From NCBI GenBank assembly GCA_965213685.1, contig CBDBZY010000003.1, positions 96,001-160,000 of the forward strand: 64,000 nt of DNA, written 5' to 3'. The DNA is from a bacterium. Its GTDB lineage: Bacteria > UBA8248. A program made the position numbers and the translations under genes. This document shows positions 1-64,000 of the stretch, piece by piece (within the stretch, counting starts at the first letter, position 1; every line of letters begins with the position of its first letter). A model generated the notes under the pieces. That model saw only the letters and a program-made list of their open reading frames with translations. It made no database searches and was not told the origin of the DNA.

Positions 1-1
1 C

Positions 2-148
2 GAGAAGCCCCTGCTGGAGCTCGTGCTCCGTGAGACGGGCGGGAACCAGGTGCAGGCGTCGCGCCTGCTGGGCATGAACCGAAACACGCTGAGAAGAAAA
101 CTCCGGGAGCTGGGAATCGCCCACCCCTCCCGCAGCCGCCGGAGGTAG
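2..148 (+). CDS. C-terminal Fis-type HTH of a sigma54/NtrC-family regulator (5' partial)
   Basis: Frame 2 reads EKPLLELVLRETGGNQVQASRLLGMNRNTLRRKL..., stop TAG at 146-148; classic HTH_8 signature GNQxxAxxLLGxNRNTL. Confidence 0.85.
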   Translation, partial: EKPLLELVLRETGGNQVQASRLLGMNRNTLRRKLRELGIAHPSRSRRR

Positions 149-153
149 CGTTC

Positions 154-915
154 GTGCCGTCCCGGGACGCCGGGTTTGCCGCCCTCATCCTCGCCGCCGG
201 GCAGGGCAGGCGGATGAACTCCCCGCTGGCCAAGGTGCTGCACCCGCTGGGCGGAGAACCCATGATCCGCCATGTCGTGGCGGCCGCGAGGGAGGCGGAC
301 GCCGCGCCCATCGTCATCGTCGTGGGCCATCAGGCCGCCGCCGTGCGGGGGGCGTTCGCGGACGATGGGAAGGGGCTCATCTTCGCCGTTCAGGAACGGA
401 GGCTCGGAACGGCCCACGCCGCCGGGGTCGGCCTGTCCGCCTTGCCCATCCGGGAGGGGCATCTTTTTTTGTTGTGCGGCGACGCGCCCCTGATACGCGC
501 GGCGACGCTGAGGCATCTGGGCCGTCATCACGCCCGCGCGCGCGCGGCCGCCACCATGCTGACGGCCATCGCCGAGGATCCGGCCGGCTACGGCCGCGTG
601 GTGCGGAAGGGGGCGGAGCTCGCAGGCGTGGTGGAGGAGGCGGATGCGACGGACGCGCAGAGGCGGATTGCGGAGGTCAACACAGGTGCCTATGTCTTCG
701 ACCTCCCTTTCCTGCGGGCCGCCCTGCCGGGGATTACGCCCGAGAACAGCCAGGGAGAGTTTTATCTGCCCGATGTCCTCGCGGTCGCGCGCACCCGCGG
801 CCGCCCGGTTCTCGGCGTTCCGCTGGCGACGCCCCGGGAGGGGCTGGGGGTGAACACGCAGGCGGATTTGCGCAAGGCCGAGGAAATCCACAGGCGAAGG
901 AATTCCCGGGGTTGA
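154..915 (+). CDS. GlmU N-terminal domain only (GlcNAc-1-P uridylyltransferase)
   Basis: LAAGQGRRMNS..KVLH, Q..RLGTAHA, GDAPL, GYGRV, EVNTG, QGEFYLPD, GVN motifs; ends before any hexapeptide domain. Confidence 0.85.
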   Translation: MPSRDAGFAALILAAGQGRRMNSPLAKVLHPLGGEPMIRHVVAAAREADAAPIVIVVGHQAAAVRGAFADDGKGLIFAVQERRLGTAHAAGVGLSALPIREGHLFLLCGDAPLIRAATLRHLGRHHARARAAATMLTAIAEDPAGYGRVVRKGAELAGVVEEADATDAQRRIAEVNTGAYVFDLPFLRAALPGITPENSQGEFYLPDVLAVARTRGRPVLGVPLATPREGLGVNTQADLRKAEEIHRRRNSRG

Positions 916-918
916 AGC

Positions 919-947
919 GTGCAAACCCCCGCCGGGTTTGCTATAAT
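919..947 (+). promoter_or_regulatory. sigma70-type promoter with extended -10 and an internal inverted repeat
   Basis: GTGCAA(919-924)-17 nt-TATAAT(942-947) preceded by TG-n; gcaaaccc(921-928)/gggtttgc(934-941) inverted repeat. Confidence 0.6.
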
Positions 948-1039
948 CCTCCAAAGAAAGAGATCGAAACGACACGCCCGAGAACCGCCCCATCCGCCCA
1001 TTTTTGCGTCGCGCCCGACGGGTGTTCAGGAGGTGTCTG

Positions 1040-2248
1040 GTGAAAGCGCTGATCCTGGCGGCCGGCCCCGGGGCCGGTTTGTACCCTTTTACGGATACCC
1101 GGCCGAAGGCCATGTTGCCGGTGGCGGGCGAGACGCTCCTGCACACGACGGTGGGGAAGATGCGGGCCGCCGGCGTGGGGGAGCTTGTCATCGTCGTCGG
1201 CCATCGCGCCGAGAAGATCATGGGCGAGTTCGAGCAGGGTGCGCGCTACGGGATGGCGATTCACTACATCCGGCAGGATGAGCCAACCGGAATCCGCGAC
1301 GCCATCCGGCTGGCCAGGAGGCATTTTGAGGGGGATGAATCATTTTTGCTGGTATATGCCGACGTTCTGTCCTCCGAAAACATGTATCGGCAGGTCATGC
1401 AGACGTTCGGGTCGTTTCAGGAGCCCGTGGCGGCGATTTGTCATACGCCCCAGGCGCAGAACTACGGCGCGGTGTATCTGGGCGAGGACATGCGGATAGA
1501 GCGGATGGTGGAGAAGCCCGCGGATCGGTCGGTGGGCAATTACGTTCTGGCCGGCGTGTTCGTCATGCCGCGCCGGATATTCGACCTGCTGGAAAGCCGC
1601 GAGATGGATGAGTCCCTGAACGTGATATGCGCGGAGGAGGGCCTGCGCTCCTCGATTTGGGAGGGCCCCTGGCTGGACGCCCAGCACCCCTGGGACCTGC
1701 TCCAGGGCAACCGGATGATCATGGACACCTGGAAGGAAGCCCGCGTGGACGGAAGCGTGCAGCTCCGGGGCGCGGTGCAGTTTCGCGGCCCCGTGATGAT
1801 CGAGAAAAACGTGGTGATCGAATCGGGCGCCTCCATATTCGGCCCCTGCTTTATCGGGGAGGGCACGTTTTTGGGGAACGGGGTTTTGGTGCGTCCCTAT
1901 ACGGCCATCGGCGCGCGCTCGATCATCGGGTTCGGCGTGGAGCTGAAAAACTGCATCCTGCTGGACGGCGTGCGGGTGGGGCGCCTCTCCTTCGTGGGGG
2001 ACAGCGTAATCGGCGAGGACGTCGTCCTGGGCTCCGGAACGATAACGCTGGTTCAGAATCTCGACCAGTCCGTCCTCCGGGTGCGCATGCCGGAGGGAGA
2101 CGTGGATTCCGGCCTCGACCAGGTGGGCGCTTTCGTGGGCGACGGGGCGCGGGTGGGCGCCTCGAACACGCTGGCCACGGGCGCCGTCATCGCGCCCGAC
2201 GAAGTGATTCCGCATCATTGCACGTATCCACGGGGCGAGAATTTCTGA
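1040..2248 (+). CDS. Archaeal-type bifunctional sugar-1-P nucleotidyltransferase/acetyltransferase-like protein (GlmU paralog with degenerate catalytic motifs)
   Basis: GTG start after AGGAGG; KALILAAG..PKAMLPV, VEKP, and a C-terminal hexapeptide repeat domain. Confidence 0.8.
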   Translation: MKALILAAGPGAGLYPFTDTRPKAMLPVAGETLLHTTVGKMRAAGVGELVIVVGHRAEKIMGEFEQGARYGMAIHYIRQDEPTGIRDAIRLARRHFEGDESFLLVYADVLSSENMYRQVMQTFGSFQEPVAAICHTPQAQNYGAVYLGEDMRIERMVEKPADRSVGNYVLAGVFVMPRRIFDLLESREMDESLNVICAEEGLRSSIWEGPWLDAQHPWDLLQGNRMIMDTWKEARVDGSVQLRGAVQFRGPVMIEKNVVIESGASIFGPCFIGEGTFLGNGVLVRPYTAIGARSIIGFGVELKNCILLDGVRVGRLSFVGDSVIGEDVVLGSGTITLVQNLDQSVLRVRMPEGDVDSGLDQVGAFVGDGARVGASNTLATGAVIAPDEVIPHHCTYPRGENF

Positions 2249-2404
2249 TGGGCGCGACGGCGGAGATGGGAGCGATGCGATGCGGCGCGTCCCGCGCGTG
2301 TTCGCCCACCGGGGAAGAGAGAATTTCTGATGCGCGGCGTCATGGGCATGCAAGCGATGCGCGCGGCGTCCCGTACGTGTTCGCCCACCAGGGAAGCGAG
2401 AATT
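2237..2404 (+). repeat. Imperfect tandem duplication (82 bp and 79 bp units) upstream of glmS
   Basis: gagaatt starts at 2237, 2319 and 2398; both units share gagaatttctgatg, gcgatgcg, gcgtcccg and cgtgttcgcccacc.gggaag. Confidence 0.8.
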
Positions 2405-2407
2405 AAA

Positions 2408-4231
2408 ATGTGCGGCATCGCGGGCATGGCGGCGTGCTCCAACATTTCCCAGAAGCTTCTGCGATCGATATTCGCCCTCGAATACCGGGGGTATGACTCC
2501 TGTGGCATGGCCATTCAAAGAAACGGGAGGATCGACATACGCAAAGACGTGGGCACCGTGGAGGCGGTGAACGCCATCAAACGCTTCTCGGACATGAGGG
2601 GACTCGTGGGCATCGCCCATACGCGCTGGGCGACGCATGGCGGGGTGACGCGGGAGAACGCGCATCCGCACTCCGACAACCAGAGCCGTCTGGCCGTGGT
2701 GCACAACGGCATCATTTCCAACTACCGCGCGCTGCGGGAGCGGCTCGAGGCGGGCGGTGCGCGGTTCGAGTCGGAAACCGACACGGAAGTCATCGCGCAC
2801 CTCATGTCGGAGAAGATAGCGGAAAACGCCCAGAACGTGGAGAAGGGTTTCGTGGCGGCACTGCGCGAGATCGAGGGCACCTTCGCGGTGGCGGCACTCT
2901 CCGTGGACGCGCCGGGCGTGATTTATTGCGTGAAGCGCGAGTCGCCCCTCGTCATCGGGTTGGGCGACGACGCCCACTACATCGGGTCGGATTTCAGCGC
3001 CTTCATCGAGTTCACCCGCCAGGCGGTCGTCATGGAGGATGACGAATACGCGATCGTCACCCCCGAGGCCTACGCGGTCAAGAGTCTGCTCACCGGGGAG
3101 AAGGTCGACAAGCAGATCACGGAGATCGAGTGGGACGTCGGGATGGCGCAGCGGGGCGGCTATCCCCACTTCATGCTCAAGGAGATATACGATCAGCCGG
3201 CCACCGTCCAGGCCGCCCTCACAATACCCAGGGTGGACGTCCAGTCCCTCGCCCGGATGATTCATGAATCGCGGCATTGCTTTCTGTGCGGCGTGGGCAC
3301 CACCTACTATACCGCGTCGATGGGCCAGTATTTCTTCAGTCGTTTGGGCGGCAGGTATCTGCCGGTGGTCAGCGCGGATGAATTTCCCCACCTCGCGGAG
3401 GTCGGCCCCGACGACAGCTTTTGCGCCATCAGCCAGTCGGGGGAAACCTACGACACGCTGCGCGCTCTGCGCTACGCGAAATCCCGGGGGGCGCGGACGG
3501 CGGGCATCGTCAACGTGATGGGCTCCACCCTGGTTCGTTCGGTGGACGTTCCGATTCTGCAGGGCGCGGGGCCGGAGAAATGCGTGATCAGCACCAAGGC
3601 GGCGCTGAGCCAGACGGTCATCCTGCTGCTCGCGGCCATCGAGCTGGGCCTTCTCAAAGGGCGCTTGCGCGAGGCGGAGGCGGCGGGGATGAGAGAGGAG
3701 GTCGCCTCCTTGTCGTCCCTGCTCTCCGACGCCTTGAACGAGTGTTCCGGCTTCTTTCACACGGCGGCGCAGGAGCACCAGCACATGAAGAACTGGCTCT
3801 ACCTGGGCCGCGGCGTCTATTACCCCGCGGCGCTCGAATGCGCGCTGAAGATGAAGGAGGTCACCTATCTCCACGCGGAGGGAATGAGCGCGGGCTTCCT
3901 CAAGCACGGCACCATCTCCCTGATAGACGAGAACATGCACACCATCGTCCTGATGCCCACGCCCGAGGAGGCCGAGCTGCATGCGCTCACGCGCGGCAGC
4001 GCGGAGGAGGTGCGCGCGCGCGGCGGGTTCGTCCTGGGCTACCGCTTCGAGGGAGACGATGCGGTGGAGGGGCTGTTCAGCCAGGAAATCGTCCTGCCCC
4101 GGGTGTCCGCGCTCCTCGCGCCCTTCCTGCATCTGGTGTCGGGGCAACTGCTGGCCTACTTCCTCGCGGTGGCCCTCGGTCGGGACGTGGACAGGCCGCG
4201 CGCCCTGGCGAAGTCCGTGACCGTCGCCTAG
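2408..4231 (+). CDS. glmS: Glutamine--fructose-6-phosphate transaminase (isomerizing)
   Basis: N-terminal MCGI, LEYRGYDS, HTRWATHG, HNGII, SQSGET, and C-terminal PRALAKSVTV. Confidence 0.97.
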   Translation: MCGIAGMAACSNISQKLLRSIFALEYRGYDSCGMAIQRNGRIDIRKDVGTVEAVNAIKRFSDMRGLVGIAHTRWATHGGVTRENAHPHSDNQSRLAVVHNGIISNYRALRERLEAGGARFESETDTEVIAHLMSEKIAENAQNVEKGFVAALREIEGTFAVAALSVDAPGVIYCVKRESPLVIGLGDDAHYIGSDFSAFIEFTRQAVVMEDDEYAIVTPEAYAVKSLLTGEKVDKQITEIEWDVGMAQRGGYPHFMLKEIYDQPATVQAALTIPRVDVQSLARMIHESRHCFLCGVGTTYYTASMGQYFFSRLGGRYLPVVSADEFPHLAEVGPDDSFCAISQSGETYDTLRALRYAKSRGARTAGIVNVMGSTLVRSVDVPILQGAGPEKCVISTKAALSQTVILLLAAIELGLLKGRLREAEAAGMREEVASLSSLLSDALNECSGFFHTAAQEHQHMKNWLYLGRGVYYPAALECALKMKEVTYLHAEGMSAGFLKHGTISLIDENMHTIVLMPTPEEAELHALTRGSAEEVRARGGFVLGYRFEGDDAVEGLFSQEIVLPRVSALLAPFLHLVSGQLLAYFLAVALGRDVDRPRALAKSVTVA

Positions 4232-4248
4232 GCGCCCTCCCTCCCCCG

Positions 4249-6186
4249 ATGCCAGTCGTGAAGTTCCAGGGAACGGACGGGGTTCGCGGGCTGGTGGCCG
4301 GCGCGCGCCATCCGGGGGCGGTGGGCGCCGACCCCCGCGCGGCGTTTGCGGAGCATGGGGTCATCACGCCGGAATTCATCGAGCATTACGTTTTCGAGGC
4401 GGGCCGCTGGCTTTTGGAGAGGGCGTCCGAGCGGCTCATCTCGCCCGCCGCGGTGGTGCTGGCCTGGGACCCCCGGGACGAGGGGGGCGCGTTGTCCGGT
4501 GCCTGCGTGAACGCCCTCTTGCGTTCGGGTGCGCACGTTCTCTCCACGGGCGTGATGCCTACGCCGGTGGCCGCCGTCTATCTGGCGGGCGTGGGGGGTG
4601 CCGGCGCGGTGGTGCTCACCGCCTCCCACAATCCGGCGGATCAGAATGGCGTGAAAATCCTCCTGTCCCCCGACTCGGCGAAGCCCCTGCCGGACGAGGA
4701 CGAGGCGCTCAGCGCGCGCGTCTGGGCGAGCGGCCGGGGCGCGGCGGCGCAGCAACATGCGCCCGCGAGCGGCCGCTGCGCGGAGTGTGCGGCGGAGGCC
4801 CGCGCGTTTTACGGCGACTACATCGCCCGGCTGTCCAACTGCTGGCTGCGCGAGGGCGACCTCGCCCGATGGGACGTGGTGGTGGACCCGGCGGGAGGGG
4901 CGTGGAGCGGGGTGGCCGCCCAGGTGCTGGAGGGATTCTCCCCGTTGCGCGTCCGGGAGGTGAACCCGCTGGGCACCGCTCGCGTGAACGAGGGCGGCGG
5001 CGTGGTCGCACTCGAGGGCAGGCGCGCCGTCCCGGGGGCGGACGCCGGCCTGATAGACGCCCATGCGGGCGTGCGCGCCCTTTTCGAGGCGGGGCGTGCG
5101 CGGCGGGACGCGCTCGCGCGCGGGGACGGCGTGGCGGCCGCCTGCGTCTTCGATGCCGACGGCGACAGGGGCTACGCCCTCGTCTACAACCCGTTTCGGG
5201 ACGCGCTTCACATACTGGACGGAGATGACGCACTCCTCCTGCAGGCGCGTTTTTTGCGGTCCGAGCGGGAGCTGCCCGACGGGGGCGTGGCCGCCATCAC
5301 CATGGAGAGTGATTCCGGTGCGGCGGCGGCCCTGTCGCGGACGGGGTTGCGGGTGGTCTTCACCCCCGTGGGGGACAAATGGATTCTGCGCGAGGCCCGC
5401 AGATGGGGGGATCGCTTCGTGATGGGCGGGGAGGAGTCCGGCCATACGGTCGTTCCGGGCCTGCTGGCGAACGCGGCGGGCGAGCCGCGCAGGCTCGCCG
5501 CGGGAGACGGCCTCAAGAGCTTTCTCAACACTTGCGCGGCGGTGCAGGGACTTTTCCGGGCGGAGGGCGCGGAGGCTGCGTATGCGGCCGTCGGCGCTCC
5601 GTTTCCCCGTGGATTCAAGAAGTCCTATTATGCCTACCATGTGGCGCGAAGCCGCCTGGCACCGGGCGCCTGCGCGCGCGAGGCCATCGGCGCGACGCTG
5701 TGGGCGAGTGCGAAACGCGCCTTCTCGGGCGTCGCCCTCCCGCGCTGGGCGCCGTTTGAGGACGCCCCCGACATCATGTATCTCGCCCTGGAGGATGACG
5801 CGGGCGGGCCGCTGGGCGCGGTGTATGTAAGAAACTCGGGCACGGAGAGCAGAACGGGCGTGGTGCTTCGGGGGCCCGGGGAGTGGGAGGCCAGGCTCCG
5901 CGCCGTGGGGGAGGAGGTCTTGCGCGAGATCCTCCGGCACATGAAGGACGGCGACGCCCCCGATGCGCGGGCGGAGTCCCATCTGCTCCAGGGCTTGCGG
6001 GAGCGCGACATGGACGCGGCGTCCCTCGACGCGCTCCTCGCGGCCGGCGCCGAGGCGCGCTTCGGCGCGCCCGTTCGAGCGGATCGGATACGCAAAGAGG
6101 CGCTGCGGGGCGGGCTGGCGCGGGCGGAGGGGAGTGTGTTGCGCATCACGCCGCTGGGCGCGTGGTATCTGGGGTTGCGGAAATGA
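4249..6186 (+). CDS. glmM: Phosphoglucosamine mutase / alpha-D-phosphohexomutase with C-terminal extension
   Basis: FQGTDGVRG, TASHNP (phospho-Ser), DADGDR (metal), GGEESGH, RNSGTE; directly follows glmS. Confidence 0.8.
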   Translation: MPVVKFQGTDGVRGLVAGARHPGAVGADPRAAFAEHGVITPEFIEHYVFEAGRWLLERASERLISPAAVVLAWDPRDEGGALSGACVNALLRSGAHVLSTGVMPTPVAAVYLAGVGGAGAVVLTASHNPADQNGVKILLSPDSAKPLPDEDEALSARVWASGRGAAAQQHAPASGRCAECAAEARAFYGDYIARLSNCWLREGDLARWDVVVDPAGGAWSGVAAQVLEGFSPLRVREVNPLGTARVNEGGGVVALEGRRAVPGADAGLIDAHAGVRALFEAGRARRDALARGDGVAAACVFDADGDRGYALVYNPFRDALHILDGDDALLLQARFLRSERELPDGGVAAITMESDSGAAAALSRTGLRVVFTPVGDKWILREARRWGDRFVMGGEESGHTVVPGLLANAAGEPRRLAAGDGLKSFLNTCAAVQGLFRAEGAEAAYAAVGAPFPRGFKKSYYAYHVARSRLAPGACAREAIGATLWASAKRAFSGVALPRWAPFEDAPDIMYLALEDDAGGPLGAVYVRNSGTESRTGVVLRGPGEWEARLRAVGEEVLREILRHMKDGDAPDARAESHLLQGLRERDMDAASLDALLAAGAEARFGAPVRADRIRKEALRGGLARAEGSVLRITPLGAWYLGLRK

Positions 6187-6962
6187 GTCGGACGGCCCCG
6201 GAGGTCTATTTCACCAGGCTGGGGGAGTTTCCCCACGCGGCTCTTCTGGAGGGCGCCGCGCACGCCTGGGAGGCGGTCGGCCTTCTGGAGGGCTTCGTCC
6301 GGAAGCTGGTGGATGAGGCGGACGCGCCCCCGCCGGGCGGCGACGCCCTGCGCGCCGAGGGGGACCTGGTGGTGAGCGCGGGTCTGTTCGCCTCGGGGGA
6401 GAGGCTCCGAATCGCCTCGGTCGGCCTGCTCGTGGAGGCGGGCGTCCGCATCGAGCCCGGCGTGGTCATCCGGGGTCCGACGGTGCTTTGCCAGGGCGCG
6501 CAGGTGCGGCACGGGGCGTATCTGAGAGGGGGCTGCCTCATTGGACCCGGCGCCGTCGTCGGACACGCGACGGAGGTGAAGAACAGCGCGTTTCTGAACG
6601 GCGCGCAGGCGGGGCATTTCGCCTACGTGGGAGACAGCATCCTGGGGGCGGACGCGAACCTGGGGGCGGGCGTCAAGCTGGCGAACCTCCGCTTTCGGAC
6701 GGAGGCGGAGAAGAGGACGCGCGACGTGAAAACCATTCGCCTGCGCGTGGATGGCGAGTCCCTCGACACCGGCCTGGCGAAATTCGGCGCCGTGGTGGGC
6801 GATGACGCCGAAATCGGCTGCAACGCGGTAACCTCGCCGGGCGCGATGCTGGGCCCCGGCTGCTGGGTGGCGCCGAACGTAACCGTCCCGAAGGGGACGT
6901 ATCCCGCGCGCACGTTCATCCGCGGGTCGGGCGCGCCGGGCGTCGGCCCGCGCAGGTTCTAG
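6183..6962 (+). CDS. Stand-alone glucosamine-1-phosphate N-acetyltransferase-like hexapeptide protein (GlmU C-terminal activity)
   Basis: ATGA overlap with glmM; VRHGAYLRG, GHATEVKNS, GHFAYVGDSILG, LGAGVKLANL, KFGAVVGD. Confidence 0.85.
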   Translation: MSRTAPEVYFTRLGEFPHAALLEGAAHAWEAVGLLEGFVRKLVDEADAPPPGGDALRAEGDLVVSAGLFASGERLRIASVGLLVEAGVRIEPGVVIRGPTVLCQGAQVRHGAYLRGGCLIGPGAVVGHATEVKNSAFLNGAQAGHFAYVGDSILGADANLGAGVKLANLRFRTEAEKRTRDVKTIRLRVDGESLDTGLAKFGAVVGDDAEIGCNAVTSPGAMLGPGCWVAPNVTVPKGTYPARTFIRGSGAPGVGPRRF

Positions 6963-6979
6963 CCCCGAGAGACACGTCC

Positions 6980-9244
6980 GTGGATTACCTCGACAACCTC
7001 AATCCCCAGCAAAGGAAGGCGGTTCTGGCGCCCCCCGGCGCGAACCTGGTGCTGGCCGGCGCAGGCTCGGGCAAAACGCGGGTGCTCGTCCACCGCGTCC
7101 TGCACCTGCTCGCCGAGGGGGTCGCCCCGGGGCGGATTCTGGCCATCACCTTCACCAACAAGGCGGCGGGCGAGATGCGCGAGCGCCTCTTCGCGGCGCC
7201 GGGGGGAGGGGCGCGAGGGATATGGACGGGAACCTTTCACGCCGTCTGCGCCCGCATCCTGAGAGCCGAGGCGGCCGCTGCGGGGCTCCCGCCCGGCTTC
7301 ACCATATTCTCGCGCTCGGAGTGCCTCTCCCTCGTAAAGCGGTGCATGGCGGAGCAGGGGATCAGCACCGAGCGGTATCCGCCGAAATCGCTGCTGGAGT
7401 GGATCGGACGCCGCAAAACCTCGGAGGAGGCGGACGATGCGGATTCGCCCGCGTTCAGCACCGGCGCGGTCGCCCGAAAGCTGGCGCCCCGCTATGAGCG
7501 CGCGCTGCGCGCGGCGGGCGCGGTGGATTTTGACGATCTGCTGGCGCAGCCCCTCCGCATGTTCCGGAAGCATCCCGACATCCTGAAAACCTACCAGGAG
7601 CGGTTCCTGGAGATACTCGTCGACGAATACCAGGACACCAACCCTGCGCAGGACGCGCTGGTCGCCCTCCTCTCGCGGGGCCACGGGAGGGTGTTCGCCG
7701 TGGGGGATGACGATCAGGGCATCTACAGCTGGCGGGGGGCGCGGGTGGAGAACATCCTGCACTTCGAGCGCAGGTTCCCGGAAGCCAGGGTGTTCCGCCT
7801 GGAGGAGAACTATCGCTCGAGCGGCGGGATACTGCGCGCCGCCTCCGGGATGATGGACGAGGCCCGGGCGCGCCGGCCCAAGCGCCTCTTCACGCGGAAT
7901 CAGGCGGGGGAGGCGGTTTGCTATCTGGAGGCGCAGGACGCGGACGCGGAGGCGGAATCCCTCATCGGCCGGCTCGTCCGGGAGGGGGCGGGCGGACGGA
8001 TTCCCTGGAGGGACGCCGCCGTCTTCTACCGGGTCAACACGCAATCGCGCCCGCTGGAGGAGGTGGCGCGGAGGCGGGGCATCCCCTACCGGGTCGTGAA
8101 GGGCCAGCGTTTTTTCGATCGCGCGGAGGTGCAGGATCTGGCCGCCTATCTGCGGGTGATCCACAGGCCGGAGGACGGAGTCGCTTTCTCCCGCATCGTG
8201 AACCGCCCGCCCCGGGGGCTGGGGCCGGAGCGGCTCAAGGCGATTGCACCGGAAGCATCCGCGAGCGTCACGCCCGCAGACGCGCGCGCCGCCCTGTCCG
8301 CCGGCCGGCTCAGAGGGGCGGCCGCGAGGAATCTCGGTGCGTTGCTGGAAACGCGCGATGCGCTCGCCTCGCGCGGCCTGGGTCCCGCGCGCCTGCTCGA
8401 GGAGGTGCTGGAGCGGACGGGATATCGCGCCTGGCTGGAGGGGATCGCACGCGGGAGCGTCTCGCCCGAGCGGCGTCGCGCGGCGGAGCGGGGGCTTGAG
8501 GGCGCCCGGGAGTTCGTGAACGCGGCGGTGGCGTTCGAGGCGCGGATGCGCGCGGAGGGGCGCGTCGCGTCCGATTCTCCCGAGGCGAGCACCCTGTTCC
8601 TGGAGGAGTTGGCGTTGATGGGCGAGGCCGATGAACTCTCCGGCGAGAGCGGCGCCCTCTCGCTGATGACGCTGCACGCGGCAAAGGGTCTCGAGTTCGC
8701 CGCTGTGGGCATCGTCGGCGTGCAGGAGGGGCTGATTCCGCACGGTCGTTCTCAGGACGCGCCGGCGTCCCTGGAGGAGGAGCGCAGGCTCCTGTATGTG
8801 GGGATGACGCGGGCGAAGGAGGTGCTGTGTCTCTCCTGGGCGCGGGAGAGGAAGTCCGAGTGGGGGCGCAAGAGTTGGGCGGCGAAGCCGAGCCGGTTCC
8901 TGGAGGGGTTGGGCGCGAAGCTCCTGAAGCGGGTGGGCGACCGCCTTCCGGCGGGCAAGGGGCCTCCGCGCACCTCTTCCGGCGCGCCGGCCTCCCGTCC
9001 TCACGGGACGCGGGACGCGCCCGCCGCCCCGCCGCCCGCAGCACTCGGCCCCTACCCGCCGGGTATGCGCGTGCGGCACAAGACATTCGGGCTGGGCGTC
9101 GTCTCCGCGCGCAACGGGGTGGGGGAGCGCGCGGTGGTGACCGTGGAGTTCGAGGAGGTCGGCCGGAAGAAGCTGGTGGTGCAACACGCGCCGATTGCGC
9201 CCGTGGACGGGGGCGTTGACGCGGGCGGGAAACCAAAGGTATAA
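6980..9244 (+). CDS. pcrA: UvrD/PcrA ATP-dependent DNA helicase
   Basis: AGAGSGKT, TFTNKAA, DEYQD, VGDDDQ, LEENYRS, TLHAAKGLEF, EERRLLYVGMTRA, C-terminal RVRHKTFGLG domain. Confidence 0.93.
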   Translation: MDYLDNLNPQQRKAVLAPPGANLVLAGAGSGKTRVLVHRVLHLLAEGVAPGRILAITFTNKAAGEMRERLFAAPGGGARGIWTGTFHAVCARILRAEAAAAGLPPGFTIFSRSECLSLVKRCMAEQGISTERYPPKSLLEWIGRRKTSEEADDADSPAFSTGAVARKLAPRYERALRAAGAVDFDDLLAQPLRMFRKHPDILKTYQERFLEILVDEYQDTNPAQDALVALLSRGHGRVFAVGDDDQGIYSWRGARVENILHFERRFPEARVFRLEENYRSSGGILRAASGMMDEARARRPKRLFTRNQAGEAVCYLEAQDADAEAESLIGRLVREGAGGRIPWRDAAVFYRVNTQSRPLEEVARRRGIPYRVVKGQRFFDRAEVQDLAAYLRVIHRPEDGVAFSRIVNRPPRGLGPERLKAIAPEASASVTPADARAALSAGRLRGAAARNLGALLETRDALASRGLGPARLLEEVLERTGYRAWLEGIARGSVSPERRRAAERGLEGAREFVNAAVAFEARMRAEGRVASDSPEASTLFLEELALMGEADELSGESGALSLMTLHAAKGLEFAAVGIVGVQEGLIPHGRSQDAPASLEEERRLLYVGMTRAKEVLCLSWARERKSEWGRKSWAAKPSRFLEGLGAKLLKRVGDRLPAGKGPPRTSSGAPASRPHGTRDAPAAPPPAALGPYPPGMRVRHKTFGLGVVSARNGVGERAVVTVEFEEVGRKKLVVQHAPIAPVDGGVDAGGKPKV

Positions 9245-9245
9245 G
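9216..9245 (+). promoter_or_regulatory. Putative sigma70 promoter for the gatC-menaquinone genes
   Basis: TTGACG(9216-9221)-18 nt-TATAAG(9240-9245), followed by a GGAGG RBS. Confidence 0.5.
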
Positions 9246-9263
9246 AGCGGGAAGGAGGGGGTG

Positions 9264-9548
9264 ATGGCGATTTCGCGCGAAGAGGTGCTCCACGTGTCGA
9301 GGCTGGCGCGGCTCGATCTGCGCGATGCGGAAATCGAGAAATTCACCGGGCAGCTCGGCGCGATTCTCGCGCACGTCTCCAGGCTGAACGAGGTGGACAC
9401 CGAGGGGGTGGAGCCCACCTCGCACGTTCTCGACATCGTGAACGTGTTCCGCGCGGACGCCGTCACCGAAGCCCCGATTGAAAACATGGAAAAGATGGCG
9501 CCTGATTTCGTGCGGGGCCATTTTCGCGTTCCCAAGGTCATCGAGTAG
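9264..9548 (+). CDS. gatC: Asp-tRNA(Asn)/Glu-tRNA(Gln) amidotransferase subunit C
   Basis: ISREEVLHVSRLARL..LNEVDTEGVEPTSH..FRAD..FRVPKVIE. Confidence 0.93.
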   Translation: MAISREEVLHVSRLARLDLRDAEIEKFTGQLGAILAHVSRLNEVDTEGVEPTSHVLDIVNVFRADAVTEAPIENMEKMAPDFVRGHFRVPKVIE

Positions 9549-9563
9549 GCTCTCCTCCTCCCG

Positions 9564-11027
9564 ATGGCGTACGCCTCCCTGAGAGAATTCGTTGATGCCC
9601 TCGAGCGCGCGGGAGAGTTGCGCCGCGTCCGGGCACCAGTGGACGTGGAGCTCGAGATTACCGAGATCGCCGACCGTCTGGTGAAGAGCGGCGGTCCCGC
9701 CCTGCTGTTCGAGAACCCCACAGGCCCCGATGGACGCGCGTTCGACATCCCCGTCCTCATCAACGCCTACGCCTCCGATAAGCGGATGCGGCTCGCCCTG
9801 GGGGTGGAGAGCATGGAGGCGGTGGCGGACGAGGTGGCGGAGCTTCTGGAGATCAAGCCGCCCGAGGGCATCATCGAGAAGGTGAAGATGCTGCCCAAGC
9901 TCGCGCGGCTCGCGTCCTTCTCTCCCAAGAAGGTGAGCGCGGCCCCCTGCCAGGAGGTCGTGGAGACGGAGGCGCCGAATCTCCTCTCGCTTCCGGCCAT
10001 CAAGTGCTGGCCCGAGGATGCGGGACGCTACATCACCTTTGGGCACATCTACTCCCGGAACCCGAGAACCGGCCGGAGAAACGTGGGCCTCTACCGCGTG
10101 CAGATTTTCGACGAGCGGACCGCTGGAATGCACATGCACTTGCATCACGACGGGGCGCAGAATTTCCAGGAGAGCTCGCGGATGGGCGAGCGGATGGATA
10201 TGGCGATCGCCCTGGGCGGGGACCCGGTCTACGTCTATGCGGCGAGCGCGCCGCTGCCGCCCGCGATAGACGAGCTGAACCTGGCCGGATTCCTGCGGGG
10301 CAGGAGCGCCGAGTTGGTGAAGTGCAAGACGGTGGACATGGAGGTGCCCGCCGACGCCGACATCGTGGTCGAGGGCTACCTGAACCCGGGCGAGCTCAGG
10401 GAGGAGGGGCCCTTCGGGGATCACACGGGCTGGTATTCCCTGGCGGACGATTATCCCGTCTTTCACGTCACGGCCATCACGCGGAGGCGCGCGGCGGTGT
10501 ATCCCACCACCATCGTGGGCCGACCGCCGATGGAGGATTACTGGCTTGGCGGTGCGACGGGCCGCATCTTCCTGCCCCTGATGAAAATGCAGCTGCCCGA
10601 AATCGTGGACGTGCACATGCCAGCGGAGGGCGTGTTCCACAACATGGTCATCGTCTCCATCCGAAAGGCCTATCCCTACCATGCGAGAAAGGTGATGTAC
10701 GCCCTGTGGGGGATGGGGCAGATGGCGCTCGCGAAGGTCATCGTCATCGTGGACGAGGATGTGGACGTGCACAACATCAGCGAGGTTTCCTGGAAAGTTC
10801 TGGGCAGCATCGACCCGAGGCGCGACCTTGTGTTTGTCGATGGGCCGGTCGACGCGCTCGAGCACGCCGCCCCGCGCCTCCACGTCGGCAGCAAGGTGGG
10901 CGTGGACGGCACCCGAAAGTGGGCGTCGGAGGGCTTCGAGCGGGAATGGCCGCCGGAGATTGTGATGACGGACGAGATCAAGGAGCGCGTCACGAGGCGC
11001 TGGAGGGAGTACGGCCTTGGCGGCTGA
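9564..11027 (+). CDS. UbiD-family decarboxylase, menaquinone (futalosine pathway) type
   Basis: LREFVDALE, WPEDAGRYIT, NVGLYR, EGPFGDHTG, VGRPPMED; followed by a prenyltransferase and MenG. Confidence 0.9.
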   Translation: MAYASLREFVDALERAGELRRVRAPVDVELEITEIADRLVKSGGPALLFENPTGPDGRAFDIPVLINAYASDKRMRLALGVESMEAVADEVAELLEIKPPEGIIEKVKMLPKLARLASFSPKKVSAAPCQEVVETEAPNLLSLPAIKCWPEDAGRYITFGHIYSRNPRTGRRNVGLYRVQIFDERTAGMHMHLHHDGAQNFQESSRMGERMDMAIALGGDPVYVYAASAPLPPAIDELNLAGFLRGRSAELVKCKTVDMEVPADADIVVEGYLNPGELREEGPFGDHTGWYSLADDYPVFHVTAITRRRAAVYPTTIVGRPPMEDYWLGGATGRIFLPLMKMQLPEIVDVHMPAEGVFHNMVIVSIRKAYPYHARKVMYALWGMGQMALAKVIVIVDEDVDVHNISEVSWKVLGSIDPRRDLVFVDGPVDALEHAAPRLHVGSKVGVDGTRKWASEGFEREWPPEIVMTDEIKERVTRRWREYGLGG

Positions 11028-11895
11028 GGCGCCGACCTCCCGGAGCTTCCGCCAGTTCCTGCGGATGGTGAAGTTCGAGCACACCATCTTCGGCCTGCCC
11101 TTCGTGTTGATGGGCGGGGTGATGGCTGCGGGCGGCCTTCCCTCCGCGCGCTCCCTTTTCTGGATGGTGATGGCGGCGGCCGCCGCGCGGAACTTCGCCA
11201 TGACCCTCAATCGTTTCGCCGACAGGGACATCGACCCCAGAAACCCGAGAACGAAAGACCGCGCCGAGTTCCAGGGGCTGCTCCGCTCCAGGCGCATTCC
11301 GGCGATGCTCGCGGGGTTTCTGGGCGTCTTCCTCCTCTCGGCCTGGATGCTGAACCCGCTGGCCTTCGCCCTCTCCTTCGCGGTGGCCGCCTGCATCGTC
11401 CTCTATTCCTACTCCAAGCGCTTCACCTCCTGGACGCACCTGTTTCTGGGCGTCGTTCTGGGCTGCGCGCCCGCGGGCGCCTGGGTGGCCGTGCGCGGCG
11501 ACCTGGGCGTGGTGAGCGTTTTCCTGTTCCTGGGCGTCGCTCTCTGGGTGGCCGGCTTCGACCTGATTTACGCTTCCGTGGACGTGGATTTCGACCGCCG
11601 GGAGAATCTCCATTCCCTCCCCCGTCTGCTGGGCGTCCGGGGCGCGCTCATCGTCTCCGCACTCGCCCACCTGGGGGCGGTGGCCTGTTTTTACGGGGCG
11701 GGCCGGGCGTATGGCCTGGGACTCGCCTACTGGCTGGCGCTGGCGGCGGCGGGGTGTCTGCTGTTCTGGGAGCACTGGATCGTGCGGCCGGATGATTTGA
11801 GCCGCGTGGACGTGTCGTTTTTCAACCTCAACGCCTGGGTCTCCGTGGTCGTGTCGGCCGGTGCAATGGCCGATGTGCTCATCGGCCCGGGCTGA
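11017..11895 (+). CDS. mqnP: UbiA-family polyprenyltransferase (MqnP-like)
   Basis: KFEHTIFGLPF, NRFADRDIDPRNPRT, YSYSKRFT, AGFDLIYA, FFNLN. Confidence 0.85.
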   Translation: MAAEAPTSRSFRQFLRMVKFEHTIFGLPFVLMGGVMAAGGLPSARSLFWMVMAAAAARNFAMTLNRFADRDIDPRNPRTKDRAEFQGLLRSRRIPAMLAGFLGVFLLSAWMLNPLAFALSFAVAACIVLYSYSKRFTSWTHLFLGVVLGCAPAGAWVAVRGDLGVVSVFLFLGVALWVAGFDLIYASVDVDFDRRENLHSLPRLLGVRGALIVSALAHLGAVACFYGAGRAYGLGLAYWLALAAAGCLLFWEHWIVRPDDLSRVDVSFFNLNAWVSVVVSAGAMADVLIGPG

Positions 11896-11903
11896 TCGCC
11901 TTC

Positions 11904-12659
11904 GTGCCGACCCGAATCGAGAGCGGCGAGGTGCGCGAGATGTTCTCGGACATCGCGCCCACCTACGATCTCCTGAACCGGGCGCTGAGCTTTGGCGTGG
12001 ACCGCCTCTGGCGGAGGCGGGCGGTCGCGAGTCTGTTGAGCGGATTCGCGGAGCCGGGAGAGGGCCGGTTTCTCGACCTGGCCACGGGCACGGCGGACGT
12101 CGCACTCGAAATCTGCCGGCGCGCCGCGCCCGCTGCGCGCGTCGTCGGGGCGGATTTCGCCCTCCCCATGCTCGCGCGCGGGAGGAGAAAGGCGGCGGTG
12201 CGCACCGCAACCCTCGCGCTGGTGCAGGCCGACGGGATGCGGCTGCCCTTCCGGGACGGCGCGTTCGACGGGGTGATCATCGCCTTCGGCCTGCGCAATT
12301 TCGAGAGACGCGAGGCGGGCCTGGGCGAGATGGGGCGCGTGACGCGGGCGGGCGGCAGGCTCGTCGTTCTGGAATTCGGCCACCCCAAAGGTTTCTTTGG
12401 ACTTTTGTATGCGCTGTATTCTCGCCTCCTTCTCCCCCTCATGGGGCGGATCGTCTCCGGCCATCCGACGGCGTATCGTTATCTCCCCCGCACGGTGCGT
12501 GAATTTCCGGAGGCTGGCAGGCTTTGCGAGATGATGCGGGAGGCGGGCTTTCGGGAGGTGAGCCATCGCCCGATGACGGGCGGCATCGCCGCGCTGCACG
12601 TGGGGGTGCGCGCATCGTCCCGAAGTCCCGCGGCGCCCCCGGGCGAGGGAGGCGAGTGA
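11904..12659 (+). CDS. menG: Demethylmenaquinone methyltransferase (UbiE/MenG)
   Basis: MFSDIAPTYDLLNRALSFG.D..WR, LDLATGTAD, FGLRN, VLEF, AYRYL. Confidence 0.9.
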   Translation: MPTRIESGEVREMFSDIAPTYDLLNRALSFGVDRLWRRRAVASLLSGFAEPGEGRFLDLATGTADVALEICRRAAPAARVVGADFALPMLARGRRKAAVRTATLALVQADGMRLPFRDGAFDGVIIAFGLRNFERREAGLGEMGRVTRAGGRLVVLEFGHPKGFFGLLYALYSRLLLPLMGRIVSGHPTAYRYLPRTVREFPEAGRLCEMMREAGFREVSHRPMTGGIAALHVGVRASSRSPAAPPGEGGE

Positions 12660-12708
12660 ATCCTCCGCCCCCGGGCCGCCGCCCGAGGGGAGGCCTGCGC
12701 GGAGTTTT

Positions 12709-13905
12709 CTAGTTCTTGCTGAGGATGAACACGCTGGAGACGGCGCCCGGGCCGCCCAGGGTATGGCCGAGGGCGCGCCTGGCGCCCTTCACCTGGCGCG
12801 CGCCGCAGCGACCGAGGAGTTGATGCGTGAGGTCCCCCACCACCCGGGCGCCCGTCGCGCCGATGGGGTGGCCGCAACTCTTGAGGCCGCCCGAGGTGTT
12901 CACCGGAAGCTCGCCGCCGAGGCTGCTCGCCCCGCTCCTGACGAAGTCAGGCCCCTCGCCCTTCTCCACGAAGCCCAGGTCCTCATAGTTCAGAATCTCC
13001 GTGATCGTAAAGCAATCGTGCACTTCCGCAACGTCTATCTCCTCGCGCGGGTTGCGGACGCCGGCCTGCGCGTAGGCCTGGCGCGAGGCCTCCTTGGTGG
13101 CGTCGAAGCCGACGAAGCTGAACTTCGGGTTGAAGGCCGTGGTGATGTAGCCCGTGGCACAGGAAAGTCCCATCCCGTCGATGAGCACATAGTCCGTTTT
13201 GCCGAAGCGCGCCTCGGCCAGATCCGCCCGGCAAAGGACGATGGCGGCGGCCCCGTCCGTCGTGGGGCAGCAGTCGTACAGTCCCAGGGGTTCCGTCACC
13301 GGCGGTGCCTTGAGGACCTGCTCCCTGGTGATCTCCTTGCGGAAGTGCGCGCGGGGGTTGAGGCTCCCGTGGCGGTGGTTTTTCACCGCCACCTCGGCCA
13401 AATCCTCCTTGCCCGCGCCGAATTCCTCAAAATACCTCCTCGCCAGGACGGCGAAGCTGCCCGGTGCCGTGCGGCCCTTGGAATACATCGGGTGCAGCTT
13501 CTCGACGTGCTGTGCCACCAGGCTGCCCCGGGGAGGGACCTCGCGCATCTTCTCCGCCCCGACGGCCAGGACGACGTCGTGCATGCCGGAGGCCACGGCC
13601 ATCGCCGCCATGCGGACGGCCTCCATGCCCGTGGTGCAGTAGTTCGACACCCGGGACACGGGTTTCGGGTAGAGGTTCAGGGCTTCGGCGAGCGAGGGGC
13701 CGCCCGTTCCGTCAAACCCCCAGCCGAGCGGCAGATAGGTGCCGAGCCATGCGGCCTCGACGTCCTCTCCGCTCACGCCCGCGTCCTGGTAGGCCTCGAA
13801 GGCGGCTTCCACCACGAGATCGTTATAGCTTTGCTCGAACAGCTCACCGAATTTCGTGATGCCGACGCCGATGATGGCGACTTTTCCAGCGATGGTTCCG
13901 CTCAT
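12709..13905 (-). CDS. SCP2-type thiolase / acetyl-CoA acetyltransferase
   Basis: NYCTTG (nucleophile Cys), KNH, EVHDCF, GGLKSCGHPIGATG, HTLGG. Confidence 0.9.
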   Translation of the reverse strand: MSGTIAGKVAIIGVGITKFGELFEQSYNDLVVEAAFEAYQDAGVSGEDVEAAWLGTYLPLGWGFDGTGGPSLAEALNLYPKPVSRVSNYCTTGMEAVRMAAMAVASGMHDVVLAVGAEKMREVPPRGSLVAQHVEKLHPMYSKGRTAPGSFAVLARRYFEEFGAGKEDLAEVAVKNHRHGSLNPRAHFRKEITREQVLKAPPVTEPLGLYDCCPTTDGAAAIVLCRADLAEARFGKTDYVLIDGMGLSCATGYITTAFNPKFSFVGFDATKEASRQAYAQAGVRNPREEIDVAEVHDCFTITEILNYEDLGFVEKGEGPDFVRSGASSLGGELPVNTSGGLKSCGHPIGATGARVVGDLTHQLLGRCGARQVKGARRALGHTLGGPGAVSSVFILSKN

Positions 13906-13952
13906 GTCGAGCTCCTCGAAGAAGGATGTTCCTCCCGGCGGAGATGCTGTCC

Positions 13953-15356
13953 CTATTCCGCGGGACGCAGCTTCCAGTAGTAATTATAGTAGCCATTCCC
14001 CTGGTGGAGAAGCCGGAAGGTGAACTCGCACGCCATTCCGATGCGCACGTCGTCTTTCGCGTGGTTCGTCATCTGGCCATAGAACCGTCCGCCGCCCTCC
14101 ATCTCCGCCGTGGCCATCGTGATGAAGCCCTCCGGCGACGGGGGCAGATAGTCGTGCACGAAGGTGAATATCCTTCCCCGTCGGCCCAGCTTGCGCTCCT
14201 CCCACGCATCCCTCGTCCCGCAGGAGTTGCAGACCCGCTGCCGGGGGTACTGCAGCGCTCCGCAGGAGCGGCAAACCCCCGCCATGAGGCGCATGGTCGC
14301 CCTGCTTTCCTTCCAAAGGATGCTGGGCGAGGAGAAGGGCCGTATCTCCTCCTCGGGAGACATTCCGCGGAACCGGAGCCATTGGCCGTAGCGGGGGATG
14401 GGGCGCGCGCGATCCAGGTGCCAGCGCAGCCCCCGCTGCGTCCTGAGCGCGCCCACCTTGTCCGTCGCACGGAGCAGCATCGCCTCGCCCCCGCTTCCGT
14501 GGCCCGCGACGATGATGTGCTCGCCCGGCGCCGCGTTCTGAAGCGCGTCGACGAGACAGAGCAGAGGGGCGGCCGCCCCGGCGTCCCCTAGGCGCGCGAC
14601 GAGGGGCTCCCGGGGATAGGCGGCTTCGGGAAAGCCCAGCCTTCTGGCGATGAGCGCATGGGTGCGGGGGTCGGGGGCGTAGAGCAGCACGCGCGCGATG
14701 TCTTCTCTCGTGGCGCCCGTCCGTCGGAGCAGCCCCTCCACGGTGGCGACGCTCTGGCGCGCGTAGCCGTAGTCTTGAATGAATTTGGCGTCCCCGGCGG
14801 AAATCGCGTCCTCCCCCGGCAGTCGCCAGCGGTCGATGAAATCCTCGGACCAGGAATACGTCGCCTCGATCTCGGCGGCGACGTCCTCTCCCTTGCCGAG
14901 CAGCAGCGCGGCGGCGCCGTCGCAGAGGCCGAGCTCATCGGAGCTGCCCGGCGGCGCGGGCCTTTTCTCGGACGCCACCACGGCCGCCGTGCGGGAGGAG
15001 CCCGCGTCTATGGCGTCGCACGCGGCCCGGAGCGCGGAGGTGCCCGCGCGCACGGAGCCGCCCGCATCCAGGGTAAAGAGCGTCTCCGGCAAATCCGCCG
15101 CGGCGGCGAGGACGCCGGCGTTCGACTTCTCGGCGTAGGGGTGGGACGTGGAGGCGAAATACAGCGCATCCACCTCGGCGCCGCCCCAGCCCGCGGCGTT
15201 GACGAGCGCCTCCACCCCCATGGTGATGGCGTCCTCGTCAAAGCCGGCCACCGGGCGCGACGCCTTCGGGTTGCCCGTCCCCCATACGGCTCTTACGGTT
15301 TCCCCCCCCAGCCGATGAAAGGGGATGTAGGCTCCCACGCGGATGATGCCAGCCAT
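13953..15356 (-). CDS. HMG-CoA-synthase-like domain fused to DUF35 (Zn ribbon + OB fold)
   Basis: GAYIP..RL, DEDAITM, DGAAA, GDAGAA, GSG; C-terminal CRSCG..CNSCG Zn ribbon and an OB fold ending FRLL..YYWK. Confidence 0.85.
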   Translation of the reverse strand: MAGIIRVGAYIPFHRLGGETVRAVWGTGNPKASRPVAGFDEDAITMGVEALVNAAGWGGAEVDALYFASTSHPYAEKSNAGVLAAAADLPETLFTLDAGGSVRAGTSALRAACDAIDAGSSRTAAVVASEKRPAPPGSSDELGLCDGAAALLLGKGEDVAAEIEATYSWSEDFIDRWRLPGEDAISAGDAKFIQDYGYARQSVATVEGLLRRTGATREDIARVLLYAPDPRTHALIARRLGFPEAAYPREPLVARLGDAGAAAPLLCLVDALQNAAPGEHIIVAGHGSGGEAMLLRATDKVGALRTQRGLRWHLDRARPIPRYGQWLRFRGMSPEEEIRPFSSPSILWKESRATMRLMAGVCRSCGALQYPRQRVCNSCGTRDAWEERKLGRRGRIFTFVHDYLPPSPEGFITMATAEMEGGGRFYGQMTNHAKDDVRIGMACEFTFRLLHQGNGYYNYYWKLRPAE

Positions 15357-15570
15357 CTCTTCTCCTTAGGACTTTCTCGGGAAACGGGGCAGATTTTCCC
15401 CCCGCGCCGGCGAATGCGTCAAGCTGCGCGGGGATTTTGCGACATGTCCCGGGGGCGGCGAACGTCCGGTTTTCGGGCGGGTCGGCCCCCCGCCCTTCTC
15501 CTCGCGCCACGGTTCCTTTATGATGCGGGCGTTCGCCGACGATTCTCGTTGTTCCTGCGGGAGGGGATGG

Positions 15571-15813
15571 ATGAAGCTTCACGTGGAGTATTGCCAGAAG
15601 TGAAACTATGGACCTCGGTATGAGCAGTTGGCTCATGCATTGAAAAAACGCTTCCCGGGCCTGCAAGTCGCCGGAAACGAGAACGGGAAATTCCGCATCG
15701 GCGCCTTCGAGCTCGTGCTCGATGGCCAGTGCCTGTGGTCCAAGCTGGACTCGGGCGCCTTTCCCACGGAGGCCGAAGCGGTCGGCCTCGTCGAGGAGCA
15801 TATGAAGCCATGA
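15571..15813 (+). CDS. Rdx-family (SelW/SelT/SelH-like) selenoprotein with CxxU motif; in-frame TGA at 15601-15603 read as Sec
   Basis: MKLHVEYCQK-U-NYGPRY..LKKRFP..GAFELVLDGQCLWSKL..GAFP; Rdx signatures (V.YCxxU, GxFEV, SK, FP) lie on both sides of the UGA; GGAGG RBS upstream. Confidence 0.88.
15618..15638 (+). promoter_or_regulatory. Candidate bacterial SECIS element
   Basis: Stem GUAUGAGC/GCUCAUGC (8 bp, one G-U pair) with loop AGUUG starting 22 nt after the UGA; G followed by U at loop position 2. Confidence 0.7.
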
Positions 15814-16280
15814 CGTTCGAGGGAGAGGTCGTCTCGGTGCACATCGCCCCGGTGGCCGGCGAGCCGATGGTGGAGGTCGCCCAAGCGCAAACGCTTGCGG
15901 GAAGGGGCCTGGCGGGAGATCGCTACGCCGAGGGGGTGGGCACGTATTCGAGGAAGCAGGGGCCGGATCGGGAGGTGACGCTCATCGAGATAGAGGCCGT
16001 CGAGGCGCTTGCGCGGGATTGCGGCATCCACCTGGACGCAGGCCAGAGCAGGAGAAACATCGTGACGCGCGGCGTTCCGCTCAATCACCTGGTGGATGCG
16101 GATTTTCGGGTGGGCGACGTGAGGATGCGCGGCGTTCGCCTGAACGAGCCGTGCAGATATTTTGAGAATTTGCTGGGGATTGAAGGATTGTTCCACGCGC
16201 TTTGGAACCGCTCGGGACTGAACGCGCGGATTCTGAGCGAAGGCGCCATTCGGGCGGGCGATGTCATCCGGCGCATCTGA
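15810..16280 (+). CDS. MOSC domain protein
   Basis: ATGA overlap with the selenoprotein; GLAGDRY, REVTLI, RRNIVTRG, EPC, GLNARILSEGAIRAGD. Confidence 0.9.
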   Translation: MTFEGEVVSVHIAPVAGEPMVEVAQAQTLAGRGLAGDRYAEGVGTYSRKQGPDREVTLIEIEAVEALARDCGIHLDAGQSRRNIVTRGVPLNHLVDADFRVGDVRMRGVRLNEPCRYFENLLGIEGLFHALWNRSGLNARILSEGAIRAGDVIRRI

Positions 16281-16308
16281 CCCGTCATCTTCCGCGAGAA
16301 AGCCCCCC

Positions 16309-17097
16309 ATGTCGTTTCCCCTCTTCCAGGTGGATGCGTTCACCGACACTCCTTTTTCGGGCAATCCGGCCGCCGTCTGTCTCTTGCCGTCGCCAGTGGA
16401 CGCGCGATGGATGCAGCGCGTGGCGGGGGAGATGAACCTCTCCGAAACCGCGTTTGTGGCGAAAGGGGACGACGGCTACTCCCTGCGCTGGTTCACGCCC
16501 GTGAGCGAGGTGGACCTGTGCGGCCACGCGACGCTCGCGAGTGCCCACGTTCTTTGGGAGGAGGGGCGTCTCGGCCCGGATGAGACGGCCATATTCCACA
16601 CCAAAAGCGGGGTTTTGACCTGTGAGCGCAAAGAGGAATGGATAGAGATGAACTTTCCGGCCCTGCCGGATTCCCCCGCGCCGCCGCCCGAAGCCCTGGC
16701 CGAGAGTCTCGGATTCACGCCCCGCTACGCGGGGAAGAATGAATGCGACTATCTGCTGGAGGCCGACTCCGAGGCGACGCTCCGGGGCTTGACGCCCGAT
16801 TTTCGCCTGCTCGGCACGGTTCCCGTGCGGGGCTGCATGGTTACGGCGCGGGCGGATGCTCCGGCATACGATTTCGTCTCCCGTTTCTTCGCACCGGCAT
16901 ACGGGGTCGACGAGGACCCGGTGACCGGCTCCGCCCACTGTTGCCTGGGGCCATTCTGGGCGAGGCGCCTCCGGAAGGAAGAACTCACCGGCTATCAGGC
17001 GTCCGCGCGGGGCGGCGTGGTGCGCGTCCGGATTCTGGGCGCCCGGGTCGTCCTGGGCGGCAAGGCCGTGACCGTCATGCGGGGGGATTTGCTCTAG
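16309..17097 (+). CDS. PhzF-family isomerase
   Basis: QVDAFT..FSGNPAAV, MNLSETAF, LRWFTP..EVDLCGHATLA, EDPVTGSAH. Confidence 0.93.
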   Translation: MSFPLFQVDAFTDTPFSGNPAAVCLLPSPVDARWMQRVAGEMNLSETAFVAKGDDGYSLRWFTPVSEVDLCGHATLASAHVLWEEGRLGPDETAIFHTKSGVLTCERKEEWIEMNFPALPDSPAPPPEALAESLGFTPRYAGKNECDYLLEADSEATLRGLTPDFRLLGTVPVRGCMVTARADAPAYDFVSRFFAPAYGVDEDPVTGSAHCCLGPFWARRLRKEELTGYQASARGGVVRVRILGARVVLGGKAVTVMRGDLL

Positions 17098-17219
17098 AGA
17101 CGCCGGGGGGCGTTCGGGCACATCCCGCTTCCGCTCCCTTGCCCGGCCCGATCCGCTCGGGTTCGGGAAAGGAGAAAACGGCTGGTTGACGCCGCGCAAG
17201 ACCGGAGGCGGCAGCCCTC

Positions 17220-17248
17220 TTGCGCCCCGGAGGCACAGCGGCTATAAC
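17220..17248 (+). promoter_or_regulatory. Putative sigma70 promoter
   Basis: TTGCGC-17 nt-TATAAC upstream of the aminotransferase. Confidence 0.45.
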
Positions 17249-17302
17249 GGGCGCCTTCAATCGCAGGATTCGGCGTTCTCTCGAACCGAAGGAGATGACG
17301 AG

Positions 17303-18502
17303 ATGGTTGCCGCTTTTGACGCCGGGGCCGCCGGCGCGGCGCGCCTCGAGGAGATTCCCTTCTCGGGCATTCGCAAGGTCTTCGACGCCGTGGCGAAGCT
17401 GGAGGACGCGGGGCGCGACGTCATCCACTGGCAAATCGGCCGCACGGATTTTGATACGCCCGGGCACATCAAGCAGGGCGCCGCCGAGTCCCTCGCCCGA
17501 GGCGACGTGCACTACGCTCCGAGCACGGGGGTTCCCGCCCTGCGCAAGGGCATCGCCTACAGAACGGAAATCGACACCGGAGTGGAGGTGAACCCGGATA
17601 CGCAGGTGATCGTGATGGCGGGGGCGAACGAGGGGATCATGGTTTCCATGCTGGCGCTCGTCGACCCCGGCGACGAGGTGATCATCGCGCAGCCGAACTG
17701 GCATCATTACAAGTCCTGCACGGCGTTGGCGGGCGGCGTGGCCATCGAGGTGGAGACGAAGGAGGAGAACGATTTCGCGTTGCGCGCCGAGGACATCGAG
17801 GCGGTTCTGACGCCTAGGACAAAACTCGTTTGCCTCACCTCGCCCGGCAACCCCACGGGTTGCACGATTCCCGGGGAGGAGCTCCGGAGGATCGCCGAGC
17901 TGGCCGTGCGGCGCAATCTCCTGGTGCTGAGCGACGAGATATACGCGCGCATATACTATGGCGACGCGCCGTGTGCCCCGAGCATTTTTTCACAGCCCGG
18001 CATGGCGGAGCGCACGGTGATCATCAACGGGTTTTCCAAGTTCTACAGCATGGATGGCTGGCGCCTCGGCTGGACGGTGGCGAGCCCCGAGGTGACCCGC
18101 CATCTGCTCAAGATTCGCCAGTACACGACCGTGTGCGTCAACACGTTCATCCAGCATGGCGCGGCGCGCGGCGCCCTGGAGGATCAGGCGCCGATGGAGG
18201 CGATGACGCGGGAGTTTGCCAAGCGCCGCCGCGTGATAGCCGACGGACTGCGCGCCATAGAGGGCGTCACCCTGGCGGAGCCCACGGGGGCGTTTTACGC
18301 CTTCCCGAACGTGCGGGCCTTCGGGGAAACCTCGGGCGATGTGGCGGACTATCTGCTGCAGGAGCACGCCATCGCGACGGTGAACGGCGCCGTTTTTGGC
18401 GGCGAGGGGTATCTCCGAATCGCGTATTCCTGCGCGACGGAAGAATGCGAGCGCGGCGTGGAGCGTCTGGCCGGCGCACTGGAGCAGCTGCGCCGGGGCT
18501 AG
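17303..18502 (+). CDS. PLP-dependent aminotransferase class I/II
   Basis: PGNPTG, SDEIY, GFSKFYSMDGWRLG, GAFY, YLRIAY. Confidence 0.93.
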   Translation: MVAAFDAGAAGAARLEEIPFSGIRKVFDAVAKLEDAGRDVIHWQIGRTDFDTPGHIKQGAAESLARGDVHYAPSTGVPALRKGIAYRTEIDTGVEVNPDTQVIVMAGANEGIMVSMLALVDPGDEVIIAQPNWHHYKSCTALAGGVAIEVETKEENDFALRAEDIEAVLTPRTKLVCLTSPGNPTGCTIPGEELRRIAELAVRRNLLVLSDEIYARIYYGDAPCAPSIFSQPGMAERTVIINGFSKFYSMDGWRLGWTVASPEVTRHLLKIRQYTTVCVNTFIQHGAARGALEDQAPMEAMTREFAKRRRVIADGLRAIEGVTLAEPTGAFYAFPNVRAFGETSGDVADYLLQEHAIATVNGAVFGGEGYLRIAYSCATEECERGVERLAGALEQLRRG

Positions 18503-18519
18503 TAGGGAGAAAAGGCTAG

Positions 18520-19460
18520 ATTCCGGAGTCGCCCCTTATCCCGCCCTGCGCAGAGAAGCCGCCCGAGCCGCGCGGCTATTTCCGCAAAGCCTGGCAGATG
18601 GCGGTTCGCACGGCGCGCCTCGCGCGTCTGCTGCACCGCGAGCGGCCCGACCGGGTGCTCTCTTTTTCGGAGGCCGCGAACTTCTGCGCCATTCTCGCCG
18701 TCGCCCTGGCGGGTCGCCTGGGCTGCCTGTCCGTCAGCGTGCGGGCGAACGTTGCGGCCCAGCTGCCCCTCTACCAACGCCTGATTCCCCTGTTCTACCG
18801 GTTTCCGGGCCGCGTCATCGCCCTCTCCGAAGGGGTGAAGCGGGGGCCTGGAAGCCCTGGGGCTTCCGGGCGAGAAAATATCGGTCATCCACAATCCGGT
18901 CGACTTCTAGGAAGCGCGGGACGCCGGGCCCGGGCCGGCGTCTCCCCTGCGCGGTGCTTACGTCCTGGGGGCGGGCCGGCTGGACCCGCTGAAAGGTTTC
19001 GATCGGCTGCTGCGGGCGTTCCGGCTCCTCGACCGGCCGGACTTGCGGCTGGCTATCGTCGGCGAGGGACCGGAGCGGGAGAGCCTGCTCCGCCTGGCGG
19101 GCGAACTCGGGGTGGAGGACAGGGTGCATCTGCCCGGGCGCGCCGTCGATATGACGCCCTGGTATCGGCACGCGGAGTGCTTCGTGCTGAGCTCGCGCCA
19201 TGAGGGCTGGGCGAACGTGCTGGTCGAAGCCATGGCGAACGGGTGTCCGGTCGTCAGCTTCGACTGCGACTATAGCCCCTCGGAGATTATCGAAGAGGAG
19301 AAGACAGGGCTGCTCGTGCCGGAAGGGGACGTCGAAGGCCTGGCGTCGGCGATTGCCCGCCTCCTGGACGAGGAGGCCCTGCGGCAAACCCTGGCGGCGG
19401 CGGGACGCGAACGGGTGCGGCCTTTCGCCATCGAGAAAATCGCCCCCCCTCTGGCTGTGA
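18520..19460 (+). pseudogene. 5'-truncated GT4 (PglJ-like) glycosyltransferase
   Basis: RPDRVLSF, VIHNPVD, GRLDPLKGFDRL, SSRHEG..NVLVEAMA; N-terminus missing, in-frame TAG at 18908, +1 shifts in G5 (18842-46) and C7 (19443-49). Confidence 0.8.
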
Positions 19461-19532
19461 GGTGCGAACGAAGGCGACTCCCGCCGGACGGGTGCGCCTG
19501 GGTGCGGGCAGCGGTTCCGGGTTCGGGGAGTC

Positions 19533-19883
19533 TCAGGCTCTCCCGTAGTCATCCTCGCGCCGCTCGATGTCGTCCTCCCCGAAGTAGGCACCGGTTTGCA
19601 CCTCGATGAAAACGAAGGGCGCGTCCCCTTCGTTCTGTATCCGGTGCCACGCGTTCGGGGGAATGTCCACGCTCCCGCCGGAGAGGAGGGGCAGCTCCTC
19701 CTCCTCCCGGATGACGACCGCCTGGCCGGATATGGCGTGCCAGTGCTCCGCGCGGCGCATGTGCCGCTGGAGGCTGAGGCGGTGTCCCGGATGAATGACC
19801 ACCCGCTTGACCTTGTGGTCCGGCGCCTCGGCGAGGACGGTGTAGTATCCCCACGGCTGATGCGCCGTCTTACCGGCGGACAT
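19533..19883 (-). CDS. Type II mannose-6-phosphate isomerase C-terminal cupin
   Basis: PWGYY, KVKRVVIHPG.RLSLQRH..RAEHW, EVQTGAYFGEDDIER.EDDYGR. Confidence 0.9.
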   Translation of the reverse strand: MSAGKTAHQPWGYYTVLAEAPDHKVKRVVIHPGHRLSLQRHMRRAEHWHAISGQAVVIREEEELPLLSGGSVDIPPNAWHRIQNEGDAPFVFIEVQTGAYFGEDDIERREDDYGRA

Positions 19884-19961
19884 CCGGCGCCTCGGGGGGA
19901 AAGCCGTCGCGCCGCGAGAGAGGACGCCGCCGCCCGGGCGGCGTTGCGTCGCGCCAGTCCG

Positions 19962-20159
19962 CTAGTGGCACGGGAGGGCGAATGCGTGGCGGACGTCGTG
20001 GGCGGTGTCGTGCAGAAGCTGCGGCTGCGCGAAGCCCACGCCGTAGAGGATGATTGCGCCGAGGGCGAACGCCCATATGGCCGGCTTGACGGCCTCCATG
20101 CGCCGGATGAGTCCGCCGGACAGAACCTGTTGATGCGTTGCGCTCTCGTGCAAGGCCAT
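19962..20159 (-). CDS. cbtB: CbtB-domain small membrane protein (putative Co/Ni transporter subunit)
   Basis: One TM helix (AFALGAIILYGVGFA) then LHDTAHDVRHAFALPCH, the CbtB signature; TG-n-TAGCAT extended -10 at 20212-20220 (minus). Confidence 0.85.
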   Translation of the reverse strand: MALHESATHQQVLSGGLIRRMEAVKPAIWAFALGAIILYGVGFAQPQLLHDTAHDVRHAFALPCH

Positions 20160-20292
20160 TGCCTCACCCCCTCCCATGTTTCGTTTTCGTCCCCCCCGTC
20201 TGAGGGGGAAGATGCTACCATATTTTCCGGCGGAAAGGCACCGCCTCCTCCCGCCGCGGCCCGCCGGGCTCTCTTTGGCGGGCGCGTCCGGC

Positions 20293-21069
20293 CTAATCCT
20301 CCACGATGGCCACCGCCCGGCACCATGCGCCGCTCGCGCGCTCTATCTTGACGGGCAGCATGGAGACGGTGAAGCCGAACTCGGGAATTTTGTCGAGATT
20401 CGCGAGTTTCTCCGCGTGGATGTACTCTTTCCTGCGGCCTAGGTAATGGCTGCCGAAAAAATCTTTCGCGTTCCCCCGGCGCCTGAGCTCCGCCATCCTG
20501 GAGACGGGGATGTCAAAGCCCCAGGCGTCTATCCCCATCACCTTGATGCCCTGGTCCACGAGCCATTCCGTGGCGTCCACGCTCATGCCGGGGTGGGTTT
20601 GCTCGAAATCGGGGGAATACAGATATTTCGTGGTGTGGTCGGTGCGAATGAGGACGATGTCCATGGGCTTGAGGGAATAGCCCTTCTCCTCGAGGGCCGC
20701 CACCTTCCGCCGCGTCTCCTCCGCCGTGATGTTGTGCCCGCGCTCGGCGTCGTGAAAATCCAGGACGACCCCGTCGCCCACGCACCATTCCAGGGGAACG
20801 CGGTCGATGGTCCTGGAGGGTTTCCCCTCGCATTCGGGGCCATAGTGATAGGGGGAGTCGAGGTGCGTGCCGCTGTGCGTGCTGATGGCGCTGATGTTTT
20901 CCGTCGCGCAGTGCATGTTGTCCGGGAAATAGCTGGTGTCCGGAAACTTGTATGACTTGGTTCGCGCGCGCGCCAGCTCGACGTGATCCACATACTGGAT
21001 GACGGCCGGGTTGTTCTCCATCGGCGCGTTCTGCAGGGGAATGCTCAAATCGACGACTCTGCGACCCAT
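20293..21069 (-). CDS. Cyclase-family (kynurenine formamidase-like) metal-dependent hydrolase
   Basis: VDLS, STHSGTHLDSPYH, DIVLIRT, HPG, GID, EKLANL, PVKI..ASGAW.RAVA. Confidence 0.9.
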   Translation of the reverse strand: MGRRVVDLSIPLQNAPMENNPAVIQYVDHVELARARTKSYKFPDTSYFPDNMHCATENISAISTHSGTHLDSPYHYGPECEGKPSRTIDRVPLEWCVGDGVVLDFHDAERGHNITAEETRRKVAALEEKGYSLKPMDIVLIRTDHTTKYLYSPDFEQTHPGMSVDATEWLVDQGIKVMGIDAWGFDIPVSRMAELRRRGNAKDFFGSHYLGRRKEYIHAEKLANLDKIPEFGFTVSMLPVKIERASGAWCRAVAIVED

Positions 21070-21095
21070 GGAAACGGACTCCTCGCGAAATGGAT

Positions 21096-21572
21096 TCAGG
21101 CCTTGCCCGCCGGCCGGTGCCTGGCGGGTGGCGCTTCTGCGGACTTCAGCCCCGGCGGGGGTGCTGCTGCCTTCTCTCCGCGCTTGAGCAGGGGAAAGAC
21201 ATCGTTCGCGGCGATTCGGGCCGCTTGCAGCATGTAGGGCATGCCGCAGTAGGTGGCCATCTGAATGATGACTTCCATGATCTCCCGCTTCGTGGCCCCG
21301 CAGTTCCACGCGGCCTGGATGTGGGTGCGCAGCTGCGGATGCGCGTTGGCCATGACGCATGCGGCCACGGCGCACAGCTCGCGCGTCTTGTGGGACAGGA
21401 CGTTGCGGTCATACAGCCCGCCGTAGCAGAAGTTCATGAACAGCTCCATGAATTCCTTGTCCGCCCACTCGGCCATGTCGTGGCCGATGCGCTCGGTGAA
21501 TTCCCTGGTCCACAGGTGCGCGCCGCGCTTGAGCGCCCGGGCGGGAATTTCGGGTTTTTCTTTCGGGGGCAT
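21096..21572 (-). CDS. Carboxymuconolactone decarboxylase/AhpD-like protein
   Basis: YGGLYDR..LSHKTREL, QLRTH..AA.N.GAT..EI.E.I.Q...Y.G.P. Confidence 0.88.
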   Translation of the reverse strand: MPPKEKPEIPARALKRGAHLWTREFTERIGHDMAEWADKEFMELFMNFCYGGLYDRNVLSHKTRELCAVAACVMANAHPQLRTHIQAAWNCGATKREIMEVIIQMATYCGMPYMLQAARIAANDVFPLLKRGEKAAAPPPGLKSAEAPPARHRPAGKA

Positions 21573-21644
21573 CGTCTCTCCTTCAGGGTGTACTTGTCTC
21601 TCGGAAGGGACTTGCGCAAAGGGGATGCGGCCGGGTTTCCCAAA

Positions 21645-21673
21645 CTGCTAACACGCCCCGGGCCAACTGTCAA
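21645..21673 (-). promoter_or_regulatory. sigma70 promoter for the CMD-cyclase genes
   Basis: Minus strand TTGACA-17 nt-TAGCAG. Confidence 0.5.
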
Positions 21674-21695
21674 ACCCAAGGCCGGTGGGCGTTAT

Positions 21696-21732
21696 TTAAC
21701 GTCTGGGTAACTCACCGAAACGACGCCGAAAT
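21696..21732 (+). promoter_or_regulatory. Four direct-repeat boxes with ~11 bp period upstream of amtB
   Basis: TTAAC-n6-GTAAC-n5-GAAAC-n6-GAAAT. Confidence 0.4.
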
Positions 21733-21822
21733 GTTGACCTAATACAAGACGAAAGACGGAGGATGTGCTGGGGGTGCCATGCGGTTGTTCCAGGCAACTG
21801 GGAAAGAATGGGAGGGGGGAGT

Positions 21823-23216
21823 ATGAAAAAAAAAAGAACTCTGTATGACGGCGGCGCTGGTTTTTGTGGTGGGGGTTTTGTCTTTTGCGGCCAGCGGCTG
21901 GGCACAGGACGTCAAGGCCATGGCCAAGAACCTGGCGGATTTGAAGGTCGCGGCGGACACCGTCTGGGTGATGGTGGCCGGATTTTTGGTGTTCTGGATG
22001 CACGCGGGCTTTGCCATGCTCGAATCCGGGCTTTGCCGCGCGAAGAATACCGTCGCCATCCTCTACAAGAATTTTGGCGTTGTCGCCGTCTCCTCACTGG
22101 CGTTCTGGATGTTGGGCTTCGCCCTCATGTTCGGCGACGGCGGCCCCATCCTCGGGGCCAATGGTTTTTTGCTGTCGGGGGCGGACAACAGCCCGGCCAC
22201 GGACGACCTCTACAAGGGCGTTTTCTCCTCTCTAGGCTGGACGGGCGTGCCGCTATACGCGAAGTTTTTCTTTCAGCTCGTGTTCGCGGCGACGGCGGCG
22301 ACCATCGTCTCGGGGTGCGTGGCCGAGCGCATCAAGTTCTCCTCGTTCATGCTCTTCAGTTTTGTGCTCGTCGCCGTCATCTACCCCATCGGGGGCCATT
22401 GGATTTGGGGCGGCGGCTGGCTGGGCGGAATGGGCTTTCTCGACTTCGCCGGCTCGACCGTGGTCCACTCCGTGGGCGGCTGGGCGGGACTCGCCGGAAT
22501 CATCGTCCTCGGCCCCCGTCTCGGGAAATATGCACCTGACGGCCGGATGCAGCCGATGCCCGGCCACAACATGCCGCTCGTCACGCTGGGCGGGTTTGTC
22601 CTGTGGCTCGGATGGTTCGGCTTCAACCCGGGCAGCACGATGGCCGCCGACGCGGGGGCCATCGCGCGCATCGCCGTGACGACAAACCTCGCCGCCTCGG
22701 CGGGCGTCGTGGCTTCGAGCGTCACCTCGCGGGCGATGTTCGGCAAGGCGGACCTTTCCATGAGCGTGAACGGCGCGCTCGCCGGGCTGGTGGCCATCAC
22801 CGCCCCGTGCGCCAACGTCACCCCCGATGGGGGCGGTGCTCATCGGTCTGGCCGCGGGCGTCATCGTCTGCCTCTCGGTTCCGTTCCTCGACAAGATCAG
22901 GATAGACGATCCCGTTGGCGCCGTTTCGGTTCACCTGGTGTGCGGCGTCTTCGGCACGCTCGCACTCGGCTTGTTCGCCGCGCCATCCATCGACGAAGGC
23001 GTCGTCGGCCTGTTCTACGGCGGGGGCGCAGGCCTTCTCATCAAGCAGCTCACGGGCGTCGTAGCGGTCGGCGCGTTCGCCTTCGTCTCCTCCCTCATCC
23101 TTTGGCATGGCGTGCGGACCGTCATCGGCGTGCGCGTTTCCGCCGAGGAGGAATCGACCGGTCTCGACCTCTCGGAGCACGGGATGGAGGCCTACGCGGG
23201 GCAGAAGCTCGTGTAG
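21823..23216 (+). CDS. amtB: Ammonium transporter (two apparent +1 homopolymer frameshifts)
   Basis: AGFAMLESG, FQLVFA, DFAGSTVVH, LWLGWFGFN, DDPVGAVSVH, GLDLSEHG; removing one A from A10 (21826-35) and one C from C5 (22821-25) gives a single ORF. Confidence 0.92.
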
Positions 23217-23311
23217 CGCGGGGGATCGGGATCGGGAGAACGGGGGGCGCGTCGCGCGGATAGTAGATAGTAGCGGGTGGGATCGCCCGCCATTTCAGAG
23301 AGGAATGAACA

Positions 23312-23650
23312 ATGCGTTTGATCACGGCGATCATCAAGCCATTCAAGCTGGAAAGTGTGAAGGAGGCGCTGGGGGATGTCAGCGTGACGGGCATGACGGT
23401 GAGCGAGGTGAAGGGATTTGGCCGCCAGAAGGGCCACACCGAGCTGTATCGCGGCAGTGAGTACGTGGTCGATTTCTTGCCGAAAATCAAGGTGGAAATC
23501 CTCACGGAGGAAGCAAAGGTCGAAGCCATCGTCACGGCGGTGTGCAAGGCGGCGAACTCGGGCCAGATAGGAGACGGCAAGATATTCGTCCAGGAGTTGG
23601 AGGATTGCGTACGCATACGCACCGGGGAGAGGGGCGTTGACGCGATCTGA
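23312..23650 (+). CDS. glnK: P-II nitrogen regulatory protein
   Basis: IIKPFKL, GFGRQKGHTELYRGSEY, GQIGDGKIFV, RIRTGE; 112 aa; adjacent to amtB. Confidence 0.95.
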   Translation: MRLITAIIKPFKLESVKEALGDVSVTGMTVSEVKGFGRQKGHTELYRGSEYVVDFLPKIKVEILTEEAKVEAIVTAVCKAANSGQIGDGKIFVQELEDCVRIRTGERGVDAI

Positions 23651-23720
23651 GCGACCGTCCCGCGCGGCGGGTCGGGGTTTGTCGCTTGCGGATGCAAGAA
23701 ATAACTAGGGTTTCCGCATG

Positions 23721-23756
23721 AAAAACCGGCCCTGCTTCAGGGGGCCGGTTTTTTTT
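23721..23756. terminator. Bidirectional intrinsic terminator
   Basis: aaaaaccggccc..ggggccggtttttttt. Confidence 0.85.
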
Positions 23757-23965
23757 GCGCGCGCGTTCCCGTAAGAGGAGCATGATTCGAGGCGGCGAGG
23801 CCCTGGGGCGAATGCGCGTCAATCCGTGCCCGTCTCGGGCAAAATCCATGGACGCCCGGGATGCGGCGCGAGGTTCCGCGGGAGGTGCGCGGCGGGATTG
23901 CCTTTTCCCTGTCCTCCATGGGGGGCAGCCGGGATGATTGTTTCCATGCGGAGCGCCTCCTGAAA

Positions 23966-24029
23966 TTTAGACGTGTCTAAAAATATATTGAAGAAGAGGT
24001 TGACTTTGTTTTTCATGCTCATCTAAAAT
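23966..24029 (+). promoter_or_regulatory. Palindromic operator plus sigma70 promoter of the cytochrome/ABC operon
   Basis: TTTAGAC-GT-GTCTAAA (23966-23981) in an AT-rich patch; TTGACT(24000-05)-18 nt-TAAAAT(24024-29). Confidence 0.7.
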
Positions 24030-24071
24030 TTCCTGTCTGATGGGGCGTACAGGAGATGGAGCAATGGAAAC

Positions 24072-26042
24072 ATGAGACGGGGCGGCGACAAAAAACATCA
24101 TCCACGGGCGGGCGTTCGCCCCGTCGGGAGCAACCTTCCGGCGAGGCTGGTGCGCATCCTCGCCGCCGGCCTGCTCGCGACGGGTCTCGGCACGGCGTCG
24201 GCCCACGTCGTCCCTCCCGAGGAGTTGCACCCGGTTGCGGAAAGCTACCGCCGCGCCCATTTCATCCTGAACCTGAACCCGGTGCACTGGCCGCAGGTCT
24301 GGTCCGACATGGAGCGCGTCGGGCGCGCCCTCCGGGACGTGAATCCTCCCGCCGCCGGGCGGTTCTCCAGGGAGCTGGCCGCCGCGCGGCGCGCGGCCCA
24401 GCCCCGGCCGGGGAGGGATGGGGCACCGGACGCCGTCGCCGCGCGCGAGAGGGGCAGGCGCCTGGCGTTTTCCCTGGCGACCAGGGGCGTCTCCGCGCTG
24501 CTCGTCTCCCGCCTCGACCTGATCCGGCAAGGCGCCGTGCGCACCGGGGTGAAGCGGCACCTGAACGAGGCGCGAAGAATCTTTCGCGCCTTTGAGGAGA
24601 CCTTGCCGCATCTGGACCCGAAGGCGTGGCGGGAGATGCAAATCCGCTGGCTGGAGGCGAGTTCCCGCCTCGGGGCGGCCGGCGTGATGGGGCTGGGCGC
24701 AAGGCCCATGGACCTGCAAGAAATTCGCGCCAGCGTCTCTTTCATCCGCCGGTATTTCCACTCGAATTTCTCGGACTTTCGGGCCGGGAGAGAGCGTCGC
24801 CTGCTCCCGCGGCCCAAGGCGAGCGCGACCTACCTCCAAACGGCGCGGGTGCCGCTACGCCTGCCGCCCGGCTCCAACGTCAACAAGCAACTGCCGCGTC
24901 CCAGGCAAATTCTCGGAATGGCCGAGCGCGGGGCGAACGAGGCGGAGACTTTTCTCATCGCCCTGGGCGACATGGCCTTCGACAGCCCCGAGATATTCGG
25001 CGAGCCGGCGCGCAGCCTGGGGATCAGCTGCAACACCTGCCACAACAAGGGGGTGACGAATCCCGCGTTGTTCATCCCGGGCCTCTCCGGGGAGAAGGGC
25101 GGCGTGGACGTGTCGAACAGTTTTTTCGCCGGCCACGCGAACAACGGCTTGCATGATCCGCTGGACACGCCCGACCTGAGGGGAATCCGCTTCACGGCCC
25201 CCTACGGGAGGAACGGGCGCTTCGGCTCGCTCCGGGAATTCGTGCGCAACGTCATCGTGAACGAGTTCAACGGGCCGGAGCCCGATCCGATGCTCATGGA
25301 CGGCATGATCGCCTACATGAACGAGTTTGAATTCCTGCCGAACCCGAAGCTGCAAAAAAGCGGCAGGCTCCACCCCGGGCGGGTCTCCCGGGCGGCGTTG
25401 CGGGGCGAGCGGATATTCCACCGGAAATTCCCCGGGATGATGGGCGGCATGAGCTGCGCGGACTGCCACATCCCCCACGCGAATTTTCTGGACCACAGGC
25501 GCCACGACATCGGCTCTGCGGGCACGGGGCGGCAGCCCTTCCGCGCGGGGGGGCTGGACACGCCCACCCTGCTCTCCTCGCGCTTCACGGCGCCCTATTT
25601 CCACGATGGCAGCCTGCCCACCCTGCGGGCGGTGAGCGAATGGTTCAACGCCTCCTTCGGGCTGGGGCTGGGAGGGGGGGAGGTCGACGACCTCACCGCC
25701 TACCTCGAAGCGGTGGGGGATGGCGTGCAGGGGATGGAGGATACGATCTACACGCTGGAGTCCGAGTTGGAGGAGTTCCGCTTTTTCCTCTCCACCTACG
25801 AGCGCCTGAAGCGGAGAGGGAAAGGGGCGCTGATCGCCATCTTGCTGAAGACCGTGGTGCGCGAGGTGCAGGCCCACAAGTGGGACGTGCGGGAGAAGGG
25901 GAACCTGCCGATTCTCGACGCGATGGAGAATGCGCTGCGAGAGGCCCTGAGCGCGCATCTGGCGGGGGATGCGCGGCGGACCGACGAGAAAATCGCCGCC
26001 TACCAAGGGCTGTATGAGAAAAACAGGGAGAAACTGAAATGA
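24072..26042 (+). CDS. Secreted di-haem cytochrome c peroxidase/MauG-superfamily protein with long helical N-terminal domain
   Basis: Signal peptide ending TASA; two CxxCH (CNTCH, CADCH); TPDLRG...APYG and TPTLL...TAPYFHDG motifs. Confidence 0.8.
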   Translation: MRRGGDKKHHPRAGVRPVGSNLPARLVRILAAGLLATGLGTASAHVVPPEELHPVAESYRRAHFILNLNPVHWPQVWSDMERVGRALRDVNPPAAGRFSRELAAARRAAQPRPGRDGAPDAVAARERGRRLAFSLATRGVSALLVSRLDLIRQGAVRTGVKRHLNEARRIFRAFEETLPHLDPKAWREMQIRWLEASSRLGAAGVMGLGARPMDLQEIRASVSFIRRYFHSNFSDFRAGRERRLLPRPKASATYLQTARVPLRLPPGSNVNKQLPRPRQILGMAERGANEAETFLIALGDMAFDSPEIFGEPARSLGISCNTCHNKGVTNPALFIPGLSGEKGGVDVSNSFFAGHANNGLHDPLDTPDLRGIRFTAPYGRNGRFGSLREFVRNVIVNEFNGPEPDPMLMDGMIAYMNEFEFLPNPKLQKSGRLHPGRVSRAALRGERIFHRKFPGMMGGMSCADCHIPHANFLDHRRHDIGSAGTGRQPFRAGGLDTPTLLSSRFTAPYFHDGSLPTLRAVSEWFNASFGLGLGGGEVDDLTAYLEAVGDGVQGMEDTIYTLESELEEFRFFLSTYERLKRRGKGALIAILLKTVVREVQAHKWDVREKGNLPILDAMENALREALSAHLAGDARRTDEKIAAYQGLYEKNREKLK

Positions 26043-26974
26043 GGCGCGCCGCGCGTTTTGCCCCAAGGCCGTTTTTCGGCGCAACCGACGCGGGGGCGCT
26101 GCTCCTCCTCGCCCTCTCCGCATTCCTGCTCGTTTTCGGGGCGCCCCATGCGGTCGGAACCGCCCATGCGGACGACGGGGAACTGCGGGTCGCGTTCGTT
26201 CCGCAGGAGAATCCCGAAAAGCTCATCGGCAGCGTGAAGCCCGCCATGGACTTCCTGGAAAGGGAAATGGGGCGGAAGATTCGTTATTTCATCACCCTGA
26301 ACTACTCGGCCGCCGTGGAGGCCATGATCGCGAAAAAGGCGGACGTCAGCTTCATGCCTCCCCTGCCCTACGTCCTGGCCCACAAGTATTCCGGGGTCGA
26401 GGCGGTTCTGGGCGAGGTATACGAGGGGAGGCCCTATTACCATTCCCGGATTTTCGTGCGCAAGGACAGCGGCATCAAGAAACTGTCCGACCTCAAGGGG
26501 AAGACCATCGCGTATGTGGACCCCATTTCGAGTTCCGGCTTCATGTATCCCCACGACGTTTTCGCGCGCGCCGGCCTGGTGAGGGGGGGGCTGGAGAAGC
26601 CGGAGGGCGGCTTTTTTCGGCGGGTGTATTTCGCGGGCGGGGATCAGCAGGCGATCGGTTCGGTCGTCGGCGGTTTCGTGGACGCCGCCGGCGTCAGCCA
26701 ATACGCCGTCAACCTTCTGCGCGGCGATCAGCGGGACAAGATTGCCGCCATCGCGCAGTCCGCCAGGATTCCCAGCCACAACGTGGTGGTGCGCAAAGGC
26801 TTGCACCCCGAGGTCAGGCAGAGGCTCGTTTCGGCGATGATGAAGATGAACCGGCCGGAGAATCGCGCGTTGCGGCGGGTTCTGTATGGGACGGACGGCT
26901 ACGTCCGGGTCGACCACAGCCACTATCAACCGGTGGCCGAGATGGCCCGGAAGTATGGTTTTCTGAGGGAATAG
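26039..26974 (+). CDS. phnD: Phosphate/phosphite/phosphonate-family ABC substrate-binding protein (PhnD-like)
   Basis: LRVAFVPQE, NYSAAVEAM, YHSRIFVRKDS, DLKGKTIAYVDPISSSG; ATGA overlap with the cytochrome gene. Confidence 0.8.
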   Translation: MRRAARFAPRPFFGATDAGALLLLALSAFLLVFGAPHAVGTAHADDGELRVAFVPQENPEKLIGSVKPAMDFLEREMGRKIRYFITLNYSAAVEAMIAKKADVSFMPPLPYVLAHKYSGVEAVLGEVYEGRPYYHSRIFVRKDSGIKKLSDLKGKTIAYVDPISSSGFMYPHDVFARAGLVRGGLEKPEGGFFRRVYFAGGDQQAIGSVVGGFVDAAGVSQYAVNLLRGDQRDKIAAIAQSARIPSHNVVVRKGLHPEVRQRLVSAMMKMNRPENRALRRVLYGTDGYVRVDHSHYQPVAEMARKYGFLRE

Positions 26975-26978
26975 GGAC

Positions 26979-27824
26979 ATGGCGAAAGAAGCGGTCATCC
27001 ACATCGAAGACGCGCGGCTGGAGATGGGGGGGCGGACGATACTCTCCATCGACCGCTTCGACGTCTCCGGCGGAGAGCGGGTGGCCATCATCGGCAACAG
27101 CGGCTCCGGCAAGACGACCCTCATGCGGATGCTGAAGGGCTACGTGCCCTGTGCGGAGGGCAAGGTGGTCGTGATGGGGGACGCCTTTCCCATCAGGGAG
27201 ACGCAAAAGAGGAAAGCCCACCACCGGCACATCGGCATGATCCACCAGCACTTCGACCTGATAGGCCGCGAGACTGTCTGGCAGAACGTCTACCATGGGC
27301 GGCTGGGCTATGTGTCTTTGCTCAAAAGCGTTCTGGGAATCTGCTCCGAGCGCGACCTGCGAATCTGCGAGCAGGCCATTCACGAGGTGCGCCTCGACGA
27401 CAAGCGGCGCCGCTTTGCCCGCACCCTCTCCGGCGGGGAGCAGCAGCGCGTCGCCATCGCCCGGGCGTTGGCGCAGGAGCCGACGATCCTGCTCGCCGAC
27501 GAGCCCGTGTCGAGCCTGGACCCCGCGCTGGCCGAGGATATTCTCGACCTTATCGTATCGGTGTGCGACGCCTATGGGCTCACCCTCCTGATGAGCCTCC
27601 ACCTCCCGGAGCTGGCGCGAAAGTATGCGGACCGGATCGTCGCGATGCGAGGCGGAAAAATTATATGGGACGGTTCTGCGGATTCCCTCTCCAGTGATAA
27701 GATACGGGAAATATACGGGTTCATCGGAACGAACGGAGTCGCGCATGGGAGCGGAACGCGGGCGAGCCGAAGCGCTTTCACCTGGTCGTATGGCTACGAG
27801 AGCCAGCCTCTTCCTGGCGGTTAG
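26979..27824 (+). CDS. phnC: PhnC-like ABC ATPase
   Basis: GNSGSGKTT, NVYHGRLG, LSGGEQQRVAIARAL, ADEPVSSLDP, SLH. Confidence 0.88.
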   Translation: MAKEAVIHIEDARLEMGGRTILSIDRFDVSGGERVAIIGNSGSGKTTLMRMLKGYVPCAEGKVVVMGDAFPIRETQKRKAHHRHIGMIHQHFDLIGRETVWQNVYHGRLGYVSLLKSVLGICSERDLRICEQAIHEVRLDDKRRRFARTLSGGEQQRVAIARALAQEPTILLADEPVSSLDPALAEDILDLIVSVCDAYGLTLLMSLHLPELARKYADRIVAMRGGKIIWDGSADSLSSDKIREIYGFIGTNGVAHGSGTRASRSAFTWSYGYESQPLPGG

Positions 27825-28537
27825 CGCGCTCCTGTTCTGGTCGTTCCGGGGCTCCGAGTTTTCATTCCAGCAATTCTGGCGCGGTGCACCCCAGCTGTTT
27901 CACTTCTTCGGCCGGATGAGCCCGCCGGACTGGTCGGTCGGGGACGTGGTGCTGGCCTCGGCCGCCGAGACGCTGCAAACCACCGTCGCGGGCACCTTCC
28001 TGGGCGCCTTGTTCGCCTATCCGCTGGGCGTGCTCGCGGCGTCGAACTGGACGCCGGTCTGGGTGCATCTGCCCGTGAAGGCGTTCATGGCCTTTGTCCG
28101 CTCCATCCCCCTGCTGCTGCTCGCCCTGCTGTTCGTGTCCGCCGTGGGTCTGGGCCCCTTCCCCGGCGCCCTCGCTCTGGCGGTGCACTCCGTCGGCGTG
28201 CTCGGCCGGTTCGTGGCGGAGGAGATCGAGGCTACGGACCCGCGGCCCCTGCTCGCGCTGCAGGGGACGGGAGCGTCGTCCGTCCAGGTCATTCAGCATG
28301 GCCTCATCCCCCAGGTGCTGCCACAGATGGTCGCGCACCTGGCCATACGCTTCGAGATGAACCTGCGCGACTCCACGATTTTGGGCCTCGTCGGCGCGGG
28401 GGGGGCTGGGTTTTTACGTGTTCTTGTATGTGAAGCAGTTTCAATGGGAGAAGTCGGGCGTCCTCGTGCTGGCCATCATCGCGCTGGTTTTCGCGGGAGA
28501 GTTCGTCGCGTGGCAGGTCAGAAAACGCCTGATGTAG
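27745..28537 (+). CDS. phnE: PhnE-like ABC permease (apparent +1 frameshift in a G8 run)
   Basis: PPDW, ETL, RSIP, GLGPFPG, FEMNLRDSTILGLVGAGG; deleting one G at 28398-405 restores GAGGLG and a last TM helix, stop at 28537. Confidence 0.85.
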
Positions 28538-28620
28538 CCGGAGCGCCCCGCCGGGCGGAGTGACGGAAAACCTCGTTCGGCCCGCCGCCATCCCGAGAGC
28601 GGGCGCGGGAGGAAGCGCGC

Positions 28621-30302
28621 ATGGATACCCTGATTGGCCTGTTGGATGAAGCCAGGGCGAAATTTCCCGACGCGATCGCCTTGGAAGGCGATGTGGACGG
28701 GCGGGGACGGGTGACGCTCACGCGGGCGCAGCTCGCCGAGAGGGCGGCCGCCCTGGCCCGCGAACTGACGGATGCGGGGGTGAAGCCGGGCGACCTCGTC
28801 GCCCTGCTGGGGCCGAATCAACCGGAATGGGCGGTGGGTTATTTCGGGGCGCTGCTCGCCGGGGGCGTCCTCGTGCCGCTGGACGTGAGCCTGAAGGAGG
28901 GGGAACTCGCGAACATTCTGGCGAAGGCGCAGCCCGTTTGCCTCGTGGCGGACGCCCGGGAGCGGGAGCGGGCCCGCGCGCTGGCGCGGGACGTGTCGCC
29001 CGCCTGCCGGGTGCTGCGCTTCGATGAGGGGCGGGGCGGGGCCGGCGTAGCGCCGCCGCTGGACGCTCTGCCGGGCGCCCGGCGCGGGCCGGACGATCTC
29101 GCGCTGATATCGTTCTCGTCCGGAACGACGGGAGCGCCCAAGGGGGTGATGCTCTCTCACGGGAACATCGCGTCCAACGTGCGCGCCGTGCTCGGGCCAT
29201 TCCAGGCCGGGGCGGACGACGTCTTCCTCTCGATTCTGCCCCTTCACCACATGTTCGAGAGCACGGGCGGCCTCCTGATACCGCTGATGGCCGGCGCGAG
29301 GGTGCATTACCTCTCCTCCCTGAACCCGCGCCTCATCGCGGACGCCATGCAAAACGAGGGGGTCACCATCTGCCTGATGGTGCCGGCACTCGCGCGCCTC
29401 ATCCACAAGCGCATCATGTCGACCGTGGAGTCGCTGAGGGGGGCGAGGAAGATCATTTTCAGCGCCCTGTTCGGCCTCTCCGGCGTCTGCCTGTCCCTGG
29501 GCTGGCGCGTCGGCCGGTTTCTGTTTCCCCCGGGTGAGAAAAAACCTGGGGGAGAATTTGCGCTACTTCGCGAGCGGCGGCGCCGCCCTCGACCCGATGG
29601 TCGCTCGGGATTTGCTCGTTCTGGGAGTCGAGGTGATTCAGGGATACGGGTTGACGGAAACGTCGCCCATCACCCATGCGAATCCGCCGGGAGCGCCCAA
29701 CAGAATCGGAACCGTGGGCCCGCCGATTCCAGGGGTGGAGGCGCGCATCGAGCCTGTGGAGGGTGCGGATGCGGGCGAGGGGGAAATCCTGATACGCGGG
29801 CCGAACGTGATGCAGGGCTATTTCGGGAGCCCGGCGATGACGGCGGAAGTCCTGCGGGACGGCTGGTTTCATACCGGAGACATCGGCCGCGAGGACGCCG
29901 AGGGCTACCTCACGATATGCGGCCGCTCCAAGAACGTCATCGTCTCGGAATCGGGGAAAAACATCTACCCCGAAGAGGTGGAGGAGCACCTCCTGAAGAG
30001 CGAACTGTTTCAGGAGGTGTGCGTGCTCGGCAAGAAAACGCCGCACGGCGGGGAGGAGGCGTTCGCCGTCGTCGTGCTCGACCCGGAGGCCGACTTGCCG
30101 GAAGACGACAAGGCGCGCGCAGCCCGGGCCGAAGCCGAGCTGAGGCGCTGGAGTGCCCAGCTGGCGGATTACAAGAGGGCCGCCGGCTTTTTTTCTGTGG
30201 CCCGGTGAGGAGCTGCCCAGAACCACGACGCGAAAGCACAAGCGCGAGGACATCAAGGCGACCTTGCGGGAGCGGCCAGAGTTTTCCGCGAGTGATTTCT
30301 GA
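28621..30302 (+). CDS. Long-chain acyl-CoA synthetase / AMP-binding enzyme (two apparent +1 frameshifts)
   Basis: SSGTTGAPKGVML, LPLHH.FE, GYGLTETSP, GWFHTGD, GKNIYPEEVE, LPRTTTRK; shifts at C5 (29527-31) and T7 (30188-94). Confidence 0.85.
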
Positions 30303-30376
30303 CCCCCCCTCGGGCGGGGGGAGATGTGTTGTCTCGTCCGCGCCGGCGGATGGACGAAATCAATGGAGGGGATCCG

Positions 30377-31589
30377 ATGGATATGTCCCAGGCGATACGG
30401 GACGCCTCCCAGGCGCTCCGGCCCTGGCTCTCCGAGGCGAGGCGCGGGATGCACATGAACCCCGAACTCGGCTACGAGGAGCGCGAGACGGCGCGGCGCG
30501 TCGCGGAGACGCTCCGGGGGCTGGGCCTCCGGGTGGACGCCGGCGTCGCGGAGACGGGGGTGGTCGGCCTCCTCGAGACCGGACGCCCGGGCCCCACCAT
30601 CGGCATCCGCGCCGACATGGACGCCCTCCCCATCGAGGAGTCCAACGACGTGCCCTACAGGAGCCGGCGCCCGGGGAAGATGCACGCCTGCGGCCATGAC
30701 GCCCACGTGAGCATGCTGCTGGGCGCGGCGCGCCTCCTCGCCGAGAACGAAGCGTGGGCTCGACGGCCTGGACGGCAACGTCAAATTCATCTTTCAGCCC
30801 GCCGAGGAGGGGAAGGCCGGCGGCAAGCGGATGGTGGAGGAGGGGATTCTGGAAGCCCCCCGGGTGGATATGCTCATTGCCGCCCACGTCTGGCCGGACA
30901 TGCCGGCGGGCCGCATCAGCACGCGCCCGGGGCCCGTGCTGGCGGCGTCGGACAAACTCCTCTTCCGCGTCTGCGGGCAGAGTGCTCACGCGGCGTATCC
31001 CCATCAGTCCAGAGACGCCCTGGTGGCCGCCTCGCACCTTGTGGCCGCACTCCAATCCGTCGTGAGCAGAAACGTCGGCCCGTTCGAGGCCGCCGTTTTG
31101 TCCGTCACGGGGTTCGAGTCCGGCGTCGCGATCAACGTCGTGCCACGGGAGGCCAGGCTGCAGGGAACCATCCGCACGCACGATCCGAGCGTCCGGGAGA
31201 GGATGAAGGAGCGCGTGCGGGCGGTGGCGCGCGGGGTGGCGGAGGCGTTCGGCGTCCGGATCGACCTCGAGGTCACGCCCGGCTATCCCGCCCTGGTGAA
31301 CCACGAGGCGGCCGTCGCGCTGGTGGAAAGCGCCGGTGCGCAGGTTCTCGGGGCGGAGAGCGTGGGCGAGATGCCGCTTTCGATGGGGGCTGAGGATTTC
31401 GCCTACATGGCGGCGCAGCGGCCCGGCGCCTTGTTCCGCGTGGGCGTGCGGAACGAGGAGAGGGGCATTGTGCACGGGCTACACTCGGACCGATTCGACC
31501 TGGACGAGGACGCGCTGCCGGTAGGCGTCTGTGTCTTCGCCCAGGCGGCGGTGGAGTTCCTGGGAAATCCGGAAAAGTATCTCGCATAG
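30377..31589 (+). CDS. M20D-family amidohydrolase (apparent +1 frameshift near 30757)
   Basis: HMNPELGYEE, RADMDAL, MHACGHD, FQPAEEG after the shift, MGAEDF, LHS. Confidence 0.9.
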
Positions 31590-31659
31590 ATTTTCCCGGC
31601 GACCCCCGGGAAAGACATGCCGCATCCTTGCCCGTCCGGCGGAGAGGCGCGCCTTGGTG

Positions 31660-32523
31660 ATGGAGCCATTCTTCTTGTTTGCCCTGGGGTCGGCGATGTG
31701 CTTCACCTGCGCGGATTTCTTTGCGCGCAAGGGGCTACAGCACGCGAACCACTTCGCGGGCGCCGCCATCACGCTGGTGGGGGAGCTGGCGTTTTTTGTT
31801 CCGCTGGTCTTTCTTCTCGATTCCCCGTTTCCAGAAGCGGGCGCGCACTATCTATGGGTGATGCTCGGCGGAATGTGCAACCCGGGGTTTTTCCTCGTCT
31901 TCTTCCTGATCGGCATTCACCGGATCGGCGTGGCGCGCGCCGCGCCGATCAAGGGGATGTCCCCGATTTTCGCCGCCTTCTTGGGGCTCGTCGTGCTGGG
32001 GGAGGAGCCGGCCTGGTATCATCTGGTGGGCGTTGCGTTTGTGGTGGGCGGCATCGTTCTGCTCCTGTCCGGGAAGACGCAGGGGCGATGGAGCCGCTGG
32101 GACGCGCGCTGGCCCGTGTTCGCGGCCATGATATCGGCGGTCGGCTCCATCTCGTGGAAAAAGGGCCTGGCCGCTTTCCCGAGCACCCTCGCCGCCTCGA
32201 CGATAGGCGCGGCGGCCGCCCTCCTCGTGGTGGGCGCCTACGCCTGCCGCGCCTTGCGGGAGGAGGGCGCGGGCGACGTGCGTCGGGCGTTTTCGCCGTA
32301 TATGCTGGGCGGCGTGGCGGCCGGCATGGGCATCTTCCTCTTCGCGTCTGCCCTGCGGGAGAGCGAGGTGTTCCGGGTGGTGCCGCTGGTGCAGACGAGT
32401 CCCTTGTTCACCGTCTTGTTTAGCGTTATTTTTCTCCGGCGCATCGAGGCCATCACCTGGCGCGAGCCCGCCGGGGCGGCGATCACCGTGTGCGGCGTCG
32501 TCCTCGTCGTCCTGCGCGCTTGA
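31660..32523 (+). CDS. DMT/EamA-family transporter
   Basis: About 10 hydrophobic helices in two repeats; SPIFAA..G..VLGE and SPLFTV..S..FL..E. Confidence 0.85.
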   Translation: MEPFFLFALGSAMCFTCADFFARKGLQHANHFAGAAITLVGELAFFVPLVFLLDSPFPEAGAHYLWVMLGGMCNPGFFLVFFLIGIHRIGVARAAPIKGMSPIFAAFLGLVVLGEEPAWYHLVGVAFVVGGIVLLLSGKTQGRWSRWDARWPVFAAMISAVGSISWKKGLAAFPSTLAASTIGAAAALLVVGAYACRALREEGAGDVRRAFSPYMLGGVAAGMGIFLFASALRESEVFRVVPLVQTSPLFTVLFSVIFLRRIEAITWREPAGAAITVCGVVLVVLRA

Positions 32524-32617
32524 GGGGGGCGCGGCCGGATGGACTTCGGGCGCAAAAGCCAGTATATGGTCATCCTTTGAGGAATTCATGGGTTGAAGCC
32601 CTCTTGGCCGTTCGCTC

Positions 32618-32695
32618 GTCCCCATCGTCTAGCCTGGCCCAGGACACCGGCCTTTCACGCCGGCAACAGGGGTTCGAATCCCCTTGGGGACGCCA
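32618..32695 (+). tRNA. tRNA-Glu (UUC)
   Basis: Acceptor stem GTCCCCA/TGGGGAC, anticodon arm CCGGC-CT-TTC-AC-GCCGG, GGTTCGAATCC T-loop, encoded CCA. Confidence 0.97.
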
Positions 32696-32796
32696 GCCGG
32701 AGGCGCCGGGCTTGTGTTTTTTCTGCGGTTCCCATCAACGGGTTGTCCGCCTCGTCTGATGGGACGTGATTTGGAATGACAAGAAGGACACGCCGG

Positions 32797-33786
32797 ATGT
32801 TTTCCTTTGATGGAAAATCGATTTTGGTGACCGGGGGAACGGGCTCGTTCGGCAGGAAATTCGCCGAGATATTCCTGGGGCGCTACAAGCCGAAAAAATA
32901 CATTGTCTTCAGCCGGGATGAATTGAAGCAGCATGAGATGCGCCGGCAGTTTCCGGATTCGCCCACCTCGCCCCTGCGCTATTTTATCGGGGACGTCAGG
33001 GACAAGGACAGGATGTACAGGGCCTTTCACGAGGTGGATGTTGTCGTGCACGCGGCCGCGCTGAAGCAGGTGCCCGTCTGCGAGTACAATCCTTTTGAGG
33101 CGGTGAAAACAAACATTCATGGCGCGCAGAACGTGATTGACGCCGCCATCGACAACGGCGTCGAGCGGGTGATGGCCCTCAGTACGGACAAGGCGGTGAG
33201 CCCGGCCAATTTGTATGGGGCGACGAAACTGTGCGCGGAAAAAATGTTTGTCCATGGCAACAACTATTCCGGGGGCGCCCGGACGACGAGATTCGCGTGC
33301 GTGCGCTACGGGAACGTTGTGGGCAGCAGGGGGAGCGTTCTGCCCGTTTTCAACGAGCAGCGGCGGAGCGGGAAGATCACCGTGACGGATGAACGCATGA
33401 CCCGTTTCTGGCTTACTCTGGAGCAGGGCGTGGAGTTCGTCATTCGCTGTATCTCGCAGATGGAGGGGAGCGAGGTTTTCGTTCCCAAGGTTCCGAGCAT
33501 GAGCGTCATGGAGTTGGCCGAGGTGGTCGCTCCGGATTGCGCGATTGACATTGTCGGCATCCGGCCCGGCGAGAAATTGCACGAGGTGCTCATCTCGCCG
33601 GAGGAGGCCAGATATTCCGTTGAACGCGATGCCATGTATGTGATTCGGGGCAACCCCTTTTCCCGAAGCGGGAGAGCACCCGAGGAGGGCAGCCCCCTCC
33701 CGGATGGATTCAGCTACACGAGCGATGCGAACGCGCAATGGCTCAGCAAGGAAGAGTTGAAAAAGTGGATTCGCCTGGACGGGTGA
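32797..33786 (+). CDS. pseB: UDP-N-acetylglucosamine 4,6-dehydratase (inverting)
   Basis: TGGTGSFG, SRDELKQ, HAAALKQVP..EYNP.E, STDKA, YGATK, RYGNV.GSRGSV, GIRPGEKLHE. Confidence 0.93.
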   Translation: MFSFDGKSILVTGGTGSFGRKFAEIFLGRYKPKKYIVFSRDELKQHEMRRQFPDSPTSPLRYFIGDVRDKDRMYRAFHEVDVVVHAAALKQVPVCEYNPFEAVKTNIHGAQNVIDAAIDNGVERVMALSTDKAVSPANLYGATKLCAEKMFVHGNNYSGGARTTRFACVRYGNVVGSRGSVLPVFNEQRRSGKITVTDERMTRFWLTLEQGVEFVIRCISQMEGSEVFVPKVPSMSVMELAEVVAPDCAIDIVGIRPGEKLHEVLISPEEARYSVERDAMYVIRGNPFSRSGRAPEEGSPLPDGFSYTSDANAQWLSKEELKKWIRLDG

Positions 33787-34029
33787 TCGGGCGTCGCCCG
33801 GGCACCAGCCGTTGATCTGGAAGCTACTACACCCGGATATATCCAGCGGATAGAGCCGGGGGCACTGCGTGGGCGGCGGATGACGCCTCCGTAGCACTCT
33901 GCAGCACTCTCTGGCCGGGCGGCCGCAGGAGGCGGTCCGCCCCGAGGCCGGGACGCCTTGTATTCTCGACGCCCCGGCCTTCTGTGTGTGCTCTGGTCTT
34001 TCATGATTTTCATGATTTGCTTGGAGAGG

Positions 34030-34734
34030 ATGGTGAGCCTGACCTGTCTGATACCGGCCCGCGGAGGCTCCAAAAGATTTCCTTCAAAGAACATCGCCCT
34101 GTTCAGAAACAAGCCGCTGATTGCGCATGCTATCGGGACGGCGGCCGCGTCCGGCTTGTTTGGGGAGATATGGGTTTCCACCGATGATGCGGCCATTGAG
34201 GAGGTTGCAAAAAGCGCGGGCGCGCGCATCCATGAACGCCCTCCCGAACTGGCGGATGATGCGACCACAGTCGCGCAGGTTTGTCTTGATTTTCTCGGCT
34301 GGCTGCGCGGCCAGAACAGGGAGATAGACGTTCTGTGCACCATTTTGCCGACCGCCGTCCTCCTGCAGCCGGGCGATCTTCGCGGAGGCCATGCGCTTTT
34401 TGAACGCGGAGAGTGCGATGTGGTAATGGCCGTGACGGAGTACTTCAAGCCGCCGTTTTGGGCGCTCGCCGAGGAGAACGGATTTTTGAAGCCCGCTTTC
34501 GGGCGGGAGTATTTTTTGAGAAACAGCCAGTTTTTGCCGGAAGTGTTTGCCGATAGCGGCTCATTTTATTTTGCGAGGACGGATGCGTTCGAGAGAGAGA
34601 AGATATTTTACGGGGGACGCCTGAAGGGCTACAAGATTCCGAAGACCCACGCCTTCGATATTGATGAGCCGATTCATTTGCACATCGCGGAGTCTTTGCG
34701 CGACTATCGGGAGAAGCATCCGGATGGCGGGTGA
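34030..34734 (+). CDS. CMP-nonulosonic acid synthetase (PseF/NeuA family)
   Basis: IPARGGSKR.P.KNI, VSTDD, RP.ELADD, SQ.L, D.G.FY, DIDE. Confidence 0.9.
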   Translation: MVSLTCLIPARGGSKRFPSKNIALFRNKPLIAHAIGTAAASGLFGEIWVSTDDAAIEEVAKSAGARIHERPPELADDATTVAQVCLDFLGWLRGQNREIDVLCTILPTAVLLQPGDLRGGHALFERGECDVVMAVTEYFKPPFWALAEENGFLKPAFGREYFLRNSQFLPEVFADSGSFYFARTDAFEREKIFYGGRLKGYKIPKTHAFDIDEPIHLHIAESLRDYREKHPDGG

Positions 34735-34813
34735 AGCCCTTCTCCCGTCGCTCCCGGAATGAGACGGGCGCTCCGTTTCCGTGCCGGCAACGATGCCGGC
34801 GCCCCGGAGGGGG

Positions 34814-35768
34814 GTGATTCCAGATTCAAAAGTTGCTTGTCACAGGCGCGAGTGGATTGTTGGGCGGCAATTTGGCTTGGCAAGCCTCCTGGCAGTATCG
34901 CGTATTCGGGGTGTCGCGCTCCGCTTCTGTCCGTTTTTCCCCCTGGAGCGGGGTGCAGTGCGATCTTGCGGAAAAAACATCCACCCATCGTTGTTTGAGC
35001 CGGATTGCGCCCGACGCCATCGTTCATGCTGCGGCGATGACCGATGTGGATGCGTGCGAGAAAGACCCTGGGTTGGCGATGGAGCAGAACGTGCTCGTGT
35101 CGTCAACGATTGCGGAGTGGGCGCATGCGCACAAGTCGTTTCTCCTCTACATATCTACGGATGCCGTTTTTGACGGCACAGAGGGGGGATATGCGGAGGA
35201 TGCGCACCCGAAGCCTCTGAACGCATATGCGCGCACCAAACTCATGGCCGAGGAGGCTGTACGCTCGATTTGTCCGGAGAGCTTGATCCTGAGGACAAGC
35301 CTATACGGGTGGAATTCCCGAGACAGACTCGGTTTCGGGGAATGGGTGCTGCGCGGGTTGCTGGAAAAAGAAAGAAGGACGATGTTCACGGACGTATATT
35401 TTTCGCCTCTGTATGCGGGCGATTTGGCTCGCGTGATTCTGGATTTGATACCGATGCGGGCAACGGGCGTATATCATGCGGGCGCCTCCGATGGCTGCTC
35501 GAAGTATGCGTTTGCTCATCTGTTGGCCGAGGTTTTCGGCCTGGATACAGAGCCGATAGTGCCGGTTTCCATAGAAGATGTGTCGTTGGCTGCGCAGCGG
35601 CCGAGGGATACGACCTTGCGCATCGGGAAGCTGCGGAATCTGCTGGGCCGACCCATGCCGACGATGGCCGAAGGCGTGCGGAGATTCCACGATTCTTTGC
35701 GAACGGGATTCGTGAAATCCTTGAAGGGAGAATTGCCGCCCTGGCTGGTGGGTTGCGGCGGTGGGTAG
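34814..35768 (+). CDS. RmlD-like SDR NDP-4-keto-sugar reductase
   Basis: LVTGASGLLG, HAAA.T.VD.CE, ISTD.VFDG, YARTK; probable GTG start at 34814 needs one A removed from A4 (34828-31), otherwise TTG at 34833. Confidence 0.88.
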
Positions 35769-36876
35769 GATTCTCTACGTATCGCAAGGATATTCCACGC
35801 ACGACAGGAGATTTTTGGAAGAGCTGGGCAAATCCGAACACGCCGTCTGGTTCTTGCCTTTTGCGGAGGGTGCCTATCGCCTGGAGTCTCGCCCGCTTCC
35901 CGACGGGATACAGGCGCTTCCCCCGCTACTGAAAAACAAGGAGACGCCGAGCGTTCCGGACTGGCCGGCTCTCGTTCTGCGCTTTCGAAGACGCCTGCTC
36001 GAGGCGGCACCGGATATCGTTCATGCGGGACCGGTGCAGACGGGCGCCTTCCTGGCCGCGCTTTGCAAGACAGCACCTTTGCTTGTCATGTCCTGGGGGT
36101 CGGATATTCTGGTTGTTCCGGACAAGAATCGGTGGATGCGCCGCCTGACGACGTTCACGTTGGCGCGCGCGGATATGGTTCTGGGAGATTGCGCGGCCGT
36201 CCGGGAGCGCGTGTCGTGCCTGTCTGGTTTGCGGGACGATCAGATAGTGTGTTTTCCGTGGGGGATCGACGTCCGGAAGTTTATGCCCGGGAAATCAACG
36301 ATGGGCCTGCGAAAAAGGCTGGGCTGGGAGGATCGCTTCATCGTCATTGCCACAAGGGGTTTCGAGGCGATTCACGCACCCCTCGTTTTCCTCGAGGCTA
36401 TGAAACGGGTGGTGGCCTCTCGCCCTGACGTGGGGGCGATCATGATCGGCGATGGCGGTTTGCGGTCCCGAGCGGAGGAGTTTATCGATAGGAACGATCT
36501 CGCGGGCCACGTGTATTGCCCCGGCCGGATACCGAACCCGAACATGGCCGACCATTTCCATGAGGCGGATTTGTATGTGAGCACCACGCTCAGTGACGGC
36601 ACATCGGTCAGCATGCTGGAGGCCATGGGTTGCGGTCTTCCCGTGGCCGTTGTAGATGGCTACGGGAATCGCGAATGGGTGGTGCCGGAGAAGAATGGAT
36701 GGTTGTATCCGACCGGAGACGCCGAAGCCCTGAGCCGGGTGATTCTGGACGCCTGTCCAAAAGAACCGGAACGAATGAAAATGTCGCATCGCAACAGGAT
36801 GCTCGTCGAGGAGAGGGCGGACTGGAGCAAAAATATCGGGCAACTGTTTGACATCTATGAACGTCTATCGGGTTAG
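35761..36876 (+). CDS. GT4 glycosyltransferase
   Basis: PDIVHA, WGSD, PWGID, SDGTSVSMLEAM.CGLP; GT-B layout. Confidence 0.88.
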   Translation: MGRILYVSQGYSTHDRRFLEELGKSEHAVWFLPFAEGAYRLESRPLPDGIQALPPLLKNKETPSVPDWPALVLRFRRRLLEAAPDIVHAGPVQTGAFLAALCKTAPLLVMSWGSDILVVPDKNRWMRRLTTFTLARADMVLGDCAAVRERVSCLSGLRDDQIVCFPWGIDVRKFMPGKSTMGLRKRLGWEDRFIVIATRGFEAIHAPLVFLEAMKRVVASRPDVGAIMIGDGGLRSRAEEFIDRNDLAGHVYCPGRIPNPNMADHFHEADLYVSTTLSDGTSVSMLEAMGCGLPVAVVDGYGNREWVVPEKNGWLYPTGDAEALSRVILDACPKEPERMKMSHRNRMLVEERADWSKNIGQLFDIYERLSG

Positions 36877-36894
36877 GTTGCGGGGTTCTGCGAT

Positions 36895-37974
36895 ATGCCG
36901 AATTTTCAGATCGGGGATCGGTGGATTGGCGATGCCCACCCCACGTATTTCATAGCGGATATCGCCGCCAACCATGACGGCAGCCTGGAGCGGGCGAAGC
37001 GGCTTGTTCGGCTGGCGAAGGAAGCGGGGGCCGACGCCGCCAAGTTTCAGCATTTCAGCGCACCGAAGATCGTGAGCGAATACGGGTTTGGCGCCATGCG
37101 GGGCAAGTTGTCCCACCAGGCGGGGTGGGAAAAGTCGGTGTATGAGGTGTATGAGGACGCCTCCGTCCCCTGGGAATGGACGGAGGAGCTGAAAACCTGC
37201 TGCGATGAGGCGGGCATTGATTTCTTTTCGTCTCCGTATGATTTCGGGGCGGTGGATTTTCTGGAGCCGTATGTGGATGTCTACAAAATCGGCTCAGGCG
37301 ATATCACCTGGCATGAGATGCTTCGCAAAATCGCAGGCAAGGGCAAACCCGTTATCCTGGCGACCGGCTCCTCGGACCTGGGAGACGTCCAGCGGGCGGT
37401 CCGGTGTATTCTGCAGAGCAACGGAGAATTGGCGCTTCTTCAATGCAACACGAACTACACGGGCTCGGAGGAGAATTTTCGGCACATCCACTTGAACGTG
37501 CTGCGGACGTTTCGTATGCTCTACCCCTCCGTGGTGGTCGGCCTCTCCGACCATACGCCAGCCCATGCGACAGTTTTGGGGGCGATCGCCCTGGGGGGCA
37601 GGGTCGTGGAGAAGCATTTTACGGACGATGTCAATCGAAAAGGCCCCGATCATGCGTTTTCGATGACGCCCGACGCCTGGTGCGAGATGGTCGATAGGGC
37701 ACGGGAGCTGGAGGCGGCTCTGGGGGGAACGGAAAAAGCGGTAGGCGAGAACGAGCGCGACACGGTGGTCGTGCAGAGAAGGTGCCTGCGCGCGCGGTCG
37801 GACCTGGAGGCGGGAACGATCGTCGCGCGCGAGCATATCGAGATTCTCAGGCCCGCCCCCCCGGACTCCATCGCTCCATATGATGTGGAGAAAATCATCG
37901 GGAAACGAATCAGCCGACCGATGCGGGCGGGCCAGGAGTTCACGTGGGATGTGGTGGTGGGGGCAGTGGCGTAA
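36895..37974 (+). CDS. NeuB/PseI-family nonulosonic acid synthase #1
   Basis: IADIAANHDG, GADAAKFQ, KIGSGD, GLSDHT, EKHFT, GPDH, C-terminal SAF/AFP-like domain. Confidence 0.92.
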   Translation: MPNFQIGDRWIGDAHPTYFIADIAANHDGSLERAKRLVRLAKEAGADAAKFQHFSAPKIVSEYGFGAMRGKLSHQAGWEKSVYEVYEDASVPWEWTEELKTCCDEAGIDFFSSPYDFGAVDFLEPYVDVYKIGSGDITWHEMLRKIAGKGKPVILATGSSDLGDVQRAVRCILQSNGELALLQCNTNYTGSEENFRHIHLNVLRTFRMLYPSVVVGLSDHTPAHATVLGAIALGGRVVEKHFTDDVNRKGPDHAFSMTPDAWCEMVDRARELEAALGGTEKAVGENERDTVVVQRRCLRARSDLEAGTIVAREHIEILRPAPPDSIAPYDVEKIIGKRISRPMRAGQEFTWDVVVGAVA

Positions 37975-38036
37975 TTTGCATGTAAATCACTGCGCGCACA
38001 TGGGTGGACGCGGCGCGTTTGATTGTGCGGGGACGC

Positions 38037-39923
38037 ATGAAGCAGTTAATTCTGACGGGAACGGATTCCATACAGAGTGCGCACGAAGCGGAGCATCTGG
38101 GCCCCTGGTCGCTTTCCGACGCCCAGTTTTTTCAGTGGGGATGGGAGAAGCGCGGAATCGGGCGCGCCGTCCGGCACGAGGACATTCTGCCCGTCTCGAG
38201 AAGTCTGGAGAGGGTTTGTGAATTTTATATCGCCCGCTTGAGTTGTCGGCAGAACGAGAGGCATCGCCGTTCTTACTCCAATCGGTATTGGCGCATGTTG
38301 CTGGTGTCATGGCTGCTTCGATTGGTCATGTCTTCTTTCGAGCGGTTTTTGCGAATCAGGAAGCGGATACAAGGCGGGACGCCGTATTTGGTGTATCTTG
38401 CCCCGCGGCTAGAGAGTTTCCCGTCCCTTGCGACCTCCCATTTTAATGCGCTGATGCTCGCCGATCCGCTGAACCGGCTTATTTTCAGCCGTTTTCTCCG
38501 CGCGTATCAGCCGGAGGGGTGGATCATGCGGGACGGTCCCCCTGCCGCAAGGGATGGATTCTCCCTTGGGGGGGTGCCCCGAAATGGCTCCGCACCGGAC
38601 CACCTCGCCAAATTCCGGAAGGTGCAAAGAAAGCTGGAAATGTATCAGTGGGCCAACATCCTGGCCTCCAACCTGGGATGCGTCCAGTTTCAGAGGGTAT
38701 ATGGCCTGAATCCGTTGGACAGCGTGTCCATCGCTCTCCGGATGCTGTTCCGCAACAGAAGGCGTTGGAGAAGTGCCGCAAAATCATTTCATCCAGAGTC
38801 CGGCGGAGAGAAGGAAAACATCTCGAAGGATGATGCGATGGGGGAAATCCGGTCGATTCAAGGGATAGATGCGAAAGAAGCCGGGATTTTCCTGGAGGTT
38901 GTGGACGGCCTCGTGGAGGAGACGATGCCGAAATCGTTCACGGACAATTTTCGCGAAAACGAGAAGAAGGCGTTGAGGAGGGTGAAGGCGACAGCCCCTT
39001 GGACGGACACCGTCGTCTGCGGCGGCCCCGTTTTCGGCGATGACGACCGGGAGAAGTTTTATATAGCCAGCCTGTTGGAGAGACGCCCGATAAAGCTGGC
39101 GATCAACCAGCACGGAGGAAATTACGGCCTCAGCGAGGCGACGCCGTGGCAAAGTCTCGTGGAGTATGAAACGGCGGACAGGTTCATATCATGGGGGTGG
39201 AAGCGTCAATCGGATTATCCGGTGACCGCCGTGCCGGCCTCCTCTCCCCTGCTTTCCAAAATGAAGAAAAGCCGAAAGCGCAATTCCTCCATCGTTTTGG
39301 TGGCCCCCGGCCTGCCTGCGTATTCGGGATTGCTGCATACGGAACATTTCCCTGAGGATGTTGCGCAGCATATGGCGGACAAGGCGAATTTCGTGCGTCA
39401 CCTCAACGACGCGCCGCGCTCCGTCCTGCTGTATAGACCACATATAACGAGTGCTAGCAGGCGGAACGCTGCGCTCTACATGGAGAGAAGTCTTGGCGTA
39501 GAAATTCTCCAGGGGAAATTGGTGGCACCCCTCTCGGGGCGGCTGTCCCCTGCGCTATCGCAGTGCGGGGTTTGCGTTCTGCAGTATCCGGGAACGACGG
39601 CCGCGTTCACGATGGCGGCGGGCATACCGACCGTCTTGTTCTGGGACAAGGATGTTTGGCGCTTTTCCCGGCAGGGGCGGGCCGCTCTGGAAAAACTGTC
39701 CGCGGCGAACGTCTATCACGCATCCCCGGAGAGTGCGGCGCGGCACCTGAACGCCGTCTGGCCGGATGTGGATGCGTGGTGGGAGGATGACGCGACGCAG
39801 GCAGCGGTGGGCGAATTTGCGAATCGCTACTACCGGAGCAGCAAGAACTGGCGCTCGGAGTGGGCGGACCTGCTCTCCTCGGCGGATTCGGAATTGTGGC
39901 GGGACGGGTCGGGGGCGCGCTGA
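38037..39923 (+). CDS. Putative surface-glycan transferase (LIC12162-like family)
   Basis: HLGPW, RYWR.LL..WL, QHGGNYG, DRFISWGW, YRPH, PT.LFW, SPESAA..LN.VW.DV..WW; glycan-cluster context. Confidence 0.65.
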   Translation: MKQLILTGTDSIQSAHEAEHLGPWSLSDAQFFQWGWEKRGIGRAVRHEDILPVSRSLERVCEFYIARLSCRQNERHRRSYSNRYWRMLLVSWLLRLVMSSFERFLRIRKRIQGGTPYLVYLAPRLESFPSLATSHFNALMLADPLNRLIFSRFLRAYQPEGWIMRDGPPAARDGFSLGGVPRNGSAPDHLAKFRKVQRKLEMYQWANILASNLGCVQFQRVYGLNPLDSVSIALRMLFRNRRRWRSAAKSFHPESGGEKENISKDDAMGEIRSIQGIDAKEAGIFLEVVDGLVEETMPKSFTDNFRENEKKALRRVKATAPWTDTVVCGGPVFGDDDREKFYIASLLERRPIKLAINQHGGNYGLSEATPWQSLVEYETADRFISWGWKRQSDYPVTAVPASSPLLSKMKKSRKRNSSIVLVAPGLPAYSGLLHTEHFPEDVAQHMADKANFVRHLNDAPRSVLLYRPHITSASRRNAALYMERSLGVEILQGKLVAPLSGRLSPALSQCGVCVLQYPGTTAAFTMAAGIPTVLFWDKDVWRFSRQGRAALEKLSAANVYHASPESAARHLNAVWPDVDAWWEDDATQAAVGEFANRYYRSSKNWRSEWADLLSSADSELWRDGSGAR

Positions 39924-41257
39924 TGGCCAGGGTATCGCTTGCGACAGGGCTGTTCGGCGATTTCGATGTGGCGGACGAGCAGCTGGCCGGCGTGTATGGC
40001 CCCGCCGCACCGAAGTGCGCGGGCCTGGATGACGGGGAGCTGCGGGCGCGGATTCGGAACCCGATTGGCACCCCCCCTCTGCGGAAGATGGCCGGGGGTG
40101 CGAGGAGGGTGCTGATCGTCACGGACGACAATACGCGCCATACCCCTCTGCATCGCGTGCTCCCGCCCATCCTGGAGGAACTCGCCGAGGCGGGCGTTCC
40201 GGATGCGTCCATCCGCATCCTGATCGGGTTGGGGACGCATCGCGCCATGACGGAGTCGGAGATACGGCGCAAATTCGGCGCCGATTTGGTCGCGCGGTTC
40301 CGGATTCGGAACCATGAGTGGGAAAACCCCCGGGCGCTGATTTCCCTGGGGCCCAGCGGGCTGGGCTTTGACGTGCGGATGAACAGGGAAGTTCTGGAGA
40401 CGGATTTCCTCATATCCGTCGGCAGCATCATCCCGCACGCGACCGCAGGGTTCTCCGGCGGGGCGAAGAGCGTCATGCCCGGCATTTGCGGGGAATCGAC
40501 GATAGAGGCCACCCATTGGGCGGCACTGGATTATGAGATGAGCGAGATTCTCGGCAATTTCGACAACAAGGTGCGGGAGGCGTGCGTGCGCGTCGCCCGC
40601 CAGGCCGGCGTCCGCTTTATGGTCAACACGATCATGATGGACGACGAAAGAATGTATGACGCGGTGGCGGGCGACGTGGAGTCCGCCCATCAGGTGGGAT
40701 GCGACCGGTGCCTGGAATTGTACGGGGTGCCGGTGGACGGGAAGGCGGAGGTGGTCGTGGCGGAGGCCTGGCCGTCCGACATTGATCTGCGCCAGGCCAT
40801 CAAGGCCGTCTGTTCGGCGGATGTTGTCTGCCGGGACGGGGGGGTTATCATACTGGCCGCGGATTGCCGCGAGGGCGTCTCTCCCCAGTTCCCGAACTTC
40901 GAACGCTACGGATTCCGGGACCCGGACGCCCTGTATCGCGCGGTGGAGGCGGGCGAATTTCGGGAGAAACTCCTCGCCTACACGCTGGTCGCGATTGGCA
41001 GAATCATCTCGAAGAGGGTGAAGGGCGTGCTCGTTTCTCCCCATATTCAGCGCGAGGAGGCGAACCGCATGGGGTTCGGCTGGTCCGGCTCCCTGCAGGC
41101 TGCGGTGGATGACGCCCTGGGGATGGCGGGCGCGGACGCGAAAGTGATGGCGCTTCGGCAGGCGGGGCAGATCATGCCCCTGATTCCGGGAGCTTCGAAA
41201 AAATGCGCATCTGACGATAGGCAGGAAGAACGTCCGACGAGAGGGGCAAAGAGATGA
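39923..41257 (+). CDS. larA: LarA-family nickel-pincer-dependent 2-hydroxyacid racemase/epimerase
   Basis: NPIGTPPL, DDNTR, GLGTHRAM, NHEW, PHATAGFSGGAKS..PGI, TH, QAIK, GGVIILAADC.EG. Confidence 0.88.
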   Translation: MARVSLATGLFGDFDVADEQLAGVYGPAAPKCAGLDDGELRARIRNPIGTPPLRKMAGGARRVLIVTDDNTRHTPLHRVLPPILEELAEAGVPDASIRILIGLGTHRAMTESEIRRKFGADLVARFRIRNHEWENPRALISLGPSGLGFDVRMNREVLETDFLISVGSIIPHATAGFSGGAKSVMPGICGESTIEATHWAALDYEMSEILGNFDNKVREACVRVARQAGVRFMVNTIMMDDERMYDAVAGDVESAHQVGCDRCLELYGVPVDGKAEVVVAEAWPSDIDLRQAIKAVCSADVVCRDGGVIILAADCREGVSPQFPNFERYGFRDPDALYRAVEAGEFREKLLAYTLVAIGRIISKRVKGVLVSPHIQREEANRMGFGWSGSLQAAVDDALGMAGADAKVMALRQAGQIMPLIPGASKKCASDDRQEERPTRGAKR

Positions 41258-42846
41258 TAGTCGCCGTCATACCGGCCAAACGGCACTCCAGTCGACTGGA
41301 GGACAAGAACCTCTTGGAGATCAACGGCGCCTCTCTCGTCGCCCATGCGGTGCGCTACGCGAAGAGGTTCCGGAGCATCGAGAGGATCGTCGTATCGACC
41401 GATTCGGAGGAGATTGCCGGCATTGGCAGGCGATGCGGCGCGGACGTTCATTTTCGGGGCGAGGAGCTGGCCGGCGAGGCGCCCCTCATTGAGGTGTATC
41501 GGGCCGTCGCGGACGCCCTGGGCGGGGAGGAGGTCTCTTTCGTCGTCGGGATTCAGCCCGACAATCCGACCCGGAAAAGCGACGTCGACAGCCTGCTGCG
41601 GTATGTCAGAGACAACCAGATAGACGATCTGTGCACGGTGGGCCGGGATGGAAAGCGGAACGGGGCGCTGCGCATCATGAGCAGGAGGGCCTTGACGCTG
41701 ACCCCGCCCTTGTATCCGTCTGCCGTTCAGGATGACTGCATCAACATCCATTCCGCCTTTGACCTCGCCATGTCCGCGCACGAGATGAGTCCGTATTCCA
41801 GGGAAATTTCCGTCGGAAGCAAAATGGTGGGCGCGGGCCATCCCGCCTTTCTCATCGCGGAGGCCGCCTGCAACCACATGTGCGACATGGGGCTGGCCAG
41901 GGAGATGATAGACTCGGCCGCGGAGGCCGGGGCGGACGCGATCAAGTTCCAGACCTACAAGGCGGAGCGCCTGACCCGCAAGGAGGCCACGACCTACTGG
42001 AAGGGGAAGCGGATACCGCAAATAGAGTATTATCGCGCACTGGATCGTTTTGGCGCGCCCGAGTACGAGGAACTTTTCGCCTATGCCCTGGAGCGGAATA
42101 TCGTCCCCTTCTCCACGCCGTTCGACGTCGAGAGCGCCACGATGCTGAACGATCTCGGCATGTCGCTTTTCAAGATAGCCTCGTGCGATCTGCCCGACAG
42201 CCGGTTGTTGCGGTGCGTGGCCGGTTTCGGCAAGCCCGTCATCCTTTCGACCGGCGGATCAACGGTGGAGGAGGTGGAGCGGGCCGTCTCCACGATTCTC
42301 GCCACGGGCAACCACCAGCTCATGCTCATGGCCTGCATGCTGAGCTATCCCACGACGGACGAGGACGCGAACCTCCTGCGCGTGCGCGCCTTGCGGGAGA
42401 AATATCCTGGCCTCATCATTGGCCTGTCCGATCACACGGAGCCGGACGGGCACATGGTCATCCCCGCCCTGAGCGTGGCTCTCGGCGCGAAAGTCATTGA
42501 AAAGCACTATACGCTGGATCGGGAATTGACGGGTTCGGGACACTTTTTTTCGATGAATCCGAAGGACTTGCGGAAGATGGTGGAAAACGTTCGCCTCGCG
42601 GAGACCGTCCTGGGCAGCGACGCGCTTGGGGTCGCCGAGCGCGAGCGCGCCGCCCGCGACAGCGCGCGGCGCAGCATCGTCGCCGAGCGGGACATTCAGC
42701 CCGGCGAGAGGATAGAGTCCTCCATGCTGGGCATGAAGCGGCCCGCCGACGGTCTTCCGGGCTGGATGATCGACGAGTTGATCGGCAAGGAGGCGCGGGT
42801 GCGCATCCAGGCGGACGAGGCGCTCTCCCTGGATATGGTGGAGTAG
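41254..42846 (+). CDS. Fusion of a cytidylyltransferase (NeuA-like) and NeuB-family synthase #2
   Basis: N-terminal IPAKRHSSRL.DKN, VSTD; C-terminal IAEAACNH, GADAIKFQ, KIAS, GLSDHT, EKHYT, KRP. Confidence 0.88.
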   Translation: MIVAVIPAKRHSSRLEDKNLLEINGASLVAHAVRYAKRFRSIERIVVSTDSEEIAGIGRRCGADVHFRGEELAGEAPLIEVYRAVADALGGEEVSFVVGIQPDNPTRKSDVDSLLRYVRDNQIDDLCTVGRDGKRNGALRIMSRRALTLTPPLYPSAVQDDCINIHSAFDLAMSAHEMSPYSREISVGSKMVGAGHPAFLIAEAACNHMCDMGLAREMIDSAAEAGADAIKFQTYKAERLTRKEATTYWKGKRIPQIEYYRALDRFGAPEYEELFAYALERNIVPFSTPFDVESATMLNDLGMSLFKIASCDLPDSRLLRCVAGFGKPVILSTGGSTVEEVERAVSTILATGNHQLMLMACMLSYPTTDEDANLLRVRALREKYPGLIIGLSDHTEPDGHMVIPALSVALGAKVIEKHYTLDRELTGSGHFFSMNPKDLRKMVENVRLAETVLGSDALGVAERERAARDSARRSIVAERDIQPGERIESSMLGMKRPADGLPGWMIDELIGKEARVRIQADEALSLDMVE

Positions 42847-42888
42847 CCGTGACTTTTGCGCTCCTGGCGGCGGGTGGGTGCATTCGGC

Positions 42889-44330
42889 ATGCCTAAAATC
42901 ACGGTCTACATTCCCACGTACAACTATGCGCATTTCCTGGACGCCGCGATCCGCAGCGTGTTGAACCAGACCCTGGACGATTGGGAGCTGATCGTCATTG
43001 ACGACGGCTCGACCGACAACACTCCGGAGGTCTTGGAGGCGTATCGGGACCATCCCCAAATCCGCATTCTGGAACAAGAGAACAAGGGCCTGAATTTCAC
43101 GAACAACATCGCCTTGCGCATCGCGCGGGGCGAATATCTGATGCGCCTGGACGCGGATGATTTTCTGGACGAGAACATTCTAAAGGTTCTCGCCGACGTC
43201 CTCGACGCGAAGCCGGACGTGGGCCTGGTGTTTCCGGATTATTATCGGGTGGACGAGGCCGGGGAGGTTATCGACCTCGTTCGCTGCCAGAAGATAGGGG
43301 AGGAGGTCGAGCTGCTGGACCTCCCGGCCCATGGCGCGTGCACCATGATCCGCAAGGAAGTGCTGGTCGAAATCGGGGGATATTTCGAGGAGTTCAACCG
43401 GCAGGACGGCTACGGCATGTGGCTGAAATTCATTCAGCGGCACCGCCCCTACAACGTGAACTTGCCCCTGTTTTACTATCGGCAGCATGGCGACAGCCTC
43501 TCGAAGTCGCGGAAGCTTATCCTGGAAACGCGCCGCAAGATCAAAAGGCGGGTCGTGGAGGAGATGAACCTCTATCGCCCACCCAGGGTTCTCGGGCTCG
43601 TTCCCGTCGTCGTGGACGCGGAATTCACCCTCGGGAATCCGTTCACGGAATTTCTGGGCAAACCGCTGCTGGAGCGGACGCTGGAGCAAATCCGGGAGGC
43701 GGGCACCATCGAGAGGATAGCCGTATCCTCCAACGATGCGGACGTGCTGGGGTATGTCGGCGGACTGGAGGGGGTGGACGCCATCACCCGGCCCCCGGCG
43801 TTGACGAGACGCACCTCCAGAATCTCGGACATAGCGTCCCACGCCTTGCGGACGATGGCCGGGGAGTGCGCGTATGTCCCCGCGACGCCGTTTGCATATG
43901 CCACATCAACACCCCCTTCCGGAGGGGGCGGCATATCGACAAGGCCGTGGACACCATGACCATTTTCGGCGTGGATTCGGTGATATCCATCGCCGAGGAC
44001 ACCTCTTTTTTCTACCATCACGGGAAGAACGGGCTCGTCCCCGTCAATGGTTCCCACCAGCGGACTGTGCGCCTGGAGAGAAAAGCGTTGTTCAAGGAAA
44101 ACGGGGCGATTTACCTCACCCGGTCGGATTGGATACAGGCGGGAAAATTCTTCGGAGAGAAGATAGGGCATATCACGATGCTTCCCGAGGAGAGCGTCAA
44201 GATTCGCTCGGAGTATGAATTCTGGCTGGCCGAGAAAATCGCGGCGGACTGGATGGGCATGGGGGGAGCCGACGGCTCTCCCGGCAAGAAAAATCCGCGA
44301 GGCCCGCTCCGCCAGAGCGCGAAAATCTAG
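42889..44330 (+). CDS. Fusion of a GT2 glycosyltransferase and a cytidylyltransferase-like domain (frameshift near 43880)
   Basis: IPTYN, IDDGSTD, RLDADD, YRQH; then GKPLL, VSSND, RP, TPFR, ENGAIY, ESVKI in a second frame. Confidence 0.8.
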
Positions 44331-44340
44331 GGGAAGGGCG

Positions 44341-46254
44341 GTGTTCCAACCGAAGGCGTCTAGGATAGACGTCCTTTTTTTTGAGAGCTATTCATTCTCG
44401 AAAGTCATCCTGCATGCGAAGAGCATCAGGAACGCGAAGGTTGTCCTGATTTTTCGGGACACCTACCTCGGGGATCGGCACTACGAATCCGCAAGGCAAA
44501 AATCCGTCCGCAGATTGGTGAGTTGGATCAATCCCGGGGCACAGGTGCGCGCCATTCGGATGGAGGAAGTGGCGGCGCGCCTTTTTGGCGCGAGTGCGGA
44601 GGCGGTAGAGCTGCTCGAGGCGGAAAAAGACCGCATCCGGACAACGGCGTCATACAGGCTGCTGTATGGCGTCGTGCGCAGCGAACGCATCGTCAAATTC
44701 TATCAGATGTGGCTGGTGCGGAGGCTTCCCTACAGGTATGTGGGCGCCAAGCTTTGCGAGGTGCTGAGGGAGGAAAACGAAAACGTTGTCGCCGTTTCGG
44801 ATGGGAGCATGGAGTTTTGGAGAGGTGCGCATCCGCTGTTGCGCGGCCTCGGCGATGACGGCGTTTCGGCCTGGTCGCGTTTTGTGGCGAGGGCAACGAA
44901 CATGCTCCGGGCGCATGGCTGGCGCCTGGCGTCCCTGCTCCTGCCTGGCGTCCTTTTCTTGCGGCATATCAGAAATGGCCGGGTTTCCTCCGCATCCCCG
45001 CGCTACGCATTGGCCATGCCCGTGATGCACGGCGTTTTCGATGGGGGCAAGGTGCGCACCAGGGATATCCGAACCCAGCAGGACGACGCGTATTTGTATG
45101 GCCACGGGTTTCGGCCCGGGGAGATCGTTCATGTGTTTGGCGGTTGGAAGTTCCCGCCGAAGGTCAAAAAAGAATTTGCGGGGGAAATGCGAAGGCGAGG
45201 CTACCCCTATGTGGACAAAGACGGCTATGGCGTGAATCTGGCGCTACTTCGCTTTACCTTGGCGTGCACATGGCGCATCGCAAAGAGCCTCGCGCGCGCA
45301 CCGGGTGCCAGCTGGTTGTCGGCGACGATGGAGAAAGCGACCACAAAGGCACTGTATCACTATATCCTGAAACAATACGAGATGGAGAACGTGAAGTACG
45401 ACGTCGAGCTGGTTCGGGATGAATACAACGCAGGCCACGTCCTGGAATCCATCGTTGCGAATCGAGATGGCAGAAAGAGAATTGGCGTAGTGCATTCGGG
45501 AACCATCCACAGCAAACCGGAAAACAGCTTTGTTCACCTGGACAAGCTGATGGTTCTGTGCAGGCTGCATGCGAAGACCTTCTCCCCGCATTGGAAGGGC
45601 ATGGCGTTGGAGGAAGTGGGAAGACACACCATGGATTCCCTGCTCGCGGAATCCGGGAACCGGGGAAAAATCGTCGCGGACATACACCGCCTCCATGGGA
45701 AGCGGAGGTGGGTGATCACCATTCTTCTTCCCGGAGTCGGCGCCCACAACATGCTGGAGCAATGGGACAAGCTGTTCGAGGCTTTGGTGAATTTTCAGCA
45801 CCAAAGGCTGGATTGCCACGTATTCATCCGTTTCAGACGATTCGATGATGCGAAAAGCGCCAGGCATATCAGTCGATTTTTCGACCTCCCTGAGGTAGAT
45901 TCTCGGTTCATCATCGAGCATGAGAGGTGGAACACGCACCAGTTGATGGTTGGCAGCGATCTCGTGATCACGCCGAGCTCCTCCTGGGGAATCAATGAGG
46001 CTTCCGTTGTGGGGGCCCGGGTATTTACTTTTTTGTTTATCGGCATGGAGCCTTACAATTTCAGGGACTATGGATCGGATTTCGTTCTTCGGGACGCCAA
46101 GGACGTGCTCGACGCCTTTCAGGGACTGGAGTCCGGTTTCGAGGGGTTCGATTGTGCCTGGGAGCGCTTGCGGATGGATTCGGACTACCATTTCGACGGC
46201 AAAAACACCGGGCGCATGGCAAGCGTATTGAGACGGGAGATGCAAGCCTCTTGA
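44341..46254 (+). CDS. Large uncharacterised surface-carbohydrate biosynthesis protein (GT-B-like C-terminus)
   Basis: Long ORF in the operon; C-terminal SDLVITPSSS..INEA..G resembles a GT-B nucleotide-binding helix; family not recognised. Confidence 0.55.
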   Translation: MFQPKASRIDVLFFESYSFSKVILHAKSIRNAKVVLIFRDTYLGDRHYESARQKSVRRLVSWINPGAQVRAIRMEEVAARLFGASAEAVELLEAEKDRIRTTASYRLLYGVVRSERIVKFYQMWLVRRLPYRYVGAKLCEVLREENENVVAVSDGSMEFWRGAHPLLRGLGDDGVSAWSRFVARATNMLRAHGWRLASLLLPGVLFLRHIRNGRVSSASPRYALAMPVMHGVFDGGKVRTRDIRTQQDDAYLYGHGFRPGEIVHVFGGWKFPPKVKKEFAGEMRRRGYPYVDKDGYGVNLALLRFTLACTWRIAKSLARAPGASWLSATMEKATTKALYHYILKQYEMENVKYDVELVRDEYNAGHVLESIVANRDGRKRIGVVHSGTIHSKPENSFVHLDKLMVLCRLHAKTFSPHWKGMALEEVGRHTMDSLLAESGNRGKIVADIHRLHGKRRWVITILLPGVGAHNMLEQWDKLFEALVNFQHQRLDCHVFIRFRRFDDAKSARHISRFFDLPEVDSRFIIEHERWNTHQLMVGSDLVITPSSSWGINEASVVGARVFTFLFIGMEPYNFRDYGSDFVLRDAKDVLDAFQGLESGFEGFDCAWERLRMDSDYHFDGKNTGRMASVLRREMQAS

Positions 46255-46390
46255 GCGGGTTCGGGGGCGACGTGGGCGATTGCGCGGATGCCGGCAGGCC
46301 GCATGCGCAGCGGGGCAGCGACCGGAGGCGCTTCGTTTGCCCTGTGCCGTCTGGACGTGCGGGGAATCCCCTCCTCCGGTGAAAGAACAT

Positions 46391-48154
46391 ATGCGGAACG
46401 AAAAACTGAAACATATCCTCTACCTCGCCCGGAACGACAAGGGTTTCCTGCTCTTGTATTTTCTTATCCTTGTTTTGGCGACGATGTTCGAGAGCATGGG
46501 GCTGGGCATGCTGATGCCCATATTTCAATCCATGGGAGGAGCCGAGACGAACCACTTCTTTACGGCATACGCCATGTGGGGATTCGGATTGGTGGGCCTG
46601 GAGTATTCGTTCACGAACCTCATCCTCGTCTTCTCCGCCGCAACGCTTGTCAAATACGCCCTGGTCGCGGTTTCCATGCGCTGCGCGCGGTTGATCAGCT
46701 CGAGAGCCACATACGATCTGAGGGAGAGAGCCTTTCGGAACCTCATGAATCTTCCGCTCTCGTTTTTTTACTCCCAGAAGGTGGGCGACCTTGTCGCCGT
46801 CCAGTTTACCTCTGCGAACAATGCCGGCGTGATTCTGGAATATGCGATGCTCATCATGAGCGGCATTTTTTTCTGCACCCTGTATTTGGCGATGAATTTG
46901 ATGGTGTCCTTCTGGCTGACCGTCATCGTCGTTGGCCTGTCGGCCGTCTCGTATCTTTTCCTGCTCCCGCGTTTTCAAAGCGCATATGGAGGAGGGAAGA
47001 AGGAATCGCAAGGCATGGAGAACATCAATTCCTATCTCTATGACGTCTTCTCCGGAATCAAAACGGTAAAGGTGTTCGGAAACGCCAGGCACCACGTCGA
47101 TAATTACGGACGCCACGCGGACGATTATCGTCGGGTCTGCATCCAGATCATGGACAACAGGATTATCGCGTCATTGTTTCACGAGCCGCTGTTTTTTATT
47201 TTCATGGTTCTTTGTCTGGTTCTGTCCGTTCAATTTCTGGAGCTCCCCTTCGTCACCCTTGCCGTGTTCCTCGTCATCTTCTTGCAGGTCATTCCCAAGC
47301 TGAAGGTGATATGCAACCAGTGGGTCAAGGTCAACGAACTCATCCCGCACCTGTTGCTCATCCTCGAATGCGGGGAAAGGAAGCGCAAGACGTATTTGCC
47401 GGAGGGATGCGCTCCCCTTGGCGTCCTGGAGAAGGGAGTGCGGTTTGAGGACGTCTCGTTTTCGTATCCCGGGGTGCAAAACAGCACGCTGAGCGGGATA
47501 AGCGTCTTGGTCGAGCAAGGCAAGACAACGGCCCTCGTCGGCTCCTCCGGAGGCGGGAAAACCACGCTTGTCGATCTGTTCCTGCGTCTTCACGACCCCT
47601 CGCGCGGGGTCATCTATGTGGATGACGTGGATTTGCGGGATGTTCCCCTGGCGGAATGGCGAAGTCGAATCGGGGTGGTGGAGCAGGAGCCGCATCTTTT
47701 TCACGATACGGTGTATAACAACATCCGCTATGGAAATCTCGACGCGGACGAGGGGCAAGTGCGCAAGGCCGCGGAAACCGCATGTGCCCATGCATACATA
47801 GAAAAGCTGCCGGAAGGATACGAGACGATCATCGGCAACCGGGGGTTCAGGTTGTCCGGAGGCCAAAAACAGCGTCTGGCACTCGCAAGAGCCCTGGTCC
47901 GCTCTCCCCAGATACTGGTTCTGGACGAGGCGACGAGTTCGCTCGACAGCGAGTCCGAGCATCTCATCCAGACGGCTGTGCAGGAGCTCAGCGGGCGGAT
48001 GACCATCCTGATCGTCGCCCATCGTCTTTCTACGATAAGGAATGCGGACAGGATTTTCGTTCTCGATGGCGGCCGAGTCGTTCAGGAGGGCGACCATGCG
48101 GCTCTCATCGGGGGGGAAGGCCGATACAGGGAATTCATGGAATTGCAGTCTTGA
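46391..48154 (+). CDS. ABC half-transporter (PglK/Wzk/MsbA-like glycan flippase)
   Basis: N-terminal TM domain, GSSGGGKTT, LSGGQKQR, LDEATSSLD, AHRLST. Confidence 0.9.
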   Translation: MRNEKLKHILYLARNDKGFLLLYFLILVLATMFESMGLGMLMPIFQSMGGAETNHFFTAYAMWGFGLVGLEYSFTNLILVFSAATLVKYALVAVSMRCARLISSRATYDLRERAFRNLMNLPLSFFYSQKVGDLVAVQFTSANNAGVILEYAMLIMSGIFFCTLYLAMNLMVSFWLTVIVVGLSAVSYLFLLPRFQSAYGGGKKESQGMENINSYLYDVFSGIKTVKVFGNARHHVDNYGRHADDYRRVCIQIMDNRIIASLFHEPLFFIFMVLCLVLSVQFLELPFVTLAVFLVIFLQVIPKLKVICNQWVKVNELIPHLLLILECGERKRKTYLPEGCAPLGVLEKGVRFEDVSFSYPGVQNSTLSGISVLVEQGKTTALVGSSGGGKTTLVDLFLRLHDPSRGVIYVDDVDLRDVPLAEWRSRIGVVEQEPHLFHDTVYNNIRYGNLDADEGQVRKAAETACAHAYIEKLPEGYETIIGNRGFRLSGGQKQRLALARALVRSPQILVLDEATSSLDSESEHLIQTAVQELSGRMTILIVAHRLSTIRNADRIFVLDGGRVVQEGDHAALIGGEGRYREFMELQS

Positions 48155-48248
48155 CGCGCCTCGGGAGCCGTCCGGGGCATCGAGCCGGCCTTGCATCAGG
48201 ATGGACGGGCGAGACATACGCCGATTTTGCAGATAGAGGGGTCTAGGC

Positions 48249-50207
48249 ATGGAAGTCGTGGAACGCATCAGCTTGGAAGAAATCGCGAACGTGCTGAAGA
48301 GGCACTGGTTGTGGTTTGTCGTTTGTCCCGCCGTATTGATGGCGCTTTTGTCCGCCGTCAGCTTTTCCCGAACGAAAGAATATCGATCCACAGCGACCCT
48401 GCTCTTCAGTCGCTCGCCACTGGTGGGAGGGCGCGGGGATGGAAATCCGGCAGCCGATGTGCAGGCGGCCGTGGGGATTCTACCGGGACTTGCGCCTTCC
48501 AGGCAGGTGATGCAGAAGCTTAAGCGTGGCGCCGCTTCCCGCAACATGTCGGCCGATGGTTTGTGGAACAAGGTTCTGCATGCAGCGAAAGGCAAGCAGG
48601 CAAACATCATTCGCGTGTCCGCCACGACGCTGTCTCCCGCATTGTCAAGAGATTTGGCGAATGCCGCCGCCGACTTGGCAGTAAGGAACTACCAGCAGGA
48701 TTATGGTAGGTTTGCCCCTTTGGAAGAGAGAAAAGAGCTGGAACAGGAGCGGGATATCGCGCAGAAGCGCCTGGATGACGTCAAAGAGAAGCTGGTGAAA
48801 TTCGGTTTACTCCCATCCGGCGAGCGGGAGATAAATGATAGAATCAATACGTTGCGGCTGCGCCGGAGGCAATTACTCGGAAGGGATGCGCATATCTTTC
48901 ACGAAATGCAGAATATCAAGCATCTTTATAAAGACGCCGGCAAGTTGCGGGAAAGGACTGTGAAACTGCTTGCGGGGAAAGACAAAGACAGCGACATGTG
49001 GACCCTGAGCCTGGATGTCAACAAGCTCGACGCCTTGCTAGCGTCTCATCGTGCCCTGGTAGCAGATATGTTGGAAGCGGAAGGCGAGTTGGCCGCCCTG
49101 TTTAAAAGGCAAGGGGCAGGCAGTGCCTTGAACGTGGATGCGGCGGCGAAAACTCCTGCGGTTGTAGCCGGTGCCCAGACTCCTTCCGGGCTGGAAAAAA
49201 TTCAAGCCGCGAAAGAATCGTTGGAGAATGAAAAAAAGGAAATCTTGAGCGCCTTGCCCGATCTTGGGGGCAGGTTGCAGGTTTCCATGGCGAGGTTGAA
49301 ATCGCTGCAGACGCAGATGAGCGACATGGAGAAAGCGAGACGGGGCAGGGCGGCCTCCGGGAGTGCGCAAACTCTCCCGGGCGCGCCGGGTAAAAACCCG
49401 GTCGCGCATGACGGGAAGGGGGACAACGATCTATACGGCGCCGCGATGGCAAAAATGATGGATGAGAAGCTGCGCTTGCAGGAGATGGAGGGGGAAAAAG
49501 CCTGGTATCGTGACAGACTCGCCAGGATTGATGCGAAATTGTCGGAGCAAAGGGAGAAATTCCGGGAGCATCGCGTCAAGGATTTGCGCGAGAAAATTTC
49601 CGGGATGCGGGATGAAATAAAAAACGTCGAGTCCAGAGTTTTCGCGCAGCAGACGAGAATCGGCGAGCTGGTTCTTGCAAGGCCGGACGCACTTGGGATG
49701 TTGTCGCCGGACCTGAGCGCATTGAGAATTTCCCCCGGAGTCGGCGTCTCTGTAGACGAAAAAGAAGAAATGAAGCCGAGCGATTTCCTGGTGAACGTCT
49801 TGCTGAAAAAATGGATATTCTATACTAAAATACTTGAGAGAATGGAGCAAATGAGGGAAACAAGGGCCCTCCTGGTTGTCAAGCTGGAAGAAGTATGGAA
49901 TAGCCTGCGCGAGCAATGGGCCCGCAAGGGGCGTTTGCTGGCTCAGCGCGACAAGCTAGAGAAGGAAGTTTCCGTGGCGCAGAGGGATTATAAAGTCGCT
50001 TCCCGGGAATATCGCAGGGCGATAAGGCGCGGCGCGAGTTTGAGGGTTATCGTTCCCGCGACACTGCCCGCTGGCCCGGCTCCCATCTATTGGAAAGCCT
50101 CGGCGACGCTGGGCCTTGTCGCTGGCCTGTTTCTCGCCATATGCGCGGTGCTGTTTCTGGAATTCCGGAAAGCGGCTTCTGCGCGAAAAGAACCGGATGG
50201 CGCGTAG
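48249..50207 (+). CDS. Wzz/PCP-like chain-length regulator with very long coiled coil
   Basis: N-terminal ISL.EI..VL.RHW + TM + Y.S.A; long heptad-rich middle; C-terminal VI.PATLP..P + TM (GLVAGLFLA). Confidence 0.75.
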   Translation: MEVVERISLEEIANVLKRHWLWFVVCPAVLMALLSAVSFSRTKEYRSTATLLFSRSPLVGGRGDGNPAADVQAAVGILPGLAPSRQVMQKLKRGAASRNMSADGLWNKVLHAAKGKQANIIRVSATTLSPALSRDLANAAADLAVRNYQQDYGRFAPLEERKELEQERDIAQKRLDDVKEKLVKFGLLPSGEREINDRINTLRLRRRQLLGRDAHIFHEMQNIKHLYKDAGKLRERTVKLLAGKDKDSDMWTLSLDVNKLDALLASHRALVADMLEAEGELAALFKRQGAGSALNVDAAAKTPAVVAGAQTPSGLEKIQAAKESLENEKKEILSALPDLGGRLQVSMARLKSLQTQMSDMEKARRGRAASGSAQTLPGAPGKNPVAHDGKGDNDLYGAAMAKMMDEKLRLQEMEGEKAWYRDRLARIDAKLSEQREKFREHRVKDLREKISGMRDEIKNVESRVFAQQTRIGELVLARPDALGMLSPDLSALRISPGVGVSVDEKEEMKPSDFLVNVLLKKWIFYTKILERMEQMRETRALLVVKLEEVWNSLREQWARKGRLLAQRDKLEKEVSVAQRDYKVASREYRRAIRRGASLRVIVPATLPAGPAPIYWKASATLGLVAGLFLAICAVLFLEFRKAASARKEPDGA

Positions 50208-50310
50208 CGTGTGCCCGGCGGACTTCGGCGGCGCCTCATCGCAGAGGTGGATGGGAGAGGGCATGCGCGTTGACGCGACGCTCCGGTGCAAGGTTGCTGC
50301 CATATAAACG

Positions 50311-51807
50311 ATGAGCGAATCGGCGGCGGCCCAGAATAATCCGGATATGCCTGACGAACGAGGGATGGACGCCCCTCCCGCCCGGAGAGAAAAGAGGTTT
50401 TCTCCTTTCTGGCTCACCAATGCGGTCATCTCTCTCCACGCGGTCCACCTCCTCATTCCCCGGGCGTTCGTCCCCTACTTTCCGGGACATCTGCTGGGTC
50501 CGTATAAAGTCTACATGCTCCTTTTCTGCTTGCTGTGCGTTGCATGGGCGATAGAGGCGGTTCGGTACGGGGTGAGAAAGCCGACGCCGGCGTTCGGGGT
50601 CTTCACCCTCTGGTTCTGGGCGATATTCTGGGGCGGAGTGCTTCATGCCTACATCGCAGGCGATCCGGTCAAAACGCTCGTGCCTGTGTATCAGCCCCTC
50701 GTTGACGCCGTCCCGTATATCGATGGGATGCTCGTATGGTATCTGATTTGGAACAACGGGTGGGACAGGAGCGAGTTTGAAAGCGTCCTGAAAGTCGTGT
50801 TCTGGGTCGTCCTGGTTGTGGGCGTCGAGTGCATCCTGTTTTTTTATCTGGCGATTCCCAACCCCTGGTCGCTGGATATCAAAGGGCGAGTTTTCATCAG
50901 CATGTTCCCGCGGCACATTGTCGACCCCGGCCGCCTCGGATTGATATTGACGGGCGTTGGCCTCTACCTGTTCCTGAGAAAAAGGGGGGGCTGGTTGTAT
51001 CTTTGTGCGTCATTGTCCGGAGTGCTGATGCTTTTCTCCACGATGAGGCGCTCCCCGCTGTTCGGTTTGCTGCTGGGCGCATGGCTCTTCTGCGCGTTCT
51101 TGTTGAAATGCAGGAGGCGATCGCGCGGCAAAAAGATGCGCCTCACCCGGCCCTTCCGTTTTCTCGCGCCCCTGGTTGTCGTTTTGGTGTTTTCCGCCGG
51201 GGCGCTGCTGGTGAGCGGGAAGGTGAGAGGAGGAACAAGAGCAGAATTTGCGGGGATAAGTAGTTTCGAGCATGGCGTCAAGGCGCGGGGCTTCAACTAC
51301 ACGCGCGCGGCGGATGTGTTTCTTGCGCGGCCTTTTCTCGGGGGTGGCCCCCGGCAGGGAGTTTTGTATGCGTATTCCGCGGATGTGCCGCCCGTGGTGA
51401 CGGAATATTTTTTCGGGGATGTCCGCCAGGAGTTTCAGCTCGGAGGAATGGCGCGGTTCAATGTGCTTCGGCATGACCCGAGGAGCGGCGAAGTGAGTAC
51501 GATACACAGCACCCCGATGAACCTCATCGCGGACTTGGGACTGCTGGGACTGGTCTTGCTGATTGTCATGGCCGCGACGGGCGTGCGGTATTTCTGGGAT
51601 GTCATGCTCTTGCGGCCTGCTGAGAATTCATTTGCCGTGGTCATGCCTTTCGCCGCCATGTTTTGCACCGCCGTCGCCTTGCTCATCAGCGTTTCCTCCA
51701 CGTCGAAATTTTATCCGTTCTGGCTGTTCGCCATCCTCCTGTGTTTTATCCGCTACCTGTATCGTGAGATACTAGCGACTTCCGCTTCGGCTGCGCCGGA
51801 GGGGTAA
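50311..51807 (+). CDS. O-antigen ligase/Wzy-family membrane protein
   Basis: Multiple TM helices, T.RR motif, R....A..VF..RPFLGGG, IHS..MNLIADLGLLG. Confidence 0.75.
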   Translation: MSESAAAQNNPDMPDERGMDAPPARREKRFSPFWLTNAVISLHAVHLLIPRAFVPYFPGHLLGPYKVYMLLFCLLCVAWAIEAVRYGVRKPTPAFGVFTLWFWAIFWGGVLHAYIAGDPVKTLVPVYQPLVDAVPYIDGMLVWYLIWNNGWDRSEFESVLKVVFWVVLVVGVECILFFYLAIPNPWSLDIKGRVFISMFPRHIVDPGRLGLILTGVGLYLFLRKRGGWLYLCASLSGVLMLFSTMRRSPLFGLLLGAWLFCAFLLKCRRRSRGKKMRLTRPFRFLAPLVVVLVFSAGALLVSGKVRGGTRAEFAGISSFEHGVKARGFNYTRAADVFLARPFLGGGPRQGVLYAYSADVPPVVTEYFFGDVRQEFQLGGMARFNVLRHDPRSGEVSTIHSTPMNLIADLGLLGLVLLIVMAATGVRYFWDVMLLRPAENSFAVVMPFAAMFCTAVALLISVSSTSKFYPFWLFAILLCFIRYLYREILATSASAAPEG

Positions 51808-53022
51808 AGGCTCCTCCGCCCGGCCCCCTTGCGGGCTCGCCACGGCCTCCTGCCGCGCGTCGTCTCGCCCCCCCTCTCCCCCGCGTTTCATTGCAGCGCC
51901 GCTTATCCGGTCGTACAACGCAAAAATCTGTCGCACGACGATGGTGTCGGAAAATTCTGTTTCCACGATTTGCCGTCCAGCCTCGCCCATTTTTCGCCTG
52001 ATCCCGGCGTCCTGGGCCAGCGTCCCGATGGCGTCGGCCAGGCGTTCGGGATCCCTCGGGGGAACGCAAAGTCCATTTGTCCCGTCCCGGACGACCTCCC
52101 GGCAGCCGGGAGCGTCGGTGGCCACCAGCGGGCGCCCGCACGCCGCCGCCTCCAGCAGGCTTTTCGGGAGTCCTTCCCGATACGATGGCAAAACGGCGAT
52201 GTGGCAGCCTCGCCACACTTCCGGCATATCTTCCCTGTAGCCCCACCATTCGACCGCGCCGTCGCGGTGCCACTTCGAGAGCGTGCTCTCCGGGATGGAG
52301 CGCGGATTTTTGGGGTCTGGCTTGCCCGCTAGCGCCATGCGAACCTGCACGTTCCGCTTTTTCAAGAGGGCTGCCGCTTCCACGAATTCGTGGATCCCCT
52401 TGTCCGCCAGCATCCGGGAGGCGAGGACCGCCAGGGGCGCGCCCGGCGGCTCCGGCGAGGGCTGAAAGGCCCGGGTGTCAACGCCCGAGCCGCGAATCAT
52501 GGTCAGGCGGGGAGCGTGGGTGAGCGCGTTTTTCAGGAGCGTCTCTTTGTCGGCGCCATTCTGTGCGATGACCCAGGTGTTCTTCCGCATCTGAAAGCGC
52601 CGGAGCAAGGACACCACGATCCTTCTCCACAGGTTCAGCTTGAAAGAGCCGGAGGTGAACAGCGCGCCCAGCCCAACGTATGAATGCACGACGGCTGGCG
52701 TATGGGCCAGCCAGGCGGCGATGGCTCCGTGCAGGAGGCTCCGCACGCCGAAATGATGGGCGATTTGGGGACGATGCGCCCGATAGACGCGAACGATCCT
52801 GCAGAGAGCCTGCAATTCCCGAAACAGGCTGAAGCCCTCCCTGTAGGCGCCCAGGACAACGCACTCGAAACCCTCCGCCCGAATCCGATCCGCATATTCT
52901 CCGCCCATCATCACGCATACGCGGACGCGATAGCCCGCGTCCCTGGCGGCGACGGCGAGCGAATGCCTGTGGGTCAAAAAATGCCTGTCCTCCAGATCCA
53001 GCAACAGCAACGTTGTCCCCAT
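51772..53022 (-). CDS. GT4 (CapM-like) glycosyltransferase
   Basis: FLTHR, QN..D, GSGVD, SRML.DKG..EF, PSYREGLPKSLLEAAA. Confidence 0.9.
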   Translation of the reverse strand: MGTTLLLLDLEDRHFLTHRHSLAVAARDAGYRVRVCVMMGGEYADRIRAEGFECVVLGAYREGFSLFRELQALCRIVRVYRAHRPQIAHHFGVRSLLHGAIAAWLAHTPAVVHSYVGLGALFTSGSFKLNLWRRIVVSLLRRFQMRKNTWVIAQNGADKETLLKNALTHAPRLTMIRGSGVDTRAFQPSPEPPGAPLAVLASRMLADKGIHEFVEAAALLKKRNVQVRMALAGKPDPKNPRSIPESTLSKWHRDGAVEWWGYREDMPEVWRGCHIAVLPSYREGLPKSLLEAAACGRPLVATDAPGCREVVRDGTNGLCVPPRDPERLADAIGTLAQDAGIRRKMGEAGRQIVETEFSDTIVVRQIFALYDRISGAAMKRGGEGGRDDARQEAVASPQGGRAEEPLPLRRSRSGSR

Positions 53023-53023
53023 T

Positions 53024-54967
53024 TCATTTCCTCTGCGCGTCTTGCCATGATTGAAACATCAGGATACACCACAGGGCGGACTCCCAGTTTCCTTTGCCGG
53101 CCAGGTGATGCTCCCATATCCGGCGGATCGGTTTCGCCTGAAAAAAGCCCTCTCGCACGAGGCGCGACTCTTCGAGCAAGTCCTCCGCCCAGTCGCGGAG
53201 CGTTCCCCGCAGCCACACGCCAATCGGCATGTAAAACCCGCTTTTGGGTCTTTCGGTCAGGGAGGCGGGAACGTAGCGGGACAGCAATCGCTTCAAAATC
53301 CATTTTCCTTCCGATTTCCGCACCTTGTATCCCAACGGCAGGCCCCACGCGAACTCCACGACACGGTGGTCCAGATACGGCGCGCGCACCTCGAGGCCCA
53401 CGCCCATGCTCGCCCTGTCCACCTTGACCAGAAGGTCGTCGGGCAGATAGTCTCGCAGGTCGCGGTACATCATCTGCTCGGCGGAGTGGAGGCCGTCCGG
53501 CACCGGGTCGGGAGAAAGAGAACCTTCCAGGTGCCGGTCCTGGCGGACGCAGGTATCCGCCCAGTGCGTGCGGAGATTCTCGTATACTTCATCGAGACGC
53601 GACGTGCGGAGCAGGCGCCCCAGTTTCTGAATCTTCTCCTCGGACATCTCGAACCGGTAGCGCATGGGCAGCATGGGGGACAGCTTCTGATAGAAATTCG
53701 CGAGCGCCGGTCGCCAGGCCAGCAGTCCGCGGGCGGCGCATTTTCTCGACCACTCCGGCAGCCAGCGGCTCGCATTCCACATGGCGATCACCCGGTTATG
53801 GCGGTTGTAGCCGCCGAAGAGCTCATCCCCCCCGTCTCCCGAGAGGCTGACGGTCACATGCTCCCGCGCGAGGGCGGCCACGAGAGACGTGGGAATCTGG
53901 GAGGAATCCGCAAACGGCTCATCGTAGAGTTGCGGCAGGTGCGGAATGACCTGGAGCGCTTCTTTCGGGCTGACGTAGAGTTCCGAATGATCCGTCTGGA
54001 GATGGCGGGCGACCTCGGCCGCATGGCGCGCCTCGTTGTAGCCCGCCTCGTGGAATCCAATGGAGAACGTGCGCGCGGTGGCGCTGCTCTCCGCCTGCAT
54101 CAGCGCGACCAGGAGGGAGGAGTCGATTCCGCCGGAGAGAAACGCGCCGACCGGCACGTCCGCCCGCAGGCACTGGCGCACCGAGCGCCTCAACGCCTTG
54201 TCCAGTTGATCGATCGCCTCGTCGTCCGACGGCGCGCGTCGGTTGGGCAGAGCGTCCTGTATCACCTCCTGCGCGCACCAGTAGGCGGAAGGCTCCGGCA
54301 GATGGCCGGGCGCGTCAGAGGTGCGGAGGCGGAGGATGGCGCCGGGGGCCAGTTTCCGGATTCCCCGGTAGATCGAATGCGGGCAGGGCACGTAGCCGCG
54401 CTTCGTGTACCAAACCAGGGCGCGGGTCGAAATTTCTCCCTCCCAGTCGGGGTGCGCGCGCAAGGCTTTCAGCTCCGATCCAAAGAGAAAGCACTTGCCG
54501 CACCAACCGTAGTAGAGCGGTTTCTCGCCTATCCGGTCGCGCGCCAGGCACAGCGTTTTCTCCTGGCGATCCCACAGGGCGAAGGCGAACATCCCGACGA
54601 ATCGCCGAACCGCCGCCTCCAGCCCCCAGGCCTCCACGGCGGCGAGCATCACCTCCGTGTCCGAGCCTCCCCGGAACTGTGTCCCCCCGCCCGCCAGCTC
54701 CTCGCGCAGTTCGAGAAAATTATACACTTCTCCGTTGTAGGCGATGACGTATCGCCCGCTGTGCGAGATCATGGGCTGGTGGCCGTCCATGCTCAAATCG
54801 ATGATGGAGAGCCTCCGGTGCCCGATGGCGACTCCCGCAGCCTCATCGACCCAGCTTCCCGCATCGTCCGGCCCCCGGTGGCGGAGGCACTCCGCCATCC
54901 TCGAGACGACGCGCCGGGCGTCATCCATCTCCCGATGCGTGAAGAGGAATCCCGCGACTCCGCACAT
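53024..54967 (-). CDS. asnB: Asparagine synthase (glutamine-hydrolysing)-type amidotransferase, glycan-associated
   Basis: MCGVAG, HRGPD, YNGEVYN, RDRIGEKPLYY, LSGGIDSS, SGDGGDELFGGY, KVDRASM. Confidence 0.93.
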   Translation of the reverse strand: MCGVAGFLFTHREMDDARRVVSRMAECLRHRGPDDAGSWVDEAAGVAIGHRRLSIIDLSMDGHQPMISHSGRYVIAYNGEVYNFLELREELAGGGTQFRGGSDTEVMLAAVEAWGLEAAVRRFVGMFAFALWDRQEKTLCLARDRIGEKPLYYGWCGKCFLFGSELKALRAHPDWEGEISTRALVWYTKRGYVPCPHSIYRGIRKLAPGAILRLRTSDAPGHLPEPSAYWCAQEVIQDALPNRRAPSDDEAIDQLDKALRRSVRQCLRADVPVGAFLSGGIDSSLLVALMQAESSATARTFSIGFHEAGYNEARHAAEVARHLQTDHSELYVSPKEALQVIPHLPQLYDEPFADSSQIPTSLVAALAREHVTVSLSGDGGDELFGGYNRHNRVIAMWNASRWLPEWSRKCAARGLLAWRPALANFYQKLSPMLPMRYRFEMSEEKIQKLGRLLRTSRLDEVYENLRTHWADTCVRQDRHLEGSLSPDPVPDGLHSAEQMMYRDLRDYLPDDLLVKVDRASMGVGLEVRAPYLDHRVVEFAWGLPLGYKVRKSEGKWILKRLLSRYVPASLTERPKSGFYMPIGVWLRGTLRDWAEDLLEESRLVREGFFQAKPIRRIWEHHLAGKGNWESALWCILMFQSWQDAQRK

Positions 54968-55098
54968 GACGTCCTTCCGACTCCCGTTCGATGGGCGGAG
55001 TGTCCCGGCGGGCACATGCCGCCGCGTCCCGCGAAAGGCGGGGCGCATTCGTCCGTCCGCGCGCTTGCCGGACGGGAGGGATCTCCGGACGCCGCTCC

Positions 55099-55854
55099 TC
55101 AGATTTTGCGAAGCGCGACGCTGAAAGTCTCCGCCGCCCGCTCTTTTGCGAAAAGGTGGAAAGCACACAGCCAAACTCGCCAGAGAATGTGAAGGGGCGT
55201 GAAAAAGCGGAAATACTCGCTGGAATAATAGGCCCGTTTCTCCAGTACCGCGAACCCCTTCTCCCCCGCGATTTTCTCGAACTCCGCCAGGGTGCAACAG
55301 TCGTAATAGCTCGGAAAGCCGGCCTTCCCCTCCAGTTCGGGGTGGAGGAAATGCAGGATTTTCCGCTTCAGATTCTCGGGCATCATGAGGTTGATGCGCG
55401 CGTAGACCGCGTTCCGGGAGGGGGCGAAGAGCAACGCCCGGCCGCCCGTTTTCAGAACGCTCGCGACGCCGGCGAAGGCGGAGGGGGTGTCCGCCACGTG
55501 TTCGAGAAGTGCCTGGCAAATCGCCACGTCAGCGTCTCCGCGTCCGCAGTATTCCGTGATGTCGGCGCGAATCGCCTCATCATACGCCCCGAGCGGCGCG
55601 CGCATCAATTCCTCCTCGTCGATGTCGAGTCCCACGACCCGCAGCTTCCGCCGCGCCTTCTCCTCGGGCGAGAGGAAGGGGCGCTTCCCCCCGCCGACAT
55701 CATACACCAGCGCACCCTCGGGGATGTGGGACAGCGCGAACCGCTCCTGAAAATGCATGTTCCCGTCGATCCGAAATTTCTCGGGCAGCAGGTCATCGAA
55801 GCGTTGGGAAAGATATTTCTGGAAACCGATGAACCGGAACAGCAGAGCGCGCAT
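55099..55854 (-). CDS. Class I SAM-dependent methyltransferase
   Basis: VYDVGGG, VGLDID, LEHV, LKTGG. Confidence 0.85.
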   Translation of the reverse strand: MRALLFRFIGFQKYLSQRFDDLLPEKFRIDGNMHFQERFALSHIPEGALVYDVGGGKRPFLSPEEKARRKLRVVGLDIDEEELMRAPLGAYDEAIRADITEYCGRGDADVAICQALLEHVADTPSAFAGVASVLKTGGRALLFAPSRNAVYARINLMMPENLKRKILHFLHPELEGKAGFPSYYDCCTLAEFEKIAGEKGFAVLEKRAYYSSEYFRFFTPLHILWRVWLCAFHLFAKERAAETFSVALRKI

Positions 55855-56145
55855 GGATGCGGGTGTTCCTTCATCGTGGAGGAGGGGCGCATGGAGACGC
55901 GGGGCGCACAGATATGCTTCTGTTCTCGCTTTACTGTCCCCATTCTACCAGAGGAGCGCGGGCGGGTGAAGCGGAGGATGCGCGGCGAACCGCTACCGGG
56001 ACCGCTGCAAACGGCCTACCGGCCGGGGGAGGCGTCCATGCGCACTTCCCGCCCGCATTCCGCCGTCGGTCGCGGCTCGCGCGCCCGCCCCCTCCCTCTC
56101 TCCTTTCGCGCGCGCTCTCGTCCGCGCACCGCCCGGCAACGCTGC

Positions 56146-57030
56146 CTAGCCCAGCTTCTCCCGGAAAAAGCGAATCGTGCGCTTCCAGGCGAGTTCCGCC
56201 GCGGCCTTGTCGTAGCGCGGCGTGGTGTCGTTGTGAAAGCCGTGGTTGGCCTTCGGGTAGAAATGGGCGATGTATTCCTTGCCGTGTTTCCGGAGGGCGG
56301 CCTCATAGGCGGGCCACCCCTTGTTGATGCGCGGGTCGAATTCGCCGAAGTGGAGCAGCAGGGGGGCCTGTATCCGCGGAACGTCGGCGGCCCGGGGCTG
56401 GCGCCCGTAGAAGGGGACGGCCGCCGCCAGGTCGGGCTTGTGGACGGCCATGGCGTTCGAGACGCCGCCGCCATAGCAGAAGCCGACCACGCCGACCTTG
56501 CCGTTTCCGTTCGCGTCGGCCTTGAGATGATCGAAGGCGGACAGGAAATCCTGCAACAGTTTTCCTTTATCGAGCTTGCGCTGCATGACCCTGCCGTCCG
56601 CGTCGTTGCCGGGGTATCCGCCCAGCGGAGTGAGTCCGTCGGGCGCAAGGGCGGTGAAGCCCGCCACGGCCACGCGCCGGGCGACGTCGGCGATGTAGGG
56701 GTTCAGCCCCCTGTTCTCGTGCACGACGACCACGCCGCCGCGCTTCCCCCCGCCGGCGGGACGGACGAGATAGGCCTTGATGGCGCCATGGCCCCTGGGC
56801 GAGGGGTATTCAACGGTCGTGCCCTGGATGCGCGCGTCGTTCTCCTCGACCTGCCTGGCGAGGGCGTAGTCGGGCGAGAGCGCGTCTAGCAGGGCGGCGG
56901 CGGTGACGCCGCCGACGGCGAACCTCGCCGCCTTGTCGAGAAACTCCCTGCGCTCGATGACGCCGTGCACGTATTCATCAAACAGATGCAGCAACCCCTG
57001 ATCGAAATCGCTCGCTCGTTTGCGCTCCAT
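56146..57030 (-). CDS. Dienelactone hydrolase family protein (YghX-like)
   Basis: [35 protein letters not shown]. Confidence 0.92.
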
Positions 57031-57295
57031 CGGCCTCCCCTCCCGCGTGGAGAAAACGGGACGAAACCCTGCGTCCCGCGTGAAAAACCGGCGGCGGTGC
57101 TCAGCATGTTCGCAATCGCCCCGCAGATCAAGCCCCCTCCTCCATGCGGACATGCGGAACCGCGCAGGCGGAGGGGGCGGTCGATCGCAACATGGGGAGA
57201 GATATTGGGGGGAGTGGATGAGCCGCGACGGCGGGACGCGCCAGGGGAAAACGCAAAGCGCCGATGGCCTCCCGGCGCAGGCGGCGGAGAAGGCG

Positions 57296-58459
57296 CTATC
57301 CCCGGGCGGGGGCGAGCTTCTCCTTCAGCCAACGGAAGGATTCCGGTGCCCATTGCGCAAAGTGCCGGAAGGCGCAATGCCCGTCGTCCGGATAGATTCT
57401 CGCCTCCTTGCCCAGCACCGGCCCGTGCTCCAGCATATAGTAGATGTTCCCGATCGGGGCGAGGTGATCCTGCTTGCCGTTTATCATCAGGATCGGACAG
57501 ACGATTTTTTCCACCAGCCCCAGCTCGCTGAGCGCCCATCGGCGGAAGAGTTCTTCTTCTTTCTCGGCCGTGGTTTCCGGAAAGGAGGGGCCGTCCCCCG
57601 GCGCGCCGAAAACGTAGGCGGAGCGCTTGTTTCTGTTGTCCACGAAATTCGCCATCTCCGCCTCTGTCATGCGGTAGCCGAAATGATGGCCGGCGCTGGC
57701 GACGGCCGCCCGCACCTTCCCGGGACAGGAGCCGGCGAGCAGCATCACGGAATGGCCGCCCCTGCTGATGCCAAACGCGCCGATGCGCCCGGCGTCCACC
57801 TCGGGGCGGGCGGCCAGGTAGTCGACCGCCGCCTCCCAGGCGATGACGGAGCGCGGTTCGTAGGGGAAGGGGTTCTCGCCCGTGCCGGGCCCGTCCATCA
57901 CCAGCGTGGCCAGGCCGTGGGTCATGGCCATCTCGCCGGCCCACCCGCGATCCTCTTTGAACATGTCCCCGCCGCACATGACGAGCGCGGCGGGCGCGGG
58001 GTTTTCCGCACGCGCGCCGGCTGGCGCGCGAAAGTGGCAGGTGATGGACTTTCCCTCGCATTCCACCCCGACCGTCTCCAGCGGCGGGTCGAGAGATTCG
58101 CATGATTTCAGATACGCGCGGATGCAATCGCGGCTCGCCTGCTCCTTGAGCGGGGTGAGGGGGCGCGGAAAGCGGGCGATGCTGTAATAGGTTTTGGCCT
58201 GGAGGAATTTTTCCCGGGCGGCGGAAGCGTTCCCCGCACCGGCGAGGCGCTCCGCCTGTTTTTCGTAGCGTTTGCCGATCTCGCTCCAGACGGGCACCCA
58301 GAGGTCGTCGGTCGTTCCCCGGAGGGAGGCCACGGCTCTCCGGAGCTCCCCGACGTCTTCGACCATGTGGAGCCATCGCCGGTAGAATCCGCCGTGCTCC
58401 ACGGTGAACGGGTCTTCGCTGGGCGCGAACGGAAGATTCTCGATAGCGGAGTCGTTCAT
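57296..58459 (-). CDS. Alpha/beta hydrolase (FrsA/DHPON-hydrolase-like)
   Basis: YY.IARFP, GGD..KED, DGPGTG, GISRGG nucleophile elbow, NG..D, GHC. Confidence 0.8.
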
Positions 58460-58511
58460 CGCGCGCTCTTCATCGGAAACGGGATTGGGCCGGAGGGGGC
58501 GCTGACGCTGA

Positions 58512-58952
58512 TCACGAACCTGCCGCAGCGTCGAGGTGCTCGTAGATTTCAACGATCATGCCGCCTTTGACGACGCCGTCGCTCAGGTGTCCCGCCAGGA
58601 CTTTTTCCGGCTCGCCCGGGCCGCCGCTGATGGCCATGTGCACGTGGACGTAGGGCTGCGGCTCCTCCCAGCGCACGTCGCCGAGGGCCGGGGGCGCCTC
58701 CGCAGGCCAGGTGATGTTTCCCAGGGCGACGAGCTCGCGCCAGCCCTCGAAGTGGAGGCGGTCGACGTCGTATCCCTCCATGCTCCGAAAGCCGGAGATC
58801 ATGTCGGTCTCCGAGAGTGCGCCGATGAGGAAGACCGACCCCGCCCGAATGTTCTTCTCCTTGACGAACGCGCTGAGGTTCCCATAAAAACTATCCCCGG
58901 CCTCCAGCGTGACGCGAAAGATGCGGCCCAGCTTTTTTTCTTCTGTTTTCAT
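58512..58952 (-). CDS. PPC domain (DUF296) protein
   Basis: IGAL, EL..LGNI, HVH, AGHL. Confidence 0.85.
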   Translation of the reverse strand: MKTEEKKLGRIFRVTLEAGDSFYGNLSAFVKEKNIRAGSVFLIGALSETDMISGFRSMEGYDVDRLHFEGWRELVALGNITWPAEAPPALGDVRWEEPQPYVHVHMAISGGPGEPEKVLAGHLSDGVVKGGMIVEIYEHLDAAAGS

Positions 58953-58988
58953 CTGCGCTTCCTTCCCCCGTGATGGAGAGTGCGAACC

Positions 58989-59849
58989 CTAGCGCTCCGA
59001 GGCGACTTCGTCATACAAACGCTCCAGGCCCTCGCGGAAGGTGTCCTTCCTCTGCGCGAGCCAGTATGCGCCGAGCGAGGAGTCCGCGTGAAAGTATTTC
59101 AGGAATTTCGGCTCCGCGACGGCCTCCGCCTTCCCTTTGCCGGCGGCGACGGCGCCGGTCATGATGTCCATCATTCCGCCGAGGCGCTCCCGCAGCTCCG
59201 TGGCCACCTCCTTGCCGCATATCTCGCCGTGTCCCGGGACGATGGCGTCGACCTCCAGCCCCTCCACCCAGGCGAGCGCTTCTATCCACTCGCCCACGCG
59301 GGCGTCGCGCATGCCGGCGGAGGGGCCGTTGATGACGACGTCTCCGGCGAACAGAACGCCCTCCTCGGGCACGAGGACGGACGTGCACGCGGGGGAGTGG
59401 CCGCCCTTACGGTATATCTCGAACGTAAGCGGCGGCAGGTGCAGGGTGAGGCTGTCGCGGAAGCAAAACCGGGGGAGCGGGACCGCGGCGTTGGCGATTT
59501 CGTCCGCCTCCTCCGCATGCCCCTGATCCCGGAGGGTCTCCACGAATATCTCCTTGGAGAAGGCGTTTCCGCCCCGGGATATTTCCTCATAGACGTATCG
59601 GGGGGCGATGAAGTGCACATCCCCTTCGATGAACGACGCGCCCGTGGTATGATCGCCGTGGTAATCCGTGGCGATGAGATAGCGCGCGCCCAGAGGGCTG
59701 AGGCGGGAGACTTCCCTTTGCCATGCGCGCGAATCCGTCGGCCGCACCGGACAATCGAGGAGGAGGACGCCGCCATCCGTGACGGCGGCGCCCACGTTCG
59801 CCCAATCGTAGGCGGTCTCGGCATACAGGTGCTCGGACAAGCGGCGCAT
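58989..59849 (-). CDS. MBL-fold metallo-hydrolase (cyclase-like)
   Basis: ANVG, TDYHGDH, GGHS, LFAGD, VPGHG. Confidence 0.85.
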   Translation of the reverse strand: MRRLSEHLYAETAYDWANVGAAVTDGGVLLLDCPVRPTDSRAWQREVSRLSPLGARYLIATDYHGDHTTGASFIEGDVHFIAPRYVYEEISRGGNAFSKEIFVETLRDQGHAEEADEIANAAVPLPRFCFRDSLTLHLPPLTFEIYRKGGHSPACTSVLVPEEGVLFAGDVVINGPSAGMRDARVGEWIEALAWVEGLEVDAIVPGHGEICGKEVATELRERLGGMMDIMTGAVAAGKGKAEAVAEPKFLKYFHADSSLGAYWLAQRKDTFREGLERLYDEVASER

Positions 59850-59960
59850 GCGGGAGCCTCCTCCTGTGGTTGGGCGCGCGCAATCGTTCCGGGAGGGTGA
59901 AAGAATACCCCCCGGCGGCGCGCCCTGGCAAGCCGCGAGCCGAGGGCGGGGGAGCGCGTT

Positions 59961-60776
59961 TTGGAACTCATACTCCTGGGCGTGGGCGCGCCGCCGCCGA
60001 CTCCCGAGAAAAGCGGTCCGTGCAACGCCATCGTCCAGGGAGGGAGGCTCTATCTGGTCGATGCCGCTCGCGGTGCCGCGACCCAGATAGTGCGGGCAGG
60101 CTTTCGCGTCCAGAGCGTGGATCACCTGTTTTTTACGCATTTCCATTCCGACCACTACACGGGCTTCGGCGAATTTTTCCTCTCCCGGTGGATCATGGGC
60201 GCCACGACGCCGCTGCGCGTCTATGGCCCGTCGCCCGTTCAGGAGATCGTGGAGCGCATGCTGCATTATTACGCGTACGACATCGACCTCCGCGTGAATG
60301 AGGGCAAGCCCGCGAACGGGACCGAAGTCGAGGCGTCCGTGCTTGCCCCCGGCGATTCGCTCGACGTGGACGGCGTCTCCATCCGCGTGGAGGCCGGCAC
60401 GCGCCACGGCAACGTGGATGCGATTCTCTCCTATTCCTTCGCGGCGGAGGACAGAAAAATCGTCATCGCGAGCGATGGCAGCCCTACGGAGAGGCTCGTC
60501 CCCTTCGCGCGGGGTGCGGACCTTCTGGTGATGCACCCCTGCATCCCGGAGTTGATCGATGAGGAATTCGGCGGATTCCGGGGCACGGCGAAAATCGTGG
60601 CGGCCCACCACGCCACGGCGGCGGAGGTCGGAAAAACGGCCGCGCGCGCCGGCGTCGCCAGGCTCGTCTTCTCCCATGTGGTTCCCCCCCTCGCGCCGAA
60701 TGAGAGGGTGCGCGAAGCGATAGCCCCGCATTTCGACGGCCCCATCGTCGCCGGCGAGGATTTGATGCGGCTTTGA
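59961..60776 (+). CDS. MBL-fold hydrolase (RNase Z/arylsulfatase-like)
   Basis: [28 protein letters not shown]. Confidence 0.85.
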   Translation: MELILLGVGAPPPTPEKSGPCNAIVQGGRLYLVDAARGAATQIVRAGFRVQSVDHLFFTHFHSDHYTGFGEFFLSRWIMGATTPLRVYGPSPVQEIVERMLHYYAYDIDLRVNEGKPANGTEVEASVLAPGDSLDVDGVSIRVEAGTRHGNVDAILSYSFAAEDRKIVIASDGSPTERLVPFARGADLLVMHPCIPELIDEEFGGFRGTAKIVAAHHATAAEVGKTAARAGVARLVFSHVVPPLAPNERVREAIAPHFDGPIVAGEDLMRL

Positions 60777-60975
60777 TTCCGCACCCTCATGCGAAGCCGG
60801 GGCGAGCGGGCGGACCCGGTGGCGGAGATCGGTGGATGGGGATTGGGTTTTCGTCCGCCGGATGCGCCGCAGGCCGCGTCTGTGGTATGCTTCCCTCATC
60901 CAGTTCGGAGGGAAATCCATCGTTGCCTGTCAGCGGAAGATTCTGCCCTTCCATTTTCCGAGAGGAGGAAACGGG

Positions 60976-61986
60976 ATGAGAAAGCTGTTTGGTTTTCTGG
61001 GTCTGGCTCTTGTTCTGGGTTTCACGCCCGTGGGTTTCGGCGCCATGGACGCGCAGGCGGCCAAGTTCCGCATCGGAATGCATCGCCAGACGTTCGGCTC
61101 CTTCACGGCGGTCGCCATGGGGATGGGCTATTTCGACGAGGAATTTGGAAAGGGCAACTGGTCGGTCAAGGTATTCGCGCAGGGCAAGCTCGTCATCGAG
61201 GCGCTGCTCTCCCGCAGTCTCGACGTGGGCCACGGCGCCACGCGGCCCTTTGTGGACGGCGTGGCGAAAAAAGCGGGCCTGACGATGATCTCCGTCAGCT
61301 CCTCCTGGTGCAAGTCCATCTCCATATGGGTGCCGCTCGACTCCCCGATCAAGACGGTGGCCGACCTCCGGGGCAAGACCATCGCCGAGAAGAAGGGCAC
61401 GTCCACCCACTTCGTTCTGGACAACGGCATCCTGCCCGCGTTCGGCATGAAGCCGCGCGACCTCAAGATCATGAACACCACGACGGCGGAGCGCCTCTCC
61501 GCCTATCGGGCGAAGGTGGTTTCCGCCATGGTCATCGGCGCGCCCACGTCGTTCCGCCTCACGGACAAGAAATGGGGCCGGCCCATCGTTGATTACTGCA
61601 AATACGACAACCCGCCGGCCATGATCTTCATCGAGCTGGCGAATCCCCGAACGCTGAAGAGCAACCCGGATGGGGTCGTCAAGTATCTGCGCGCCTACCT
61701 CAAATCCGCCCAGCTCTGGAAAAAGGACCCGGACAAGTTCGCCAAGGTCTACCACAAGTGGCTCATAGCCAAGGGACGCAAGGTCGATTACTCCATCGCC
61801 AGGCGCGCCATCAACGTGGTGCGGCCGCTCTACAAGATCACCCCGCGCATCATCAACGCGCTCAACGCGACGGCCAAGGTGCAGAAGGGCCGGGGCAAGA
61901 TTCGCCGCCTGCCGGATTTCGCGGGCGGCGAGGGCATCGCCGGCGAGGCGCTCAAGAAGGCGCTGGCCAGCATGAATATGAACTAG
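60976..61986 (+). CDS. SsuA/TauA/NMT1-like ABC substrate-binding protein
   Basis: Signal peptide AQA-A, GYFDEE, F..G..V.EAL, DSPIKTVADLRGKTIA..KGTS; extended -10 TGnTATGCT at 60883-60891. Confidence 0.85.
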   Translation: MRKLFGFLGLALVLGFTPVGFGAMDAQAAKFRIGMHRQTFGSFTAVAMGMGYFDEEFGKGNWSVKVFAQGKLVIEALLSRSLDVGHGATRPFVDGVAKKAGLTMISVSSSWCKSISIWVPLDSPIKTVADLRGKTIAEKKGTSTHFVLDNGILPAFGMKPRDLKIMNTTTAERLSAYRAKVVSAMVIGAPTSFRLTDKKWGRPIVDYCKYDNPPAMIFIELANPRTLKSNPDGVVKYLRAYLKSAQLWKKDPDKFAKVYHKWLIAKGRKVDYSIARRAINVVRPLYKITPRIINALNATAKVQKGRGKIRRLPDFAGGEGIAGEALKKALASMNMN

Positions 61987-62015
61987 GTCATTCGCGGCGG
62001 GGGGCTTGCTCCCCG

Positions 62016-62061
62016 GGCTGCGGAGGCGTTCTTTCGGGGGCCTCCGCAGCCTTTGTTGTTT
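62016..62061 (+). terminator. Intrinsic terminator
   Basis: 12-bp stem ggctgcggaggc/gcctccgcagcc followed by tttgttgttt. Confidence 0.75.
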
Positions 62062-62096
62062 GGTTCGGCGGAGCGAAATTCCACGGGGCGCGGCCG

Positions 62097-63182
62097 GTGG
62101 CGAGACTCAAAATTGCGGGAATAGAGGCCAAGTCGGCCCGGGTGCCCCTCGCCCGGGCGATAGGGAGTGCGAACAGCACGAAGTCGGTGCTCGATTATTT
62201 GCTGGTTTTTCTGCACACCGAGAATGGTCCGACGGGCTGCGGCTTCGTGATGGGACTGGGCGGGGAGACTTCGCGCACGCTGGTTCCCTATGTCGAGAAC
62301 GAGCTCGCCCCGCTGGCGGTCGGGCAGGATGCGCTCGCACCGGAGGCGCTTTGGCGGCGACTCTGGGGTCCCAACAAGGCGAGGATGCGGGGCGGCCTCG
62401 GCGTCCAGGCGCTGTCCGCCGTGGATACCGCCTGCTGGGACGCGCTCGCCAAGGCGGCGGGAATGCCGCTCTGCCGAATCCTGGGCGGCTTCCGGAGCAG
62501 GATGCCGGTATACGGCAGCGGCGGCTGGCTCACGTTCACGGACGCCGAGATGGTGAGCGAATGCCAGGGGTTCATGGAGAAGGGCATCCGCGCCTACAAA
62601 CTGAAGCTGGGCACCCGTCGCGACGAGGAGCGCATCCGCATCCTGCGAAAAGAGGCGGGCGAGGCGGTCGTCCTGTTCGCGGACTCGAACCAGAAGTACA
62701 ACGTGGCCGAAGCCCTGGAGGTGGCCGCGATGCTCGCCGAATATGACGTGAAATGGTTCGAGGAGCCGGTGCTGGCGGACTCCGTGGACGATCTGCAGGA
62801 GGTGGCCCGGAGGAGCCCGACGCCGATCGCGGCGGGAGAAAACGCCTATATGCGCTGGGGCTTTCGGGAGATTTGCGAGAGGAGGGCGGCGGCGTTCCTC
62901 CAGCCCGACGTGGGCCGCTGCGGCGGCGTGACGGAGTTCCGCAAGGCGGCCCACCTGGCGGAGGCCCACCGTCTTTCCCTGTGCAGCCATTTGCTGCAGG
63001 AGGTGTCCGTGAGCCTCCTCGCCGCCACCCCGAGCGGGTACATGGTGGAGTATGTGGAGATGCTGCCCCCGGACGCCCTGACGCGGGATTTCCCCGTTGT
63101 GGACGGCTGCATGGAGGTTCCCGACGCACCCGGACACGGGATGGAGTTTGCGGAGCGTGCGATGCGAAAGTATTGCGCTTGA
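62097..63182 (+). CDS. Mandelate racemase/muconate lactonizing enzyme family (enolase superfamily)
   Basis: SAVDTACWD..AK, KLK, DSN, WFEEP, AGEN, QPD, SH, E, PG.G. Confidence 0.92.
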   Translation: MARLKIAGIEAKSARVPLARAIGSANSTKSVLDYLLVFLHTENGPTGCGFVMGLGGETSRTLVPYVENELAPLAVGQDALAPEALWRRLWGPNKARMRGGLGVQALSAVDTACWDALAKAAGMPLCRILGGFRSRMPVYGSGGWLTFTDAEMVSECQGFMEKGIRAYKLKLGTRRDEERIRILRKEAGEAVVLFADSNQKYNVAEALEVAAMLAEYDVKWFEEPVLADSVDDLQEVARRSPTPIAAGENAYMRWGFREICERRAAAFLQPDVGRCGGVTEFRKAAHLAEAHRLSLCSHLLQEVSVSLLAATPSGYMVEYVEMLPPDALTRDFPVVDGCMEVPDAPGHGMEFAERAMRKYCA

Positions 63183-63194
63183 GGAGGAGCGGGT

Positions 63195-64000
63195 TTGGCG
63201 AAGAGAATCGCGTTTCTGGGTCTGGGCAACATGGGCGGTGCCCTCGCCGCGAACCTGGTGAAGGCCGGCTTCGAGGTGCGGGGCCATGACCCGAGCCCGA
63301 CGGCGCGGGAGGCGGCGGAAAAAGCGGGCGTCCGCGTTTTCGATTCTCCCGCCGAGGCGGCCCAAGGGGCGGAGTATGTGTGCAGCTCGGTTCCCGCAGG
63401 AGCGCACGTGCGGGATGCCTACCTCGGCGAGAGAGGCGCGCTGCTCACGGCGGCGGCGGGCGCCGTCTGCTTTGATTTCTCCACCATCCTGCCCGAGGAG
63501 AGCATCGCCATCGCCGAGGAGGCCGGGGAGCGCGGCTTTCATTTTCTGGACACCCCCGTCAGCGGAAACGCGCTCATCGCGCGCGATGCGAAAATCGGCC
63601 TCATGGTGGGAGGTGACAAGGGGGTGCTGGACGCGCACCGGTCGGTGCTGGACGGCGTGTGCGCGCTGCTGGATTATTTCGGCCCCAACGGCGCGGGCCT
63701 GCGGATGAAGCTGATAACGAACCAGCTGGTGGCGTGCCAGCTGTGCGCCCTGGCGGAAGGATTGACCCTGGGCGTGAAATCGGGCCTCGATCCGGATCAG
63801 ATGATGGCGTATCTCTATTCGAGCACGGTGTTTCGCGTCATGCGCACGCGCGGCTGGGGACTGAGAAAAAAAGAGTATGAACCCGTGAAATTCGCCCTCG
63901 CCCTCATGCACAAGGACCTGGACCTCATTCAGCGCTTCGCTCGCACAAACGGCGCGCCCCTGCCGCTCACCGACGCGGTGCGAGAGGCGTATCAAGGGGC
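63195..64000 (+). CDS. 3-hydroxyisobutyrate/6-phosphogluconate-dehydrogenase-family NAD(P) oxidoreductase (3' partial; absent from ORF track)
   Basis: TTG start after GAGGAGG; IAFLGLGNMG, DFST, DTPVSG, MVGG, MKLITN, F.L..M.KDL; open to the window end. Confidence 0.9.
   Translation, partial: MAKRIAFLGLGNMGGALAANLVKAGFEVRGHDPSPTAREAAEKAGVRVFDSPAEAAQGAEYVCSSVPAGAHVRDAYLGERGALLTAAAGAVCFDFSTILPEESIAIAEEAGERGFHFLDTPVSGNALIARDAKIGLMVGGDKGVLDAHRSVLDGVCALLDYFGPNGAGLRMKLITNQLVACQLCALAEGLTLGVKSGLDPDQMMAYLYSSTVFRVMRTRGWGLRKKEYEPVKFALALMHKDLDLIQRFARTNGAPLPLTDAVREAYQG

Follow-up and report, generated by a model that had tools for sequence, protein, structure and literature searches.

To our knowledge, all characterized LarA homologues act on free hydroxyacids, and those that have been placed in pathways are either catabolic or supply D-lactate in lactobacilli. 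Approximately half of the LarA superfamily has no predicted function according to PMC11770544, which lists the pocket classes LAR (F,F,W,E/Q), GntE (E,V,A,H), HGR (Y,F,H/Q,T), and MAR (x,x,H/Q,K). Residues that serve the cofactor, ligate the nickel, and bind the substrate carboxylate are described in PMC11770544 and PMC11851776, and the latter reports for Isosphaera pallida LarA that Tyr294 hydrogen bonds the 2-OH and is required to keep the cofactor bound. In our literature search, no paper connected LarA with NeuB or presented LarA as a glycan tailoring enzyme.

We analyzed a 64-kb stretch of bacterial DNA (hereafter, the window) in which a gene for a LarA homologue lies inside a glycan cluster with the following features:

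32776..37974, plus strand: five-gene insertion (PseB, PseF-like cytidylyltransferase, RmlD-like reductase, GT4, and NeuB #1), by profile matches
38004..39923, plus strand: LIC12162-family transferase, a candidate ulosonic-acid transferase (TIGR04331, 272.1 bits, cut-off 225)
39923..41257, plus strand: LarA-family (nickel-pincer nucleotide) 2-hydroxyacid epimerase/racemase homologue; 444 aa, intact, with Lar_N and LarA_C
41254..42846, plus strand: CT-NeuB fusion (NeuB #2); 530 aa, with CTP_transf_3 (3-127), NeuB (218-455), and SAF (472-530)
42856..44330, plus strand: GT2 glycosyltransferase (GT2 at 16-172) with a C-terminal CMP-NeuAc-synthetase-like domain, split by a frameshift
44215..55519, mixed strands: remainder of the glycan cluster, by Pfam matches (GC 56-64% vs. 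63-72% around it)
within 44215..55519: 679-aa protein without a family
46280-48154: ABC exporter (Pfam)
48249-50207: Wzz-like protein (Pfam)
50311-51807: Wzy_C protein (Pfam)
51772-53022, minus strand: GT4 (Pfam)
53024-55519, minus strand: asparagine synthase-type amidotransferase (Pfam)

The larA gene occupies an ORF (39860-41257) that holds an internal ATG at 39923, and we placed the start there because relatives align from this methionine (MARVSL/MARISL). A sequence-only reading of this DNA had claimed an intact LarA-family gene that overlaps both of its neighbors, and the frame, start, and stop coordinates agree: the larA ATG shares the TGA (39921-39923) of the LIC12162 ORF in a TGATG, and its stop codon (41255-41257) overlaps the ATG of the CT-NeuB fusion at 41254 in an ATGA. 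Lar_N (PF09861, 186.3 bits, residues 14-202) and LarA_C (PF21113, 37.2 bits, residues 276-411) both scored above their cut-offs, and a profile search of the genome returned this LarA as the sole Lar_N match. The protein nevertheless fell under every LarA equivalog cut-off in NCBIfam. Its best profile match was to malate racemase (NF052593, MAR LarAH6; 292 bits, cut-off 500), with lower scores against lactate racemase (NF033504; 271.3 bits, cut-off 460), LarAH10 (257.6 bits, cut-off 540), the LarAH5 malate racemase (NF052595; 221.8 bits, cut-off 462), and the GntE or D-gluconate 2-epimerase type (NF052594; 72.9 bits, cut-off 500). The closest solved structure was Mar2 (PDB 6D6Z, E 2.3e-53), and the Lactiplantibacillus plantarum LarA structures 5huq/6c1w matched at E 6.6e-52. 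A search of a protein-cluster atlas with LarA returned generic LarA clusters only. We also looked for fused forms of LarA: the best 150 of 8483 profile hits were 188-445 aa long, and a search for longer proteins with the first 270 residues turned up just two, of 500 aa, in which Lar_N was the sole domain. Among the 150 matches listed for 301 genomes of one archaeal phylum, a single frame (873 aa, G257:C3) was longer than 502 aa, and the frames of five weaker archaeal matches measured 385-502 aa. Relatives of the protein are annotated in the sources as "nickel-dependent lactate racemase."

Pfam bears out the earlier identification of the downstream partner as a CT-NeuB fusion. The CT part is a cytidylyltransferase domain of the KdsB/NeuA type, short at ~180 aa, and the NeuB part a NeuB-type PEP-condensing ulosonic acid synthase (PF03102, 243.2 bits), and the SDH, EKH, and KFQTY motifs, which we take to be the metal and PEP sites, are invariant in the alignment of CT-NeuB orthologues. 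NeuB #2 scored below the cut-offs of both NeuB_NnaB (TIGR03569; 290.3 bits, cut-off 399.65) and PseI (TIGR03586; 259.2 bits, cut-off 340.25), and by these profiles it classes as a NeuB-family enzyme without a defined sugar specificity. A predicted complex of LarA with CT-NeuB scored 0.01 (mark 0.32), a value that counts neither for nor against pairing. Full-length orthologues of the GT2 fusion are 453-468 aa long, with residues 254-451 matching positions 25-224 of chain 1eyr; this CT-like domain lacks a P-loop. In the window this gene is frameshifted near 43884-43935, at C5/G6 homopolymer runs, and tblastn followed frame 1 for the N part, as far as 43935, and frame 3 for the C part, between 43884 and ~44255; it is one of three genes in the window, apart from the intact larA, that carry frameshifts. 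The other two frameshift sites are at 29500-29534 and 30716-30780, and all three may be assembly errors.

The LIC12162 transferase had no match in the Pfam search. Its family adjoins neuABC in a Herbaspirillum island described in PMC6679464, and its orthologues (54-58% identity) occurred at loci L008-L021 only, so that it adjoins LarA only in this lineage. Further upstream, PseB exceeded its cut-off (TIGR03589; 477.4 bits vs. 407.75), PseF (182 bits vs. 205.7) and RmlD (217.8 bits vs. 224.05) did not, and NeuB #1 matched the NeuB Pfam at 237.4. At the related loci L009-L018, an EamA gene is followed directly by LIC12162, without the PseB-to-NeuB #1 block, and we conclude that this block, the nonulosonic-acid operon upstream of larA, was inserted in this genome alone and lies outside the conserved module; orthologues of the ABC, AsnB, and Wzy_C genes are found downstream of the module at L009-L020.

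Our survey took in 30 genome loci whose LarA is at least 44% identical to this one and 22 loci whose LarA is at most 41% identical. A CT-NeuB orthologue was present in the same cluster at 28 of the 30 loci, and the other two (L021 and L042) are contigs cut inside LarA. Within the fetched flanks, CT-NeuB (44-79% identity) was found at 27/30 loci and GT2 (47-75% identity) at 28/30. Locus L008 was rejected as an exception to the linkage, as its CT-NeuB (81% identity) sits on the same chromosome 8.4 kb farther on, beyond the fetched flank; CT-NeuB orthologues (44-81%) therefore adjoin every checkable LarA of the module clade. No CT-NeuB or GT2 orthologue was found beside the more distant LarAs (0/22 loci). 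The module LarAs span at least seven named phyla (Nitrospinota-like, Planctomycetota, Omnitrophota, Verrucomicrobiota, Thermodesulfobacteriota, Myxococcota, and Bacteroidota), and the juxtaposition of larA and neuB is evidently not a one-off. In all-against-all clustering of the neighbors, only LarA, GT2, and NeuB were common to 12-13 clades. When we searched the neighbors for a gene that could consistently supply the aldose or a second carboxylate, the only recurrent families were methyltransferases (10/83 ORFs), B12-radical-SAM (5), and scattered genes of the Pse/Leg type (Polysacc_synt_2, 3; Epimerase_2, 3; DegT, 2), and no family proved universal. The 25 commonest neighbor families of the module included no dehydrogenase making a second carboxylate, the neighbor clustering revealed no hydroxyacid-activating ligase or acyltransferase gene conserved with the module, and the module itself encodes no route to a 2-hydroxyacid sugar precursor.

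The reverse survey, in which 80 metagenome loci were fetched with a CT-NeuB profile, contained 15 loci with a NeuB at least 48% identical. LarA was present at four of these (L065, L067, L071, and L072; L071 is nearly identical to L025), and none was found at seven well-flanked NeuB loci (L066, L068, L070, L073, L074, L077, and L078), indicating that LarA is dispensable for the NeuB pathway. Many related NeuB genes have a B12-radical-SAM gene as neighbor in place of LarA. Since the reverse link is partial, LarA appears to be an optional tailoring or supply enzyme.

To compare residues, we aligned the protein with L. plantarum LarA (5huq/6c1w) and with 54 homologues (55 rows in all). D68, R72, H106, H172, K182, H198, Q291, and K294 correspond to D72, R75, H108, H174, K184, H200, Q295, and K298 of L. 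plantarum LarA. The catalytic histidine pair (H106 and H172) is invariant in 55/55 rows, and by alignment K182 takes the place of the cofactor-tethering Lys184, H198 that of the Ni-ligand His200, and R72, Q291, and K294 those of the carboxylate-binding Arg75, Gln295, and Lys298. All conserved positions were thus found, as the sequence-only reading had proposed, and both of the replacements on which it had set this pocket apart from that of lactate racemase (HAT for HFF and RQAIK for YQAVK) were seen. The protein has PHATAGFSGGAK where L. plantarum LarA has SHFFAGFSGGRK, placing A173/T174 at the Phe-Phe positions, and LRQAIKA where L. plantarum LarA has IYQAVKG, placing Arg290, invariant in the subfamily, at the position of Tyr294; other LarA clades in the alignment mostly have Trp there, so this position varies across the superfamily. 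Y353 and T354 occupy the W358/T359 positions. The full signature A,T / R / Y,T at F175, F176, Y294, W358, and T359 was present in 34/34 module LarAs, and all five residues together were found in 0/21 of the others. The pocket A,T,Y,T, with Arg for Tyr294, matches none of the characterized classes. We rejected a plain lactate racemase (271.3 of 460 bits; not F,F,W,E/Q) and a plain malate racemase (292 of 500 bits; no H/Q and K at W358/T359), and the E,V,A,H of a GntE-type D-gluconate 2-epimerase was likewise not found (72.9 of 500 bits).

In the LarA tree, the 24 module LarA rows fell on one side of a single branch (SH-aLRT 98; 0/500 shuffles as low). On this sequence evidence, the module LarAs form a distinct monophyletic subfamily, a group that may already sit unassigned among the numbered LarAH groups of Desguin 2020 and Urdiain-Arraiza 2025. 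A neighboring clade within the next larger group (L036, L037, and L040; 37-39% identity) has the GntE-like pocket R,V,A,H. L036 lies in an operon of TRAP transporter, SDR, SDR, LarA, FGGY kinase, and 2-hydroxyacid dehydrogenase genes, and the ORF layout is the same at L037 and L040. The sister row L039, a single long branch (1.34), has the pocket G,T/R/Y,T and adjoins fumarase and aconitase-type genes.

No larB, larC, or larE and no NeuC-type epimerase had been noticed in the window, and both absences were confirmed. The cofactor genes that the earlier reading had marked for checking in the genome are present, all above cut-off, on a different contig (C29) from that of larA:

C29:25479-26255: larE (TIGR00268, 339.8 bits, cut-off 150)
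C29:26417-27040: larB (NF033503, 288.3 bits, cut-off 175)
C29:27064-28269: larC (PF01969, 463.8 bits)

No second client of the cofactor was found among the neighbors of larEBC on C29. LarC was present in 8/10 other module genomes; one module genome of uncertain completeness, G002, showed neither LarC nor LarB. Epimerase_2 (NeuC/WecB type) had no match anywhere in the 94%-complete genome analyzed here.

The locus thus combines an intact LarA gene, retained residues, conserved linkage, membership in one clade, and larE-larB-larC in the genome. A biosynthetic, glycan-linked role for this LarA homologue is strongly supported by sequence comparison, through the cross-phylum linkage, the single clade with its private pocket, the cofactor genes, and the exclusion of a plain lactate racemase. 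The glycan link of the undescribed biosynthetic role posited earlier is upheld in this way, but neither of the two forms given to that role, supply of a hydroxyacyl group or epimerization of a sugar acid, is singled out.

We tentatively favor the possibility that the LarA subfamily is a dedicated, optional accessory of a conserved three-gene ulosonic-acid module and epimerizes a sugar-type acid intermediate. The module would consist of the fusion of a short cytidylyltransferase to NeuB, the fusion of GT2 to a CMP-sugar-synthetase-like domain, and LarA. The nickel-pincer nucleotide would be carried on K182 with H198 as Ni ligand, the free carboxylate of the substrate would be held by R72, Q291, and K294, and inversion at the neighboring C-OH carbon would proceed by passing a hydride to the cofactor, H106 and H172 serving as acid and base. 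Under this proposal the substrate is most likely a polyhydroxylated sugar-type acid that is an intermediate of the same ulosonic-acid pathway, for example, a compound that carries a uronic-type carboxylate and is either a precursor or the product of NeuB #2. The CMP-activated sugar acid made by LarA-bearing clusters would be an epimeric variant, which the GT2 fusion would pass to the glycan. Linkage across phyla with only three shared families, one clade with a private pocket, and the presence of larE-larB-larC in a genome in which this LarA is the sole Lar_N gene all favor epimerization of a sugar acid, as do a possible sugar-acid ancestry from the GntE-like L036/L037/L040 clade and apparent translational coupling on both sides of larA. 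Against it stand the partial reverse association (LarA at 4/15 NeuB loci), the lack of a conserved dehydrogenase for the second carboxylate, the replacement of Tyr294 by Arg, the absence of LarC and LarB from G002, and the frameshift of the GT2 fusion in the window. A normal 2-keto-3-deoxy acid has no hydrogen on C2, and for this reason the NeuB product is not a canonical LarA substrate and a uronic-type carboxylate is invoked.

The neighbors of L039 and the malate racemase best matches would point rather to a small hydroxy-dicarboxylate, and a somewhat unlikely alternative is that LarA racemizes some small 2-hydroxy(di)acid in its free form (malate, tartrate, glycerate, or lactate type), whose enantiomer would serve as a glycan substituent or aglycone (for instance, as acceptor of the GT2 fusion). 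LarA would then be unneeded in organisms that already make that enantiomer, and its dispensability for related NeuB modules is what one expects of a supply enzyme. This chemistry is canonical and requires no unusual substrate, LarAH6 (292 bits) and Mar2 (E 2.3e-53) are the best profile and solved relative, the invariant extra Arg290 could hold a second carboxylate, and L039, with its near-identical pocket, adjoins fumarase and aconitase-family genes. However, the only genes conserved with LarA are NeuB and GT2, with no acid-activating ligase or acyltransferase among them; the MAR signature (H/Q and K) is replaced by Y,T at 292 of 500 bits; L039 is a single long-branch row; and a supplier of a common metabolite would be expected to show a looser tie than this strict, cross-phylum one to a single NeuB/GT2 pair.

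We consider it improbable that LarA instead performs a non-canonical redox reaction on the ulosonic acid itself, with the C1 carboxylate in the usual site and hydride taken from another carbinol such as C4 to give an epimer or keto-isomer. Within the module, the available substrate is indeed a 2-keto-3-deoxy acid whose carboxylate is free, replacement of Phe-Phe by A173/T174 would open the pocket, and PMC12611868 describes LarA relatives that have non-canonical active sites and bind a nine-carbon sugar phosphate. Both histidines and the full carboxylate triad are canonical here, though, which would place C2 rather than C4 over the cofactor, and the proposal is without precedent among two-histidine LarAs and comes from inference alone. 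Least probable by far is that the gene encodes an ordinary lactate/malate racemase, catabolic or housekeeping, that happens to lie inside the cluster, or that it is a non-functional remnant. The annotation of relatives and the frameshifts in three other window genes speak for it, but the linkage holds at 28/30 loci across phyla with cut contigs at the other two, the frame is intact with overlaps at both start and stop, and the pocket is neither LAR nor MAR, with every equivalog cut-off missed.

If this subfamily is indeed tied to the NeuB/cytidylyltransferase/GT2 module, nickel-pincer chemistry would gain a role in building cell-surface sugars, the LarA family would gain a new substrate class, and a sialic-acid-like sugar, not yet known, would be predicted in several mostly uncultured phyla. 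The three-gene system offers a concrete, testable case for glycobiology and enzyme discovery. It is conceivable, a shade more tentatively, that this is the first LarA-type enzyme in nucleotide-sugar/surface-glycan biosynthesis and that, with the short-CT-NeuB and the GT2-CT-like transferase, it makes an undescribed CMP-activated sugar acid (an epimeric ulosonic acid, or an "ulosaric" acid with a second carboxylate) in the seven phyla listed above, the B12-radical-SAM enzyme being an alternative tailoring activity in sister clusters.

Like the LarA proteins of L. plantarum (5HUQ/6C1W) and I. pallida (9EIA/9EID), the homologue described here combines Lar_N/LarA_C with the His pair, the Lys, the Ni-ligand His, and the Arg/Gln/Lys set, and the larB, larC, and larE genes that those enzymes need are all in the genome. 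It differs from lactate racemase LarA in its pocket (A,T,Y,T vs. F,F,W,T/E/Q, with Arg for Tyr294) and in its setting, which is glycan synthesis and not lactate metabolism. The malate racemase Mar2/LarAH6 and the broad-spectrum racemase family LarAH10 supply the best solved relative and the best NCBIfam profiles (292 and 257.6 bits), but these scores are far under the cut-offs of 500 and 540, and the malate-racemase H/Q and K pair is absent. D-Gluconate 2-epimerases (GntE-type LarAHs) act on sugar acids, and the L036-type clade shares a GntE-like pocket (R,V,A,H); the module LarA is only 37-39% identical to that clade, has a different pocket, and lies in a biosynthetic rather than a catabolic setting. 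As in the NeuC/NeuB/NeuA, PseB-I, and Leg pathways, a NeuB-type synthase and a CMP-activating enzyme occur together in a surface-glycan cluster. In contrast to those canonical nonulosonic-acid pathways, the genome has no hydrolyzing 2-epimerase and NeuB #2 is under the NeuB and PseI equivalog cut-offs. EpaA and EpaB are reported to 8-epimerize pseudaminic acid, giving stereo-variants via added tailoring enzymes as we propose here, where the tailoring enzyme would be a nickel-pincer LarA.

The window's homologue of lactate-racemase-type enzymes (LarA) runs on the plus strand from an ATG at 39923 to a TGA at 41257. The TGA of the upstream gene (38004-39923) overlaps this ATG by one base, the ATG of the downstream gene at 41254 overlaps the LarA stop, and 20 relatives align from the same Met, which fixes the start at 39923; the intact gene overlapping both neighbors that had been claimed in the sequence-only reading was thus borne out. 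The protein matched Pfam Lar_N (186.3 bits) and LarA_C (37.2 bits), and the gene is the only one with Lar_N in the host genome (7.97 Mb, 71 contigs, 94% complete). Every NCBIfam LarA score was far under its cut-off, the nearest being malate racemase LarAH6 (292 bits vs. 500), with lactate racemase at 271.3 vs. 460 and LarAH10 at 257.6 vs. 540. The best solved-structure matches were Mar2 (6D6Z, E 2.3e-53) and Lactiplantibacillus plantarum LarA (5HUQ/6C1W, E about 6.5e-52). Our searches for LarA fused to a cytidylyltransferase, which covered the best 150 of 8483 profile hits (188-445 aa) and 150 listed matches for 301 genomes of one archaeal phylum, yielded no confirmed case. We also observed a Lar_N match (C3:32735-33325) in an 873-aa open frame of an archaeal genome (G257), which may be a fused form of LarA.

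The gene lies in a plus-strand array within a stretch of lower G+C (56-64%, from about 32.7 to 52 kb) in a window of otherwise 63-72% G+C.

Genes of the cluster, in order
32776-37974, plus: PseB (equivalog score 477 over 408), PseF-like cytidylyltransferase, RmlD-like reductase, GT4 and NeuB #1
38004-39923, plus: LIC12162-family transferase
39923-41257, plus: LarA homologue
41254-42846, plus: cytidylyltransferase-NeuB fusion (CT-NeuB; NeuB #2)
42856-44330, plus: GT2-CMP-NeuAc-synthetase-like fusion (L009:10925-12322 and orthologues in other loci)
thereafter: 679-aa protein without a family, ABC exporter, Wzz-like protein, Wzy_C, GT4, asparagine-synthase-type amidotransferase

Upstream of the array, the genes for a phosphonate-type binding protein, ABC ATPase, permease, AMP-binding enzyme, M20 peptidase and EamA protein are syntenic, at 73-86% amino-acid identity, with homologous loci L008-L018 from other genomes (L008 without an EamA match), which places those genomes in the window's own lineage. 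Since EamA is followed directly by LIC12162-LarA-CT-NeuB-GT2 in L009-L018, the PseB-to-NeuB #1 block is an insertion private to the window's genome and lies outside the conserved module. No aminotransferase, acetyltransferase or PseG-type hydrolase was found beside this insertion (32776-37974), so the product of the five-gene block is probably not pseudaminic acid proper. Of the host genome's three NeuB-family matches, two are inside the window. The claimed lack of a NeuC-type epimerase held genome-wide: the search for Epimerase_2 (NeuC/WecB-type UDP-GlcNAc 2-epimerase) was blank in the 94%-complete host genome and positive in 11 of 14 control genomes.

To determine how widely LarA is linked to these partners, we used a profile built from the 20 relatives to collect 52 loci from one-genome-per-species contigs and searched them by tblastn with the proteins of the window's cluster. 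LarA was at least 44% identical to the window's in 30 loci, of which 27 carried a CT-NeuB orthologue (44-79% identity) and 28 a GT2 orthologue (47-75% identity). The three loci without a CT-NeuB match were L021, where the contig ends inside LarA, L042, where it starts inside LarA, and L008, where the chromosome does carry a CT-NeuB of 81% identity, 8.4 kb away from LarA and just past the fetched flank. The same tblastn search found neither partner in any of the 22 loci with a LarA of 31-41% identity. The association is therefore no one-off. Carriers are titled Nitrospinota, Bacteroidota (Cytophagia), Verrucomicrobiota, Myxococcota/'Deltaproteobacteria', Desulfobacterales, Omnitrophota, Zymogenus and, within Planctomycetota, an anammox genus, Pirellulales and Planctomycetia. 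When every ORF of the loci was clustered all against all, the only families common to 12-13 clades were LarA, GT2 and NeuB. In a quick maximum-likelihood tree of 45 rows with a midpoint root, from which ten near-duplicate rows (L010, 11, 13-16, 18-21) were left out, all 24 module rows fell on one side of a branch with SH-aLRT 98, and none of 500 label shuffles gave as low a value. Two of the clusters with the module contain sulfotransferase genes (L023:12506-13507 and L024:6885-7928), and SAM methyltransferases make up 10 of 83 neighbor ORFs, suggesting heavily decorated glycans.

In the full-length GT2 partner (453-468 aa), a GT2 domain containing DDGS and DxDD motifs precedes a second domain matching CMP-NeuAc synthetase positions 25-224, which presumably lacks the Arg/Lys-rich N-terminal, phosphate-binding loop. 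The cytidylyltransferase part of CT-NeuB (~180 aa) extends over no more than positions 1-123 of the 217-position profile, a short N-terminal half that keeps the 'IPAK..S.RL..KN' loop. The two domains may be complementary; alternatively, CMP-sugar binding may be the task of the GT2 fusion. In the window, the GT2 fusion gene carries a frameshift at 43884-43935, next to runs of C5 and G6. The AMP-binding (28621-30208) and M20 peptidase (30326-31589) genes are frameshifted as well; orthologues of all three are in one frame in relatives. Three frameshifts in 16 kb suggest assembly indel errors, or else recent pseudogenes.

We also carried out the reverse search, with a CT-NeuB profile against metagenome contigs, which gave 80 loci. 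NeuB was at least 48% identical in 15, with LarA adjacent in four (L065, L067, L071 and L072, L071 being almost identical to L025). LarA was absent from seven well-flanked loci of this group and from all 65 loci with NeuB at most 47% identical. In the LarA-less loci, a B12-binding radical SAM gene was directly beside NeuB in 8 of 8 tested, namely the seven and L080.

B12-binding radical SAM genes beside NeuB in LarA-less loci
L066:4392-5999
L068:7600-9003
L070:7569-8984
L073:4697-5947
L074:7068-8486
L077:4884-6242
L078:6993-8402
L080:4508-5881

Genes of like kind also occur in the LarA-bearing loci L025 and L031. With the B12-binding radical SAM protein, the ulosonic-acid module family has a putative second tailoring enzyme. 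A LarA of the module clade thus predicts the NeuB/GT2 pair, but not the other way round, and LarA behaves like an optional enzyme, for tailoring or supply, within a broader family of uncharacterized ulosonic-acid modules. As for the nickel-pincer cofactor, a larE-larB-larC cluster, each gene over its curated cut-off, is present on contig C29 of the host genome, answering the check for larBCE. A search for LarC was positive in 8 of 10 further genomes that carry the module; among the remaining two (completeness not given), G005 has LarB but no LarC and G002 has neither.

Alignments to solved structures showed that D72, R75, H108, H174, K184, H200, Q295 and K298 of LarA are all conserved in the window's protein, while Phe175-Phe176 are replaced by Ala-Thr and Tyr294 by Arg, exactly the retained catalytic residues and altered pocket read from the sequence alone. 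At the positions of F175, F176, Y294, W358 and T359, all 34 module LarAs have A,T/R/Y,T, and none of 21 other LarAs has all five residues together. Two LarAs from elsewhere were observed alongside. That of L039 (5941-7245) differs only slightly in its pocket (G,T/R/Y,T) and is without NeuB; its neighbors are a class II fumarase, large and small aconitase-family subunits, an enolase-superfamily protein and a polysaccharide deacetylase. That of L036 belongs to a clade of Bacillota LarAs with an R,V,A,H pocket. Its operon (L036:3160-11811) also encodes a DctPQM TRAP transporter, two SDRs, an FGGY kinase and a D-2-hydroxyacid dehydrogenase; the ORFs of L037 and L040 are laid out similarly, and this type of operon looks like an uncharacterized hexonate-type epimerase pathway.

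By the established LarA mechanism, as set out in PMC11851776, R72, Q291 and K294 of the window's enzyme would hold the substrate carboxylate, the cofactor would take up a hydride from the alpha carbon, and H106 and H172 would shuttle the proton. Since the NeuB product has no hydrogen on C2, the enzyme would have to use another alpha-hydroxy-carboxylate. Ranked first, though tentatively and at somewhat under an even chance, is an acid of sugar type belonging to the pathway, for example a uronic-type end of the NeuB substrate or product; the gluconate-epimerase-like pocket of the neighboring LarA clade of L036, with its TRAP-SDR-SDR-LarA-FGGY kinase-dehydrogenase operon there, the opened and polar pocket of the window's LarA and the strict linkage to the module all argue for it. 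That LarA instead supplies a small hydroxy(di)acid for incorporation is ranked second and seems rather unlikely. In its favor, malate racemases gave the best matches among both profiles and structures, a second carboxylate could be bound by the extra Arg, and the single sister row, L039, is beside fumarase and aconitase-family genes, but that row sits on a long branch (1.34). Non-canonical hydride chemistry on the ulosonic acid, ranked third, strikes us as improbable. The biosynthetic role proposed in the sequence-only reading is thus supported in general outline.

Full-text searches gave us no paper that connects LarA, lactate racemase, DUF2088 or nickel-pincer with NeuB, nonulosonic acids or polysaccharide synthesis. 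The accessible main text of the LarA superfamily surveys has no sialic, neuraminate, polysaccharide, glycosyltransferase, cytidylyl or uronate, and their supplements may list the group; the accessible part of a genome paper (PMC8397731) mentions LarA and sialic acid separately, unlinked. The module LarA is a known kind of enzyme in a setting that we did not find described. According to Urdiain-Arraiza et al. (PMC11770544), four of the five pocket positions separate LarA classes: lactate racemases have F,F,W,E/Q, gluconate epimerases E,V,A,H, 2-hydroxyglutarate racemases Y,F,H/Q,T and malate racemases x,x,H/Q,K. The signature of the module LarAs is distinct from all four of these classes.
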